A DNA stretch of 57,394 nucleotides, the filler included, from Streblomastix strix (taxonomy: Eukaryota): NCBI GenBank assembly GCA_008636045.1. It is 3 parts of 3 records of this genome, joined end to end, with 100 filler letters (N's around TTAATTAATTAA, not from the genome) between each part and the next. Parts side by side here need not be neighbours in the genome. Positions count along the whole stretch, not along the records: positions 1 to 19,075 come from SNRW01000547.1; 2 more parts are not named here. One strand, written 5' to 3'. Below, in pieces: positions 1 through 57,394 of this stretch. Position 1 is the first letter of the stretch; every line of letters begins with the position of its first letter. A program made the translations under genes and the position numbers. The notes beneath the pieces are model-generated. The model had not been told where the DNA came from and did no database searches. It was given only the letters and a program-made list of their open reading frames with translations.

Positions 1-70
1 GAATGTATTATCTATGAGACATTGATTCGATAAAATGATGCAAATACATTTATTTTTGCGTAATAAAATC

Positions 71-400
71 ATGGCAGCAGGAATAATCAACAAGCTAAAA
101 AAACTAATCTCTGTAGTTGGTAAAGGAGTCAGTTGGATGAATGATAAAGTAGTCAACCCAAAAATGTCTATAACTAACACACTTCTCTAATCTTTGGGAC
201 AAGCAGGAAGTATGGTGGCGAAAGGAATTAGTGCAAGATCATTTGCAGTTGATGCACTATTCGGATCAAATAAATAATAATCAAAATAACAGTTCAGATA
301 AGATTTTTAGACATTCCGGAAGGATGATTACTTAAGGAAAAATGTTCCGATTGATATAATTAGTAAACGTATACAGCTACTTGGAGATGAATTATAGTGA
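71..400 (+). CDS. Small viral protein (109 aa) with N-terminal amphipathic helix
   Basis: Code-6 ORF MAAGIINKLKKLISVVGKGVSWMNDKVVNP...IQLLGDELQ*, preceded by the TATTTTTG..AAA leader and directly upstream of the major capsid gene. Confidence 0.7.
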
Positions 401-453
401 ATCATTATTCGAGTTAACTAACATATAATCAAATTATTTTTGCGCAATTAAAC

Positions 454-2175
454 ATGAATTTCTAGCTTATGAAGACGTTTATTCCAAAATCACAGGAAAA
501 TTTGTAGACTATTGAGAACCTGTTAAAGACCTTCGCAATTCAACCATTTTAGAATGATGGAGAGCACCATTTCTCAATCAAAGAGATCAAGCCAGAATCA
601 TAAATGCCATCATTATTTGATAAGGAAGTTATCATCAGTTTATCCGATTCAGATCATTACGTAACACAAATGTAAAATTCATTCATTACACTTGAGTTTA
701 AAATGAATCTGTTATTCGATAATAAATTTGATAAATTTGATGATGCTTATAAAGAAGGTACTTTCATATTTGTTGGATTGAAGAATTCAGCTTAATTGAT
801 TAAATAATATGTTCTATATCATTGAGGAAAGACCATTGATGGATCCCTCTGGAATGATGCAACAACTGAATCATTTATTTATAATACTATCAAACCAAAA
901 TCAGAGAAGAATAATAATAGATTCGTTCATTCACTCTATGAAAATGTACGTAAATTTGACATATCTTGCTGCGGTAGATTTATTAGCATTAAAGAAATTT
1001 CAGAAGTACTTGCACCATAAACTTCATCTCCATATGCTATGCCAGTTGGCTTCACAGTATCAATCCCTCTAGATGATTTACTCATTTTCTCTGCATTCTC
1101 TGAATATCCTAATAGTCTATTTGGTGATCTCAAAATTAAATTCAAAATTAACCCAAGCGCATTCGTATTCTGCTAAATAGATCCAGTACTTTCAATGGCT
1201 AAATATTATACAATTAATAAAGATGAAATATTTAGCTCATGTTGAGATAAGTTTAAGGATATTGATCTATTCTTCCGCAACTGGAGTCTCACATTCCAAT
1301 ACACTAACATGTACACACAAATTGGATGCACTGCTCATTTGGTTACTGGTATACGAGCAGAAGAGCTAACTCCTTCACGATTAAAGAATCTCGTATGTGC
1401 TATTAAACCAGTTACAGTATCCGTAAGAAGTTATGTTATCGAAGCTATAACAGCAAATATGTGTGGGTATAAAGCGTCAGAAACTTGTCTTAATCGTGTA
1501 CATTAATTTTATTAAAATCACCCATTTGTTGTTCCTGCATAACGTATTGAATCATTGGTATTTCCAAGTGCAGCTTCATCCGCTGGAATAAAAACAACTT
1601 AAAATATACCTCTATCTCATGTAACTGATATGTGCTTATTATTCCCTAAGGATGCTAGACATGTTACTTGTTATGAAAATCCGTGCTATTTTGATATGTA
1701 TATTAATACAATGAATAGAAATTTCCCAAATTTCCCAATGAATACTCTTAATGAATAATTCTTCACAATGCAATTATAAGCTAATAATGACGATAATATA
1801 TTCGAGGAATGTGACGAATATGAAGAATCACTCGCAACTCCAAGGGCTAATAATACACGAAGATACAATTCAGTGAGTGATTATACATCATTCTTCATCA
1901 CAATATAATGTAAACGCAATAGCAATGGTGCATTATCATTTGATGGATTAGATTCTAAGAACTAGAATACTGCAATTGAACTAAAAGGACATCCAATATT
2001 CGCAGGAAAAATAGATACTTATTATAATGTTGATACTAATGGAAAACATCCACCTCCTCCGATTCTGTGCACAGTTCACGATACTTTCTGGCTATTCAGT
2101 CCTAGAGATGGAGGATCTTGCATATATGATATAACTCATTCATTTGATTAGGTTATTAATTAGGTTACTGCTTGA
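454..2175 (+). pseudogene. Putative double jelly-roll major capsid protein (~573 aa), two premature TGA
   Basis: Single frame MNFQLMKTFIP...FDQVINQVTA* with TGA at 823-825 and 1243-1245. Beta-rich, with the segment SIPLDDLLIFSAFSEYPNSLFGDLKIKFKIN resembling the Polinton MCP ipl..l..f...p....l.i.l pattern. Size and context fit; the fold is inferred. Confidence 0.72.
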
Positions 2176-2203
2176 TATTGATGAACATTATTTTTGTTAT
2201 AAA

Positions 2204-2578
2204 ATGCCATTTGATATGACCTCAGCTCCTAATGTAAAACGCTTCGTAATAATATAGGATGATTGTACGTATGTTGATGGAATGTTTAAAGAATAGTTGC
2301 CTTATGATTTTGTTAACTCAAATAATTAGCGAAAAATAGTATTCGTATAATGTAAGATTCTTAATACTTCTGATATTGTCTCTATTTATTCAATACTAGT
2401 ATAAGAAGAATAATATTATGATAATTTTGTAAGTTTTTGTAATGAAACTAGAACAATTACTGAATTTTAATAAATGAATCATTAGCCAAGTATATTGATT
2501 TTGTTCAAAAATAATATGAATTAGAATGTATCATAAACGGATATAAAATTTGTTCTTGTATTGATGCTTCAATATTGA
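2204..2578 (+). CDS. Putative minor capsid/penton-like single jelly-roll protein (124 aa)
   Basis: Intact code-6 ORF MPFDMTSAPNVKRFVII...LPYDFVNSNNQRKIVFVQCKI...DNFVSFCNE...IKFVLVLMLQY*. Alternating beta-strand C-terminus typical of Polinton pentons; adjacent to the MCP. Confidence 0.55.
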
Positions 2579-2765
2579 TTGTGAATTATTTTTAAATAAT
2601 TGAGGGGGAGAATATTCCTCCTCAACTTTTTTGTATATTAGTGTTCGAATTATCGGTTCAATCAGCTGTGCCCATTTAGGTCCAGCCCCCTCATAAATCA
2701 TTTTTCATGCATAAATAAATAATCATTATTTCATTTACTAATCCAACTTTTTTTCTAATCAGAAA

Positions 2766-3612
2766 ATGACATCTAAAACCCCTTCAACCCGTCAAGTAGG
2801 CTCGAACAACGAAAATTTCACAATTGGTTCTTATAATGGTTTCGAAATAATGATACGTGATAGTAATGGCTTCATAAACGCTATTAAATTAGTCTAATAA
2901 ATAAATAAAAGAGAACATACAACTAAGGAATTATGTAATATTACACGTTCACCAGTCTTTGTAGAATATAAGTAATATCTAGAGAAAAGTAGCCCGTTCA
3001 ATTTGAACGGAACATTTGCTACTTTCTTCCGACTGCATTTATGAATGATGTTAGAGGAACATTCATTCATAAGTAATTATTGAATATTATCTGCACAAAA
3101 TCATCAGTTAAATACTTACATCATGCCTCAACTATAATGAACAAAATTAATGAAACAACTATAGCAGAACATGAGGCAAATATAACATAAGCAATATCAT
3201 ATTAATTCCATAGTGTAATGAATACAGTTACCGATACGCTATCTAATCGAATACCAGAATTGAATTCAGATATAAATTCATTAATTCCAAGAGCAGTTCC
3301 CAAAGGTAAATAAAGAAGCTTTTGCTTAATAGTTGAAGAAGTCCATTAATATGATGATTAATTAAAGATATAAATTAGAAGAAATATGAAGAAAAATATT
3401 AGCAAAGGATTAAGGAATACTATAAAAATGATACATTATTGTTTATCGATAATTTGCCAATAGCTACAACAATTAATGAAGTAATTAAAGAGCAGCTATC
3501 AAATAGAGTTGGAATGAAGATAAAAGCAACTAAATACACTTTTCCATATGACCAATTAGATGATATAATCGAACGAATTAAATAGATAATAATTGAAGTT
3601 TAGTATATATGA
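2766..3612 (+). pseudogene. KilA-N domain DNA-binding protein, frameshifted
   Basis: GSYNGFEIMIRDSNGFINAIKL and RGTFIH KilA-N motifs; frame changes near 3020 and 3420. Confidence 0.8.
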
Positions 3613-3695
3613 GCTTAATTTATTTTTGTTTAATTGAAATATCTCGTATACTATTCGATAGTAAGCTAGTTAAAAACAATAAGTCCAAAGATAAA

Positions 3696-4043
3696 ATGTA
3701 ACCATTACCTGAACTATAAATATTCAATAAAACCGATGAACAACCATTAACGTTTGATTCGACTGATGAATTCCATTAATATTATGCAGCTAATAAAGAA
3801 TCTATTGATAAGATGCCAACAGTAAAATTAAATAAATCATATAAAATAGAAGGATATATCTTCACAAGATAGAATGAACAAATAGCATTGAAATAAACGA
3901 AACATAAGTCATCTGAGCAAATTGAACTAGCTAGTCTATAAGAATAAATCAAAGAAATATATGACAAATTAACGTATTTAGTTAGCTTCTTTGAATAAAA
4001 ATAACAATCAATTTCCTATTAAAATGATGGGTACGTTCATTGA
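3696..4043 (+). CDS. Hypothetical viral protein (115 aa)
   Basis: Intact code-6 ORF MQPLPELQIF...FDSTDEFHQYYAANKESIDKMPTVKLNKSYKIEGY...YVH* with a C-terminal coiled coil. Confidence 0.7.
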
Positions 4044-4817
4044 TCAGATAACTCTCACAATTATTCCGTCATTATTATACTGTACCAGTAATGCTTCTCG
4101 TTTGCATAATTGCACATATTCATTCGATAATGTTTCTTTATCTAGCGGATTGCTTGATTAATAGAAGAATAAATTGAATTTTTATCTATTGAATCCATCG
4201 AAAAAGTATATTATATCAACATTAGATTTAATGCTAGCATCTAGACCTATTATATCTTGCAAGCATAGGAAATAAATGATTCTTGGCTATTTATTTTTGA
4301 ATATTTTCTTATATAATGGATTGTTTTTATTCTTGAAGATACTCATTGCATCATCGAACAGCATTATTGTATGTGGAAATTTGATAGAAAAGTCCTTTGC
4401 TCCAATATGAGATAATATATCTTTCTTCGATTCTTCTTTCATTTAGTTCTCTAATTTGTATTCAAATACGTCATCGTATACCTTCTTACGTTCAATCAAT
4501 TCATCTAATGCTTCATTCACTTCTGCATATGGAACTATCTTAGTTGGGATAGTGATTAAGTCTTTCATTTTCTTATAAGTTATATCATTATTGCTATCAG
4601 TAACATATATGAATAGTGTGTAACATTTATTAAGCAATTAGCTCAATTTGATTAGCTCTTTGACTACATTATATGAGATACCGCTTCCACGCTATCCTAT
4701 GAGAAAATTGATAGAATTATACGAGAAATTTAGTTCATTATGAATGAATGATTATACTTCATGTTTATTAGTTTTCTATTTGCTAAGTAATTGGTCTACA
4801 TAAGCTGTCAAGGATAT
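4044..4817 (-). pseudogene. A32/FtsK-HerA family DNA packaging ATPase, Walker A Lys lost, start codon not found
   Basis: NFLIGQRGSGISY (Walker A, K>I), IMLFDD (Walker B), KNKQPRIIYFLCLQ (Arg-finger/Gln region). Open frame to TGA at 4044; the likely start position reads ATA. Confidence 0.85.
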
Positions 4818-4869
4818 TTGTTTGTTATTAATTATTTCATTCACTTATGAACCTTTTCTTGTTACCAAA

Positions 4870-6180
4870 ATGAGTACTGAAGAGTTAAATTCTGAAATTA
4901 CAGAAATTTGAGGAAATGCAACGGGTAACGATGAATTCTTTAATGAATTTGATGATACTGAGTAACATATACAAATTTAACATAGGCACAAAAGTCGTAA
5001 AAGTGCTTAAGAATAATTAGCTATATTGAATGAAATAACTGAAGCATTCCGAAGAGTTTAATAAAAATATTAGACCTCAATATTATAAATGACTACAAAT
5101 CCTTTATAAAGTTATATAGCTAGTTAACCTTAAATAATTACCTAAAATCCGATAATTTAGTAACCAATTTAGTTACCAATTTAATTACAAACATAATCAC
5201 TAAGAGAATAATTGATAGAATAAGAATAATAACCAACTTTTATCTAAGACAAAAACATGGCTTAAGCGTAACAATCAATATTTCAAAGTTGGTAAACAGG
5301 ATAGGGATAATCGTTAACAGCAAAATAATAAGCAACAGTAGATATAATGAATGCTGGTGCGGCAAGAAAACGTATAAATCTGGGGTAAGCATTTAACGAT
5401 ACATAACTTGCTGCATTAACAGAAATATTAGATGTAAAGAAATTTAAACATAGAGATATTAAATACAATAAAGAATTGAGAACATTGCCTTCCGCATAAG
5501 CTTATATCGGTAGTAGGAAAAGTATGGCTGGATAAAGAGTTAGAAATGTTGATCCTGATGGTGAAGGATCACTTCCTAGTTTTGCAACTGTTTATACTGA
5601 TAAAGGAAAGCTATATTCTATGGGTGGATATATTCCAAAACTTGAAAGTAAATACGATAGTTTCCAAGAAGATTATATAGGAAGTGTACCAAAAGTCTAA
5701 CGTAAAACTACGAAATTCTTTGATTTTATGAAAGGAAAATAAGTTCCATATGGAAAGGGTAAGGTTCCGACTAATTATTAAAGATTGAATCCCCATCAAC
5801 ACTATATGTCAGCATACGTTCTAACTATGGCTGAAGAATTTAATCAAGCTAACGGAGGAGATTTATGGAAACTTAAAGGAGCATGCATATATGTTGCAGC
5901 AGCAGCTTGGGATTTGATTGTAAGACATCTATTGAAAATTATTGATACATAAATAAATTCGGATGCAGCATGTAAAGAAACTGTTAAACAAGCTGCAAAA
6001 GTGTATAAGAATGAAATTGCAATTAAATATTTCCAAAAGGTTGATGATGATGAAATAGCATTGGCAACAAATATTGAAAACTTATATAATAATATAGCTC
6101 GAGTAGCATATCAGGAAAAGCAAGGAAAATGACTATAATTAGGATATTAAGCTCAAGCATCGTAAATGGAACAAGATTGA
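4870..6180 (+). CDS. Hypothetical viral protein, Gln-rich N-terminal half (possible core protein)
   Basis: One frame from ATG 4870 with a premature TGA at 4909; open from the in-frame ATG at 5089 (or 5257) to TGA at 6180. Confidence 0.65.
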
Positions 6181-6223
6181 TAATGAATGGATTGATCACA
6201 TAATTTATTTTTGATTTATCAAA

Positions 6224-9200
6224 ATGACTAGAACAAAGAAATCAATTGCAGAAGTAAGCAGACTCCTCTAATTATACGATCCAAACACAAACATGAATGT
6301 GAATGATAAATAAAAGAGATCAAATTTAAGTTCAATACTGTCAAAGATTGGATTCTATGGTTAACGTAATAACGTTATTGCTGTGGAATAAGCGATCAAT
6401 GCAGTAGTTTCACGTAATATATATATGAAACAATCCAAAGTAGCAATTGTTACATAAAATCTTGCACGAAAGTGGTTCAATTAACGAGAACAGTAACGAT
6501 TAACACGAGAAGAATAGATATGAGGAGAATAAGAATACAGTAAAATCCGATTAATTCGCACTACCATCGGCGAAAAAAATGCTAGTGCGAATTAAGTTAA
6601 TTCGCACTTTTATAAGTAAAAAGTCAAAGAATTTTTTTTTAAATTTCAAAAAAATAACTATTTTTTCGATTTTTTTTTAAAACTAGAAAAATCTTTGTAT
6701 TTTTGAAAATTTAATGTATGATATTGTATAAACAGTAATATATAATAATAAAATTTAAATATTTACATTAAATATTAAAATTTTTCATAATTAATTTAAG
6801 AAACAAAAATTATTTTCATAAATTTTTATATTTTAAGTGCGAATTATAAAATTTTTTTGCGAATTATCTATAAGAAATTAATAGAGAAACAGTGACATTT
6901 CCTCAAATAATATAATAGTGCGAATTATACATATGGTGCGAATTAATCGGTGTGCGAATTAACAGGATTATACTGTAATTATAAAAATAACGTGAATTAG
7001 ACATAAAAGAATTAAGAGAAGAGTTCGATCCAGAACTATTAGACGAAGAAGGTATATTCGATCCAGAACGATATAGATAATAGCAGCATTAATTAAGAGC
7101 ATAAGAGATAGAGAAACACAGGAGAAAATAAGATGAAGATAGATAGGCAAGATAAGCGTAGTTGTTAGATGAATTTCATAATGTAGAGGATATGAACATC
7201 GATATACTATTCGAAACAGACTAATAAGAAATTAGCGATTACATTAGAATTCATGAAAAATATGTGTATCATCGCTTAAATACAGATAATGATGTGATTA
7301 TGCTATGTGACATATAGAAAGAAGCGCAATTCAATAGAATTAAGAACATTGCATTAAATAGATACAATAAAGAAACAGGTACTCTTTCTTATAAATCACA
7401 TAATTTATCATCAATTAATTAAATGAAACCAACTAAATAATATTATACTAATATTGCTTCATAAGCTGATTTAGATAAACACTTAGACTCTGTATATGAT
7501 AAAGAAAAAGGGAATGTGTTTAAACTAAATGTTGATTTTGGAGTGCTAATAGAACGTGTTGATGGTAATAATGAAGATTAGACAATATAGTACAAATATG
7601 TACTTCCAGTTAATGTAAACTCCGAACGAAGAGCACCATTAGAGATACGATCTAGAGATAACATTAATATGTACAAGTGGTATCTTCGAACAGTTATAGG
7701 AAGCGTGTAGGAGAGAGTTTATACAGATACTCATGAAAAAATAGTATCAATTTTCTCAATAATGCTTTTTGTTTTTCGATATCCATTAGCAGGTGCAGCT
7801 ATTCCTTCATTAAAGTAGCATATTAAATGAAGAGAGATATATTATATTGATTTTAAAGTGAATCTATGTTTCTGTACAGCATATTCATTCGTCACAATTC
7901 CTAATACTAAGGATAAATATTGGAAAGATTGTTCTAGAATCGCTGAATCTAAGCGTATATTTTCAAGAGTAAATGGAGTAGCGTTTCGAGATAATTATTA
8001 AGGATTCGATTTTGTAAGAGAAATTGATAAATTTATTAATAAAGAATAGGTTAATGTGTACATGTACGCCTATAAAAGTGATCCTCTACACTATGAACTT
8101 ACATAAAATTATCTCGTTAATGGTTCAGACATATAGTTCAATATCCTATTCATTAATGATGAAATTAACGCGCACATTATGTATGTATCTGATGTTGAAG
8201 CACTAACTGGATTTCGTTACTGTAATATATGTCATAAATAAACTTTCCGAATAGGAGATACAATTCTATAATAATTAATGAGAAATCATATGAAAAAATG
8301 TCAAAAGAATGGTGTAAAAATAGTGAAGAAAGTTATCTTAGAAAAATTTGCAAAACCGTTTGTTTCTCATATTTTATCTAATAAGACTTATAAGTATCTA
8401 TAAACGAATAATTTAACTCAATTGTTCAAACCTACAAGAAATTACATATCATATGATATTGAAACATTAGAAAAGAAAATTAATGAAAAATTTGGTGATA
8501 TTTCATAAGTTACTGCAACTCTAATTCCATACGCTATTGCATCAACTGTCAAATTGGCTAGTGGTATCCATTCATTTTATTACGATATTCGAACAGACGA
8601 TTTCTTAGATAAGTGGTTAGAGTAAGTATTTGAAGAAGCGAAATATGTTAAGAAAGATAATAAATATACTGATGAAACAATTCCATAATATTATGAAGTA
8701 CCAGTAATTGGGTTCAATTCTGCTAAATTTGATGCGTCAGAGCTATTTAAGAATTTGAAGTCAAAAGATTGGACTATCTCGAAATATTTGTGCTCAAGTA
8801 CAATCGCAAAATAGATAATTGTCAAGCATTAGTCTTCAAGCATTCAATTGAGATTCGTTGATTTTAAGATCTATATTATGCAACATAAGTTAAAGGATGC
8901 TGTTAGAGATTTTGGGAATGGATTGAATAAGAAAGGTCGTTTTCCTCATGAATTCATAAACACTAATAATTACATGAATGAACTGAATAAAAGTGAACCA
9001 TTTCCGATCGAAGCATTTGATAATAAATTACGAAATAAGAAGCTTAGTGAGGTTAGGTACAAGGAGTATCTGGTCGAAGCAGCTAAACACAAATCACGAT
9101 GGGATTACTTGAAGCATTACAATATATTAGATACTAGAGTTCTCATTGAACCTATAGATTACTTGATTGAGTTAATGTTTAAATATAAAGTGGATATGCT

Positions 9201-11169
9201 AGCTAATATATCTATGTCATAATGCGCTAATTCGATCAAATATTCAATAACATATAATGGTTTTGATATTGATGGAGATTATAATTGTGAAAGCACAGAT
9301 AAATTAATCGAAATCACATAGAATTATTGGAGAGCTAAAGTGGATAGTTATATCGAATAAGGTAATAAAAAAGGTAGAGATTCAAGCAATAAAGTTATGA
9401 TTGATGATTATGATTATTTTAAAGAAATATTCAAGAATTAACGATGTCATATGTGCAATGCACGATTCACATGGAAGAATAAGCCCAAATTAGATAGAAT
9501 TGATGATAACAAAGGTCATTCAAAAGGTAATGTGATTAAATGCTGTTTATATTGCAATGTATGCAAAGCTAATCGAGATGATAAATAAATGAAATTAATG
9601 GTATAGTTAAAGAAATATGCGCTATTAAAACGATTACCTATGGCATTAACGAGTAATGAAGGATATCAATTATTGAGTAAAGGTATTATTGGAAGTATAT
9701 CAAATGTGATGCATCGATACAATATTTCAGGAGAAACGAGAATTAATCATTTCGAATTTGATTAAGAAAATAAGTGTGTGTATTCAATTGATTCAGATTA
9801 TGTGATGACCCATGCAGTTTAGTTAGATTTTCATAGCTAATATCCAAGTGTTATGAGTGGTGAGCCAAATATGTTAAATTCTTATACAAATCACATAATA
9901 TTTATACCAGCATAATTGATTGAAAAGATTACTGATCAAGATCGATGTAAAGCACTAATATATGACACTAGCAGGTTCTCTAATGACCCATTAGTAGTCG
10001 ATAAAATGTTATTATTTGTTGCTGAAGTTAGAGGTCACACTGATGAAAGATATATTAATGAAGTGATTAATTGGGGTCCTATTCTAAGAAATATTGATAT
10101 CACAACAAACAAAGAGACAATTGGTGAATTTATGTATAATCATCTAGTCAATCACTAACTCCTGCATGATAAAACAGAATGAAAATTAACAAATTTAGTA
10201 GATACCAATAATGAAATAATGTCATTCAATAATTACTATTTATGGTTACTAATTGATACATATCATCTTGTAATTGACGAGATAGTTAGTGTTACCACAT
10301 TTACGAAACACACTAATTTCAACTCATTCGTGAAGGAATTTATGAATCTTCGATAGTAAGCGAAAGATGCTAAAAATGAAGGAATAGGATAATTCTGTAA
10401 GTTAATATTGAACTCAGTATTTGGAGGCGATGCACTAAATAGTGAGAAATATTCCAATACAAGATAACTCTCTGCAAATAAGACATTCATATAACATATA
10501 ATGGGTGGATTCATTCATTCGACCGAATTAAATGATGACTTATACGCTGTGTAAGTGGATAGGAAAAACTGTCGTTGCAATACATGTTTATAAGTAGCTT
10601 ACTTCGTACTTGATTCTGCGAAATTTTGGCACGATAATTTCATATATAATTTTATGAATATGGCTTATAATATGAATAGGATGCACTTTATTCAAGGAGA
10701 TGCTGATTCATTAACTTGGGCAATTAGTAGTAATCCAAATAGAGGTCCAGAACAGTTATTTGAAGAAGTCATCAAAGACTAGTGGTTCTTTGACAGATAC
10801 AAAGATTGTGTGTTTTCAGAGAATGGATAGAAATATATACTTCATATTGGTGTGGAAAAATATGGTTAGAACTGTATAGCTCTATTACCTAAAAATTACA
10901 TAATTAATAATGAGATTGTTTTGAAGGGAGTGATTTTGAATCAAAATCCATGGATCAATGGACAATCGTTTGAGGACTGCATTAACAAAGGAACTATTGC
11001 AACAGCTATTAATACTACATTAGTGTAGAAGAAAGGTACTATGAGCAGGTTGAAAATGGAGAAAAATGCAGTCATGGGATCTCATACTAAGATGATAGTA
11101 TTATCGAATCAATCATGTCATCAATTTATCAAAAATATCAAAGCAGACAGATATTTTAATAAATAGTGA
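6224..11169 (+). pseudogene. pPolB: Protein-primed family B DNA polymerase (~1500 aa), interrupted by a MITE and three TGA
   Basis: ExoI YDIET (~8452), ExoII GFNSAKFD (~8710), ExoIII HYNILD (~9115), motif A LDFHSQYPSVM (~9823), motif B KLILNSVFG (~10399), motif C QGDADS (~10693). TGA at 6521, 7828 and 10180. The frame is restored when 6538-6977 is removed. Confidence 0.95.
6538..6975. mobile_element. 438-bp non-autonomous Tc1/mariner-pogo type MITE
   Basis: 24-bp TIRs CAGTAAAATCCGATTAATTCGCAC / CAGTATAATCCTGTTAATTCGCAC (21/24), TA duplication at 6536-6537 and 6976-6977, about eight copies of TAATTCGCA(C) in both orientations; removal restores the PolB frame. Confidence 0.93.
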
Positions 11170-11194
11170 TTATATTATTTTTACTTTATCAAAA

Positions 11195-11830
11195 ATGGAC
11201 AAACAAGAGAAACAAGATGAAGTAGTTAATACATTAAAATAATGAATTTCATAAATGCAACAAACAAAAGCTTTATGTAAGTTATCGATGGATTTATAAA
11301 AAATATGTGATAGTATGGACTGATGCGATTAAAATTAGATGCAAGAATTGCAGGTGGATTACCTTGTAGAACTAATAAAATGAAGACAGAATGTTTCGAT
11401 GATTAAGCATTCTATTTAAGACATGCAGGTGAATTAACGAAAATAAATAATGAAAAAAATCTAGTTTGTTTCGATGAGGCACATAGCGATACTGAGTTTG
11501 AAATGCGAATATCGCTTAAAGATAGAATATCGGATGAGATCCAGTGGATGAACTCTGAATGCAATGTCGAAAATAAGCTTCATAATGCTTGTGATGAATA
11601 TAAAGAAATACAAGATAATTATATAAATTAGTTAGAAGAATTAGTTAAAATATTAGAGAGAATAATCTATTTTTACACTAATCAAAATGCATATCTTTTA
11701 ACCATTATCTGCTAATATTACTATAACCATTGAAGCGCTTGAATAGCTACATATTGATTGGCACGCTATCTTTAAGACTATTTAGGATGCCACTATCAAA
11801 TATGCTTGCGAATCGAAGATCTGCCATTGA
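11195..11830 (+). other. Cluster of two or three short, partly degraded viral ORFs
   Basis: AAAATG starts at 11195, 11380 (MKTECFDDQAFYLRHAGEL...) and ~11687 (MHIFQPLSAN...), two of them with the TATTTTT leader; no recognisable domain. Confidence 0.4.
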
Positions 11831-11856
11831 AGTCTATAATTATTTTTGTATATAAA

Positions 11857-13188
11857 ATGAACAGAGATCAATAAGCTAATTAAGATTAAATTTACTAATT
11901 ATTGTTAGCAAGATTTGCTTAAACAGATGAATAAATTAAATATGAATAATATAATATGTAGCAGTAACTCACACGATCAGCGAATACAAATAATAGAATA
12001 ATGAAGTTTGCACAGTTTATATCAAATATGAGAATTACACCTAGTAAAGAAGAACAAACTGTTTTAATTAATCATGCAGATGAAATATAGATAGGTGGAA
12101 AGACTCTTTTTGAATTGTTCGAAATATATTAAACAGAAGCAGAAAAGTATAATGCAACATTGAAACGAGCTGGATCTATCAGAAGCCAAGACTCCAACAG
12201 ATTATATGTAACAGAATAAATCTAGAGAATCAATTAGCCTCAAAAACCTCTTTCATTATTCCCATTCTAATCAAAGATCAAATATTATGAAAAAATTAAT
12301 AAAGTGAAGATAACATAATAAACATAAATCAAAGACATTAAAGCAAAGCCATTAAACAAACTCTAACACCCATATTTTCCCCCAAAACTTGGATCTTGGG
12401 AGATTGACCTTGGATTTGGTGTGAATTCAGTTACTCGAAGAAGATAGCATTATTTATTTGATATCAACATTAATACAAAATATTTAGTTGTCTTTCCATT
12501 AATTGTAGATGAGAAAAATGCTACATATATATTAGCTGCATTAAAGAAGCTCATTAATTATATAGACGCAAATAATATTAGAGGTGATGGTGAAACTAGA
12601 TTCAAAGCTAATATTATTAGATAATTTTGTGAAGATAATAAGATTTCATTATATTTTATAGGTTCGCCATTTACATAGCAGAACATAGTAGTTGATAGTG
12701 TCATTCATACAATCAGAAACGGGTTTGGATAAGATTTATTTGGTTTTGCAACACCTAGCTAGATGTAATAAATGGTAGAGATTTATAATAAAACTCCACA
12801 TCTTGCATTTATGAACAGATTTACTCCAAAATAAGTGTAGTATAATAAAGAATTAGAATATAAATTCATACGATAAAAAAGAGCATAATTGGAATAGGTA
12901 ATAATAAGTCAATAACAATAGAATTTATTAAATTTCAAGAGTGGAAATATATTAATGATTCACGCTGATTTCTCTAGGTTACCTATTAGATTTTAGAAAT
13001 AGAGGCTTTAATTCAATGAGTTGTCAATATTCATTACTTATAAGAACTGTAATGTTGTGTGTAAATTATTGAATTCATATGATAAAATTAATGTTACTGA
13101 GTTACCTATATATTATTGAAAATTCATTAGTGATGATATCAATTCGTTACCAGCTAATTATAAAAGTTAATTTAATATACGTAATTGA
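11857..13188 (+). pseudogene. Retroviral-like (rve) integrase of Polinton type
   Basis: SWEIDL (D at 12406), YLFDININTKYLVVFPL, IRGDGE (D at 12586), VVDSVIHTIRN (D at 12694), YNKTPH. TGA at 13117 is either premature or the true stop; the frame continues to 13188. Confidence 0.9.
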
Positions 13189-13202
13189 GAATTTTTCTTA
13201 AA

Positions 13203-13616
13203 ATGAAATACAACCAATCGGTGAAACAAAACAAGCCCGTAAAAGATAATCGAAGATATGAGAACCATAATTGATTGAAACATAATCTAGTCCAATTGAT
13301 GAAGTCCTTCATGCTCCGTTAATTGATTAATCACTTAATTCTATTCAATAGACATAATTAAATGAGGAGAAAATAGAATAAAGAGGTAGACCTAAAAAAA
13401 TATAGCTCACAAGAAGAAGCCGAACGCATTGCTGCAGAGTAACGATCCCGTGCCTAATAAAAATATAGAATTCAGCGATAGGAATTCCGTGCATCTGCTA
13501 ACGATTTGTAGCTACTTTTGATACGGCGTCTTCAGAAAACTATCATAACTAAATTATAGGATTTCCTTCAAATTAGCGAGATAATTGATAGATACAACTA
13601 ACCAAATATTCAATGA
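13203..13616 (+). pseudogene. Small AT-hook-like DNA-binding protein, frameshifted
   Basis: RGRPKK followed, after a poly-A frameshift, by YSSQEEAERIAAEQRSRAQQKYR (basic helix). Confidence 0.5.
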
Positions 13617-13659
13617 AAATAATTTATTTTTGCATTAATGAATAACAATAATAATTATA

Positions 13660-14259
13660 AAATTTTATGACAGATTATTCAAAGATTTACTTTTGTATTT
13701 GACCCATTATTTTTGATGAGATATGTTAATGTGCTAGAATCTTATAGAATTATCTTTTATTTTATAAGTAAATTGATTATTTGATTATGTGGAACACTGG
13801 ACTGGGCGGGACGAGACAGATCTCTGAAGGTTGTGCATTTCATCTGCCATAGCGCGATAATGCCATATCATTCATTTTGAATATAATTCTCCATAGCTAT
13901 TGAACATTCTATCTAAATTGCACATCCATACTTTACCATAAAGAGATAATTATTGCAGCCATTTCAAATATTGACTTTTATATTTGTCCAACCTTCATTT
14001 TCGTAAATATTTTGAAGGATTTTCATTAATCATAGAATCGTTCATTTTCAAAAATAATTTCCATCACCAATGCACTTCATTACTGATTTCATTTATGGCA
14101 TAGATGGCATTATGGTAGTATTTTTTCGCAGGAGTCCACGGATTTGTCCCGTTCCAGAAACTGTCCCACATAGATAATTATTCAATTTGCCCGCTTCGCT
14201 AACATGCACATACTAATGAGGATAGATCATTTTGTCCCATTAATCGATAAGCCTGCCAT
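13660..14259 (-). pseudogene. Degenerate hypothetical Trp/Tyr-rich viral protein
   Basis: Frame MGQNDLSSLVCACQRSGQIEQLSMWDSFWNGTNPWTPAKKYYHNAIYAINE... runs >150 codons with three in-frame TGA; TATTTTTG leader on the minus strand at ~14271-14280. Confidence 0.4.
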
Positions 14260-14287
14260 AAATGTTTGAACAAAAATAAATTCATTT

Positions 14288-17081
14288 TCATTCATCTTTT
14301 GTCTCTTATACTACCTATTCAACGAGTCCATTATCTTCAATTGTTTTTTTATATTTCTAATAATTTGCATTAGACGTTTCAGTATCTTCATCATTCATTA
14401 TTTTATCGTAATATGATTATTAATCCTTATTTAACACATATATTCTTGTTCATATTCCATTAATATAAATTCTTTATTCTTCACATTTATGAACCATTGC
14501 ATTTTTATATATCTTTTGTATCCAATTTGAAGGTTTGAATTAATTTACAAGAGCAATTGGAATTCCTTGTTTGAACTGTTCATAATGCTCCATAATTACA
14601 TCGTCTACTGGTGATCGACTAACATTTATCAATTATTTTTTAGATTCAGTCATTGAAACTAATGTTGGATTGAACTATGAAATATCTCTTTCAAGAAAGA
14701 ATGTCATTAAATTTTCATAAAACTCTTATGTGTAACTTTTGCTTAATTCATTAAAATAATCAGACTCTTCCTTATGTTCTTCAGTTACTTAAGGGACAGT
14801 TTTACATGCACATATTAAATGACGTCTATCATCAGTGTCCAATTATACAGGCATATCAGAGTTTGTTACATAGATTATATTCATTACATTCTCAGCAGTT
14901 CTTCTTGGTTAATTCTTTTCATTAATTTTTATAGTTAGATCTGAAATAACTGAATTCATTACTGTTGTAACACCTTTTTTTGAATCATTATAATTCATCA
15001 TTTCATTCAATACTGCAAACATTTTATTTTCGACTACTGAATTGAATCTGCTTGTGAACTAATCTATGTTAGTTATATTTGAACAGCTGTATCGATTTGT
15101 TAGTTCAGCGATTACATCAGTGAATCTATTTTACCTATTCGTTATCTACCTTAAAATACGATTGCAGCTCAAGACTTTTTTCCAGGATTTTATATCATCC
15201 ATGCTATCCAATTAAGAATATATTCATAGACTCTTTCATCTCCTGCAGCAATAGTTTCTTTAATCAAATCAAGGTACATTTAAAAGCATTCATTATCAAT
15301 TCTATCTAATTTCTTATATTTATACCTTTAGAATACTGTGAGAATCTTTGGATCTTCACTAATAAATTTACATCCTTTCTTAGCAAATTTTGAAGCATAT
15401 TTCTTAAAGATATTTTTTGCAGTTAATTGTTTAGAATCCTTTTTATCATCACTCTTTTCATCAGTTTTCTTATTCTTGAAATTTATATTAATTTTCTCTA
15501 ATTATTTATAGACTGTTCCTTCTAACTTGTGAAATAAGACTTGTGTGTCACAGATAGAATCATATCTTTTAATTGCATATATACCTTCAGTTTCACTTTC
15601 ATAATAAACTAATAATCTTGTTAAATCCATAACAATTTATTCTTCATTTTCTTATTCTCCATTAGCTGTTTTCTCTTGCATATCAAATAATATGAATCCA
15701 TCTTATAGATCAATCTTATTATGAATCAATGTCTAGTTAATTATGATTTATTTTTCCTTCCTTTTTGCTTCATAATTCTTTTTCAGTAATGGTCTAATCA
15801 TCTATTAATAGTATTCTTTATTATGGTATCTTAGGATTTTTGAAATGATCCATGGATTTGGTTTGCGTTCACCATTAGATGAAGCTTATCCATGGTTCTT
15901 ATCAGCGTTTGCAGATAGCTTATTGAATTTGCGTATATTTCCTATTCCTTCAGCTCTAATTGATTCATTTCTGAATCCATACAATCCACAGAATATATTT
16001 AGAAGAGATACTTCCATATGGATTGGTTAAGGACAGTTATGTATATCAAGATTCTCCAATCCATCAACACACGCTTATGCAAGTTCATCATTCATTTATT
16101 CAATTGTACCTTCATCATTGATTTATACTCCATAGATTCTATCATGTTACTATTAAGCGTAATCTTTATATGACATCTCAATATTTATATTCCATTAGTC
16201 AAATATCTCCCTCAAGCTCGCTAAATGTGATACATTTTCCCAATCATTAATTGCTTCATATTTGAGTATAACTCGTTAGTTATTTTTAGTTTCTTGAATA
16301 GCTGTGATAGGAGCGACTACACGATTCTATACTATTTGTTTAGTCTCTTTTCCGTTTTCAATTTTATGTTTATTCATTTATGCTAATGCATCAATATCAA
16401 AACTATCTGTCACAGCTACTTTTACATTACGATTGGAAGGTAATAGATAGAAATTTCTATTGCAATAGATATGTAATCCTCCATGGGCAGTCTTAACTAA
16501 ACCTACATTTGGTGGAAGTGTATCAATTAGAATTTATCTTATTTTATCATTCTCTTCTATTGACTTATCCTTATGAATATCTATATCAATTACGCATAGT
16601 TTATCGTCATCCGTTAATAATAAATCAATTAATATATCTGTTATTTATTGTTTTTTATCTTTATATTAACCTAATTTTGTATAGTTTACTGTGTTAATCA
16701 TGGCTTCTTTAACGCGTTCAATTATTGTTTTTGAATCTTATTCTTACATATATAATTCCGCTATCGGTTGAATTATTTCAAGAAATATATTATCATCTCT
16801 TTTTTTTAATCTATACGCTAACTATTAATTTGCAAGTCTTGTTTAAGATCACCTTCAGAATTTATTATATCATGAATGCGTTCGTCATATTTCTCTTCAA
16901 TAATTTGTTAATTACTCGGTTCAACAGTCTGTTCATTAATCATTTGATCAATCATAGCTTTTGCTTTCTCATCTGTTTTCGATTGGCGGGTATATTTACG
17001 TTTTGGTCCTTTCTCAAGTGTCTCACATTTCACGTTTGTTTGTTGGTTTGATTTGTCTTTTGAAAATTCTTCTGTTGCCAT
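14288..17081 (-). pseudogene. Primase-polymerase (AEP/primpol) fused to D5-like SF3 helicase
   Basis: LCVIDIDIHK and GLVKTAHGGLHIYCN (primpol motifs I and II); YEYILNWIAW, FQGRQRIGK (Walker A, 1-bp deletion ~15130), FAVLNE (Walker B), IYVTN, DDRR. TGA at 15169 and 14450; poly-A frameshift ~16800. Confidence 0.9.
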
Positions 17082-17309
17082 TTTGCTTTCGGATAAAATA
17101 TTGAAATAGTTTGAGAAAAATAATTTTATTTTAATTTATTGCATAAATGCCTTATGACAGATCTCAAAATAGATTATCAACTTACCCCGTGCAGGCGTGC
17201 ACCGCGTGCAGATGGACAAATTAATGTATATTTCCATGTCAGGACACTAAATCAAGAATTATCTTAAAAAAGTCCTCGTGCAGGTAGACATTTCATCTTA
17301 TTTATCCAC

Positions 17310-19075
17310 AGTAGTTATGAGAATATGGAGAGTGCCCCACATAGAAAAATAAAATAAATAATGTTAAATAAAATAATGATTATAAAATAATGAAAATAAA
17401 TAATAATAAATAAATTGCATTAAAATAATGTATAATAAAAATATTCACTTGATTAAAATTATTGTTTGAAAATATTGAATTTAATTAATGAATTGATTAA
17501 TGAAGTTGATTAATGAATTGATTAATGATGTTGATTTTTGAACGTATGGCACTCTCCATATTCTCATAACTACATGGTGAAGTTGATGAAGTTGGTTGAT
17601 GGATTTGGTTGATGGTTTTGAACAAATGAAATTTTATTGAATTTTATTATATTCGGAAACCTAAAATTATTAGTGAATTCGTTAGTGAAAACCATTATAA
17701 ATTGAACATAAAATATATTTGTATGTGGATATATAAATGAAATCGTTGATGAATCTATTAATATTCTTCTTAATTGAAACGAATAAATGGAATAGGTAAT
17801 GAATGACTTAAAAGTGGTCAAGGTGCCCATACCCTGAGTGAATTTTTAACTCATTTAAGAAATTAGCTGCCAATATGCCAAAATGCCATTAAATATATGT
17901 TATTGACACGAATAAATGGAATAGGTTATGAATGACTTTTAGGTGTTCCGAGCCGCAGGCGGAGGTTTAACGACATGTTCCGAGTGTTCCGAGTCAAATG
18001 GGTTCTATAAAAAATGCCAGTCGATCCGCCAAATAGTCGAAACATGAAAAAATAAATAAACGAATTATTCAAATGCTAGCGTCTTCATTGATGTCTTCAT
18101 TAACATCTAATGGTTATGGCTCTTCATCCATTAAATATTCGATATCGTCATCTTAATCCATTTCATCCTTTAACAAATCGAACTAAGCATAATATTCTTG
18201 TATTAATTCATAGCACTATTTACGAATTGATTATTTTTATATTTTTTTATGGTCGCAATATGTCTTTATTCCAATCTCAAAGAATTATTGTTTTATATTT
18301 TCTGGCTTAAATTATAATGCACTTATACATGGAACACCTTATTTAAATTCGTCGATATGTTTTAATATTATATCTTCTATCTATGATTTACTGGCCTTAA
18401 TTATATCACGCTTTGCCTCTGTCATAGGTAGTTGTCGCATATCAAAATCTTTCAAATCTTATTACATAAAGAAAGTAAATAAATTATTGTAAAAATTAAC
18501 ATCTTAACTATTGCATAATTCTTTAAAATATTAATTATCTCCTTTATGAATTGAACTACATTTTAATACAACATAACGCCTATCACTCGCTTCGATTTTT
18601 ACTGGATATGGATTGTTTGAAACGAATATAAAATTTGCAACGTTCTCAGCATCACGACGAGGTTAATTTTTTTCATTTATTCTTATCGTATAATCAGTTT
18701 CAATTGATTTTAACCCCTCATTATTTGCCCGTTTATCCTCTCCAAAATTTGTCATCTCATTGGCTATAATTAAGACCTTTCCTTCGACGATTGAATTGAA
18801 GTTTCCAGTCAATTCTTTTATATTTGTGCAATTTTTACAACTATAGCCCGCCATGAGCTCACATAAAACATCTGTAAATATGTTCTTACCAATACCTTAA
18901 ATACCTTTTAAAACAAGTGATGATTCGGTCTTCTTTCCCGCATTTTGAAGTATATAAGCTATCCAATTAATTACGTAATTATATAATTTTTCATCACCTG
19001 AACAAATAACATTCAATATTAAATCTAAATATTATTTTATTATATTTTTATCATATTTTTCAAGTAGCTCATATT
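17310..19075. mobile_element. End of a second element family (D5-helicase element), truncated by contig end
   Basis: Begins AGTAGTTATG; perfect 26-bp inverted repeat 17311-17336 / 17548-17573; two direct boxes (~17779-17890, ~17905-18035); same layout as 49266 onwards. Confidence 0.75.
18069..19075 (-). pseudogene. D5-like SF3 helicase, C-terminal part (5' truncated), late frameshifts
   Basis: YNYVINWIAYILQNAGKKTESSLVLKGIQGIGKN (Walker A), LIIANE, IRINEK, FIFVSN, ASDRRY. Confidence 0.9.
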
Positions 19076-19175
19076 NNNNNNNNNNNNNNNNNNNNNNNNN
19101 NNNNNNNNNNNNNNNNNNNTTAATTAATTAANNNNNNNNNNNNNNNNNNNNNNNNNNNNNNNNNNNNNNNNNNNN
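19076..19175. other. Artificial contig spacer
   Basis: 44 N + TTAATTAATTAA + 44 N. Confidence 0.99.
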
Positions 19176-19634
19176 CATCAGCAATACTTGAAACCTACAA
19201 TAATTACTTTAAATTAACATTAAAACATAAGTATAATATAATAATAGAATATTTTTGAATAATATTTTAATAGTTATAGAGAAATGGCTAATTTTTTATA
19301 AAACTTATATTTTCAGTGCTAATGAGTTAAAATAATCTAGTAAATTTTTTAAAAAATAGGTTTTATTTAGAAAAATACAATAATTAAAGTTATTTTTAAA
19401 CAATTTTATTCAAAAAATGGGGTAAATGGATAATAACTAAAAAAATAATATGAAAATCTTAATATTTTATTACTTAAAAAAATATTGATCAAATTTAATT
19501 TTATTAGTTTATTAATTTACAAAAAATAATAAATTTAACTTTCAATATTATCAATAAAGTCAGAAATAAATATTGTAATTATATACAACTTTAATTATTA
19601 AATTCGTATTGATATCAAATATTATATGATTCTT

Positions 19635-22600
19635 TCACTCATTTAACATTTCATTATCAATATTATCTTCATCATCCTTAAAATAAATATCTAATATCCT
19701 TTTGGCATTTGTTTGAATCTATGAGTTATAGTGATCTTAAAGTCTTTCAAGCTTTTCAATGCCACCTAAACTTTATATTGGTATAATAAAATCATTCTTA
19801 TAATCAAAATTATTCAATTATTATTTTCTTTACCCTTTCAAATTAATATCTATTTTTCTTTCATTATTTTACTATTCTTGCTATTAATCAATGTTATCAC
19901 TATTTAATTATTCAAATTGAAGTTTCATTACTGCTCCAGCTTGTAGAATATATAAAAGACCCGTTAAATCAATAGTGAGAATACTAAAGAAAAAATAAAC
20001 AAGTAAATAAAAGAGAAATCAAATTGAAGTTTAAAACAACTAGATATAATTAAAACAATTAATATTAATATTTTCTATAAAATAAAAATTCAATCATAAA
20101 TTTGATATTTATCAAAATACCTTTCATTTTGCATATCCAGAAATGTAACAAATACTTATAGAATCTTTTTCTCTTTACCAAGTGAAGCAACCTTTATTAG
20201 TATGCAAAAATAATTATAAAGGAATAAATAAGTGATATTATTACATATATAATATAAGAAAATGTTTAATTTAGAAAATATAGATTATTTTATAAAAAAT
20301 AAGAATAAAATATATTCATACTTAAGCAGCTGTTCCGTCTTATAGTGCATTTGTTAGTGCAGTAAGAGCCTTTATTTATGATAAAACCAGAATTATAATT
20401 AATAAGAAGTTCAATTTATTTATACAAATATTACCAAATAATTACAAACCTCAGCTTCCCAACCTCCATAATATATTTATCTGATTGGATGTTATTGTAA
20501 AATTGATTATGATGAAGATTATGAAGATGAAGATTATTATATTTATTATTACTGTTGTTATTGTTATTGTTTTAATTCATTGTTAATGAATCTAGAAAAT
20601 CCGATGTTTTGTTGTGGAAACAAAGGAGAAGGAACAGATATATTCTCTTTCATTTCAAATTATATATTATCTTATATTTATATTTATATTTAATTCATTT
20701 ATAATCTTTATTAATGATGTGGATTTAAAATTTGTTAGGAAGAATTATCATTTGCATATAATAATACACGTTCTAAGAGCATTTCAGCCAACCTTATATA
20801 AAAAAAAAATAAAAAAAAATTATTTATGAACAAATAATATATATTATAAATTACTAAAATCTTTAAATATCTAAATATTCATTTATTTTATTGTTCCAAA
20901 ATACTAATTTAATAGTTGCATTCAAACCTTACAAATATTCCAGCATTGATTATATACTACAATTAATTTTGAGGATTACAAGCCAAGTTAGAAATAAGAA
21001 AACAAAGTTCTTTTTTTAAATCATTATTTTTCATATAAACTGAAGTGGAATTTAGGTTTTGTGAAGAAGATTGAATTTCATTGGTGTAATTGATAGTGCG
21101 ATTAATATGAGAATGTAAGGATGATTATTAATCCATAGTGTTATTTGAATTTGGAAATTGTTTATAAAATTCTGAATATTAATCATCTTTTTCTTTCTCC
21201 TTTTCAATTTCTAGCTTATTTTCTTATTATTAAATTAATGTACTTTTCCTTAATTTATTTTCTCTATTATTTTGATCATTATTCATAAGGCAACAAAGAA
21301 TAACATCTGGAAGACCACTTTCTAACGCATATTGATTTATTGCTTCATCTCCCTAATAATTAATTATATTTTATAAAAAATTTGTTTAATAAAACAAATA
21401 ATAAATAAGAATCAATACATTTATAATAATTAAATAATTCAAATATTAAATTGTAATTATTATTGTAATGATGAATAAAAATGTTTGAATGAGTTAAGAA
21501 AATAAGGCAAATAAAAATTAATCGGATATATAAATATAGTAAAAAAAAATATTATATATGATTATATACCTGAACAACAAATTGCATTATTTGAATAGCA
21601 GGTTTAACAACATATACATTTGAAGATCTGATTATGAAGACAATAAAACAATAAAAGATGGAAAAAAATTATGTATTTAAAAATAAAACTTAATGAAAAT
21701 TAATATATAATTAATATAAAAATTAAACTAAAAAATGTTTATACAACCTCATGCATTCAATAATATCACATAGAACATCCTCATTCACAAGTAACTATTT
21801 AATATTTAATATAAAAATGTTAATTTGAACATAAAGAAATAATAATAATTAATTAGCTAAAATAATAAATAAATTTGAATATTCACCTAAACATTTGCAC
21901 CTCCATCAAACAGATACGTAAGAGAAAAGAGTACATCAGAGACAACTCCACTAACTGAAAGAAAATAATTTATTATAATAAACGATAATATAAATTAAAA
22001 TTAAAAATTAAAAAATAAATAATAATTAATTCATAGATTCTTGTTTATATAGAAAAAAAAGTATAATACCGTTCATTTTCTTATACTACTTCAACGCTCA
22101 TGCATACAATTTCATCAACAGTTCAACATAGTTATTTGGAAGTTGTTCAGGTAGTTATTTTGTTAGGCATGAAAGTAGGAATATGATATTTGAGATAGTT
22201 TCAGTTGAGAGTTTGTTATTTTATGAATGAGCTTATTATTATTACTAAAATAGAGAATTAGGTTCAGAATAAGATTATTATTATGAAAGAAGAGGAATAG
22301 AGGATTATTATTATGAAAGAAGAGGAATAGAGGATTATTATTATGAAAGAGTAGGAATTGCAGATTATTATTATGAAAGAATAGGAATTGCAGATTATTA
22401 TTATGAAAGAATAGGAATTGCAGATTATTATTATGAAAGAATAGGAATTGCAGATTACTATTATTATTAAGTTAATGTGAATGAAGGTGGTAAAATTAAT
22501 TAATTTGATGTAAAAGGTTTAGAGAATTTAAATATAGGTTATTATTGTTTATTTTACAAAGATTAAGTGCTTAATTATGTTTATTAAACATGTGAATATG

Positions 22601-23535
22601 AATCTAATTAGTTTTTATCAGAGTTTTCCATATTTATTTCATTAAACAGACTTTATTTTAATTTTTCTTGATTACGTTTCTTCTCTAGAATTTCAATAGA
22701 AGACTTTATAAGAGGTACCAACTTTTCAAAAGCACCACAAGCGAATGCAATCAATCTAAATTCTAATATTTCCGAGGTTAGATTTCCAAGAGCCCACATA
22801 GCTTATCCTTTTATCTCTTTGTATGGAGAATCAAGAGCAGAAACAACAGCTTATATCACCTTTATAATTAGTGATGAGAGAAATAAAAGAATAATTGGTT
22901 ATATACAATTAAATATATGTAAACTTAACACTCAACAAGCTTCTGCACATGATATATCTTCCCAGTTGACATGTTTGTTATAGTCCACAGAGCTTCGAAT
23001 TGAATGTTTGGGTATTCATCAAACTTTATAAACTCCACAATGTACGGCAGCGCCCCAGAATTAAGGATATGTTGAACAGGGACCGAATGGTTTCAGGACA
23101 CGAGTTTCCGAATCGACCTTATATTTTACTCAACAGCGTTCTGGTCACTCTAGGTAAGACCTTGAACAAAAATTGGAAGCCTATCAAGCTAATAAATAAA
23201 TATTTATATTAGTAGGCAAATATATAGATAAACAAATATTAGTAAGTATTATTTAATAAAAACTCAAAATTGTACTGCATACTTATTGTTTTTCTTCAAT
23301 GCTTAGTTCTCGCTCGATTTCGACAATTGCAGCCTAGTTCTACCGCCGCTAATCAATTATATCATTGCGTCTTTGCTTGCGCAATGAAATTATATCTTCA
23401 CTATGCTTTTTGCGCAATATAGAACTGTCACTTGCTTGAAAAATGAAAAAAATGTAATGTGAGTTATTACAAAGTACAATTTAGTATTTATGATAGAAAT
23501 TATATACTTTTATCGAATTCACGCTATTTAAACAT
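19635..23535 (-). CDS. Importin-alpha (karyopherin alpha)-like ARM repeat protein, multi-exon
   Basis: IBB-like [28 protein letters not shown] motifs [14 protein letters not shown] and [10 protein letters not shown]-terminal [29 protein letters not shown]; many short GT-AG introns. Confidence 0.85.
22273..22460. repeat. 30-bp coding tandem repeat, about 6 copies
   Basis: GATTATTATTATGAAAGA-ATAGGAATTGCA type units, encoding SAIPILSQQQ / SSIPLLSQQQ on the minus strand. Confidence 0.95.
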
Positions 23536-23653
23536 ATCACAAAATTATTTTATTTATCAGATATGTCAGAAAATGAAGTGGAGTAAATAAAAATAAATTA
23601 TGAAATGTAGATAATGTAGATAAAGGATGAAAGTTGTTATGTGAAGCTTATAT

Positions 23654-24112
23654 TCATATTCCATCTTCATAATATTGTTAATTTATCATACTTTCCGTTT
23701 CTTTTTCATAATTTTCTTTCATTTCATAAAGTATTTTTTCAGTCTATAGTAACGAAAAGAAAGGGGTGATATTTGTAAGTTGAATGTAAATAAAATAAAA
23801 AAATACAAACTTCTTTCTTAAATGCATTCAATATTCTTTCTCTTTCTTTAATTATCTCAGCATTTTGAAGATCATTTGCTTGCTACATCCATTTTTTCAT
23901 ATTTTTCTGAAAATGTTGAAATAATACATGAAGTTAGAGGTTCTTAGGAGAGTTTTAATGAATAAGCATACATCCAATTCTAATCGCATGTACTCAGAAC
24001 ATCTTTGCACTTCTTCATCATATCGTCTCTTCATTTATGCAAGTAGGAGCTGCGTTTCATTTTGAAATTATCTCTCTATTTCTCTCTCCAGGTTATTTTC
24101 CACCATCAAAGA
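23654..24112 (-). CDS. Hypothetical coiled-coil protein, multi-exon
   Basis: MVENNLEREIERQFQNETQLLLAQMKRRYDEEVQRCSEYMRLEL... followed by further E/K-rich exons; boundaries uncertain. Confidence 0.45.
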
Positions 24113-25028
24113 CCCCAAATGATTGGATATATATCTAATTAAATAAAATATATTGAAAAATTTATTCAATTTTATTATGCAGTGCATTAATGCTCATAAA
24201 AAAAATTTTTTTTAATAAATTACTTTGTGGAGTTAATTAAAATATTTATGTTGAATTATAATATTATAATTATATATTTTAATCTAAGTTTTATAAAACT
24301 AATATAAGTAGCAATATTTTAAGTTCAAAACTTTAATGAAATATCAAAAATATGAAATTCTGAAAATATATAAGAGAAATGTTTATGATCTTAGATTTGA
24401 ATATAAAAAACATAACTGTAAAATGAAACTTATAAGGGAATGCAATAGAATTTTAGTGATGAAACAAAGTTACTCATAATTATAGAGACGATAAGGCACA
24501 TTTTAGAAAAAAAATAATAATTCTATTATTTAGTTGTTATATTAATAAATTAAATTCTAGAATGCACAATAAAAAATATATACCTTGCAATATTGTTAAT
24601 ATATTAATTATTAACAATTTATTTTCAATTTTGCAAATTTCTCATTATCGTACATATTAATAGTAAGATATATCAGTTTATTTAATATATTCATTTGCAC
24701 ATTTATTCTTTATAATTATTGTTATAGTACAATATCTCCAGATTATAGAGAAAAATCCGAGTTATTTAAAATTTATTCCCACTCCTTATCAGCTTTTCAT
24801 TCATCACAATGTCAATAATTTTAATATAATAATTTTTTCAAATGCCTTATTTATATAAATTTTTAAATTTTAATCTATTATTTTTACGAATTTAATGAAC
24901 ATTTTCCTTTTAAATTAAAAATACGTTTAATTATACATATTTAAATTCATTTTTTTAATTTTTGTCAAAAATTAAGTCTTATATTATTCAAATTATTTTT
25001 ATTTATATTTCATCGAAAAAATAGGTCA

Positions 25029-27182
25029 ATGGATCCAGAACCAACCCATACTCATAGTGTTTAAGAATATCTTAGTGTCGGATTGCCTGGTGTGTTTTAA
25101 TTTTATTTATCATATAAAACTTCTTTCCATTTTTATTTTTTTTATTTATTTCATAGTAATTTATGGGTCAGGATGCATTATAACACTAGCTTCACTTTAT
25201 TTCATTTGTCTCCTCTGCAGCGTATAACAGCTTGCATCTGCACTTATGCAATCCAAAAGGAGGAAGAATACATCAAAAATTATTTTCCTGCTTCTTCTAT
25301 CGTTATTCCTATTTGCACGAACTTTTTTGCTCGTTGTACCCTTACCAATCAGTAGTTTTGTTGTATTTCAATTGGTTGGTGTAGAAATTCCAGTCTTCAT
25401 TCTTTTCGTAACTTGGCAAACACTTGCTTTATGGTTCAGCAATTCATTCCGTAGTAGTAAAGTGTAGAGTAATATGCCATGCAGACGATTTTTATTCGCG
25501 TTCTTCTTCATTTCAATATTCGGACTCTTCATTGCATTCTTTATTCAAACATTAATATCATCGCATCATTAGCACGATACTGGAGCTCAGGACTATGACA
25601 AGTCAGAACTCATATTTACAACATCTGCTCTATTCTTAATCGTGCTTTCAATTTTATATTATAGTGTGAATTTAGTTTTACGGATACTTAAAACGCTGAA
25701 ATAGATTGAAATAAGTATAGAGAATGAAGAAATAAACACAAATTAATACCAGAAACAGAATAATCAATGGAATAACGAATACAATTAATCACAAATATAC
25801 TCAAATGAATATGATAATACTAATAACCATGATTAATATTCTACTTCATCATCATTGTATCAGCCAACAACTATTACTACAAATCCCAAATAAAACTCTC
25901 AGATGAGTAATTTTCCATAATCTAAAACTATCAATGCGCTCCTTGAAGTTAAGCATTCGTTTAAATGGCGATTGAATTTGCTTATTTTGATGGTTTCTGT
26001 ACTGTTTATAACATTCGTTTTCCGTTTCTGTTATAACTTGTTCTATTTATGTGGTATAAATGTTATATAGAAATCATTATCTAAGTTAATAGATGACTCT
26101 GTTTAGAATGATGCTAGATGGTTTGAATATTATTACTTATAAATAATTTTATAATTTTAAATATTATTTATTATTTATATTATTATTATTATTAATATTA
26201 TTATTACTTATAAAAATATTTATAAAATTTTAAATGATATTTTTTATTTTTTATTTTTTATTTCCTCATTTCCTTTTTTTTTACTTCCTTATTTCCTTAT
26301 TTCCTTATTTCCTTATTTTTTACTATTCATTTATTAATAATTAGGGGAAAATATTATGCAGCCTACTTAGCGTTCTATTTTGTATAGGTATATAATGAAT
26401 ATAATCAAGTTTAAATAAATTCATTACTTTAATTAAATTAATGTATAAGAAATTTTTATTCACTATTAATTATTATTCTTATATATATTAATTTGTTCAA
26501 TAACATAATATAATATAAACAACAGGAGATTATTCCATCAGCCACACTTCTCTTCACATTCATGATATTATCAATTTCATCTCCATAGTAACCATCTTCA
26601 AACTAGTCATCAAATCACGATTAGAACAACGATTATTCCTCATCATCAGAGCAAAATGCTGATCATACTTTTATAGAATATAATCAGTAACAACATACAA
26701 CATACAACGCACTTGAATCAACTCCTTTACGAGCTCTTCCACATCAGCAAACACGAAGTAATTCATAATAATAATAATAAAATTCACACCACAATTCAAT
26801 CAAATAATCAAAGCGGAGTCAGAAATAACCATATAATTACAACTCATCTAAATAACCCCACGACTAAGATCAAGAGGATACCAATGGTAGCACCACATCA
26901 AAAGGAACAACAATTTCTAGTTCAGACAGTGGTACTGATTTCTATTATGACAGTGTTAGCGCATATCAGCAATTCCTCAATCTATACTAATTTAGCGAGA
27001 ATATCGAAGGGTTTATTTATCCTGATATGGTTGATGAATAGAGTTTAGCGAAAGATGTTGAGTTAGATGAAGAAGGGGAAAAGGAAAGACACAGAAAAAG
27101 AAGAAAACCACATAAGATTTCATCCAGCTCGCACAGCAAAAGCGGAAAGTCGCACCGAAAGAGGGTTCAGGAAGATTTATGA
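25029..27182 (+). CDS. Multi-pass membrane protein, GPR137/TOM1-THH1-like 7TM, multi-exon
   Basis: About seven hydrophobic segments (KIIFLLLLSLFLFARTFLLVVP; EIPVFILFVTWQTLALWF; LLILMVSVLFITFVFRFCYNL; EIIPSATLLFTF) and a long hydrophilic tail ending RKRVQEDL*. Confidence 0.65.
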
Positions 27183-27404
27183 TTTATTTATGAGTTATTT
27201 ATATATTTTTATATATTTATGTAAATAAATATTGTATATTTATGGATTATTATATTTTTAACTTAAAAATTGAGCAATATATTTGCGAACAAACCTTTGT
27301 TTATTTAAATAATTCATGTTAATACTTTCTATGCAATTACTAACACAAATGGATAATATTTAAATAAAAATTTATAATAAAAATACCATCCTTTACCTAC
27401 TTTA

Positions 27405-27870
27405 ATGCGTCTTATATAGCATCAAGATGATGAAATTGCTTATATAACTTTTTGTTCAATATATAACATTTTGATGTATGGTACAAATTCTACAGAAATA
27501 TAAGAATAGCATCCATATTTCAATGAAATTGATAAATAAAGTTGGCATTCAGTAGTTCTTTAATACATTTTAAGATGAGAATGAAAGTTAGAAAGTCCGA
27601 AATTTATCTTCTTTGTGTTATGGATTACTAAATAGGGCAAGACAAATTGAAGATGCAAATATGAAGTAGATAATTATTTAACATCTAATTGAGCTTACAA
27701 ATGATTTTGATCCATGGACAAGCAGACAAGCAAATCATATTCTTGTAGGATTGGCTCAGAATAAAAGTATGAACAAAAAACACAAAATTTTAAAGATTGT
27801 TTAAATTATTATTATTTCTTGTTTATTAAGGTAATATGAATGAAATTAAAAGAGATGGATATTAACTTGA
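27405..27870 (+). pseudogene. Fragment of expanded ARM-like hypothetical family
   Basis: HPYFNEI...LSSLCYGLLNRARQIEDANMKQIIIQHL...DPWT...LVGLAQN, with in-frame TGA/frameshift near 27575. Confidence 0.45.
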
Positions 27871-28390
27871 TGTAGAGTAATGAATATAAAGATGAAAGAA
27901 AGAATGATTTAATTGTGTTGAAAATTGAAATTTATTTGATTATTACTTAATAACACAGTGTTGAATATATTCTTTATATATTTAATCACATAACTTTTTG
28001 TATTTGTGTTGAAATATTCACTCTCTCTTATCATATTGTTAAATCTATTCTTTTTAAAAAATATCCTTAAATTTTGTCTTAAACTTTGCAAATAGTTAAT
28101 AAATTGTATATTTCTTAAATATGTTTGCGAATAGAATTAGTATTTAATAAAAACAACATGTGATAAAACCTATTATTTATTCAATATCTTATTTTTATAT
28201 ATCAAATATAAACTGTTAAAAATATCAAAAATTAATTATTCACAAATAAATAAATACTCATAATTCCTTTTGAGTGATAAATTAATATTCAAACATATTC
28301 TTTATTCCATATTATATAGTGATATTCATTGCTAATCATTACCATCAACATATATCCCTCCTCCTCTATTTCAAAATCTAATCTTTAACA

Positions 28391-29128
28391 TCAATGATGT
28401 CCAGACCTTCTAGCACCTCCACCTGCACGTCGAGCAGGTGCAGCATGGTGAGTAGGCGCAGCATGGTGAGTAGGTGCAGCATGGTGGGTAGGCGCTGTAT
28501 GATGTACAGGCGCTGCATGGTGTGTTGTTGAGCTGTGGAAGACTGAATGTGATGGACCAGTGTGGTGGGTGTAGCTGCTTGTGTAGCTGGTTGTATGCAC
28601 CACTGTTGAATAGGCTGGTTGCACTTGGATGGCTGTGACTGTTTATGCTTGGTTGAATTGTGCTGTTATTTCAGGGTTGTATCCTGGAGCTGTCGGAGCT
28701 TCATAGTAGATATCGAAGTCACCGTCCCCACAGAATTCGCCATTTGAGGTGGAGAATGGGATTCTTCGGGTTCCTTTGGCATTGAGAAATTCTTCAAATG
28801 GGACATGGACGAAGCCGATGTAATCATCGCTACCGATCGTGTCATGGTCCCAAAGCTCCATTATGAGGACGCGGGTTTCGCTTGATGGATCATAATTGAA
28901 CACAAACTCTAAATTATAAAAAATAATAAATTATCTTTAAACAAAAATGAAAAATAGTTTCAGACATTCATTGAAGTAGGGGTTTGCGTTATCTGAAATA
29001 ACCTTTGTTTGTGCTGCTAATTTACCAACTGACAGCTTGATGTAAGGATCTGATTCCCCTATTGGATCCATTGATTTGACATTAAAGCACTAGATGCACG
29101 TTACGAAGATTCGTCCGGCGTATGTCAT
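28391..29128 (-). CDS. C2-domain protein with His-rich repeat tail
   Basis: MDPIGESDPYIKL...NANPYFNE|QFVF...ELWDHDTIGSDDYIG (Ca-binding Asp residues); intron 28909-28965; read-through of TAA at 28643 joins the two listed ORFs; HHAAPT repeats. Confidence 0.92.
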
Positions 29129-29550
29129 CTGTCACGAGAATAAAAATAAATAAATTATTAAATTTTTAAATATAGTTGTTTCACAAACTATAAGCGATTT
29201 TTGAAATAATAAATATAATTATAAAAAAGTTCACTTATTATTTAAATATGAATACATGATAAAGTAACTCCGTTTTAGCAAAAAAAATGAATAATATAAT
29301 AATTTCTTGTTAAATCACACCAATATGAATTATTTACAATGTTAAGTGTAAAATATAAAGAAAAATAGTAATTTGAATATATATGGAAATTTGATGAATA
29401 TTGTTGAACCTTTATTCAATTCGGAAAACGAAATTCAATTTACCATCACTGCAATCATTCTGGATTTCTCAAAATATATTTGCAATTTTTGAATAAAAAT
29501 TCCTATAAAAAAATATAACATTGATCTGATCTAATTTTATGAGTTTTGAT

Positions 29551-29765
29551 CAGTGTTTTTCCTAAGGGTGCGGTATGGCGTAGGTCTACGTCGTTCTTTT
29601 GGCCTTACCTACGTCAAACTTTTGGGGTTCCTACTCCACTTGTTTTCAATAATATATATTATATATCAATAATTTTTATAAAAATTTTTGGGCTCGGCCC
29701 TTCGGGCCTCGCATTTACTATAAAATTTTCATTAAATTAATATTTCGTTACGCCAAACTTTTTTG
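29551..29765. mobile_element. Possible single terminus of a hAT-like DNA transposon
   Basis: GC-richer island starting CAGTGTTTTTC with repeated TACG(T/C)CA motifs and a GGCCC-TTC-GGGCC hairpin; no partner TIR seen. Confidence 0.4.
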
Positions 29766-30759
29766 ATGTTAAATTTTTTTTTATTTTTTATTTACTAATT
29801 TTTCTGCACATCCAACATTATAAATTTTCTTTTATTAGTTTATTTAGCGATAATTTATTTATATTTAATCTCTAATTATATCACTAAACACAATATATTG
29901 AATAGAAACAAGATATAATTTCATTTGATCGCAAAAATGGATATTTTAAAGTAATTTTAACAATTGAAAAATAGAATTTAACTTTAATTTGTAATAAATT
30001 ATTGAATTGAAATTGTATTATAATTTTCAAGCTGAAAACATTTGTTTTAATTACATATTATAGTTCAATTATCTTCTTGATTATTTAAATGCTTTTTCTT
30101 CTTCCATTTTATGACTATTTATGTATCTTTTATATTAAACATACAGCTTCTCTGCAATGAATGTACCTTAAGAGTACAATGTCATTAATGGACTACTTGG
30201 ATTGGGTTAAGATATATTTTTAGAAGTACTCTATGAAATGTATGAAATTCAGGACGTTTAGCAGCTCTTAGCATTATGCGCAAAAACTCATAAATTGATG
30301 AACCACTAAAGATTTTGTTCAATTATGAGATAATTAAGTATATATAGCTAGAATTAATAGAAAACTAATAAGATTAATTATTATTTGTAATATTGAGATA
30401 ATAATTATAATTACCAATTTTTCTTTCTACTCTGTCTATATTAATTTATTATTACTCAACAATTGCAATATATACTTTCATAAAATAATAAGTTAATGTT
30501 AAATACACATATATAATACCATCATTAGATGATATTTAAGTTGATGAGAGTTCATTCAAATGTTCTTCGGATGATAATGTTTCAAATATTCTTTTCAATC
30601 CAATAATCAAAAGCGGAATAGTTAAGTTCAGCTTTATCAACTTTAATAGTGTATCAGGTAATAGAAATATTTTATATTAATTTAATAAATATTTTATATT
30701 AATTTAAATTTATATCTATTTAATATATAAACAGCTTTTGGAATTGTCGATTAATCTGT

Positions 30760-31467
30760 ATACTTTGGTAGAAATGAGTATCCTGATTCATAAGGTATTC
30801 ATTATTTTAAAAACATAAGTAATATTTAATATTTTGAAATTATTAATTTATTTTATTATTATTTATGTATCTTATAAAGATGAAAAGAAGATAGTTTAGT
30901 ATTTACGCAGGTATGCTTTATATATATTTTTTAAAATTTTCATGTAATTTATTGTATTATTTTTTGTTCTTTTATTTCAGTGGAAGAATCCACCATATTG
31001 GTGATGGAATATGGATTGAAGGAAATAAAAAGTTTGAAAATAATGATTGCATTTCGTTAGAGGTTTGTTGAATGATTTTAAAGAACAATTTGTTAAAAAT
31101 TTGAAATTTTAAATAATTTTCTATTTTAAATATTTAAATTAGTTAAATATGGATTCTTGTCCTCACACTCTTACATTCTTTATCAATGATTAAGAGCAAA
31201 AAAATTATATCACTAATTTACCAAATGCTGTTAGATTTTGGGTTTTAATTAATTATTTTTTGATTATTAATTAAACATTTAATAATAACTATTATTACTT
31301 AACAATTCATTCTTTATTTACAATCATATGCTATCTTATAGATTTTCTTAGTCTTTAAAGGGTCTTTTTTCAAGATTTTGAAATTCGAATATATTTAATA
31401 TCCATTGGCTAAACATATTTTTGGTTCTAGTGCTCATGAATATGGAAAATAATGGATTAAAAAATGA
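30760..31467 (+). CDS. SPRY/B30.2-like domain protein (expanded family), 5' part unclear
   Basis: Exons HIGDGIWIEGNKKFENNDCISLE|LNMDSCPHTLTFFINDQEQKNYITNLPNAVRFW|...HEYGKQWIKK* separated by short GT-AG introns. Confidence 0.6.
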
Positions 31468-31716
31468 TGTTCCAATTATTTTATTTCATTATATGAACTT
31501 ACCACTTCAAATTTTTCTATACTAACTAAAATACAATACGTGATAATCAATCAAAATAAAGAGTAAAGTTATATCGCTATAAGTCCTTTATTTGGATTTA
31601 ACAGTGTTAATATACATTAAATGATTTGAAATATGCATGTATTAATTATTTTGAAAAAATATATACTATCAGAATCATTTACAAAATCATCTACCAGATT
31701 GAAACGGCAATAATTC

Positions 31717-33374
<1,658 letters not shown>

Positions 33375-33951
33375 TATCTGAAAATAATGTAAAACGACAA
33401 ATAAAAAATTAATATTGATTTTAATCAGAAAAATGCAACAAAAATGAGTGATATGATATGAAATAAATTCATTTAATGGGAAAATAAATCAAAATAATAA
33501 AGTATAATAGTATTTCTAGGGAGTTTTAAAAATGAAATTTTTTCTGTGAATTTTTGACTTATTAGATAATTTAAGTTGGAGGTGTAGTTATGAATAAATA
33601 AATAAAAAATGTTTTAATTGAAAGAGCACTAAAAAAATGTAAAACGTATTTTGTTTAGGCGTAAAGATATAATTTTTATTTTTATTTAGCACGGATAATA
33701 AATCGAGAATATATTTTGTTATTTCAAAATTTATTTTATTGTACTACTCTAAATAAATTGAATTCAAAATCATTTAAGCTATATTTGAAAAGAAAATTAA
33801 CTTTCAGATTTTCTCGTGCTATACATAAATTTATAAAACAAATTATTTATTATTTTATATATTCCAAGTAATATAAAAATTTTAATGTTTAAGCCATCAT
33901 TATTAAGATTTTTTCAATTTCAAATAGTTTTATTAGTTTAATTTATTTAGA

Positions 33952-35424
33952 ATGAATCAATCTTGCACTCTTTAGTAAGAGAATAATAAAATCAAATAAA
34001 TTCTAATTGGTCCATCAATCTAACTTATTTTGAATATGAAAGAAATATAAATTGTTATTGAATCAGAATAATTGACTGATGAAGATAAAGAAATAAAGAT
34101 TCGAGAAATATTTGAAGAATTGAAAAATAAAGATAAGAATTTTCTATAAGAAATATTCAACAAAGATGCTTTCAAAGGTCTGGTCTTCTATTCAAAATCG
34201 AGATTCACATTAAATAAAAAGTTGAGATGATAAAAAAAGAAAATAATATGATATCTTAAGAAATACTTGAATAATTGATAAGAATATATTTAAGGACCAA
34301 ATGGACAGATAATTGATAAAGAAATGATTGATTTATGCTCAAGAGGCTTAGAAAAGTATTTTTCTGATGTATTGAATAAACATTAAAACATTGAATAACT
34401 TAAAGATAATGAAATAATGATAAAAGAAAAGAATAAAAAATTTAAGAAAGATTTAATTGAGTCATCATCACTATTTCATGTATTTAGACATTTTATATTC
34501 ATGAATGAAAAAGTTACCGATCAGATAATAAAGTTAATGAAAGAATGCATTTCTCCAACAATACGTATCAACTGTCCTAATGAACTTCAATGTCCATTAT
34601 GTATTACTGTTCCAAATTTAAAAGTTGTTCAATAATTAAAAACAGTTATATTCAACTCAGTTGCAATTGCATCTAAGAGCAATTAAAATTTCAGTGATTT
34701 TTTGATGATTAATCATAATATTCTACATCATGTTTATCATTCTATTATATTATTTGCCATTTCATATCTACATAATAAGAATAAGAATGAAAATTAATAA
34801 TAATAATCATACATAAGTCCTTCATTCTTAAATTCATCTATTTTTTTACTTCATAATCTCTTATCTGATAGACCAACAAATTGTAAATATATTGCAGATA
34901 TTCCAAGCATTCTTTCTTCTCTGATTAAACTTATAAATTTCAATCTCAAAACACTCATTGATAAAGATGATGATGAACTAGCAAACGAGATTAGAAAGAA
35001 CAGCAGAAAATGTCTGAATTAAGTACAGTAGTATGGAGATGAATCAATACAGGCTTAACTATCATCATTGGGATATGCATGTTCGTTATCATTAACAATA
35101 AGTACAGCATGTGGATCTGTAGAAGAATATGATGATGAGATCTGGTCCTAATTATTCACCATCAGATAATTCTTATCTGGTCTTCAAAAAGGAAGATTAA
35201 CATCGTATTTGGATAATTAGCTTTAATTACAAGCAAAAACAACACCAGTTAATTAGCCAATTGAACAAATAGAAGAAGAAGGTGGATTAGAAGAGATAGA
35301 AGATCATCAATTTAATGGAAGTATTGATAATATCAAGTTTGGAGCAAATGAGGCCAAATATGTTTTGTAATACATTCAAATTGGCTTGAGTAATCCAAAT
35401 CCATGGTGGTACTGGCTATTTTGA
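33952..35424 (+). pseudogene. ARM-like hypothetical protein, expanded family, local frame disruption
   Basis: Same frame from ATG 33952 to TGA 35424 except stops at ~34228-34280; motifs INCPNELQCP, STACGSVEE, EQIEEEGGLEEIE. Confidence 0.6.
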
Positions 35425-35664
35425 TCTTAAAAGATATTTTTTATTTACTAACTTTATTCATATTTTTTATTGAAAATATTATAGTATTTTATTATTTTGA
35501 TTTTATATCTTAACCATAATTAATATTATTTAATTGATACTTAAAATTCTTTGACAATAAACAAATAATAATCATTTATTTAACAATTTCTTTATTAAGT
35601 ATATACATTTAAAAATAATAATGATAAATTACATTTATTCAACAAATATTTATATTTGTATTCA

Positions 35665-37263
35665 TCATGCCCAGAAAAATATTGATGGAACATCTTTGGT
35701 ATTGATTATGATTCTTTAAGTTTAATCTGGCAATTCTTCGAATGTTTATTCATCTTCATCAAATATCTTGAACAAATAAGCTTCAAATTCTTCATATCCT
35801 CCTCCGCTTTCTGTTTATTCTTCAACAATTTTTTCCATTTCATTCAATCGTGGACATTTTTCTGTTCCAGTTTTAATTTGATAGAAGATATTGTTAAAAA
35901 TTAATAAAGCAATTTCATTAAAAAATATACAATCTTCTTGATTTCCACCTCCTATTCCAAATATTTCAATCATTTATCTGGCAAATAGAAGTTCGGTAAT
36001 AATTTTCATTTTCAATTAATTGTCAATAATAAGCCAAATCAACAAAATGTTAATTAGGCTATTTAACCTTATTCTTTTAGATAGTTCATTATTTGTTTTA
36101 TCATCATTCTTTTATCTATTGTATTTTGAGAGTGCAATTAATAACAAAATTATTTGATCAATTTTAGTCACTTATTATAATAGTATAGAATTATAATATA
36201 GAAAATTGATAAACAGATCAATAGATTCATCTATATTCAAAATTGATACAGGTAGATGATCTGACAATAAAATCTAAGATGAATGCATATTCAGTTAAAT
36301 TGTTGATGGTAAAGAATAATTTGATGTTTGTTGTGAAAATGAAATGATTTATTAAACAATGTGATTAATAATGTCGTGATTATTCAACAAATATTATTTT
36401 GCTGTTTCATTATCTTATATAATTAAACTAATGACTCTAATTACACATAGTGATAGATCCAAATTTGTAGATGATTAAATGATATTGATAGATTTATTGC
36501 AATGAACATTAATTGGGCAATTAATATGCAATAATGGAGAAATAATCTCATGTGTCTTGCGAACAACAAAATAATTCACATACTCTTCATAAATAGCTAT
36601 TTATTCAATAGATTTCAACAATTTTATTGCTTCTTTCATTTCTTTTTCTAAAATCTTATCTTTTTCAATCTAATTCTTTCTTTTCTTCTTCTTTTGCTAA
36701 TCATTTGTAATTCTTATTATATTTTTAACTAATATCTTAATATGTGAATTTAATACTTTTCTACATTAAAATAATCTCTAATTATCATCTTAATAATAAG
36801 AATAGATGAAAACAATAATTGTTGCAAGTTTAATTGTATATTCAGAATATTAAAACTTTTTATTTTATCTTGTATCATTTAGAAACTATTCATAAAATAT
36901 ATCTTAAATCTTTTGGGTTAAACATGTTTCTTCAAAAATATTAAAGTATTTAAATTCTTCAATAAAAAATTAGTCTAATCCTTATTCAACAATCATTTCA
37001 ATAATTCCAATAAGTTCTTTCTCAATGTATGTTCTTCCATGTCCAAATTGTTTTGCAAAACTCATGCATAAATCTTTTGTAACTCTTATCTAAATATTGT
37101 GCTGTATGAATTGATTTACATAATTTATTATTTATTTTATTTTCTATTCATTTGAAATATGAGTTTGAGTCTTTTGAATTGATTGTAATAATTTGAGAAT
37201 TTTGAATTGGTTTGATTCAAATTCTTTCGCAGAAATGATAGCACTAGAATTAGTCATTTCCAT
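35665..37263 (-). CDS. ARM-like hypothetical protein, paralog of 33952-35424
   Basis: Intronless code-6 ORF with in-frame ends; motifs HINCPINVHC, NNHDIINHI, GIGGGNQED, EQTESGGGYEEFEAYLF. Confidence 0.7.
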
Positions 37264-38235
37264 TTTAACTATGAGAACAAATGAAATATATAAAGGAAAA
37301 AATATTATATAGAATAAATCAATTTAGAAAAATTGATGAAAATAAGATAATTTTAAAAAATAATCGTATAATTTAATAAATATAATAGATATAACGAAAT
37401 AAAACAAGGGGAAATTGTTGTGCAAAATATAAAGTCAATGATAAATTTATTATTAAATCAATTATTTAAAAATTAGATAGATTTTAAATGGCATATTTAT
37501 TAAAAATAAAACAATTCAAGAAATTGGATGTTTCTAAATGAAATAATTAACATTATCAAGAGTTATATCTTAATATATTTTTCAATTTGATAAAAATTGT
37601 TATAAAAATTATTTTTTAGTTTGTTGTTATGTGGAAAATGGCTAAAACATGTTTTTCAATAATAGTTCTAAGAATAGATCCAATAGAATATTCTATATTG
37701 CAAATATTTATATAAAATACTCCATAAAAATAAATTAATATAATTTCAATGATACTATGAGCACTGTTTGTGATATTTAGTACGATTTTTTCTTACAATA
37801 ATAAATCTTGCCCAACCTTCCTTGTATAAAAATTTGTCTAATTTGCTTTAATAATTACAATGTTTTTTATGTAATATTTATTATTTATAGAAACTGATCC
37901 TGGTTAATCAAAACCGAAAATTTTAATTAGTATTTTTTATTGCTTTTAGAATCCACTCATGAAACATAAAATATTTAAATAAATTCAAATATAATAGTCA
38001 ATCCTACTCGAAGGATCATAAAACATATTTATCAACTAATTCTTCAGATCATAAGCAAGCATTTGAGTTGTGCATTGTTCATAGCAGTTTTCAATTCGAT
38101 GCAAACAAACTCCAATCTCTTCATTGCCACCTTCTGCTTCAATTTGCTCAATAACAGTTATCATATCTTATGTTTGGTGGTTTTATTCATCATAACAGTC
38201 CATAGACCACAGCAAATGTACAATGCAGAAAATAG

Positions 38236-38335
38236 NNNNNNNNNNNNNNNNNNNNNNNNNNNNNNNNNNNNNNNNNNNNTTAATTAATTAANNNNNNNNN
38301 NNNNNNNNNNNNNNNNNNNNNNNNNNNNNNNNNNN
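38236..38335. other. Artificial contig spacer
   Basis: 44 N + TTAATTAATTAA + 44 N. Confidence 0.99.
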
Positions 38336-41179
38336 ACTGATGCTCCACTTGTTGATTTACAGCCTACAATTACACTTTCAGCTCCTACCCAAGTTGCAGA
38401 AATATAAGACAAAAAATCAAAGCCAAAAGCTAAAGCAACTAAAACTAAAGGAAAAGAAGATGAATCCAAAGATCCAAGACCAAATACTCCATAGAATGCT
38501 ATTCAATAAGGTAATATAGAAGGATAAGAATCTATTAACGCTCCTATTGCTACTTATATTGAACCTAAATATGCGAGTGCATCATAAGTTGTAGAGGAAG
38601 TGAATAAAATAATAGCTCCAAAACTTGTTGGATAAATTGTAACAGAATTGCTTGAAATGGATAATATCATTGCATAGCTTATTGCAAAAGAACACATCAC
38701 TGCTCCAACTCCAGGATAACCAAATACAAATACTGATCTTCCATTTATTAACTTAGTATCAATACCTTCAGCTAGTATATCATCACTTGCAGTTGCATCT
38801 GCAGGTTCCTGGAGATCAAGAATTCCTCTTCATTAATTCCTATCACAGAAGTTCCATTCTCAGAGATCACTACCAAAACCATAGTGTCTATTCTTCTATA
38901 ATTAGGATGTCATTCCAGGGAGTTCATTATCATAGACTGGTTTGATTGGAGATAATAAATAAGATTAGAAGAAAGAGACTAAAGTAAAAGAAGGGAAAGG
39001 AAAAGAATAATAAATTGTATCTGAGAATAAATCTAATCTAAAAGCTATGCTCATATCATTTGGAGACTCAATAAATCCAGCTGAATAACTACCTATTCCT
39101 TCTCTTCCTGGAGCAATAGTACTACCAATGAATCCAGATACCAATGCTTAATAATAATAACTATAAACACCAACAGTATCTGGAGATCGACCAACATCTG
39201 GAAAAGACAAGAAAGGATAAAAGAAGAAGGATAAAATAGATCCTAAAGATGGAGTTCCTCCTTAACCTCAATTAAAAGACACACCAGTTAAGAAATAAAC
39301 AACTGTTTAACCTGTTATTTAAGAAGAAGGAATAATATAAGGAGAATAATTGTATGTTGTTGATGGAGAGAAAGATATACAAATTGAGAAACCAAAAGAA
39401 ACATTGAAATTAGCGACTCCACCAGAAGAATCAACAATAATACAACAGAAACTGAGCACCTCCTTATTCCAATCATTCTTGAATGGTATTAGTCGAGTAC
39501 TGGATGTTAAAGGAATACCTGGATCTACATCATCATCTATTGTTGCACGTGTTCCAGGGTTTCCATTCAGCTAATTACCATTTGAAGAGATATTTAGTGT
39601 TATTGAAGATGGAGGAAGAGAATCATTTGCAACAATTAGCTCATAGATATACTCTCGTATTATTAACAATAAAGTTCCATTCCCTGTTTCATTGACTGTT
39701 GATGTTTCTGCTGACATCATTTTTGTTCCTGGAATCAATGGATTTGTTATTTCTGGGTCTAAAGTGAGTTCAATTGATGAAGTTGCTGCTTAATTCAAAG
39801 ACTGGATTCATATGAAGAAGCTCGTTGAGATTCAATCTCGTCAAACAGACACTTCCATTTCTCCAGATTAACAACCATAAAATTCTTTCTCACTCAAAGT
39901 AACCTAATTGCACACCCCACTTCCTCTTCCACCTTTAGAATAAGCTTATAATGTGACATCTGATACTCCATTACCATTTGCTAATATGTGGAGGAAGATT
40001 CTCTCACTTGATATACAACCTCTTACATCTGCATCATTGACTCAATACAGTTCTATTCCTCTATATCCATTTGTACCTCCTAATAATTAAACACTATATA
40101 TTCTATTGTTTGCATAATTCATCGCAAGTTAATAACCTCCAATAACTGAAGAATAACCAAACAGTTTATATTCAGCGTTAATAGAAGCAGTATCAAGCTT
40201 AGGACCTAATATATCCAGTGCACTTAATCAGATTGCATTAGAAGGGGGCGAACTTGAATTTGGTGATCCATAATCATTATTTGCGATTCAACCTCCTGAA
40301 CCAGAAAAAGTAGAATCTCCTCCACTGCACAGATTTGGCATTGAACCTTCAGTGCTATATTTCTCACTCCATGAATTTGGCACACTTACTGACCTATTCA
40401 ATACAATATAGAGGATCAGAGAAGAGAGAAAGAGAAGAGTCATTGGAATTAGATATGAAGTAGAGAGGTTGAAGTAATTAAGAGAAGATTGGGAGTAGAA
40501 AGAATAACAGGAAAGAGAAAGAATAGAGAAAGATAGAATTCAAAGAGAGAAAGAAGAAGCAGAAAGAGAAGAATAACAGAAAGGCGAAGAAGATAAGGAT
40601 AAATAATAGAAGAGTAAATAAGTAACAGATAAGAAAGGAACTGGGAAAAGTGGAGGTAAATCTGGAGATAAGGAAGAAAAGAAAGAAGAAAAAGTAGTTA
40701 AAAAAGAAGAGAAGAAGAAAGATGATAAAAAGAAGGATGATAAGAAGGATGATAAGAAGAAGAAGGGTGAAAAGAAAGAGGTTGTTCAAATTGAAGAAGA
40801 AGTTGATCCAGTTTGATTTGATATTAACTATTTTATTGATTTATTATTGTTTGTTTTATTTTATTCAGTTCCAATTTGAATATAGAGAAGAATGTCTGAC
40901 TAGATATCTACTTGTTCTTCTCAGAAACAATGAGAATGTCCAAATTGAACTCGTAACTGGTGCATCTAATATAACACCACTGGATGCTGATGTGGTTTGA
41001 TGAAATAATTCATTTTTATTGTTATTTTATATTCTCTATTTATTTTGTAGGCTGTATCATTAGGTGTGTAATCAATTAGACTTCCTCTCCCAACAACATC
41101 TGCAGGCGCAGCCAAACTCAACAGACTTGTGGAAATCGAAGATGAATTAGAGGCTGAATCCAAGAAGTAGAAGAAATGA
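38336..41179 (+). CDS. Large hypothetical protein (5' truncated) with K/E/D-rich C-terminal region
   Basis: Continuous code-6 frame from the contig start to ~40811, two short GT-AG introns (~40812-40868, ~40995-41050), ending AESKKQKK*. Confidence 0.8.
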
Positions 41180-41367
41180 AGATATGAGTAAAGTTAATGC
41201 ATGTTATTTTCATGTCATTTTTTTACAAACAAATCCTTTTCTCTCTTTTGTCAAAATAAAAACTTGTTCAATCTAATTCAATCATAAATATCTTCCTTAC
41301 TGTTAAAATTCTATTAAACTGCAAACTCCTAAATATAACAAAATAAAAAAAAATATTTAAATTAAAA

Positions 41368-44300
41368 TCAGTCTGAAGTGTTTAGTGATCCGCGAGACTC
41401 AGTTCCACTCGCCTGTCTTCTGATTCTGTTATCAATTGCATCGAGTGCGATCTCAATCTCACTAAGCACTTTAATGTACTTGCCAAGGAGTTCAGGAAAC
41501 GCAGAGAAATTGGCGACATAATCTGCCAGAAACAGACCAAGGCGGTTTCTACATTCCAGAAGAAGAGGTCGAACGAGAAGAAGTTCAACGTGGCTACGTG
41601 TGACAATTGGTCTGGTATTTTGAGGGAGGCTGTGCCCAGATGAAAAATCTCCAGTAGTCACTGGAGTTTGCATCGAGAGTGATCTTTTATGTCCAGCTTT
41701 CTTAGTTTAGTTCTCTTCCATAAAACTTTTAGATGTTTCAATCGCTTCACTTTCAGATGAGAAAATCTGTGCTGTTAAAGCTGATGATATCAGAGATGCG
41801 ATTCCTTCAGCAACATCGAATAAATCATTTGAAGCGAATTCTTCAGCTATATCATCATTATTATCATCCTCCTTACCATGAAGATGGAATGCATTATACA
41901 CATTCCCTCTTTTGATCCTCTGACCAGTTCGTGTTGTTATTTTCAATCCATCGAGTTTGTCCTTCTTTTCCTTCTATTCAATAATTAGATGAGGAGGTGA
42001 GACCATTCTTTTGACAATCTCACTTAAGAGGATTATATCAGCTATTAATCTATTCAATCCAATTGGGGTAAGGATTCCTTCTATTATTAATTCTCGTATA
42101 TTATTGAACCCTTCTGATAATGTATACCTTTTGGGGAGTTAATCATCACCTTCTTATTCATCTTGATTTTCATCAGTGAAATTTGCATAATCACATCCAA
42201 TTAAATATCCATATTAATCTCCAGCAGGTTAATATTGAGGTCTTATATTCGGTTTATTTGATATATCACTTTCATCATAACTTGTTGAAAGATCAAGAAC
42301 TTGACTCTCAAGCATGTATCCATTGAAACAACCTTTAGCTATAAGTGCTCTAACAATCCTAATTATGCAGATATATGGGATACCCATCAGCAATAAATTA
42401 TTTTCATTTGATTGGTTATTGTCTTAATTTCCTTCTTCAGATACAGTAGTTGAGAATTAATGTGCTTTCTCTTTACCTCCATTTGCAATACTAAATAGAA
42501 CTCTTGATAGTTGTGACAGCATCAGATATCTATAACCTTACTTCTGATTGACATCTCCAATATTTACAGATGATCTTTCATTGGATGGTTGATATGATAG
42601 TGGTTGTAGTTTGGAGAATGAACTAGCTATATTAAATAAGAATTTTAATAGATCAGGCATTGTATATGTTTTTAATTCTTAGTTTTATTTTCTAATTTAA
42701 TTAATCTGAGATTCGCGTTATTTGTTGGAATTAAAACTCTCTGATAGTTAGTCTATATTATTAGGTAGATATATCTCAGGGAGAATCCAACGAGTGATTG
42801 CTTCATTTTGATATGTAACAGGTTATTGAAGAGGCATTGGTGATGGTTTCCTTGAATTTGATCCTTATTATTTTGGTGTCAATGAATTGGGTGGAACAAT
42901 CGATGCTTATCCAGTTGGTGTTGGTGGATTAGAATCTCTGTGTTATGGAAGTGACATTGTCAGAGATGAATGAACAAGAGGGACCGCATGTAGAATAGAT
43001 AGCGTGTGTACAGATACAATTGAGCACCAAAGGATGAAGTCAATCTGACGTCTAAGCCAACCTCCATATGAGAATGCTGGATCAGAAGCTGGTGGGAATT
43101 TGATCTAATTTTGGAGATTAGATCCGATTCCTGTTGCTGGTTGACTTGAGAATTATAATCCAGGTCGAGATATTAAATATGAATTCTGAGGTGAACCTTA
43201 GGGAGCTAATACAATAATATCTTTAGGTGCTGTTCCAAGATCATATGCATGCCCTTTATCAACTTATTTTCTTTCAGGTGCTTGTTTAGCTGCTGCGAGT
43301 AACAACAATCTATGATGAAGAGACTTTCTAAGCTCTGGATTATGTTATGGATATTGAATAGGTAATCTTAATTGAGATTTCAATCCTACTTTTTATGCAA
43401 CTCCATCCAACTATGATTTCAACCCTACTTTCTAAGCAGCACCTTCCACACCATCAACAACTCTCTATGCAATTCCTTCAGCAACATTCTTCCCTTAGTT
43501 AATCGCACTCTATACTTTATTCATCACATTCTATCCTTATGCTTTAAGAGTATCAGGTCCAGCTTATGCATCAATTTTAATATCAGAGAATATATTTATG
43601 GGTTTATCTTTATTATTTTATGGTGATGGTTATTAGCTTATATTTGAATTTGATTTAGTTATTGGATATGGTTTCATACTTTCAGGAGTATCAGTTCGTG
43701 AAATAGGTTCTGACTTCTCATAGGTGATTTCTTCATATGTCTCTAAATCTTATGCAGACATAATTCTATGATGTCCTTTAATTGATGAATCAGATTATTT
43801 ATTACCAAATTCAGTAATTCCGCTTTTTTATTGTTTGTTCTTAGTTTCTTGGGCAGAGAATGAAATTCCTGGATTTAAATATGATGGATCGCAACAGAAC
43901 ATCCTCTCTCCTGTTTTCAACTCAATTCGATATCCAACTTAATTAGATCCTTCTTTCTAATTCGATATTTATTAGCTACTTCTTATTGTATTGGAATTAT
44001 TTTCCTTATTTATTGATAGTGTAGTAATTGGAAGAATCAAATATTTCTCAGCAGAAGCCTCAGTGAATCTTTGAGTTCCTGATTCCCCAGTGTCAGAAGA
44101 AGATCCAAAGTTAACAGCTGCTTTCACATTCTTTTATCCATCTGAATATTTATTATCTCCTTACTCACTATATGATCCAGATGAAAAGGATAATTATGCT
44201 GATATGTCAAACTTACCACTTTTCTCCAGAGCAACTTGTGCTGCATTGGCTGCAACAACTTAGAAGTCAACCCAGACACATCTCCTTAATTCTTCAAAGT

Positions 44301-45135
44301 TGGACAATGAGATGTCGAAGTTGTTGATTATTTTTTATATCTCATTGAATAAATTAACTCCACTTTCTGCGTTTGATGAATTCATCCCTCCAATTCTAAC
44401 ATTGCCTTGTTTCTGTCTTGGAATTAGTGTATCTAAATCGGAAGTGAATATAATCATCATCTCTAAACCCATTAATATGAGGTCCCTGTCTTTGATATTC
44501 TGAAGTGCCCAACCACTACTCACACTTTCTGAGACTTCGAGTAAATTTGGTTTTGATCCAACTTCTGCTTCTTATTGGATTGGAACACTCAAATCACGAT
44601 TTAATCTCTCCATAAGCTTCTTTCTTCTATATGTTGATACCATACCAGATTATTCCCATAGAAGGAGAACAAGGGGGTCATCAAATACTTGTCTATTTCG
44701 ATATCTTGGAAGAGCAACACTGTCTCCTGAATCTTATAAGATCAGATATTGACTTCCGATCTATTGTGGTGTTTGTGGAGCTATTGATGTGGGAAATTTA
44801 GAAGAAGCTTGTCGTGAAATTGTAGTTGGAGATATTTTCTAATCGGATGAGGATTATCCAGCAGGCATTCGGCAGTTCCAAAGATCAAAAGTTCCTCCTC
44901 TAGCAATCGCAGCGAGCAATTTCTGTACATCCACTTAATCATAATTGAGCTAAACAATAATTTTAGTTTAAATAATAATTAATAAACATAATAAACATAC
45001 TTTTTGTGGATTTCGAAATTAAAACTGTGGAACAGCAGTCTTTTAAGTAGCAAGCCTAAATAAAAAATAAAGATAAATAAATGTGGAATGAGAATAGACA
45101 AACAGTGCTTAAATGAGTAGAGTCTTTTCGCTCAT
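41368..45135 (-). CDS. Large hypothetical protein (~1200 aa)
   Basis: Long code-6 frame ~44950 to TGA at 41368 that joins the listed ORFs 44335-44523, 41707-41946 and 41368-41673; two short 5' introns; start tentative. Confidence 0.75.
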
Positions 45136-45636
45136 CACTGAATTTTTAAAAGAAAAATTATAAGAAAAATATAAGAAAAATAAAGTTATGAACATTAGGG
45201 CATGCACAAAATTTGTTTTTTTATTGAAAAATTAAAGAAATGAAGTATGATTGAAATTGAACAAAATTAATATTGAATGGTTAATTAAAATTATTTATAT
45301 TAAATATTCAACAATTTAATGAGATGAATAAGAGTATTATTGTAGTGTGGATATAGAATAAACTTTTACAGTGTTTTCTCTTTAATAATGAGCTGTTACT
45401 TAACATTTATATACCATTGGAGTTTTGTATTCAAACTCTCTTTGCAAGGTACAAAGCTTGAAAAATAAATTAAACAATTACAACAATTACCAATTATATA
45501 AAATTGAAATTAGTATATTTTATTTATGTGTTTATTATTTCAACTCTTGTTGATTAAAACTCTGTTCATATAATATAGTTTGAAGTGACTATATCAGTGT
45601 GATTAATATCACGTTTATTGACGTGAAACTCTGTCT

Positions 45637-48390
45637 TCACCAATTGTTTTTCTCCATCATTTTGTTCACTGCATCAAGTGTATGACTATTCTGTGGGAAC
45701 TTATTTTCCATTGGTAAATCGCGCGCTCTCATTTCAGGTCCATAAGATCTCGCAGGTTTCGTTGATTTCTTCTGAAAAATATATTAAATGAATAAATTTA
45801 TATTTTTGAATGAATTGAATATAATTATAAAGAAATTTTCATTTTAAATATATTTAAAAATACCTTTTTTGATACGAAAACAGCTACAATTATTATTATG
45901 ATTATAACAGCAGCAATAGCTAAAGCTCCAACAGCAATACCCACAATAATTCCAATTGGAAGACCTTTGCCTTATTCTTCTTATTCCTCTTCTTTTTCTG
46001 GATCTTCTTTATCTTTATCTTAATCATCTACATCCTCTTCTTAAATTATAACTTCCAATTGAACAGCTGCATCATAATCTTCTTCTAAAGTTTTCCCATC
46101 TTTTCCAGTAAAGATGTTTCTATCATTCGAAATCAATATAGCATACCATTTCTATTTGTAATTGAGCAATTTATATTCATTCATTCCAAATGAAGCTTTC
46201 TATTCACTTTCAATTTATTCTTCAATTAAAATTGGAGAACTTGATCCATCTTCTGAGGGATAAATGATCTCATTTGCATAATTACGAAGATTCTTTTGGA
46301 TTTTTAGATTTGAGTTAATGAAAATTTGTTAATGATTAACAGATTAATGTTTTTATGAGATTGGAGATGGTGTTGAATTTTATTTGTTTGGTTTGAAATT
46401 ATTCTTATTATATTATTATTTCATTTCTTCTAAATCTTAATCTATCTCTTCTTATGTTTTATCTCTCAATTCAAATATCTTCACATTCAAATATCCTCGA
46501 ATCATTCTTTATCCTTCAATTTGAAACATTAACTTTCCATTTAGATTTGAAACATTCACTATAACTTATGCATTTTTAAGAATACCCAATAACCAATAAA
46601 GTATAAGTGGTTTTTAATGACGTAAAATTTAACTAGAAGTGGATGTATTAAATGTACTTGTATTCATCGGAATTCCTTCTAAATCATGTTCATTAGAATA
46701 CGTATCACTGTAATTTCCTTTCACATATTCTCCAGCTATTCCATATTTGCATAAATCGGTTATATTGCTCATTACAACATAAGCACTCTATCCAAATTTA
46801 TCAGCTGAATTGTTATATATCTTCATTCCATGCAGATCAATAAGTTTAGTAGATGAATAATAATTTCCAGATCCAGAAATGAAAATTCCTCCTCCGAATC
46901 CAGATTCAGGATAAGATAAAGAATTGTTAGTTATAGATTTACATTCATGGATAAGCACATCTTTGAAAAGAAATGAGCTTTTATTTGTGAAACTTATATT
47001 AATGTAGATTCCTCCACCATTCCCGCGGCTTTAGCATTGATAGAAATAACATGAGTTATCAAGAATCAATTATCCTCCAGTTCTTATATATATAAAAATT
47101 CCTCCTCCACGGTTGGAAGAACAATTTTTGAATGAGGCTTTGTTAATTTCAAAAATTGCATTACTAGAAACTTAAGCTATTAATCCACCACCAAATTATG
47201 CACTACATTATTTGAATTCTAATTCACCAGTAATATTAATTTATATTGTTGAGTCTTCTATTAATAAATATTATCCGCCTCCATAACCTGTTTAACAGCG
47301 ACAGTTATCAAATGATATTTTCCCAGTAATTGTCATCTGCGTTCCAGATTATAATTAAGTAATAAATCCTCCTCCTGCATTTGAATTGCAATTCGTGAAT
47401 GACATCTAATTAATTGTTATTTATCCATATAATTAACATTTAATCACTAATCCTCCTCCTTCACTAGAATTGCATCCTTAAAATTGCATATTCCCTAATA
47501 ATTAGATATCAGTAGTTGATCCAGTAGCATATATATAACAGCCGCCTCCTAATAATGTGCTGGTGCAATCTTTAAATAACCAAGATCCTGCCATTACAAT
47601 TTATCCGTAAATTTGAAAATTCAAGAACATTCCGCCTCCATAATCGCTAGAGCATCTTTCAAATGATATTGAATCTTCAAAAGTCAACTAACTATTCGTT
47701 CCATCAATTATAACATAAATAGCACCCCCTTATGAACCAAGAGCTTTGCAATCTGTGAATGAACATGATCCACAAATTGTAAGTTTTGAGCCAGATTCCA
47801 ATTATGAATAGAATGCACCTCCATAGCTTCCAGATTAACTTTGATTAAAAGATATATTTCTCAATGTTGCAAAAGCTCTGAATTAAAGAAATAATTGTAA
47901 TGCACTTCTATCGTTTAAATATTTGAATCCAATAAAACTGCAGTATGCAATCTCCAATGTATTATATTATAATTATAAGTTTGCATTAATAATGGTATCA
48001 TTTAAATTTGATACTCCAGCCTGTATAGTGAAATTGAGATATTCAAAAAGAGTGCTTCCATTAATACTGAATTTACCACCTTTATTAAACTAAATCTCAC
48101 TTAAAGATGTGCTACTTGAAGGATTATTTGTGAATGTACGCGTTGATGATTATATTGAAGGAATTACAAATAGCGAAGAGAGTGTTGTTTTATCCATAAC
48201 AAATACCTTATAACCAGAATATGAATTAATATTTTCTCCTAAAGTTGTTGCATCTAATGTCTTACAAAGTTAAGATTAAGTACATGCATTTGAATCATTT
48301 CCAGATAAACTAACATAATACTCTACTCCAGTAACATCAAATAAATTATATGATAAGTAGAATATCAACAGAATAATAAGAATGGAGTGA
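45637..48390 (-). CDS. Type I membrane surface protein with parallel beta-helix (pectin-lyase/Pmp-like) repeats
   Basis: Hydrophobic signal-like segment, YYVSLSGNDSNACT..LCKTL start, about ten F..C....GGG(I/A) repeats, acidic stalk, TM GIIVGIAVGALAIAAVIIIIIVAVFV, intron, short tail; ATG not located. Confidence 0.85.
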
Positions 48391-49685
48391 AGATTATTTT
48401 TATTCTTCTAATTATAATGTTTAAGCGATGAATTTTTATTGATTGAAAGAAGACTGATAAAATATGTTCGACAAAATGATTGAAGAAGAGTAAGAAATAT
48501 TGGAAGAATACAAAAAATAGCAAGTTGGAAATTGATAAAGGATAATGATCTGAGCCAGTTGTGTAGAAAACTTTGGTAGATACGAAACCTGGTATAAAGT
48601 TGAATTAAATATTAGAGTTTAAATGAGTCTACGCATGTTTTACCAAAATTAATTCCATTCTCAAATGTTGAGTTTCCTTTAATTGTATTTTCAGTCATTC
48701 TTCTAGGGATAGCTTGAATAACAAAACAGGCAAGCAAAATTAGAACCTATGTGATGATGTTTATAGCACATGCCGAGATACACTGTTTTTAGTTTCGAGA
48801 ACGCTAATTAGCTGTATAATTGAAATAAATGAGTGATATATAAGGAATTCAAATAATATAAAAAATATTATTAAACCTATTGAATGATGCATTATCATAA
48901 TTTTGAAAAGTTCGATAAGGAAAACAAATCGCAAATTTTATTAAAAGAAAAATAATTAGCTATACTTTAAATTAGTTTATTTGAATTTTCAAATTTAACA
49001 TTTTTTAAAAAAAGAATTAGTTTAATAATAAATTATTTGCTCTTTCTAAGTCAATCAATTTTGAAATTGAATTTTTCATTGTTATTTCTATCATCTTCTT
49101 TTAATCTCATCCATAGTATTTGAAGTTTTTTTATCAGATATCTAATACTTAATTACAACTTACTTATCCAATTCGGTTTCATCTTTAAAATTATTTCTCT
49201 TCCTTTTCTGTTGTCAGCTATTAACTTACAAGAAGATTATTGATTTGAAGAGTATTTACCTCCAGAGTAGTTATGTGAAAAAGGAGAGTGCCCCACATTG
49301 AAATATAAAATAAAATAATAATAATATAATAATAAATAATAATAATAAATAATGTAAAATAAATAATAATAATAAATAATGTAAAAGAAAATAAACACTT
49401 TGAACGAGATTATTGAAAGAACAAGATTGATAATGATTAATGAATATGGATGTTGAAGAAGATTAATGATATACGTTATTGATTGATATTCTTGAAATGT
49501 ATGACACTCTCCTTTTTCACATAACAACTTACTCCATTAATTAGGTACGTTAATGGATTTGGTTAATCGAAACCTAAAATATGTTACTGAAAACGTTGAT
49601 GAAAAGCGTTTAATGTTTTAACATAATATATTGAATGATTGATGCGGATTGGGAGTATTGAGTCCTAAAACATCGATGACATCTG

Positions 49686-49806
49686 TGAAATTGGCACGAG
49701 AAAATGGAATCGTTAATGATTGACTTTTGACTGCACCGAGTGCATCGAGTGCATCGAGTCAAAAAACTTTCATCAAAAACTGCTGCCAGCCTGCCATTCT
49801 GCCAGA
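49686..49806 (+). repeat. Left arm of ~120-bp inverted repeat (partner 52438-52557)
   Basis: AAATGGAAT.GTTAATGA.TGACTTTTGACTGCACCGAGTG...CGAGTCAAAAACTTTCATCAAAAAC.GCTGCCAGCCTGCCATTCTGCCAGA matches the reverse complement of 52438-52557 with few mismatches. Confidence 0.95.
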
Positions 49807-49837
49807 TTTGAGACAAATAAATAAAAATAAATAATGT

Positions 49838-52317
49838 TCAAAAGTTGATTTGTTCGCTGATGGCTTCATTAACATCTTCATTAATGTCTTGATCTTCTTC
49901 TTTTTGTCTATCATATAATTTTATTAAATCTTCATTCAATATATGTCCATGTTCGTTTTCCTAATATTGATTTTTATATTTTTTGACATTTATTTTTTAA
50001 AAAAATAGCTGGAATGAATTCTCTTTAACATCATATGGTTTGAATTATAATGCAATAGTGCAAGGCTCCCCTTCTTTAAACGTTTGATAATTTTATAGGA
50101 TTACATCATCAAGTTATGAACATGATGCTCTAAATTTGTCCTTTTTCGCTTCTATGAATGGAACGATTCTTTATTTCCAGCCTTCAAAATTTCTGATCAT
50201 ATAATAAGTAAATAAATTATTGTAAAATTCAATCGTGAAACCGTTAGATAAAGATGTGAAATATTCAACGTCGTCTCTATGAACTGCTTTACATCTACAT
50301 ACAACATAACGCCTATCATTAGTTTCAATCTTTTCAGAGAAATCGTTGATGGTTACCATTATAAAATTCATTACATTTTCAGCTGTTCTACGAGTTTGAT
50401 TTTTTTCATTTATTCTTATTGAGTCATCAGTTATAATCGACTTCAATGCATCCATGTTCGAATATCTCGATTATCTAAAATTTTTAAGTTTATTAGCTAT
50501 TCCAAGGATAATATTTTCGACGACAGAATTAATCTTACCCGTAAATTCATCAATATCTTAAATATTTTTATTTGAATAACCAGCCAATAATTCACATAAA
50601 ACATCCGTGAATATGTTCTTGCCTATATCTTGACTGCCTTACAATATCAGTGCCACCTCTGATTTTACATCTATATTTTATATTACAAATGAAACCCAAT
50701 AAAGTTTATAATTGTATAAATTTTCATCCTCTGCTGCTATTGTTTCATATATTAAAATTAATTAATCATTGTGGAGGTCTTCATCAATAGTAGGCAATTA
50801 TTAATATTTATAACCTTAAAATATATTGAATATTTCAAGGTCTTTTTTAATAAATCTAATTCCTTTCATCATATATAAAGAATTAAATTAATCGCAAACT
50901 TTTTTCAATTATATATTTTTTTTAATTTTCTTTCCTTAGGATAATCTTCTATAATTGTTCATATATTGCAGTTTTATTCATGTAATAAATTTTATATTTT
51001 TCATTGATTGTATCATATTATTTAACTATAAATACTAAGCCATCATCACATGGAGCACATCGTAATATTCTTGCGAAATCTTGAACTATTTATTCAATCT
51101 TTTTATGTACTTTATTTGTTATGTTTTTCTAAATATCTAATAATGAAAAATTATCTTTTAATTCAATTAATTACTAATTTATTTTTATTTACTCATCTTA
51201 TAGTTATTTTGCAAGATAAGGCTTTATAACATCGTTGTAATACTATGGATTATGATATTTAACAATCTTTTATAGAACCCATGGATTAGCTTTCGAATAG
51301 AATCTAGACTTTTTGAGCTCCCAATTTTGAATCTCATTTTCGGTTAAATTATTTTATGTTTAAACTTTATTATAAAAATCATCAACGTATTATTTAATTT
51401 CCTCCTCTTGCAATCCTTCAACAAATACAAGTCCATTTAATCCAGTAAATAAACATAATAACGTTATTTCTCGTTCGACTTTCTAATCATCATTATGTAT
51501 ATATAAATGTTAGATTCCATCAACTAATAAATCAACTAATTCCTTATATATTTTTCTTAATTTTCCGTCATTATTTATAATCGATTTCTCTTCTTCAAAT
51601 TATGCTCTTAAATCTATGCCGTAAATAACTAAGACATCATTTAATGCCGCTTGGTTCTTCTTTTCAAACGTATTATTTAAGTCCTCATATTTTAAAGTTT
51701 TCCTGTAATTATTTTCTTTATTTCTATATGTTGATTTCGGAAGAGCAACAAGTCTTTAATTTTCATCGATTCGTGCAAATATATCAACATCAAAGTTTTC
51801 AGTTTTAATGATTTTTGATTTATGAATTATTTTTTAATGAATATCCATCTCTATCGGAATATATATAATCCTCCATGAGCTATCTTAACGAGTCCAACAT
51901 TAAAAGATAAATTTTCAATAATTTTATTTCTAATTTCTGTTATTTTTTCATCTGATAAATCTTTTTTGATATCAAAATCCATTACGCATAATTAATCATC
52001 ACATTTGTCTAAATCAACTGCTGAACCTGTTTTTGAACTTTTTTTCAATATGTATGTTTCTTTTAATTATATAATGGAGTGATTCTGTCTTTGATATTTT
52101 GGCAAATAGTTAAATTATTATATTTCGAATTATTTTCTGACATATTTATTTGAAGAGCTAAAAATATTCCATTAATTTATCTCTTTTTCTTTTGTTCATC
52201 AGTCATATTACCTGTTATTTCTGTTGGATATAATTCATTGATTATTTAGCTGGTTTGACTGATTGATGGATTCTAATTGCCGACACATCCGACAGATTCA
52301 AATTCTTTTCTTGCCAT
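49838..52317 (-). pseudogene. Primpol (AEP) fused to D5-like SF3 helicase, frameshifted
   Basis: LCVMDFDIKK, NVGLVKIAHGGL, LILQGSQDIGKN (Walker A), IRINEKNQTRRTAENVMNFIMVT, NDRRY; frameshifts near 51860 and 50000. Confidence 0.9.
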
Positions 52318-52437
52318 TTATTTCCTGTTAAAAAAGTTGAATTTAAAAAAAACTCATTTATTTTTAAATATTATTAAATTTTTATTTATTATTTTTTTTA
52401 TTTGGAATAAATTTATTTTTATTAATGTTTTTTCACT

Positions 52438-52557
52438 TCTGGCAGAATGGCAGGCTGGCAGCTGTTTTTGATGAAAGTTTTTGACTCGATGCCCTCGGTA
52501 CACTCGGTGCAGTCAAAAGTCATTCATTAACTATTCCATTTATGCGTGCCAAAATCA
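52438..52557 (-). repeat. Right arm of ~120-bp inverted repeat
   Basis: Reverse complement of 49686-49806. Confidence 0.95.
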
Positions 52558-52927
52558 TACACTTTTATATTGCAAAATTGGTATGCATCAACTGATAAAG
52601 ATTTCGATTTAAACATCATTTTTGAATTCTTCATATCAACATTATACATAAACATCATTCTCAAGTCAATCAGAAAACATAAATGTTTTGACTTATTTTT
52701 TAGCTTAAATTTTTTACATTCACTATATATAAAAAATAAATAATTAATAAATAAAAATATAAATTCATTTCAATGAAAATCTAAAATCATTTGATAATCA
52801 ACAATATATACAATTCATATGCGCTGATTCCGAATATGAACTTTTTAGCTCAATCTGGAACTGTTGCTGTATGAGAATTATAGGTTTTATTTAACATGAA
52901 TAATTAAATATTTTTATTATGATTAAA

Positions 52928-53488
52928 ATGAAAAGTCTAACTATTCCAGAAGTAGAACCATAATTTGAAAAGAAAATTGACCCATTTTAGCAACAATTTT
53001 AGCAACTATTTCTGCAACATGATATCGGATGTGAAACGCCAACCTTGTCAGCTAGGCGTTAAAGTTCAATATTTGAAGAAACTTTAACTCCAGACCCTTC
53101 AGTGTATCGTTGGCTGTTGGATACCATTAGTGAAGACGAACATATGGTAAAAGAATCAGCGCATTTCGAATTATCTGAAAATTTATTGATTCAGGTTGTT
53201 GCCTACACTTTTGACGTCCCTGAAAGTTAAATTTAATTGAGTATAGAGGACAAAGGTAATTGTGGAAGATTTTGCAATGACTCAACTTAAACATTAAATG
53301 AGTTATTAATTGGGAACGTAAATATATTAAAGTTAAACGTCGAAAATGTAATTTTAATATGGGATAACTATAAAATTTGCTTATAAAAAATAAGAAAAAT
53401 TACATGTACTTTAGATTTAGGAGAAATATCAAGTAAAATAATTAGTGCAGTATTTAAAGGATTAATGACAGTGTTAAGTAAAATTTGA
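52928..53488 (+). CDS. Hypothetical protein (186 aa), probably element-encoded
   Basis: Intact intronless code-6 ORF MKSLTIPEVEP...KIISAVFKGLMTVLSKI*, with a TATTTTT..AAAATG leader like the viral genes. Confidence 0.65.
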
Positions 53489-53520
53489 TGCTATTAATAA
53501 ATTATTTTTATTTTTATAAA

Positions 53521-53722
53521 CTGGACGGAGATTTGCATATGCTTGATGTTGTTTTTAAATCATGATTAAGTGCTTTATGGTTCAAGTAGATATAGCACCA
53601 TTGGTTTAATTAATGAGGTTAGAAACATTGAAAATTTAATACATATAATTAATGAAGCGCCTGAACCCTATAATCGTGAGGAAATTGATGAAATATTAGA
53701 TAAAAAATTAAATATTTCTGAT
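53521..53722 (+). pseudogene. 5' fragment of possible virion fibre-like protein, cut by insertion
   Basis: ...PEPYNREEIDEILDKKLNISD resembles Y(T/N)KxEID fibre-type repeats; the sequence character changes at ~53721. Confidence 0.35.
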
Positions 53723-55070
53723 CTCTCATGCACTAAGATCCAGAGAGCGAGGTGGAAACGCTCGCCTTTAGAGACGAATGAGAGATAAACACTCTTTATT
53801 ATGTGATGTGTCCAGTAATAATTGTGAAAATATAACAAAATAACTGATAATTAAAATTGTTAACGGGAACCGCCTTATCAAACCCTTTGAAGCTTTTTTA
53901 TTACGTTCTTGTATCCAGAATGTCAGTAAGGACCCCCTCCGCGATCAATTCGGACATTTAAAATTCTTGAGATAAATCTTTGTACAATTCCTGGATGACA
54001 TTTACTCGTAGAGATAAGACAGATTTTAGGAGTATACGAACTGTTATATTCCATCGTATATTACGCCCTTCCTACCAGCCTGTTATCTTTTTTTACGATG
54101 CATTGTTCAAGAGATTGATGTTTAGCAACGCGTGAACTCGTTCCCATGGCAGAACTTTATTGAGGGGACCGATATCAAGCACATTCAAGCTTTGCCGTTT
54201 TTGAAGGTCGTCAGGGGGCCAATTGCTCTAAATAGTTTTTGACCCTTCCTTTTAGGGAATCGCACCTGGAAAATATGATGATTCAAACCCTGAGGCAGCC
54301 TGGACCTCAATAAATTAAACAGGCAGGAGAGCCATCCACCTATCTCCATAATCTGTGGAATCTAATCTCATATTATCAAGAAATGTAAACAATAATTAAT
54401 GGTTAAAAATTAGATAGATTACTAATACCACTAGGTGCATGCCTCAACTGTTATATAAGGTGTATGCAGTAAAGGAACAGTAGAATCAATAAGATCCGCA
54501 GTATCAACAATCTTTGGACTAATAACAGGGAAAGTCCAAATATAGGCAAATTTGGATGCATAATTATTTAGAGATCATCATCTTTGTATGGGAGCAAATC
54601 AATACTTAAATGACAAAATGCTCTAAGCAAAAGCGGCAGCACTTTTATTGATTAATAATTTCGTGAGAGTCACAGAAATGCAATAAATTGAATGTGGATC
54701 TATATAAATAAATTAGCAACTCAATCAGATATCATTCCAATGTTAATTAAAGACTTCTGAGAAAGAAGAAAGAATCTATCTTGATGAAAATCCAGCAGTC
54801 GAAGAAAGATTATCAACAATTAAACTGATATAAGAATTGATTGGTAGAGTCTAAAAGAGAACATTTAATAAGGCGGCTCACTTATTTCTCAAGCCAAATT
54901 CATTAGGTGCACTATCAGTATCACAAATCAGTGATTTAATTCGCACGTTATTATAAGAAGCCGGACTTGACACAAAGGCCTATGGCGTCTATTCATTGAA
55001 AGCGGCAGGAATTTCTGAATAATTTGAATAAGGGAAAAGTCTGAAATAAATGCCTGGTGGTATGAGAGCA
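53721..55070 (+). mobile_element. Remnant of tyrosine-recombinase (DIRS/Crypton-like) element
   Basis: Nested hairpin at 53721-53786, GC-richer non-coding segment, then a YR fragment; no RT seen. Confidence 0.55.
54459..55050 (+). pseudogene. Tyrosine recombinase fragment lacking the catalytic Tyr region
   Basis: SIRSAVSTIF, KYRQIW, LQAKAAALLLINNFVRVTEM (Arg I), QLKT, HLFL, ISDLIRTLLQEAGLDTKAYGVYSLKAAGIS (box II variant). Confidence 0.8.
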
Positions 55071-57109
55071 ATATTTAGTAGATTTGATAGTATATGTTGA
55101 ATGGAATGAGGATATAAAGATAGATAGTGAATAAATAGGGTATGGAAAGGAAATAATGATTATATTAATGTATAAATTTTCATTTTTTGTAATATTTTCA
55201 TGTTATTTGTATTCTATCTCTTCATATATTTTTTTATTGAATTGACCTAACCATGTCATTTGGTGTAAAATCCGAGTTGAAATTTACATCAAAAAAAACA
55301 CCCCCTCTAATTTATTGCTAAAAAATATAAAAAATATGAATATAAAAAAAAATATTGAATCATTATTCAAAAAACACCCCCTCTAATTTGATGAAAAAAT
55401 TGATTTAGCATCATACTTTTCTCTTTCATTTACGTTATGTCATCGTATTATTATTATTATTTTGTTTGATATGATAGCTGAGAATGTAATGATAGTGGTT
55501 ATATTGAAAGTATTCTATTAAAGTCTGGACTTTTGGGGTTCAATATGTCATCTGATTATTTTTTTAGATAGTTTATAGGTTATATTTTATATTTTTAAAT
55601 TGGATTGGTTAGTTCTAAAGGATTTGATTTGATACTTATTGCTTTGAATTATCAGAATTAATAATTTAGTCAGTTTTTAATTGTTACTAACTTGTTTGTT
55701 ATGGTTAAACTAAAGATTATGATTGAGTTATTTAGTTATTTTCAATAAATTTATCATTTTCAATGTTGTTTAATAATTTTATCGTACTTTTCAGCTTAAT
55801 TTTCTAATATTTAAGGATAAATTTTTATTAATTTGATTATTTATTTGATAAATTTAATTGCTGTTATAATAAATAATGATTATTACTATTGATTAACGCA
55901 GACTATTATTATTATTTTTAGGAAGAATGAAGATTAAGAAATTAATCTTATATTGGATAAAATTATTATTGTTTATTTAAGTTTTAATTATGCGAGTGAT
56001 TTGTAGAATTAAAATAATATTACTCAAAAAACTGGAGATATGTTACTATTTATTGTTAGAGATTATTGTGCACAATCAAAAATATTCGAAGGAGATAAAG
56101 AAGATGATGAAATGAAATCTTAATTACGTGTATCTTATCCAAAATAATATCATTATTCGATTAGTTAAAATATTTTTAATCTTCATATTAAATATTATTT
56201 GATTTATTTTGTATAGATTAAAAATGTAATTATCTATTTAGATTCTAATCTTTTGGTACAATTATTGAATTAGAAATAAAACCTTCCATTTAATTAGAAC
56301 TTTCAAGTAAATCTTTTCTTTAGTTATATCATTGTCTTCTTATTCTTATATATCTTTTTCCATAAGTAATTATTATTCTTAGAAATTTGATTATTTAATA
56401 TCAAATTCTATTTCTTACTGCTATTGGATTATTTAATTCGGTTGTGTGAAAGATTTAGAATGAATTATAATGTTATCATTTATTTAATTATCATTAATAC
56501 TACTATTGGATAATTTTATTGACTTTATGAGTTTGAATTTAATTATTTTTTTAATAACTAATTATTTTTAGGTAATTAATTTGTTATTTATGATGAATTT
56601 TATTATTATGTTTAATTTTTATTTGCTAGTTAGATTTCTGACAAAAGTGATGATTAATTTAATTAATATTAATCTATTTGAATTAATGATGTTTTTGATT
56701 CTTATTAATTCATTGATAAACCAGTATGTTATTATTTTTATATGGATTATTATTCTAATGCTTCTTTTAATTACTCTTGAAGAGATTTCGGTTAGGAAGC
56801 TGTATATTATTAAAATTTATAGATACTAATATAAATTTCTATTATTTGGTTTATAGTTCTCTCCTTCCAGTTACAAGAATGTGCTTATTTAACAAACTGC
56901 TATGGAAATTCTATAGGCGGTAGACTAACTGGCTCATCTTAAATAGTATTCTGTTATATGTTGTTATTATTTTCTTCTTTATCAGTGTTTTATTCTTCAG
57001 TTGATTCATTGTCATCTGATGGTTCTGAAAGCTCTTCATTGTCTAATGTAAAATCTTTATCATCATTATCGTATTCTTCTTAATCATTGTGAATTATCTT
57101 TTGGATGAT

Positions 57110-57394
57110 AGCTTAAAGCAATTTATCTAGTGCCTAAGGTTATCTGTCGTATTTCCAGCATAAAACATGTTGAATTTCTTAAGAAGAATGTCAATATTAA
57201 CTCCAAATTTTAGTAGAGATGCAGTTTTGACTTTACCAACAAATGATATTATAAAAATTGGTGGCATATTAGTAAGATTTGCGTGAATGGTTGCTATTGT
57301 CACCTTTTTGTGATTAAGTTTTCCTGAATCTATACACACACTGACATATTAATTTCTATATCTTTCCAGTTGTTCCATACGCAGTTTATCAGCA
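57110..57394 (-). pseudogene. Possible hAT/DUF659-like transposase core fragment
   Basis: MSVCIDSGKL...FYAGNTTDNLRHQ resembles the first two catalytic Asp strands of RNase-H-fold transposases; then frameshifts into acidic/Q-rich low-complexity sequence. Confidence 0.45.

Follow-up and report, generated by a model that had tools for sequence, protein, structure and literature searches.

Elements of the kind studied here have already been described from the same host. A virus family written in the non-standard genetic code of its host was published for Streblomastix strix in 2023 (Bellas et al. 2023, PMC10120064; statements about this study refer to the portion of it consulted here), with 820 S. 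strix capsid hits that all fell into one cluster. Use of translation table 6 and a long-term host association were stated for these elements, one S. strix major capsid protein (MCP) was modelled on Sputnik 3j26, and a Metamonada MCP group was defined that unites S. strix with Trichomonas and within which Evosea MCPs cluster, i.e., horizontal transfer belongs to its history (PMC10120064). The Metamonada elements are still regarded as ungrouped (bioRxiv 10.64898/2026.06.19.733378). Mavericks of Trichomonas vaginalis (TvMav, Polinton-1_TV) have MCPs that are ~32% identical to S. strix MCPs and fall into the same cluster (PMC10120064). As far as the consulted descriptions go, they span 10-28 kb, may lack terminal inverted repeats (TIRs), may be nested or concatenated and, like the S. 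strix copy described below, contain a KilA gene. TvMavs use the standard code, unlike the S. strix element, and probably have a D5-type helicase.

Here we analysed a 57,394-nt stretch of S. strix DNA (the window), of which bases 1-19075 are a single contig from the assembly of this termite-gut protist. With a probability of roughly 0.8, bases 1-17309 are most of one Maverick/Polinton-like copy of the Metamonada group, likely integrated and likely dead, in which TAA, and likely TAG, encode Gln. The copy shares host assembly and capsid family with the elements of Bellas et al. and, judging from the consulted part of that study, does not differ from them in kind; all supported readings, except the MCP tree presented below, were published before (PMC10120064). 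A virus in the code of its host therefore adds little as a headline, because this is already in print for S. strix. The consulted portion of that paper (PMC10120064) did not show how genes are arranged in any S. strix copy; the present copy supplies such a gene map for a group that in 2026 was still described as ungrouped, as well as a quantitative argument that the recoding is older than the decay.

Gene content and affiliation of the element

Features of the window are listed in Table 1. A double jelly roll in the product of the capsid gene had been named beforehand as a test, and this fold was found in an AlphaFold model with a pLDDT of 93 and a pTM of 0.92 (86-row alignment as input; 40 close copies gave a pLDDT of only 37). 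The best superposition, on a PBCV-1 capsid chain, had a Z of 20.2 (rmsd 4.0, 348 aligned), Foldseek retrieved an iridovirus MCP (E 1.6e-13), and the MCP profile had no match among PDB sequences. The PolB reading frame, about 1,400 codons long when its two stops are read through, matched Pfam DNA_pol_B_2 above the cut-off (E 1.7e-6) and PHROG 1035 endonuclease VII (E 3.9e-10), with no match in phage records. Capsid and polymerase together support the proposed Polinton-type virus.

Table 1. Features of the window (TAR, TAA or TAG; AEP-SF3, primase-helicase)
Position	Strand	Feature	Basis or remark
35..400	+	small ORF, 121 aa	open in table 6; upstream of capsid gene; no Pfam family
454..2175	+	MCP, major capsid protein with a double jelly-roll fold	fold and homologs; 2 in-frame TGA
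2204..2578	+	candidate penton (minor capsid protein), 124 aa	only by location and a beta-rich pattern
2766..3517	+	gene resembling KilA-N, with a frameshift near 3000	Pfam KilA-N in two adjacent frames
3696..4043	+	small ORF, 115 aa	weak unknown-function matches only
4044..4850	-	putative A32/FtsK-type packaging ATPase	motifs resembling Walker A/B, seen by eye
5089..6132	+	Gln-rich ORF, 347 aa	table 6 ORF; TAR = 29/39 Gln codons
6976..11169	+	PolB (pPolB) with homing-endonuclease insert	Pfam and PHROG; 2 in-frame TGA
11380..11733	+	small ORF, 117 aa	table 6 ORF
11857..13119	+	putative retroviral-type (rve) integrase	weak Pfam rve; D,D motif by eye
13299..13616	+	small ORF, basic, with a likely frameshift	table 6 ORF
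14291..17081	-	AEP (Prim-Pol-like) primase and SF3 helicase ("D5")	broken near 16850 and 15130
17310..17574	.	265-bp unit whose ~27-bp inverted arms at the termini begin with AGTAGT	left boundary of second, very abundant repeat
17773..19075	-	partly duplicated inner arm of an inverted repeat, and AEP-SF3 C-terminal part (18069-19075), cut by contig end	
49266..52557	-	hairpin, then decayed AEP-SF3 gene alone between inverted repeats	on another contig

Among the matches listed, all 120 MCP homologs were from S. strix (49-92% identical), and one database protein (P0005) equals the window MCP in 521/521 aligned residues. In the Atlas, a copy with 88% identity had Preaxostyla, Parabasalia and Preplasmiviricota clusters as well as capsid families for neighbours. 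Judging from these homologs and from the preaxostylan and parabasalid neighbours, the window MCP belongs to the S. strix/parabasalid cluster, in agreement with the published Metamonada group (PMC10120064) and with the original suggestion that the virus belongs to a metamonad-associated lineage akin to the Trichomonas Mavericks. An MCP phylogeny, likewise asked for beforehand, placed 22/22 S. strix MCPs (rows chosen by similarity to the window copy) on one branch with an SH-aLRT of 100, and each S. strix subfamily was star-like. Diversification inside S. strix is thereby supported; a long host association had already been published (PMC10120064).

Among the remaining genes, the KilA-N profile matches (2-53, E 0.00095, then 36-106, E 0.086) were both below the curated Pfam cut-off, and contigs of three of four runs skip 2586-2989 in this region. 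The motifs at 4044-4850 are what we take to be those of an A32/FtsK-type ATPase; the Walker A lysine position is occupied by codon ATC (Ile), and Pfam, PHROG and PDB-type searches gave no supporting profile match. Pfam rve matched the core of the putative integrase below the cut-off (E 0.036), with no relevant match in PDB. For the candidate penton, no homolog was found at E<=0.001 among proteins of 68-217 aa, and Pfam and PHROG gave weak unrelated matches only. The primase-helicase matched Pfam DUF5906 (E 2.9e-12) and, by profile, the NrS-1-type primase 6k9c (E 3.8e-21), its Prim-Pol Pfam match having an E of only 0.27. An Ulp1-family cysteine protease was not found by Pfam in the 23 ORFs scanned, the left end of the element being missing. 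Protein-based locus searches for similar loci gave no match in viral or genome contigs, nor in metagenome contigs, where the patterns spelled Gln as CAR only and the test is thus weak; DNA motif scans gave 0 matches.

The element had been called near-complete, which holds for its gene content but not for its ends: the contig begins inside the element, whose left side coincides with the edge of the contig, and its right side abuts a different repeat that starts at 17310. No TIR or target-site duplication was found for 1-17309, both ends being hidden by the contig edge and the second repeat, and no inverted repeat pairs the contig start with the right end. Neither flanking host DNA nor a terminal repeat nor a duplicated target was seen, so that integration of this copy is a likely inference. 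If the virus had been free and not integrated, and had been amplified together with the cell, this would account for a contig (1-19075) on which no host gene was seen, but this origin is very improbable given the breaks in the capsid and polymerase genes, the MCP homologs on contigs of up to 57 kb (among the matches listed) and an adjoining repeat unit that also lies next to host genes.

TAA and probably TAG as glutamine codons

Under the standard code, bases 1-19075 contain a single stop-free frame of at least 120 aa (129 aa), and the longest stretches across the 12 viral ORFs measure 18-129 aa, versus 105-783 aa with table 6; standard-code annotation is indeed almost blind to the element, as had been anticipated. 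The PolB frame contains two TGA, versus 27-75 in the five other frames. Alignment of TAR positions to Gln in homologs had also been named beforehand. In 69 remote MCP homologs, whose code was inferred from their being full-length calls, the mean Gln share of the TAR columns was 0.21 (18/19 columns) versus a background of 0.048, a share reached by 0/100,000 random column sets, and codon 363, a TAA, faces Gln in 61/69 of them. TAG alone (6 columns) gave no clear preference (log-likelihood 0.2 for Gln, -0.06 for Ala). As judged from these sequences, TAA appears clearly to be read as Gln in the viral genes and TAG likely so, and the use of the host's code by the virus agrees with the 12 ORFs opened by table 6.

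Other observations were set aside as code evidence. The agreement of S. strix copies on Gln (62% for TAR columns versus 2.4% elsewhere) would be a circular argument, table 6 having been used to translate them, and that ORFs end in TGA is true by construction. The two motifs quoted in the original prediction contain the codons as stated (TAA in LDFHSQYPS, TAG in the Walker A-like GQRGSG), but they are no proof of Gln, since a fixed Gln is not known at either position, be it in PolB motif A or in Walker A.

TAR codons make up 230/300 Gln codons in the 12 viral ORFs versus 135/197 in three host ORF cores (a fourth, with 11 TGA, was dropped), the viral share being slightly higher (p 0.049). This excess, together with the decayed and AT-rich state of the copy (25-33% GC), might be taken to mean that a standard-code virus acquired TAA and TAG by neutral C-to-T decay of CAA and CAG after insertion. 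Such an origin is highly unlikely: it requires that ~77% of CAR codons changed, and 230/300 is too many for it, whereas TGA accounts for at most 4/34 CGA/TGA codons (4 TGA versus 30 CGA in nine ORFs) and private amino-acid change in the MCP for 7% (32 differences in 446 capsid columns, evenly spread). Moreover, among three helicase copies that are ~60% identical as DNA, the codon aligned with a TAA is TAA or CAA in 10 pairs.

Probable decay of the copy

Contrary to the original claim, not every viral ORF of this copy is open when TAR is read as Gln. In-frame TGA codons occur in the MCP gene (823-825 and 1243-1245) and in PolB (7828-7830 and 10180-10182), the KilA-N gene is split over two frames and the primase-helicase over three (breaks mapped by tblastn), and contigs of 4/4 runs have a one-base indel at 13394, in the small basic ORF. 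The copy is thus likely decayed. It could instead be intact and possibly active, with stops and frameshifts being artefacts that arose when amplified short reads of many near-identical copies were assembled. According to the consulted part of Bellas et al. (PMC10120064), the assembly is often to blame for stops in copies known from short reads, and polishing removed such stops in another protist. In the same direction point the 18,102 contigs of run X1 that map to the stretch with widely spread identity, the full-length database copies (P0003 and P0004), the very short tree branch of P0014 (0.0034), and the absence of the four TGA sites from the 40 differences listed between window and run. 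We nevertheless consider an artefact unlikely: the window's letter is kept by small X1 contig depth at most of these 40 sites (e.g., 1228), a 226-nt X1 contig equals 17110-17335 with 0 differences (run X1 and the assembly are possibly not independent), and the even spread of the capsid differences and the star-like subfamilies also argue against it.

The primase-helicase family and the adjoining repeat

The 265-bp hairpin unit has a DNA fold z of -8.8 and a second copy at 49266-49529. Just before 17310 there are a depth step and varied loose ends, the varied flanks being seen in two of four runs. The 17773-19075 region is collinear with 49569-50808 (62-67% identity). Between ~158-bp inverted repeats (49686-49843 and 52401-52557, 86% identical), a primase-helicase gene lies alone at 49686-52557, its AEP domain being assigned from motifs and a weak Prim-Pol match. 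The window thus holds a repeat-bracketed, primase-helicase-only unit at 49266-52557 and a partial copy of it at 17310-19075; no clear target duplication was found at any boundary. AEP-SF3 relatives of the unit number at least 120 in a cellular genome.

The SF3 gene predicted as "D5 helicase" is present in the viral copy, but it is broken here and its family also occurs away from capsid genes. Compatible with the preferred reading of a decayed Maverick/Polinton-like copy, 14291-17081 may be not a core gene but a separately mobile AEP-SF3 member that arrived within the virus or next to it, a possibility to which we give somewhat less than even odds. Mobile AEP-SF3 genes have been proposed (bioRxiv 10.64898/2026.10.13.758929), two further members in the window belong to the repeat-bracketed unit, one of them without a capsid gene on its 19-kb contig, and only 3/37 other AEP-SF3 contigs of at least 10 kb pair with an MCP contig (by size and neighbouring locus tags, among the matches listed), a linkage that is under-counted because only matches listed and gene models of certain lengths were covered. 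On the other side, no inverted repeat flanks 14291-17081 (best scores were matched by 1-18 of 100 shuffles), and three other contigs carry both genes (among the matches listed).

Proposed history and comparison with known systems

One viral lineage may have entered the S. strix line, given rise to several subfamilies and expanded in bursts to hundreds of copies, its active ancestor already using TAR for most Gln. Following the Polinton model, a protein-primed polymerase would copy the linear genome, the rve integrase would insert it, and the A32-type ATPase would pack it into the jelly-roll capsid; all viral proteins would be translated by the ribosomes of the host, with its Gln tRNAs reading TAR and with TGA as the only stop codon. 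The present copy would then have gained nonsense, frameshift and missense changes, with the second repeat being placed at 17310. The suggested code barrier to host switching follows as a matter of logic, in one direction only: with 77% of Gln codons being TAR, such a virus could not be translated in neighbours that use the standard code, termite-gut parabasalids for instance, whereas the move of a standard-code virus into a TAR=Gln host is not blocked.

With Polintoviricetes the element shares pPolB with a homing-endonuclease insert, a double jelly-roll MCP and a putative rve integrase and ATPase; no Ulp1-type protease was found in the part present. KilA is apparently restricted to parabasalid polintons according to the consulted part of a 2026 preprint; here it would occur in the virus of an oxymonad. 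Tentatively, S. strix might contain, alongside its Mavericks, an abundant ~3.3-kb primase-helicase-only family, with inverted repeats and an AGTAGT hairpin, that copies itself, borrows the Maverick integrase and supplied the "D5" gene of some viral copies. Among the listed titles on Streblomastix transposable elements, none concerned AEP-SF3. The unit resembles the proposed mobile AEP-SF3 replicase genes in being a stand-alone primase-helicase without integrase, and repeats bracket replicases in polisuviruses (bioRxiv 10.64898/2026.10.13.758929). If mobile, it would be a clear cellular-genome example of such elements. The 11 copies in Bodo saltans virus have no flanking repeats (bioRxiv 10.64898/2026.10.13.758929), whereas inverted repeats of 158 bp and a hairpin ending in AGTAGT accompany the gene in S. 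strix.

Genetic code of the viral genes

Streblomastix strix is an oxymonad metamonad, and the viral element lies on the first (19,075 bases) of the three contigs that make up the window, which are separated by spacer runs at 19076-19175 and 38236-38335. All 30 bins of this contig are covered by four public sequencing runs (X1-X4), three of which are recorded as termite gut metagenome; X1 and X4 represent one sample and may lack independence from the assembly. Under the standard code, a single frame of at least 120 amino acids is present in 1-19075, and the long host-like ORFs of the other two contigs are likewise open only under table 6, in which TAA and TAG (TAR) are read as Gln. The 12 viral ORFs (4,352 codons) contain 165 TAA, 65 TAG, 56 CAA, 14 CAG and four in-frame TGA codons, and the polymerase (PolB) frame has two TGA codons versus 27-75 in its five other frames.

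The original prediction quoted TAR codons in two conserved motifs (LDFHSQYPS in PolB and Walker A GQRGSG). Their identity is as claimed, but they prove little because neither site is known as a fixed Gln. A non-circular test drew on 69 distant homologs of the capsid protein (20-40% identical, from 150 listed of 547 matches), with enough residues at 18 of 19 TAR columns. Mean Gln share at these 18 columns was 0.21 versus 0.048 overall, a value reached by none of 100,000 random column sets; opposite codon 363 (TAA), 61 of the 69 homologs carry Gln, and control codons gave back their own residues. By log-likelihood, TAA reads as Gln (16.4 versus 4.4 for Glu, 12 columns), whereas TAG alone was not separated (0.2 versus -0.06 for Ala, 6 columns). 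Gene calls for 20 homologs looked up came from ENA, JGI, Logan and NCBI, and no member named S. strix was found among the members read for them; the remote homologs, being full length, appear to use the standard code.

TAR accounts for 230 of 300 Gln codons (77%) in viral ORFs; for the host the figure is 135 of 197 (69%), counted in three ORF cores out of four tried (p 0.049). C-to-T drift after insertion was considered as a source and cannot account for this: nine viral ORFs contain four TGA versus 30 CGA codons, and among 446 capsid columns that are uniform in the four closest copies, this copy has 32 private differences, too little to yield 77% TAR. TAR use predates the likely decay of this copy.

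Structure and phylogeny of the capsid protein

AlphaFold produced no usable model from 40 close copies (pLDDT 37); an 86-row alignment gave pLDDT 93 and pTM 0.92. All PDB matches listed by Foldseek are major capsid proteins (MCPs; iridovirus, PBCV-1, Sputnik, mavirus, faustovirus and relatives; lowest E 1.6e-13; query-length-normalised TM 0.39-0.49), BFVD matches agree, and VIA-align against a PBCV-1 capsid chain gave Z 20.2 (rmsd 4.0, 348 aligned). The predicted structure upholds the double jelly roll on which the original prediction had been staked. In Atlas, an 88%-identical copy adjoins clusters from Preaxostyla, Parabasalia and Preplasmiviricota (0.97-0.98) as well as capsid families (0.96).

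The closest database protein, P0005 (S. strix EZS28_003945), is identical at all 521 aligned residues except for two gaps covering exactly both in-frame TGA codons. Together the gaps remove 47 residues from this public model; they are likely false introns giving a pseudogene the look of a protein.

In a quick phylogeny of 66 capsid proteins (44 remote ones and 22 of the 120 S. strix proteins listed; midpoint root, SH-aLRT support, no bootstrap), the 22 S. strix sequences shared a single branch (SH-aLRT 100) with four star-like subfamilies; because the S. strix rows were picked by similarity to the window copy, S. strix families lying further away may have gone unsampled. P0190, a full-length homolog deposited under an "Alphaproteobacteria bacterium" assembly, probably comes from viral DNA that ended up in a bacterial genome bin. 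With its basic, amphipathic-looking N-terminus, the ORF directly preceding the capsid gene may resemble adenovirus protein VI, which precedes hexon.

Condition and ends of the element

Features of the viral element and its surroundings
Feature	Position	Evidence	Condition
Upstream ORF	35-400	N-terminus basic, amphipathic-looking	
Capsid	454-2175	predicted fold	two TGA codons
Penton candidate	2204-2578	no homolog found	
KilA-N	2766-3517	successive profile parts matched, both below cut-off	split over two frames
Putative ATPase (-)	4044-4850	motifs read by eye	Walker A lysine position ATC
PolB	about 6976-11169	passes Pfam DNA_pol_B_2	two TGA stops
Putative integrase	11857-13119	rve match, sub-threshold only	
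Primase-helicase (AEP-SF3) (-)	14291-17081	database counterpart P0294	broken twice
Hairpin, first contig	17310-17574	AGTAGT at the start of its inverted arms; DNA fold z -8.8	
Hairpin, third contig	49266-49529	collinear with 17310-17574	
AEP-SF3 unit	49266-52557	158-bp inverted arms, 86% identical	
AEP-SF3 unit, first contig	17310-19075		partial
Tyrosine-recombinase-like ORF	54294-55100	Pfam Phage_integrase E 0.007, below cut-off	
30-nt tandem repeat	22242-22481	Gln-rich, inside host ORF	
18-nt tandem repeat	28425-28532	His/Ala/Pro-rich, inside host ORF after C2-like domain	
AT dinucleotide run	near 31860-31975	long	

The description "near-complete" holds for gene content only because both ends are missing: the contig begins inside the element, a different repeat starts at 17310, and no inverted repeat joins the contig start to the right side. 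At 17310, depth in X1 jumps from about 3,700 to 259,000, and X2, X3 and X4 show smaller increases; before it, contigs depart from the reference with mutually unlike flanks (X3, n=3; X4, n=4).

The PolB insert resembles endonuclease VII (E 3.9e-10), and Cys and His motifs at 7831-8200, in the N-terminal part, fit a vOTU protease domain by eye; both have been described for polinton pPolBs. No protease was found among 23 ORFs scanned. Contigs in three of four runs skip 2586-2989, the first half of KilA-N. KilA therefore has the appearance of a variable accessory gene.

Of 39 other copies, 38 carry a residue at each of the two capsid stops. Such stops can be assembly errors (Bellas et al., PMC10120064); some X1 contigs carry the window's own letter at most listed difference sites, a check of 40 rows, none of them a stop site, so decay of the copy is likely but not proven.

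A second, repeat-bracketed unit

The hairpin arms differ between the two copies yet pair within each, and AGT-type ends are a Polinton trait. After the hairpin, both contigs continue with a spacer, then one arm of an inverted repeat, then the 3' terminus of an AEP-SF3 gene, which on the third contig stands alone between two 158-bp arms. This family has 131 matches (120 of 120 listed from S. strix); among the matches in length-filtered lists, at least three of 37 other AEP-SF3 contigs of ≥10 kb match a listed capsid contig by size and neighbouring locus tags. No clear target duplication was seen at the unit's boundaries. This unit may be either a mobile primase-helicase element or what remains of the end of a different type of Maverick. 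The nearby recombinase-like ORF is possibly a decayed DIRS-type retroelement.

Mechanism and comparison with known elements

Polymerase, code, breaks, many divergent copies and the modelled capsid fold make up the observed part of the mechanism. On the Polinton model, replication would be protein-primed, insertion would proceed by integrase and packaging would be driven by the ATPase; translation would use host tRNAs with TGA as the sole stop. By logic, the proposed code barrier would act one way only: TAR-written genes would be truncated in a standard-code host.

The original observation is largely real, its main claim was already published for S. strix, and the window copy is broken and without ends. 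Bellas et al. (PMC10120064) note table 6 use and a long host association for the S. strix elements, group S. strix MCPs with parabasalid ones, report 820 S. strix matches in one cluster, use Sputnik as template for a model of one S. strix MCP and place Evosea capsids inside the same group; bioRxiv 10.64898/2026.06.19.733378 leaves Metamonada elements ungrouped. The parts worth following are the KilA gene of this oxymonad virus and the primase-helicase unit bracketed by repeats. Mobile AEP-SF3 genes are proposed in bioRxiv 10.64898/2026.10.13.758929, and in bioRxiv 10.1101/2024.03.23.586382, where oxymonads are absent from the main text and may be listed in supplements, KilA is apparently restricted to parabasalid polintons.

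What the first reader, a model, noticed from the sequence alone, without database searches (positions are those of the whole stretch)
49266..53722. Second, apparently distinct replicon family: primpol-D5 helicase gene enclosed by iteron-rich inverted repeats, with an AGTAGT terminus
Seen: a single primpol-SF3 helicase gene is bracketed by ~120-bp inverted repeats, preceded by a 260-bp fold-back and an AGTAGTTATG start. A diverged copy with the same layout lies on another contig (17310-19075), abutting the Polinton. No PolB, integrase or capsid gene is visible in either copy. Established: Polinton termini often begin AG/AGT repeats, used in protein-primed slide-back initiation. Inference: this is either a satellite/transpoviron-like replicon that borrows Polinton integrase and capsid, or the left end of a second virus family whose replication cassette is modular and possibly invertible.
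Basis: partly seen in the sequence, partly recalled or inferred. Interest (0 to 1): 0.9.

Follow-up and report, generated by a model that had tools for sequence, protein, structure and literature searches.

The report
Polinton left end, repeat-bracketed replicase
This is the broken left end of an integrated Polinton-type DNA virus of a termite-gut protist, whose close relatives carry a capsid gene, so it is likely not a separate satellite; its primase-helicase gene sits between its own inverted repeats, which may mark a swappable replication module.

Summary
The anatomy is real. AGTAGT at 49266 is a sharp left end: three copies have unrelated flanks. The 266-bp fold-back has 21/21 paired arms, and 3 of 3 differences between copies are mirrored. 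A 143-bp, 89% inverted repeat encloses a decayed primpol–NrS-1-type SF3 helicase gene.

The element does not stop at the cassette. The next gene (52928–53722) starts a multicopy repeat ('fibre-like') protein and is cut by a tyrosine-recombinase remnant. In other Streblomastix strix gene models it runs on, through two more genes, into a double-jelly-roll capsid protein. The second copy ends with its contig. The missing PolB, integrase and capsid are therefore explained by truncation.

Best reading: the left end of a second, capsid-coding Polinton/Maverick subfamily, sister to the contig-1 Polinton and similar to Trichomonas TvMav3. PolB, integrase, right end and TSD were not shown for this subfamily. 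Inversion was not seen. Repeat-bracketed replicases in such viruses are already described in a 2026 preprint. The co-evolving terminal fold-back remains unexplained.

The parts
49266..49271 (+). Left terminus 5'-(AGT)2 of the element
   Evidence: Three copies (49266, 17310, L001:7395): upstream 30 nt match 8, 12 and 11 of 30, downstream 27, 30 and 27 of 30. A flank contig of run X1, identical to the window, stops at 49294.
49266..49531 (.). Terminal fold-back: arms 49270-49290 / 49505-49525 around an AT-rich loop
   Evidence: z -3.6; 21/21 paired; 3 of 3 differences to the 17310 copy are mirrored in both arms; no Rfam match
49532..49690 (.). Spacer between fold-back and left repeat, length-variable among copies
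   Evidence: Homologous to the 17310 copy; joints skipping 100-180 nt in read contigs
49691..49832 (+). Left internal inverted repeat with short CGAG/CTGCCA repeats
   Evidence: 143 bp, 89% to the right arm; 72% to the counterpart in the 17310 copy
49838..52317 (-). Primpol-SF3 (NrS-1-type) helicase pseudogene, frameshifted, Walker A/B altered
   Evidence: DUF5906; closest P0001, 77-86% in the best blocks; the P0001 model matches NrS-1 and phage primase-polymerases
52411..52552 (-). Right internal inverted repeat, about 95 bp upstream of the helicase start
   Evidence: tandem duplicates in read contigs (joints 52554/52555->52416)
52928..53722 (+). 5' part of a multicopy repeat ('fibre-like') gene, broken, cut at 53722
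   Evidence: 55 representatives up to 1350 aa; a read contig continues in frame past 53712 with the repeat unit; P0326 and P0289 link this part to the capsid gene
53723..55100 (+). Inserted tyrosine-recombinase (DIRS-like, label inferred) remnant that truncates the element
   Evidence: Pfam phage integrase E 0.005, PHROG integrase E 0.003; single-copy-like depth and a diverged copy starting at 53724
17310..17574 (.). Second copy: terminus and fold-back, inserted about 230 bp upstream of the contig-1 Polinton's helicase
   Evidence: z -6.9; 73.5% to the first copy; first 30 nt identical to L001
17773..18060 (+). Second copy: left internal repeat with a partial tandem duplicate
18069..19075 (-). 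Second copy: 3' half of primpol-helicase, cut by the contig end
   Evidence: DUF5906 E 2e-20
35..2175 (+). Contig-1 Polinton: small ORF 'g35' (35-400) and major capsid gene (454-2175)
   Evidence: Homolog P0274 folds as a double jelly roll: Foldseek E 4.5e-11; VIA Z 13.9, rmsd 4.3, 325 aligned to PBCV-1 capsid
2766..13119 (.). Contig-1 Polinton core: KilA-N, A32-like ATPase (-), pPolB, putative integrase
   Evidence: KilA-N and PolB_2; ATPase similar to the L003 A32-like ATPase, E 5e-10; integrase by recalled motif only, no library hit
14291..17081 (-). Contig-1 Polinton's own primpol-helicase, same family, no clear flanking inverted repeat
   Evidence: flank comparison not significant under strict scoring, z 2.5 (4 of 300 shuffles) under lax scoring

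Best explanation
49266-53722 is the decayed left end of an integrated Polinton/Maverick of Streblomastix strix, from a second subfamily whose close relatives carry a double-jelly-roll capsid gene and which likely also carries pPolB and integrase further right. The order pieced together from relatives is terminus, fold-back, repeat, primpol-helicase (-), repeat, fibre-like gene, G3, g35, capsid. Shown: the sharp AGTAGT end, the bracketed gene, the gene chain to the capsid, and truncation by a tyrosine-recombinase remnant. Inferred: (i) an integrase inserted the element, and pPolB primes at (AGT)2 by slide-back (established for the family, recalled). (ii) The primpol-helicase is a second replicase that would bind the short repeats in its two flanking arms, unwind and prime, like NrS-1 or SaPI Rep. 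(iii) The two arms are kept alike by occasional recombination or copying, which would also let the gene be swapped between Polintons. (iv) The terminal fold-back arms are homogenised by template switching during terminal replication.
For: Boundary. The AGT motif is the commonest vertebrate Maverick end (PMC8097293 passage). The repeat does not end at the cassette: summed depth in X1 is 137,000-186,000 over the fibre part, 28,000-114,000 over the helicase gene and 13-31 on the flanks (depth is no copy number). Gene chain: 16 of 120 listed G3 hits run on into g35 or capsid. P0326 starts with a fibre part 69% identical to 53645-53722 (81-86% to window-type fibre models) and ends in capsid. P0289 joins the 53561-53725 part to capsid. 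Eight G3/capsid pairs share contig length and near-consecutive locus tags. The closest helicase P0001 lies three tags from a type-2 G3 on an 11,596-bp contig, and type-2 G3 goes with capsids 56-62% identical to the contig-1 capsid. Capsid fold. The same helicase family sits beside pPolB-like, A32-like and DUF4108 genes in L003. The helicase falls in a starred clade with the contig-1 Polinton helicase. TvMav3 has primase in 91.8%, PolB in 74.3% and integrase in 82.5% of 1705 copies.
Against: No full-length copy was seen, because no genome is held. PolB, integrase, ATPase, right TIR and TSD were not shown for this subfamily. The gene chain rests on automatic gene models that join decayed genes through predicted introns, and on locus-tag adjacency; neither proves one intact element. 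The fold-back region is about ten times shallower than the cassette in X1 (about 7,000). This may reflect diverged termini, but could mean that many cassettes lack this end. The repeat motif also appears in gene models at other positions (P0249, P0109).
Confidence: 0.82

Rival explanations
1. The repeat-helicase-repeat unit (about 2.86 kb) is itself a mobile or invertible replicase cassette that rides in Polintons and is exchanged among them.
For: The arms are closer to each other (90%) than to the second copy's arm (72-77%), which is concerted evolution. The helicases of the two AGTAGT copies are not sisters in the best tree. The repeat motif occurs between G3 and g35 in P0249 and after a fibre part in P0109. 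Related helicases sit at other positions without repeats (contig 1, L003). The 2026 preprint proposes such mobility.
Against: Both window copies and several read-contig joints put the cassette beside the terminus in one orientation (62 joints not shown). No TSD is evident at the outer arm ends (sequence). The AU test does not reject monophyly of the two helicases (p 0.06). P0113 has helicase and fibre on one strand, but the join lies inside both genes on a 1,299-bp contig, which fits an amplification chimera or deletion. Short metagenome contigs are no evidence: P0024 (2.8-kb contig) is nearly identical to the helicase inside the Polinton L003.
Confidence: 0.2
2. A capsid-coding Polinton-like virus subfamily that has replaced pPolB by the primpol-helicase as sole replicase.
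For: PolB was not linked to type-2 genes in any call. Replication-module swaps between pPolB and AEP-SF3 are common (preprint passages). 26% of TvMav3 copies lack an annotated PolB.
Against: The (AGT)2 end fits protein-primed replication. The sister subfamily and L003 carry both replicases.
Confidence: 0.15
3. A capsid-less satellite or transpoviron-like replicon that borrows Polinton integrase and capsid.
For: Neither window copy shows PolB, integrase or capsid.
Against: Both copies are cut, by the contig end and by an inserted element. The adjacent gene leads into a capsid gene in same-subtype models. There is no ACTACT end in either contig segment.
Confidence: 0.05

Closest known systems
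Trichomonas vaginalis Maverick class 3 (TvMav3; PMC12289875 Suppl. Tables 3-5)
   Same: Metamonad Maverick with a primase-domain gene, KilA, A32-like ATPase, capsid-like genes and a phage-tail-repeat gene; copies often nested or fused. A T. vaginalis protein cluster of 198 members (P0034) belongs to the same helicase family, and L003 has the TvMav3 marker DUF4108 beside it.
   Different: Here the helicase is the first gene, has its own 143-bp inverted repeats, and follows an AGTAGT end with a 266-bp fold-back. Which TvMav gene (primase or 'Poxvirus D5') P0034 is was not established.
Metamonada MCP group of endogenous viruses (Bellas et al. 2023, PMC10120064)
   Same: Reports code-6 endogenous viruses in S. 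strix detected by capsid genes.
   Different: The passages read give no termini, subfamilies or helicase cassette for S. strix.
Repeat-bracketed replicases in Polisuviricotina (bioRxiv 10.64898/2026.10.13.758929, section 13)
   Same: Repeats separate from the TIRs bracket a replicase (including an AEP gene alone), tandem integration occurs, and mobility is proposed.
   Different: The passage search found no metamonad example. Here the bracket recurs next to the terminus in two diverged copies, and its arms evolve in concert.
NrS-1 phage primase-polymerase-helicase (PDB 6K9C) and SaPI5/pRN-type Rep primase-helicases
   Same: Helicase fold and domain order.
   Different: Eukaryotic endogenous virus; about 20% identity; this copy is a pseudogene.
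Transpovirons
   Same: Terminal repeats and a helicase-bearing gene (recalled).
   Different: This family has a capsid block and is integrated in the host genome.

Membership tests
Polinton/Maverick | 5'-(AGT)2 or (AG)3 terminus at a sharp boundary | tested here: met
   motif per PMC8097293
Polinton/Maverick | Matching right TIR ending (ACT)2 | tested here: inconclusive
   None in the window apart from the inner fold-back arms; both copies are truncated
Polinton/Maverick | 6-bp target-site duplication | tested here: inconclusive
   No ACTACT-plus-TSD found; right ends absent
Polinton/Maverick | Double-jelly-roll major capsid protein | tested here: met
   Through relatives: same-subtype fibre/G3 models run into capsid; fold
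Polinton/Maverick | Protein-primed PolB | tested here: inconclusive
   Present in the sister element and as a PolB-like ORF read by motif in L003 (no Pfam hit); not linked to this subfamily
Polinton/Maverick | Retroviral-type integrase | tested here: inconclusive
   Candidate 11857-13119 in the sister element has no library hit; not linked to this subfamily
Polinton/Maverick | A32-like packaging ATPase | tested here: inconclusive
   Seen in the sister element and L003 only
Transpoviron / capsid-less satellite | No morphogenesis genes | tested here: not met
Transpoviron / capsid-less satellite | Short (under about 8 kb) unit with both ends, or free linear DNA | not testable with these tools
Autonomous TIR element (cassette alone) | Copies at unrelated sites with TSD at the repeat ends | tested here: inconclusive
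   No TSD evident; hints only from gene models P0249 and P0109
Invertible cassette | Both orientations with breakpoints in the repeats | tested here: inconclusive
   Only one orientation among the listed joints, 62 not shown; P0113 breakpoints lie inside genes
Primpol-SF3 helicase (NrS-1 type) | N-terminal primase-polymerase fused to an SF3 helicase | tested here: met
   DUF5906, NrS-1 best in PDB, full-length matches to phage primase-polymerases, cluster members named Prim-pol; the window copy is broken

The most novel reading that the evidence does not exclude
The 2.86-kb repeat-primpol-helicase-repeat unit is a self-copying, invertible replicase cassette that hops between metamonad Polintons. 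The 266-bp terminal fold-back, whose arms change together, is a self-priming hairpin origin that gives these viruses a second, parvovirus-like route of replication beside protein priming.
Probability: 0.12. Interest if true: 0.8.

Novelty: new variant of a known kind. Interest (0 to 1): 0.36.

Why it matters
Metamonad Polintons are still unplaced and thinly described. This gives a defined terminus, a gene order and two subfamilies for S. strix. It also supplies a high-copy test case for a fresh, untested idea: that repeat-bracketed replicases of small eukaryotic DNA viruses move on their own. Long reads from one genome would allow position, orientation and helicase-versus-capsid trees to be scored across many copies. 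As a separate satellite family it does not stand.

Tried and rejected

Viral contigs gave nothing: pattern scan 0 matches; protein scans with 61, 9 and 32 pattern hits, none confirmed. L002 is a chance match in GC-rich DNA. Earlier findings: three look-ups returned nothing.

The fold-back as an independent MITE was rejected, because homology continues past it in both copies and there is no TSD. The fold-back as a right end of the contig-1 Polinton was rejected, because L001 shows host DNA on its left. Short 2.4-3.3-kb metagenome contigs were rejected as proof of a stand-alone unit (selection by gene length; P0024 versus L003). P0113 was rejected as proof of inversion.

Inverted repeats around the contig-1 helicase were not significant under strict scoring and weak under lax scoring. 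No similarity was found between the terminus and 13620-14060, 1-450 or 52553-52930. Rfam gave 0 matches. The fibre-like and G3 proteins have no informative family: none in Pfam, PHROG 5004 of unknown function. Read evidence across the contig-1 Polinton is lacking, so depth and joints there are unknown.

Literature searches found no description of S. strix Polinton termini or of a terminal fold-back. The library lacks most subscription papers, figures were not visible, and bioRxiv supplements, which may list such cases, were closed.
Full report
Setting. The window is three contigs joined by N spacers (1-19075, 19176-38235, 38336-57394). It reads in code 6: 5 ORFs of 100 aa or more in the standard code, against long recognisable ones in code 6. 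Database gene models matching the window are named Streblomastix strix, on contigs of 19,075 and 19,059 bp (P0272, 100% identical; P0073).

Terminus. AGTAGTTATG occurs only at 17310 and 49266. A pattern scan of metagenome contigs gave 2 loci. L002 is chance. L001 carries a third copy at 7395 behind unrelated AT-rich DNA. Over 30 nt upstream the three pairs match 8, 12 and 11 of 30; downstream they match 27, 30 and 27 of 30. In run X1, which may be the window's own sample and so is not independent, a flank contig identical to the window stops at 49294. (AGT)2 is the commonest vertebrate Maverick end (PMC8097293, passages).

Fold-back. Both copies fold better than all 200 shuffles (z -3.6 and -6.9). 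The 21-bp arms pair perfectly in each copy, and the 3 positions at which the copies differ are changed in both arms. This rests on two copies and three sites. The last bases pair imperfectly in both copies. Homology continues beyond the fold-back, so it is part of the end, not an inserted MITE. Rfam gave no match.

Internal repeats and gene. The arms at 49691-49832 and 52411-52552 (143 bp, 89%) enclose one gene, 52317 to 49838. It is broken by frameshifts and has altered Walker A and B. The arms are 90% alike, but only 72% and 77% alike to the arm of the 17310 copy, which points to concerted evolution. They contain short CGAG and CTGCCA repeats, and read contigs show tandem duplicates of them. 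The nearest homolog P0001 folds like the NrS-1 primase-helicase (PDB E 1.5e-15) and phage primase-polymerases. The 59 longer homologs come from S. strix, Monocercomonoides, T. vaginalis (a 198-member cluster) and metagenomes.

The element goes on. Summed contig depth in X1 is 13-19 on the left flank, about 7,000 over the fold-back, 28,000-186,000 from 49670 to 53880, and 13-31 beyond (the tool warns that this is no copy number). The high zone runs 1.2 kb past the right arm. That stretch starts a multicopy protein (55 representatives, up to 1350 aa; 10 of 10 looked up are S. strix) with long tandem repeats. 'Fibre-like' is my inferred label; no library names it. A read contig continues in frame past 53712 with the repeat unit, whereas the window switches at about 53723 to a low-depth tyrosine-recombinase remnant.

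Link to a capsid gene. Long fibre models end in a further gene, G3 (139 hits, 120 listed, all listed ones S. strix). Of the 120, 16 run on into the contig-1 ORF g35 or the gene at 454-2175. Eight G3 hits share contig length and near-consecutive locus tags with one of 60 homologs of that gene (read by eye, same contig inferred). P0326, P0289 and P0323 join fibre and that gene in single models. An alignment of 42 homologs folds as a double jelly roll: mean pLDDT 68; Foldseek E 4.5e-11 to an iridovirus capsid; VIA Z 13.9 (rmsd 4.3, 325 aligned) to PBCV-1 and 13.2 (rmsd 4.4, 377 aligned) to mavirus. G3 splits 57 to 63 into two types. Type 2 goes with window-type fibres, with P0001 (three tags away on an 11,596-bp contig) and with capsids 56-62% identical to the contig-1 capsid. 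Of the 14 S. strix helicases named, 5 lie on contigs over 10 kb, and 2 of these have a listed G3 three tags away. The finding is therefore the left end of a second capsid-coding subfamily. The chain rests on automatic models of decayed genes, not on one intact element, and it does not reach PolB or integrase.

The helicase is ordinary Polinton cargo. Contig 1 has its own homolog next to PolB. L003, an apparently eukaryotic contig in a bacterial genome bin, has one beside a PolB-like ORF, an A32-like ATPase and DUF4108, with no upstream repeat. In a 66-row tree the finding's helicase falls in a starred 18-row clade with the contig-1 Polinton helicase, while the 17310 copy's helicase lies outside. 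An AU test on 24 of these rows does not reject uniting the two (p 0.06), so a swap is suggested, not shown.

Mobility and inversion. For: concerted arms, the tree, and the repeat motif in gene models at other positions (P0249, P0109, weakly P0041). Against: the same position and orientation in both copies and in the listed joints (62 not shown), no TSD, and P0113's same-strand join lying inside both genes on a 1,299-bp contig.

Known work. Bellas 2023 (PMC10120064, passages) reports code-6 viral capsid genes in S. strix. T. vaginalis TvMav3 has primase in 91.8%, PolB in 74.3%, integrase in 82.5% and a phage-tail-repeat gene in 55.1% of 1705 copies (PMC12289875: passages, section 6, supplement search and file 1 part 1). 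PMC7845603 (passages) lists 2,716 primase against 1,491 PolB genes. Preprint 10.64898/2026.06.19.733378 (passages) finds replication-module swaps common and metamonad elements unplaced. Preprint 10.64898/2026.10.13.758929 (passages and section 13; figures not seen) describes repeats bracketing replicases and proposes, as speculation, their mobility. Kapitonov and Jurka's slide-back model and the features of transpovirons are recalled, not read. Searches found nothing on S. strix termini or a terminal fold-back.

Verdict. Observation mostly right; satellite reading not supported. This is a new variant of a known kind, interest 0.36, with the co-evolving fold-back and the bracketed replicase as the open points.

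Noticed in passing
window 8062-10182 (+), residues about 426-514: The contig-1 PolB carries an endonuclease VII/HNH-like insert (PHROG 1035, E 1e-10), relevant to the homing-endonuclease idea for replicase turnover.
   Followed up: no
L003 1-9384: An apparently eukaryotic, TvMav3-like Polinton contig (PolB-like, A32-like ATPase, DUF4108, primpol-helicase) sits inside a bacterial genome bin, likely a contaminant.
   Followed up: partly
window 53723-55100: Low-copy tyrosine-recombinase (DIRS-like) remnant inserted in the fibre-like gene; no terminal repeats found between its two ends.
   Followed up: partly
window 17309/17310: The second element is inserted about 230 bp upstream of the contig-1 Polinton's helicase, a nested or tandem arrangement; the host Polinton's own right end is not visible.
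   Followed up: partly
window 14060-14300 and 17085-17309: Weak inverted similarity around the contig-1 helicase (4 of 300 shuffles as good), possibly a very decayed bracket.
   Followed up: partly
proteins P0249, P0109, P0041: Gene models contain translated copies of the internal repeat at other positions (between G3 and g35; after a fibre part).
   Followed up: partly
window about 55292 and 55371: A short direct duplicate (about 22 nt, C-rich core) just right of the recombinase remnant, seen.
   Followed up: no
window 22242-22481 and 28425-28532: In-frame 30-nt and 18-nt tandem repeats inside host genes on contig 2.
   Followed up: no
window 19076-19175 and 38236-38335: Artificial N spacers with a stop-codon linker join the three contigs; ORFs crossing them are artefacts.
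   Followed up: yes
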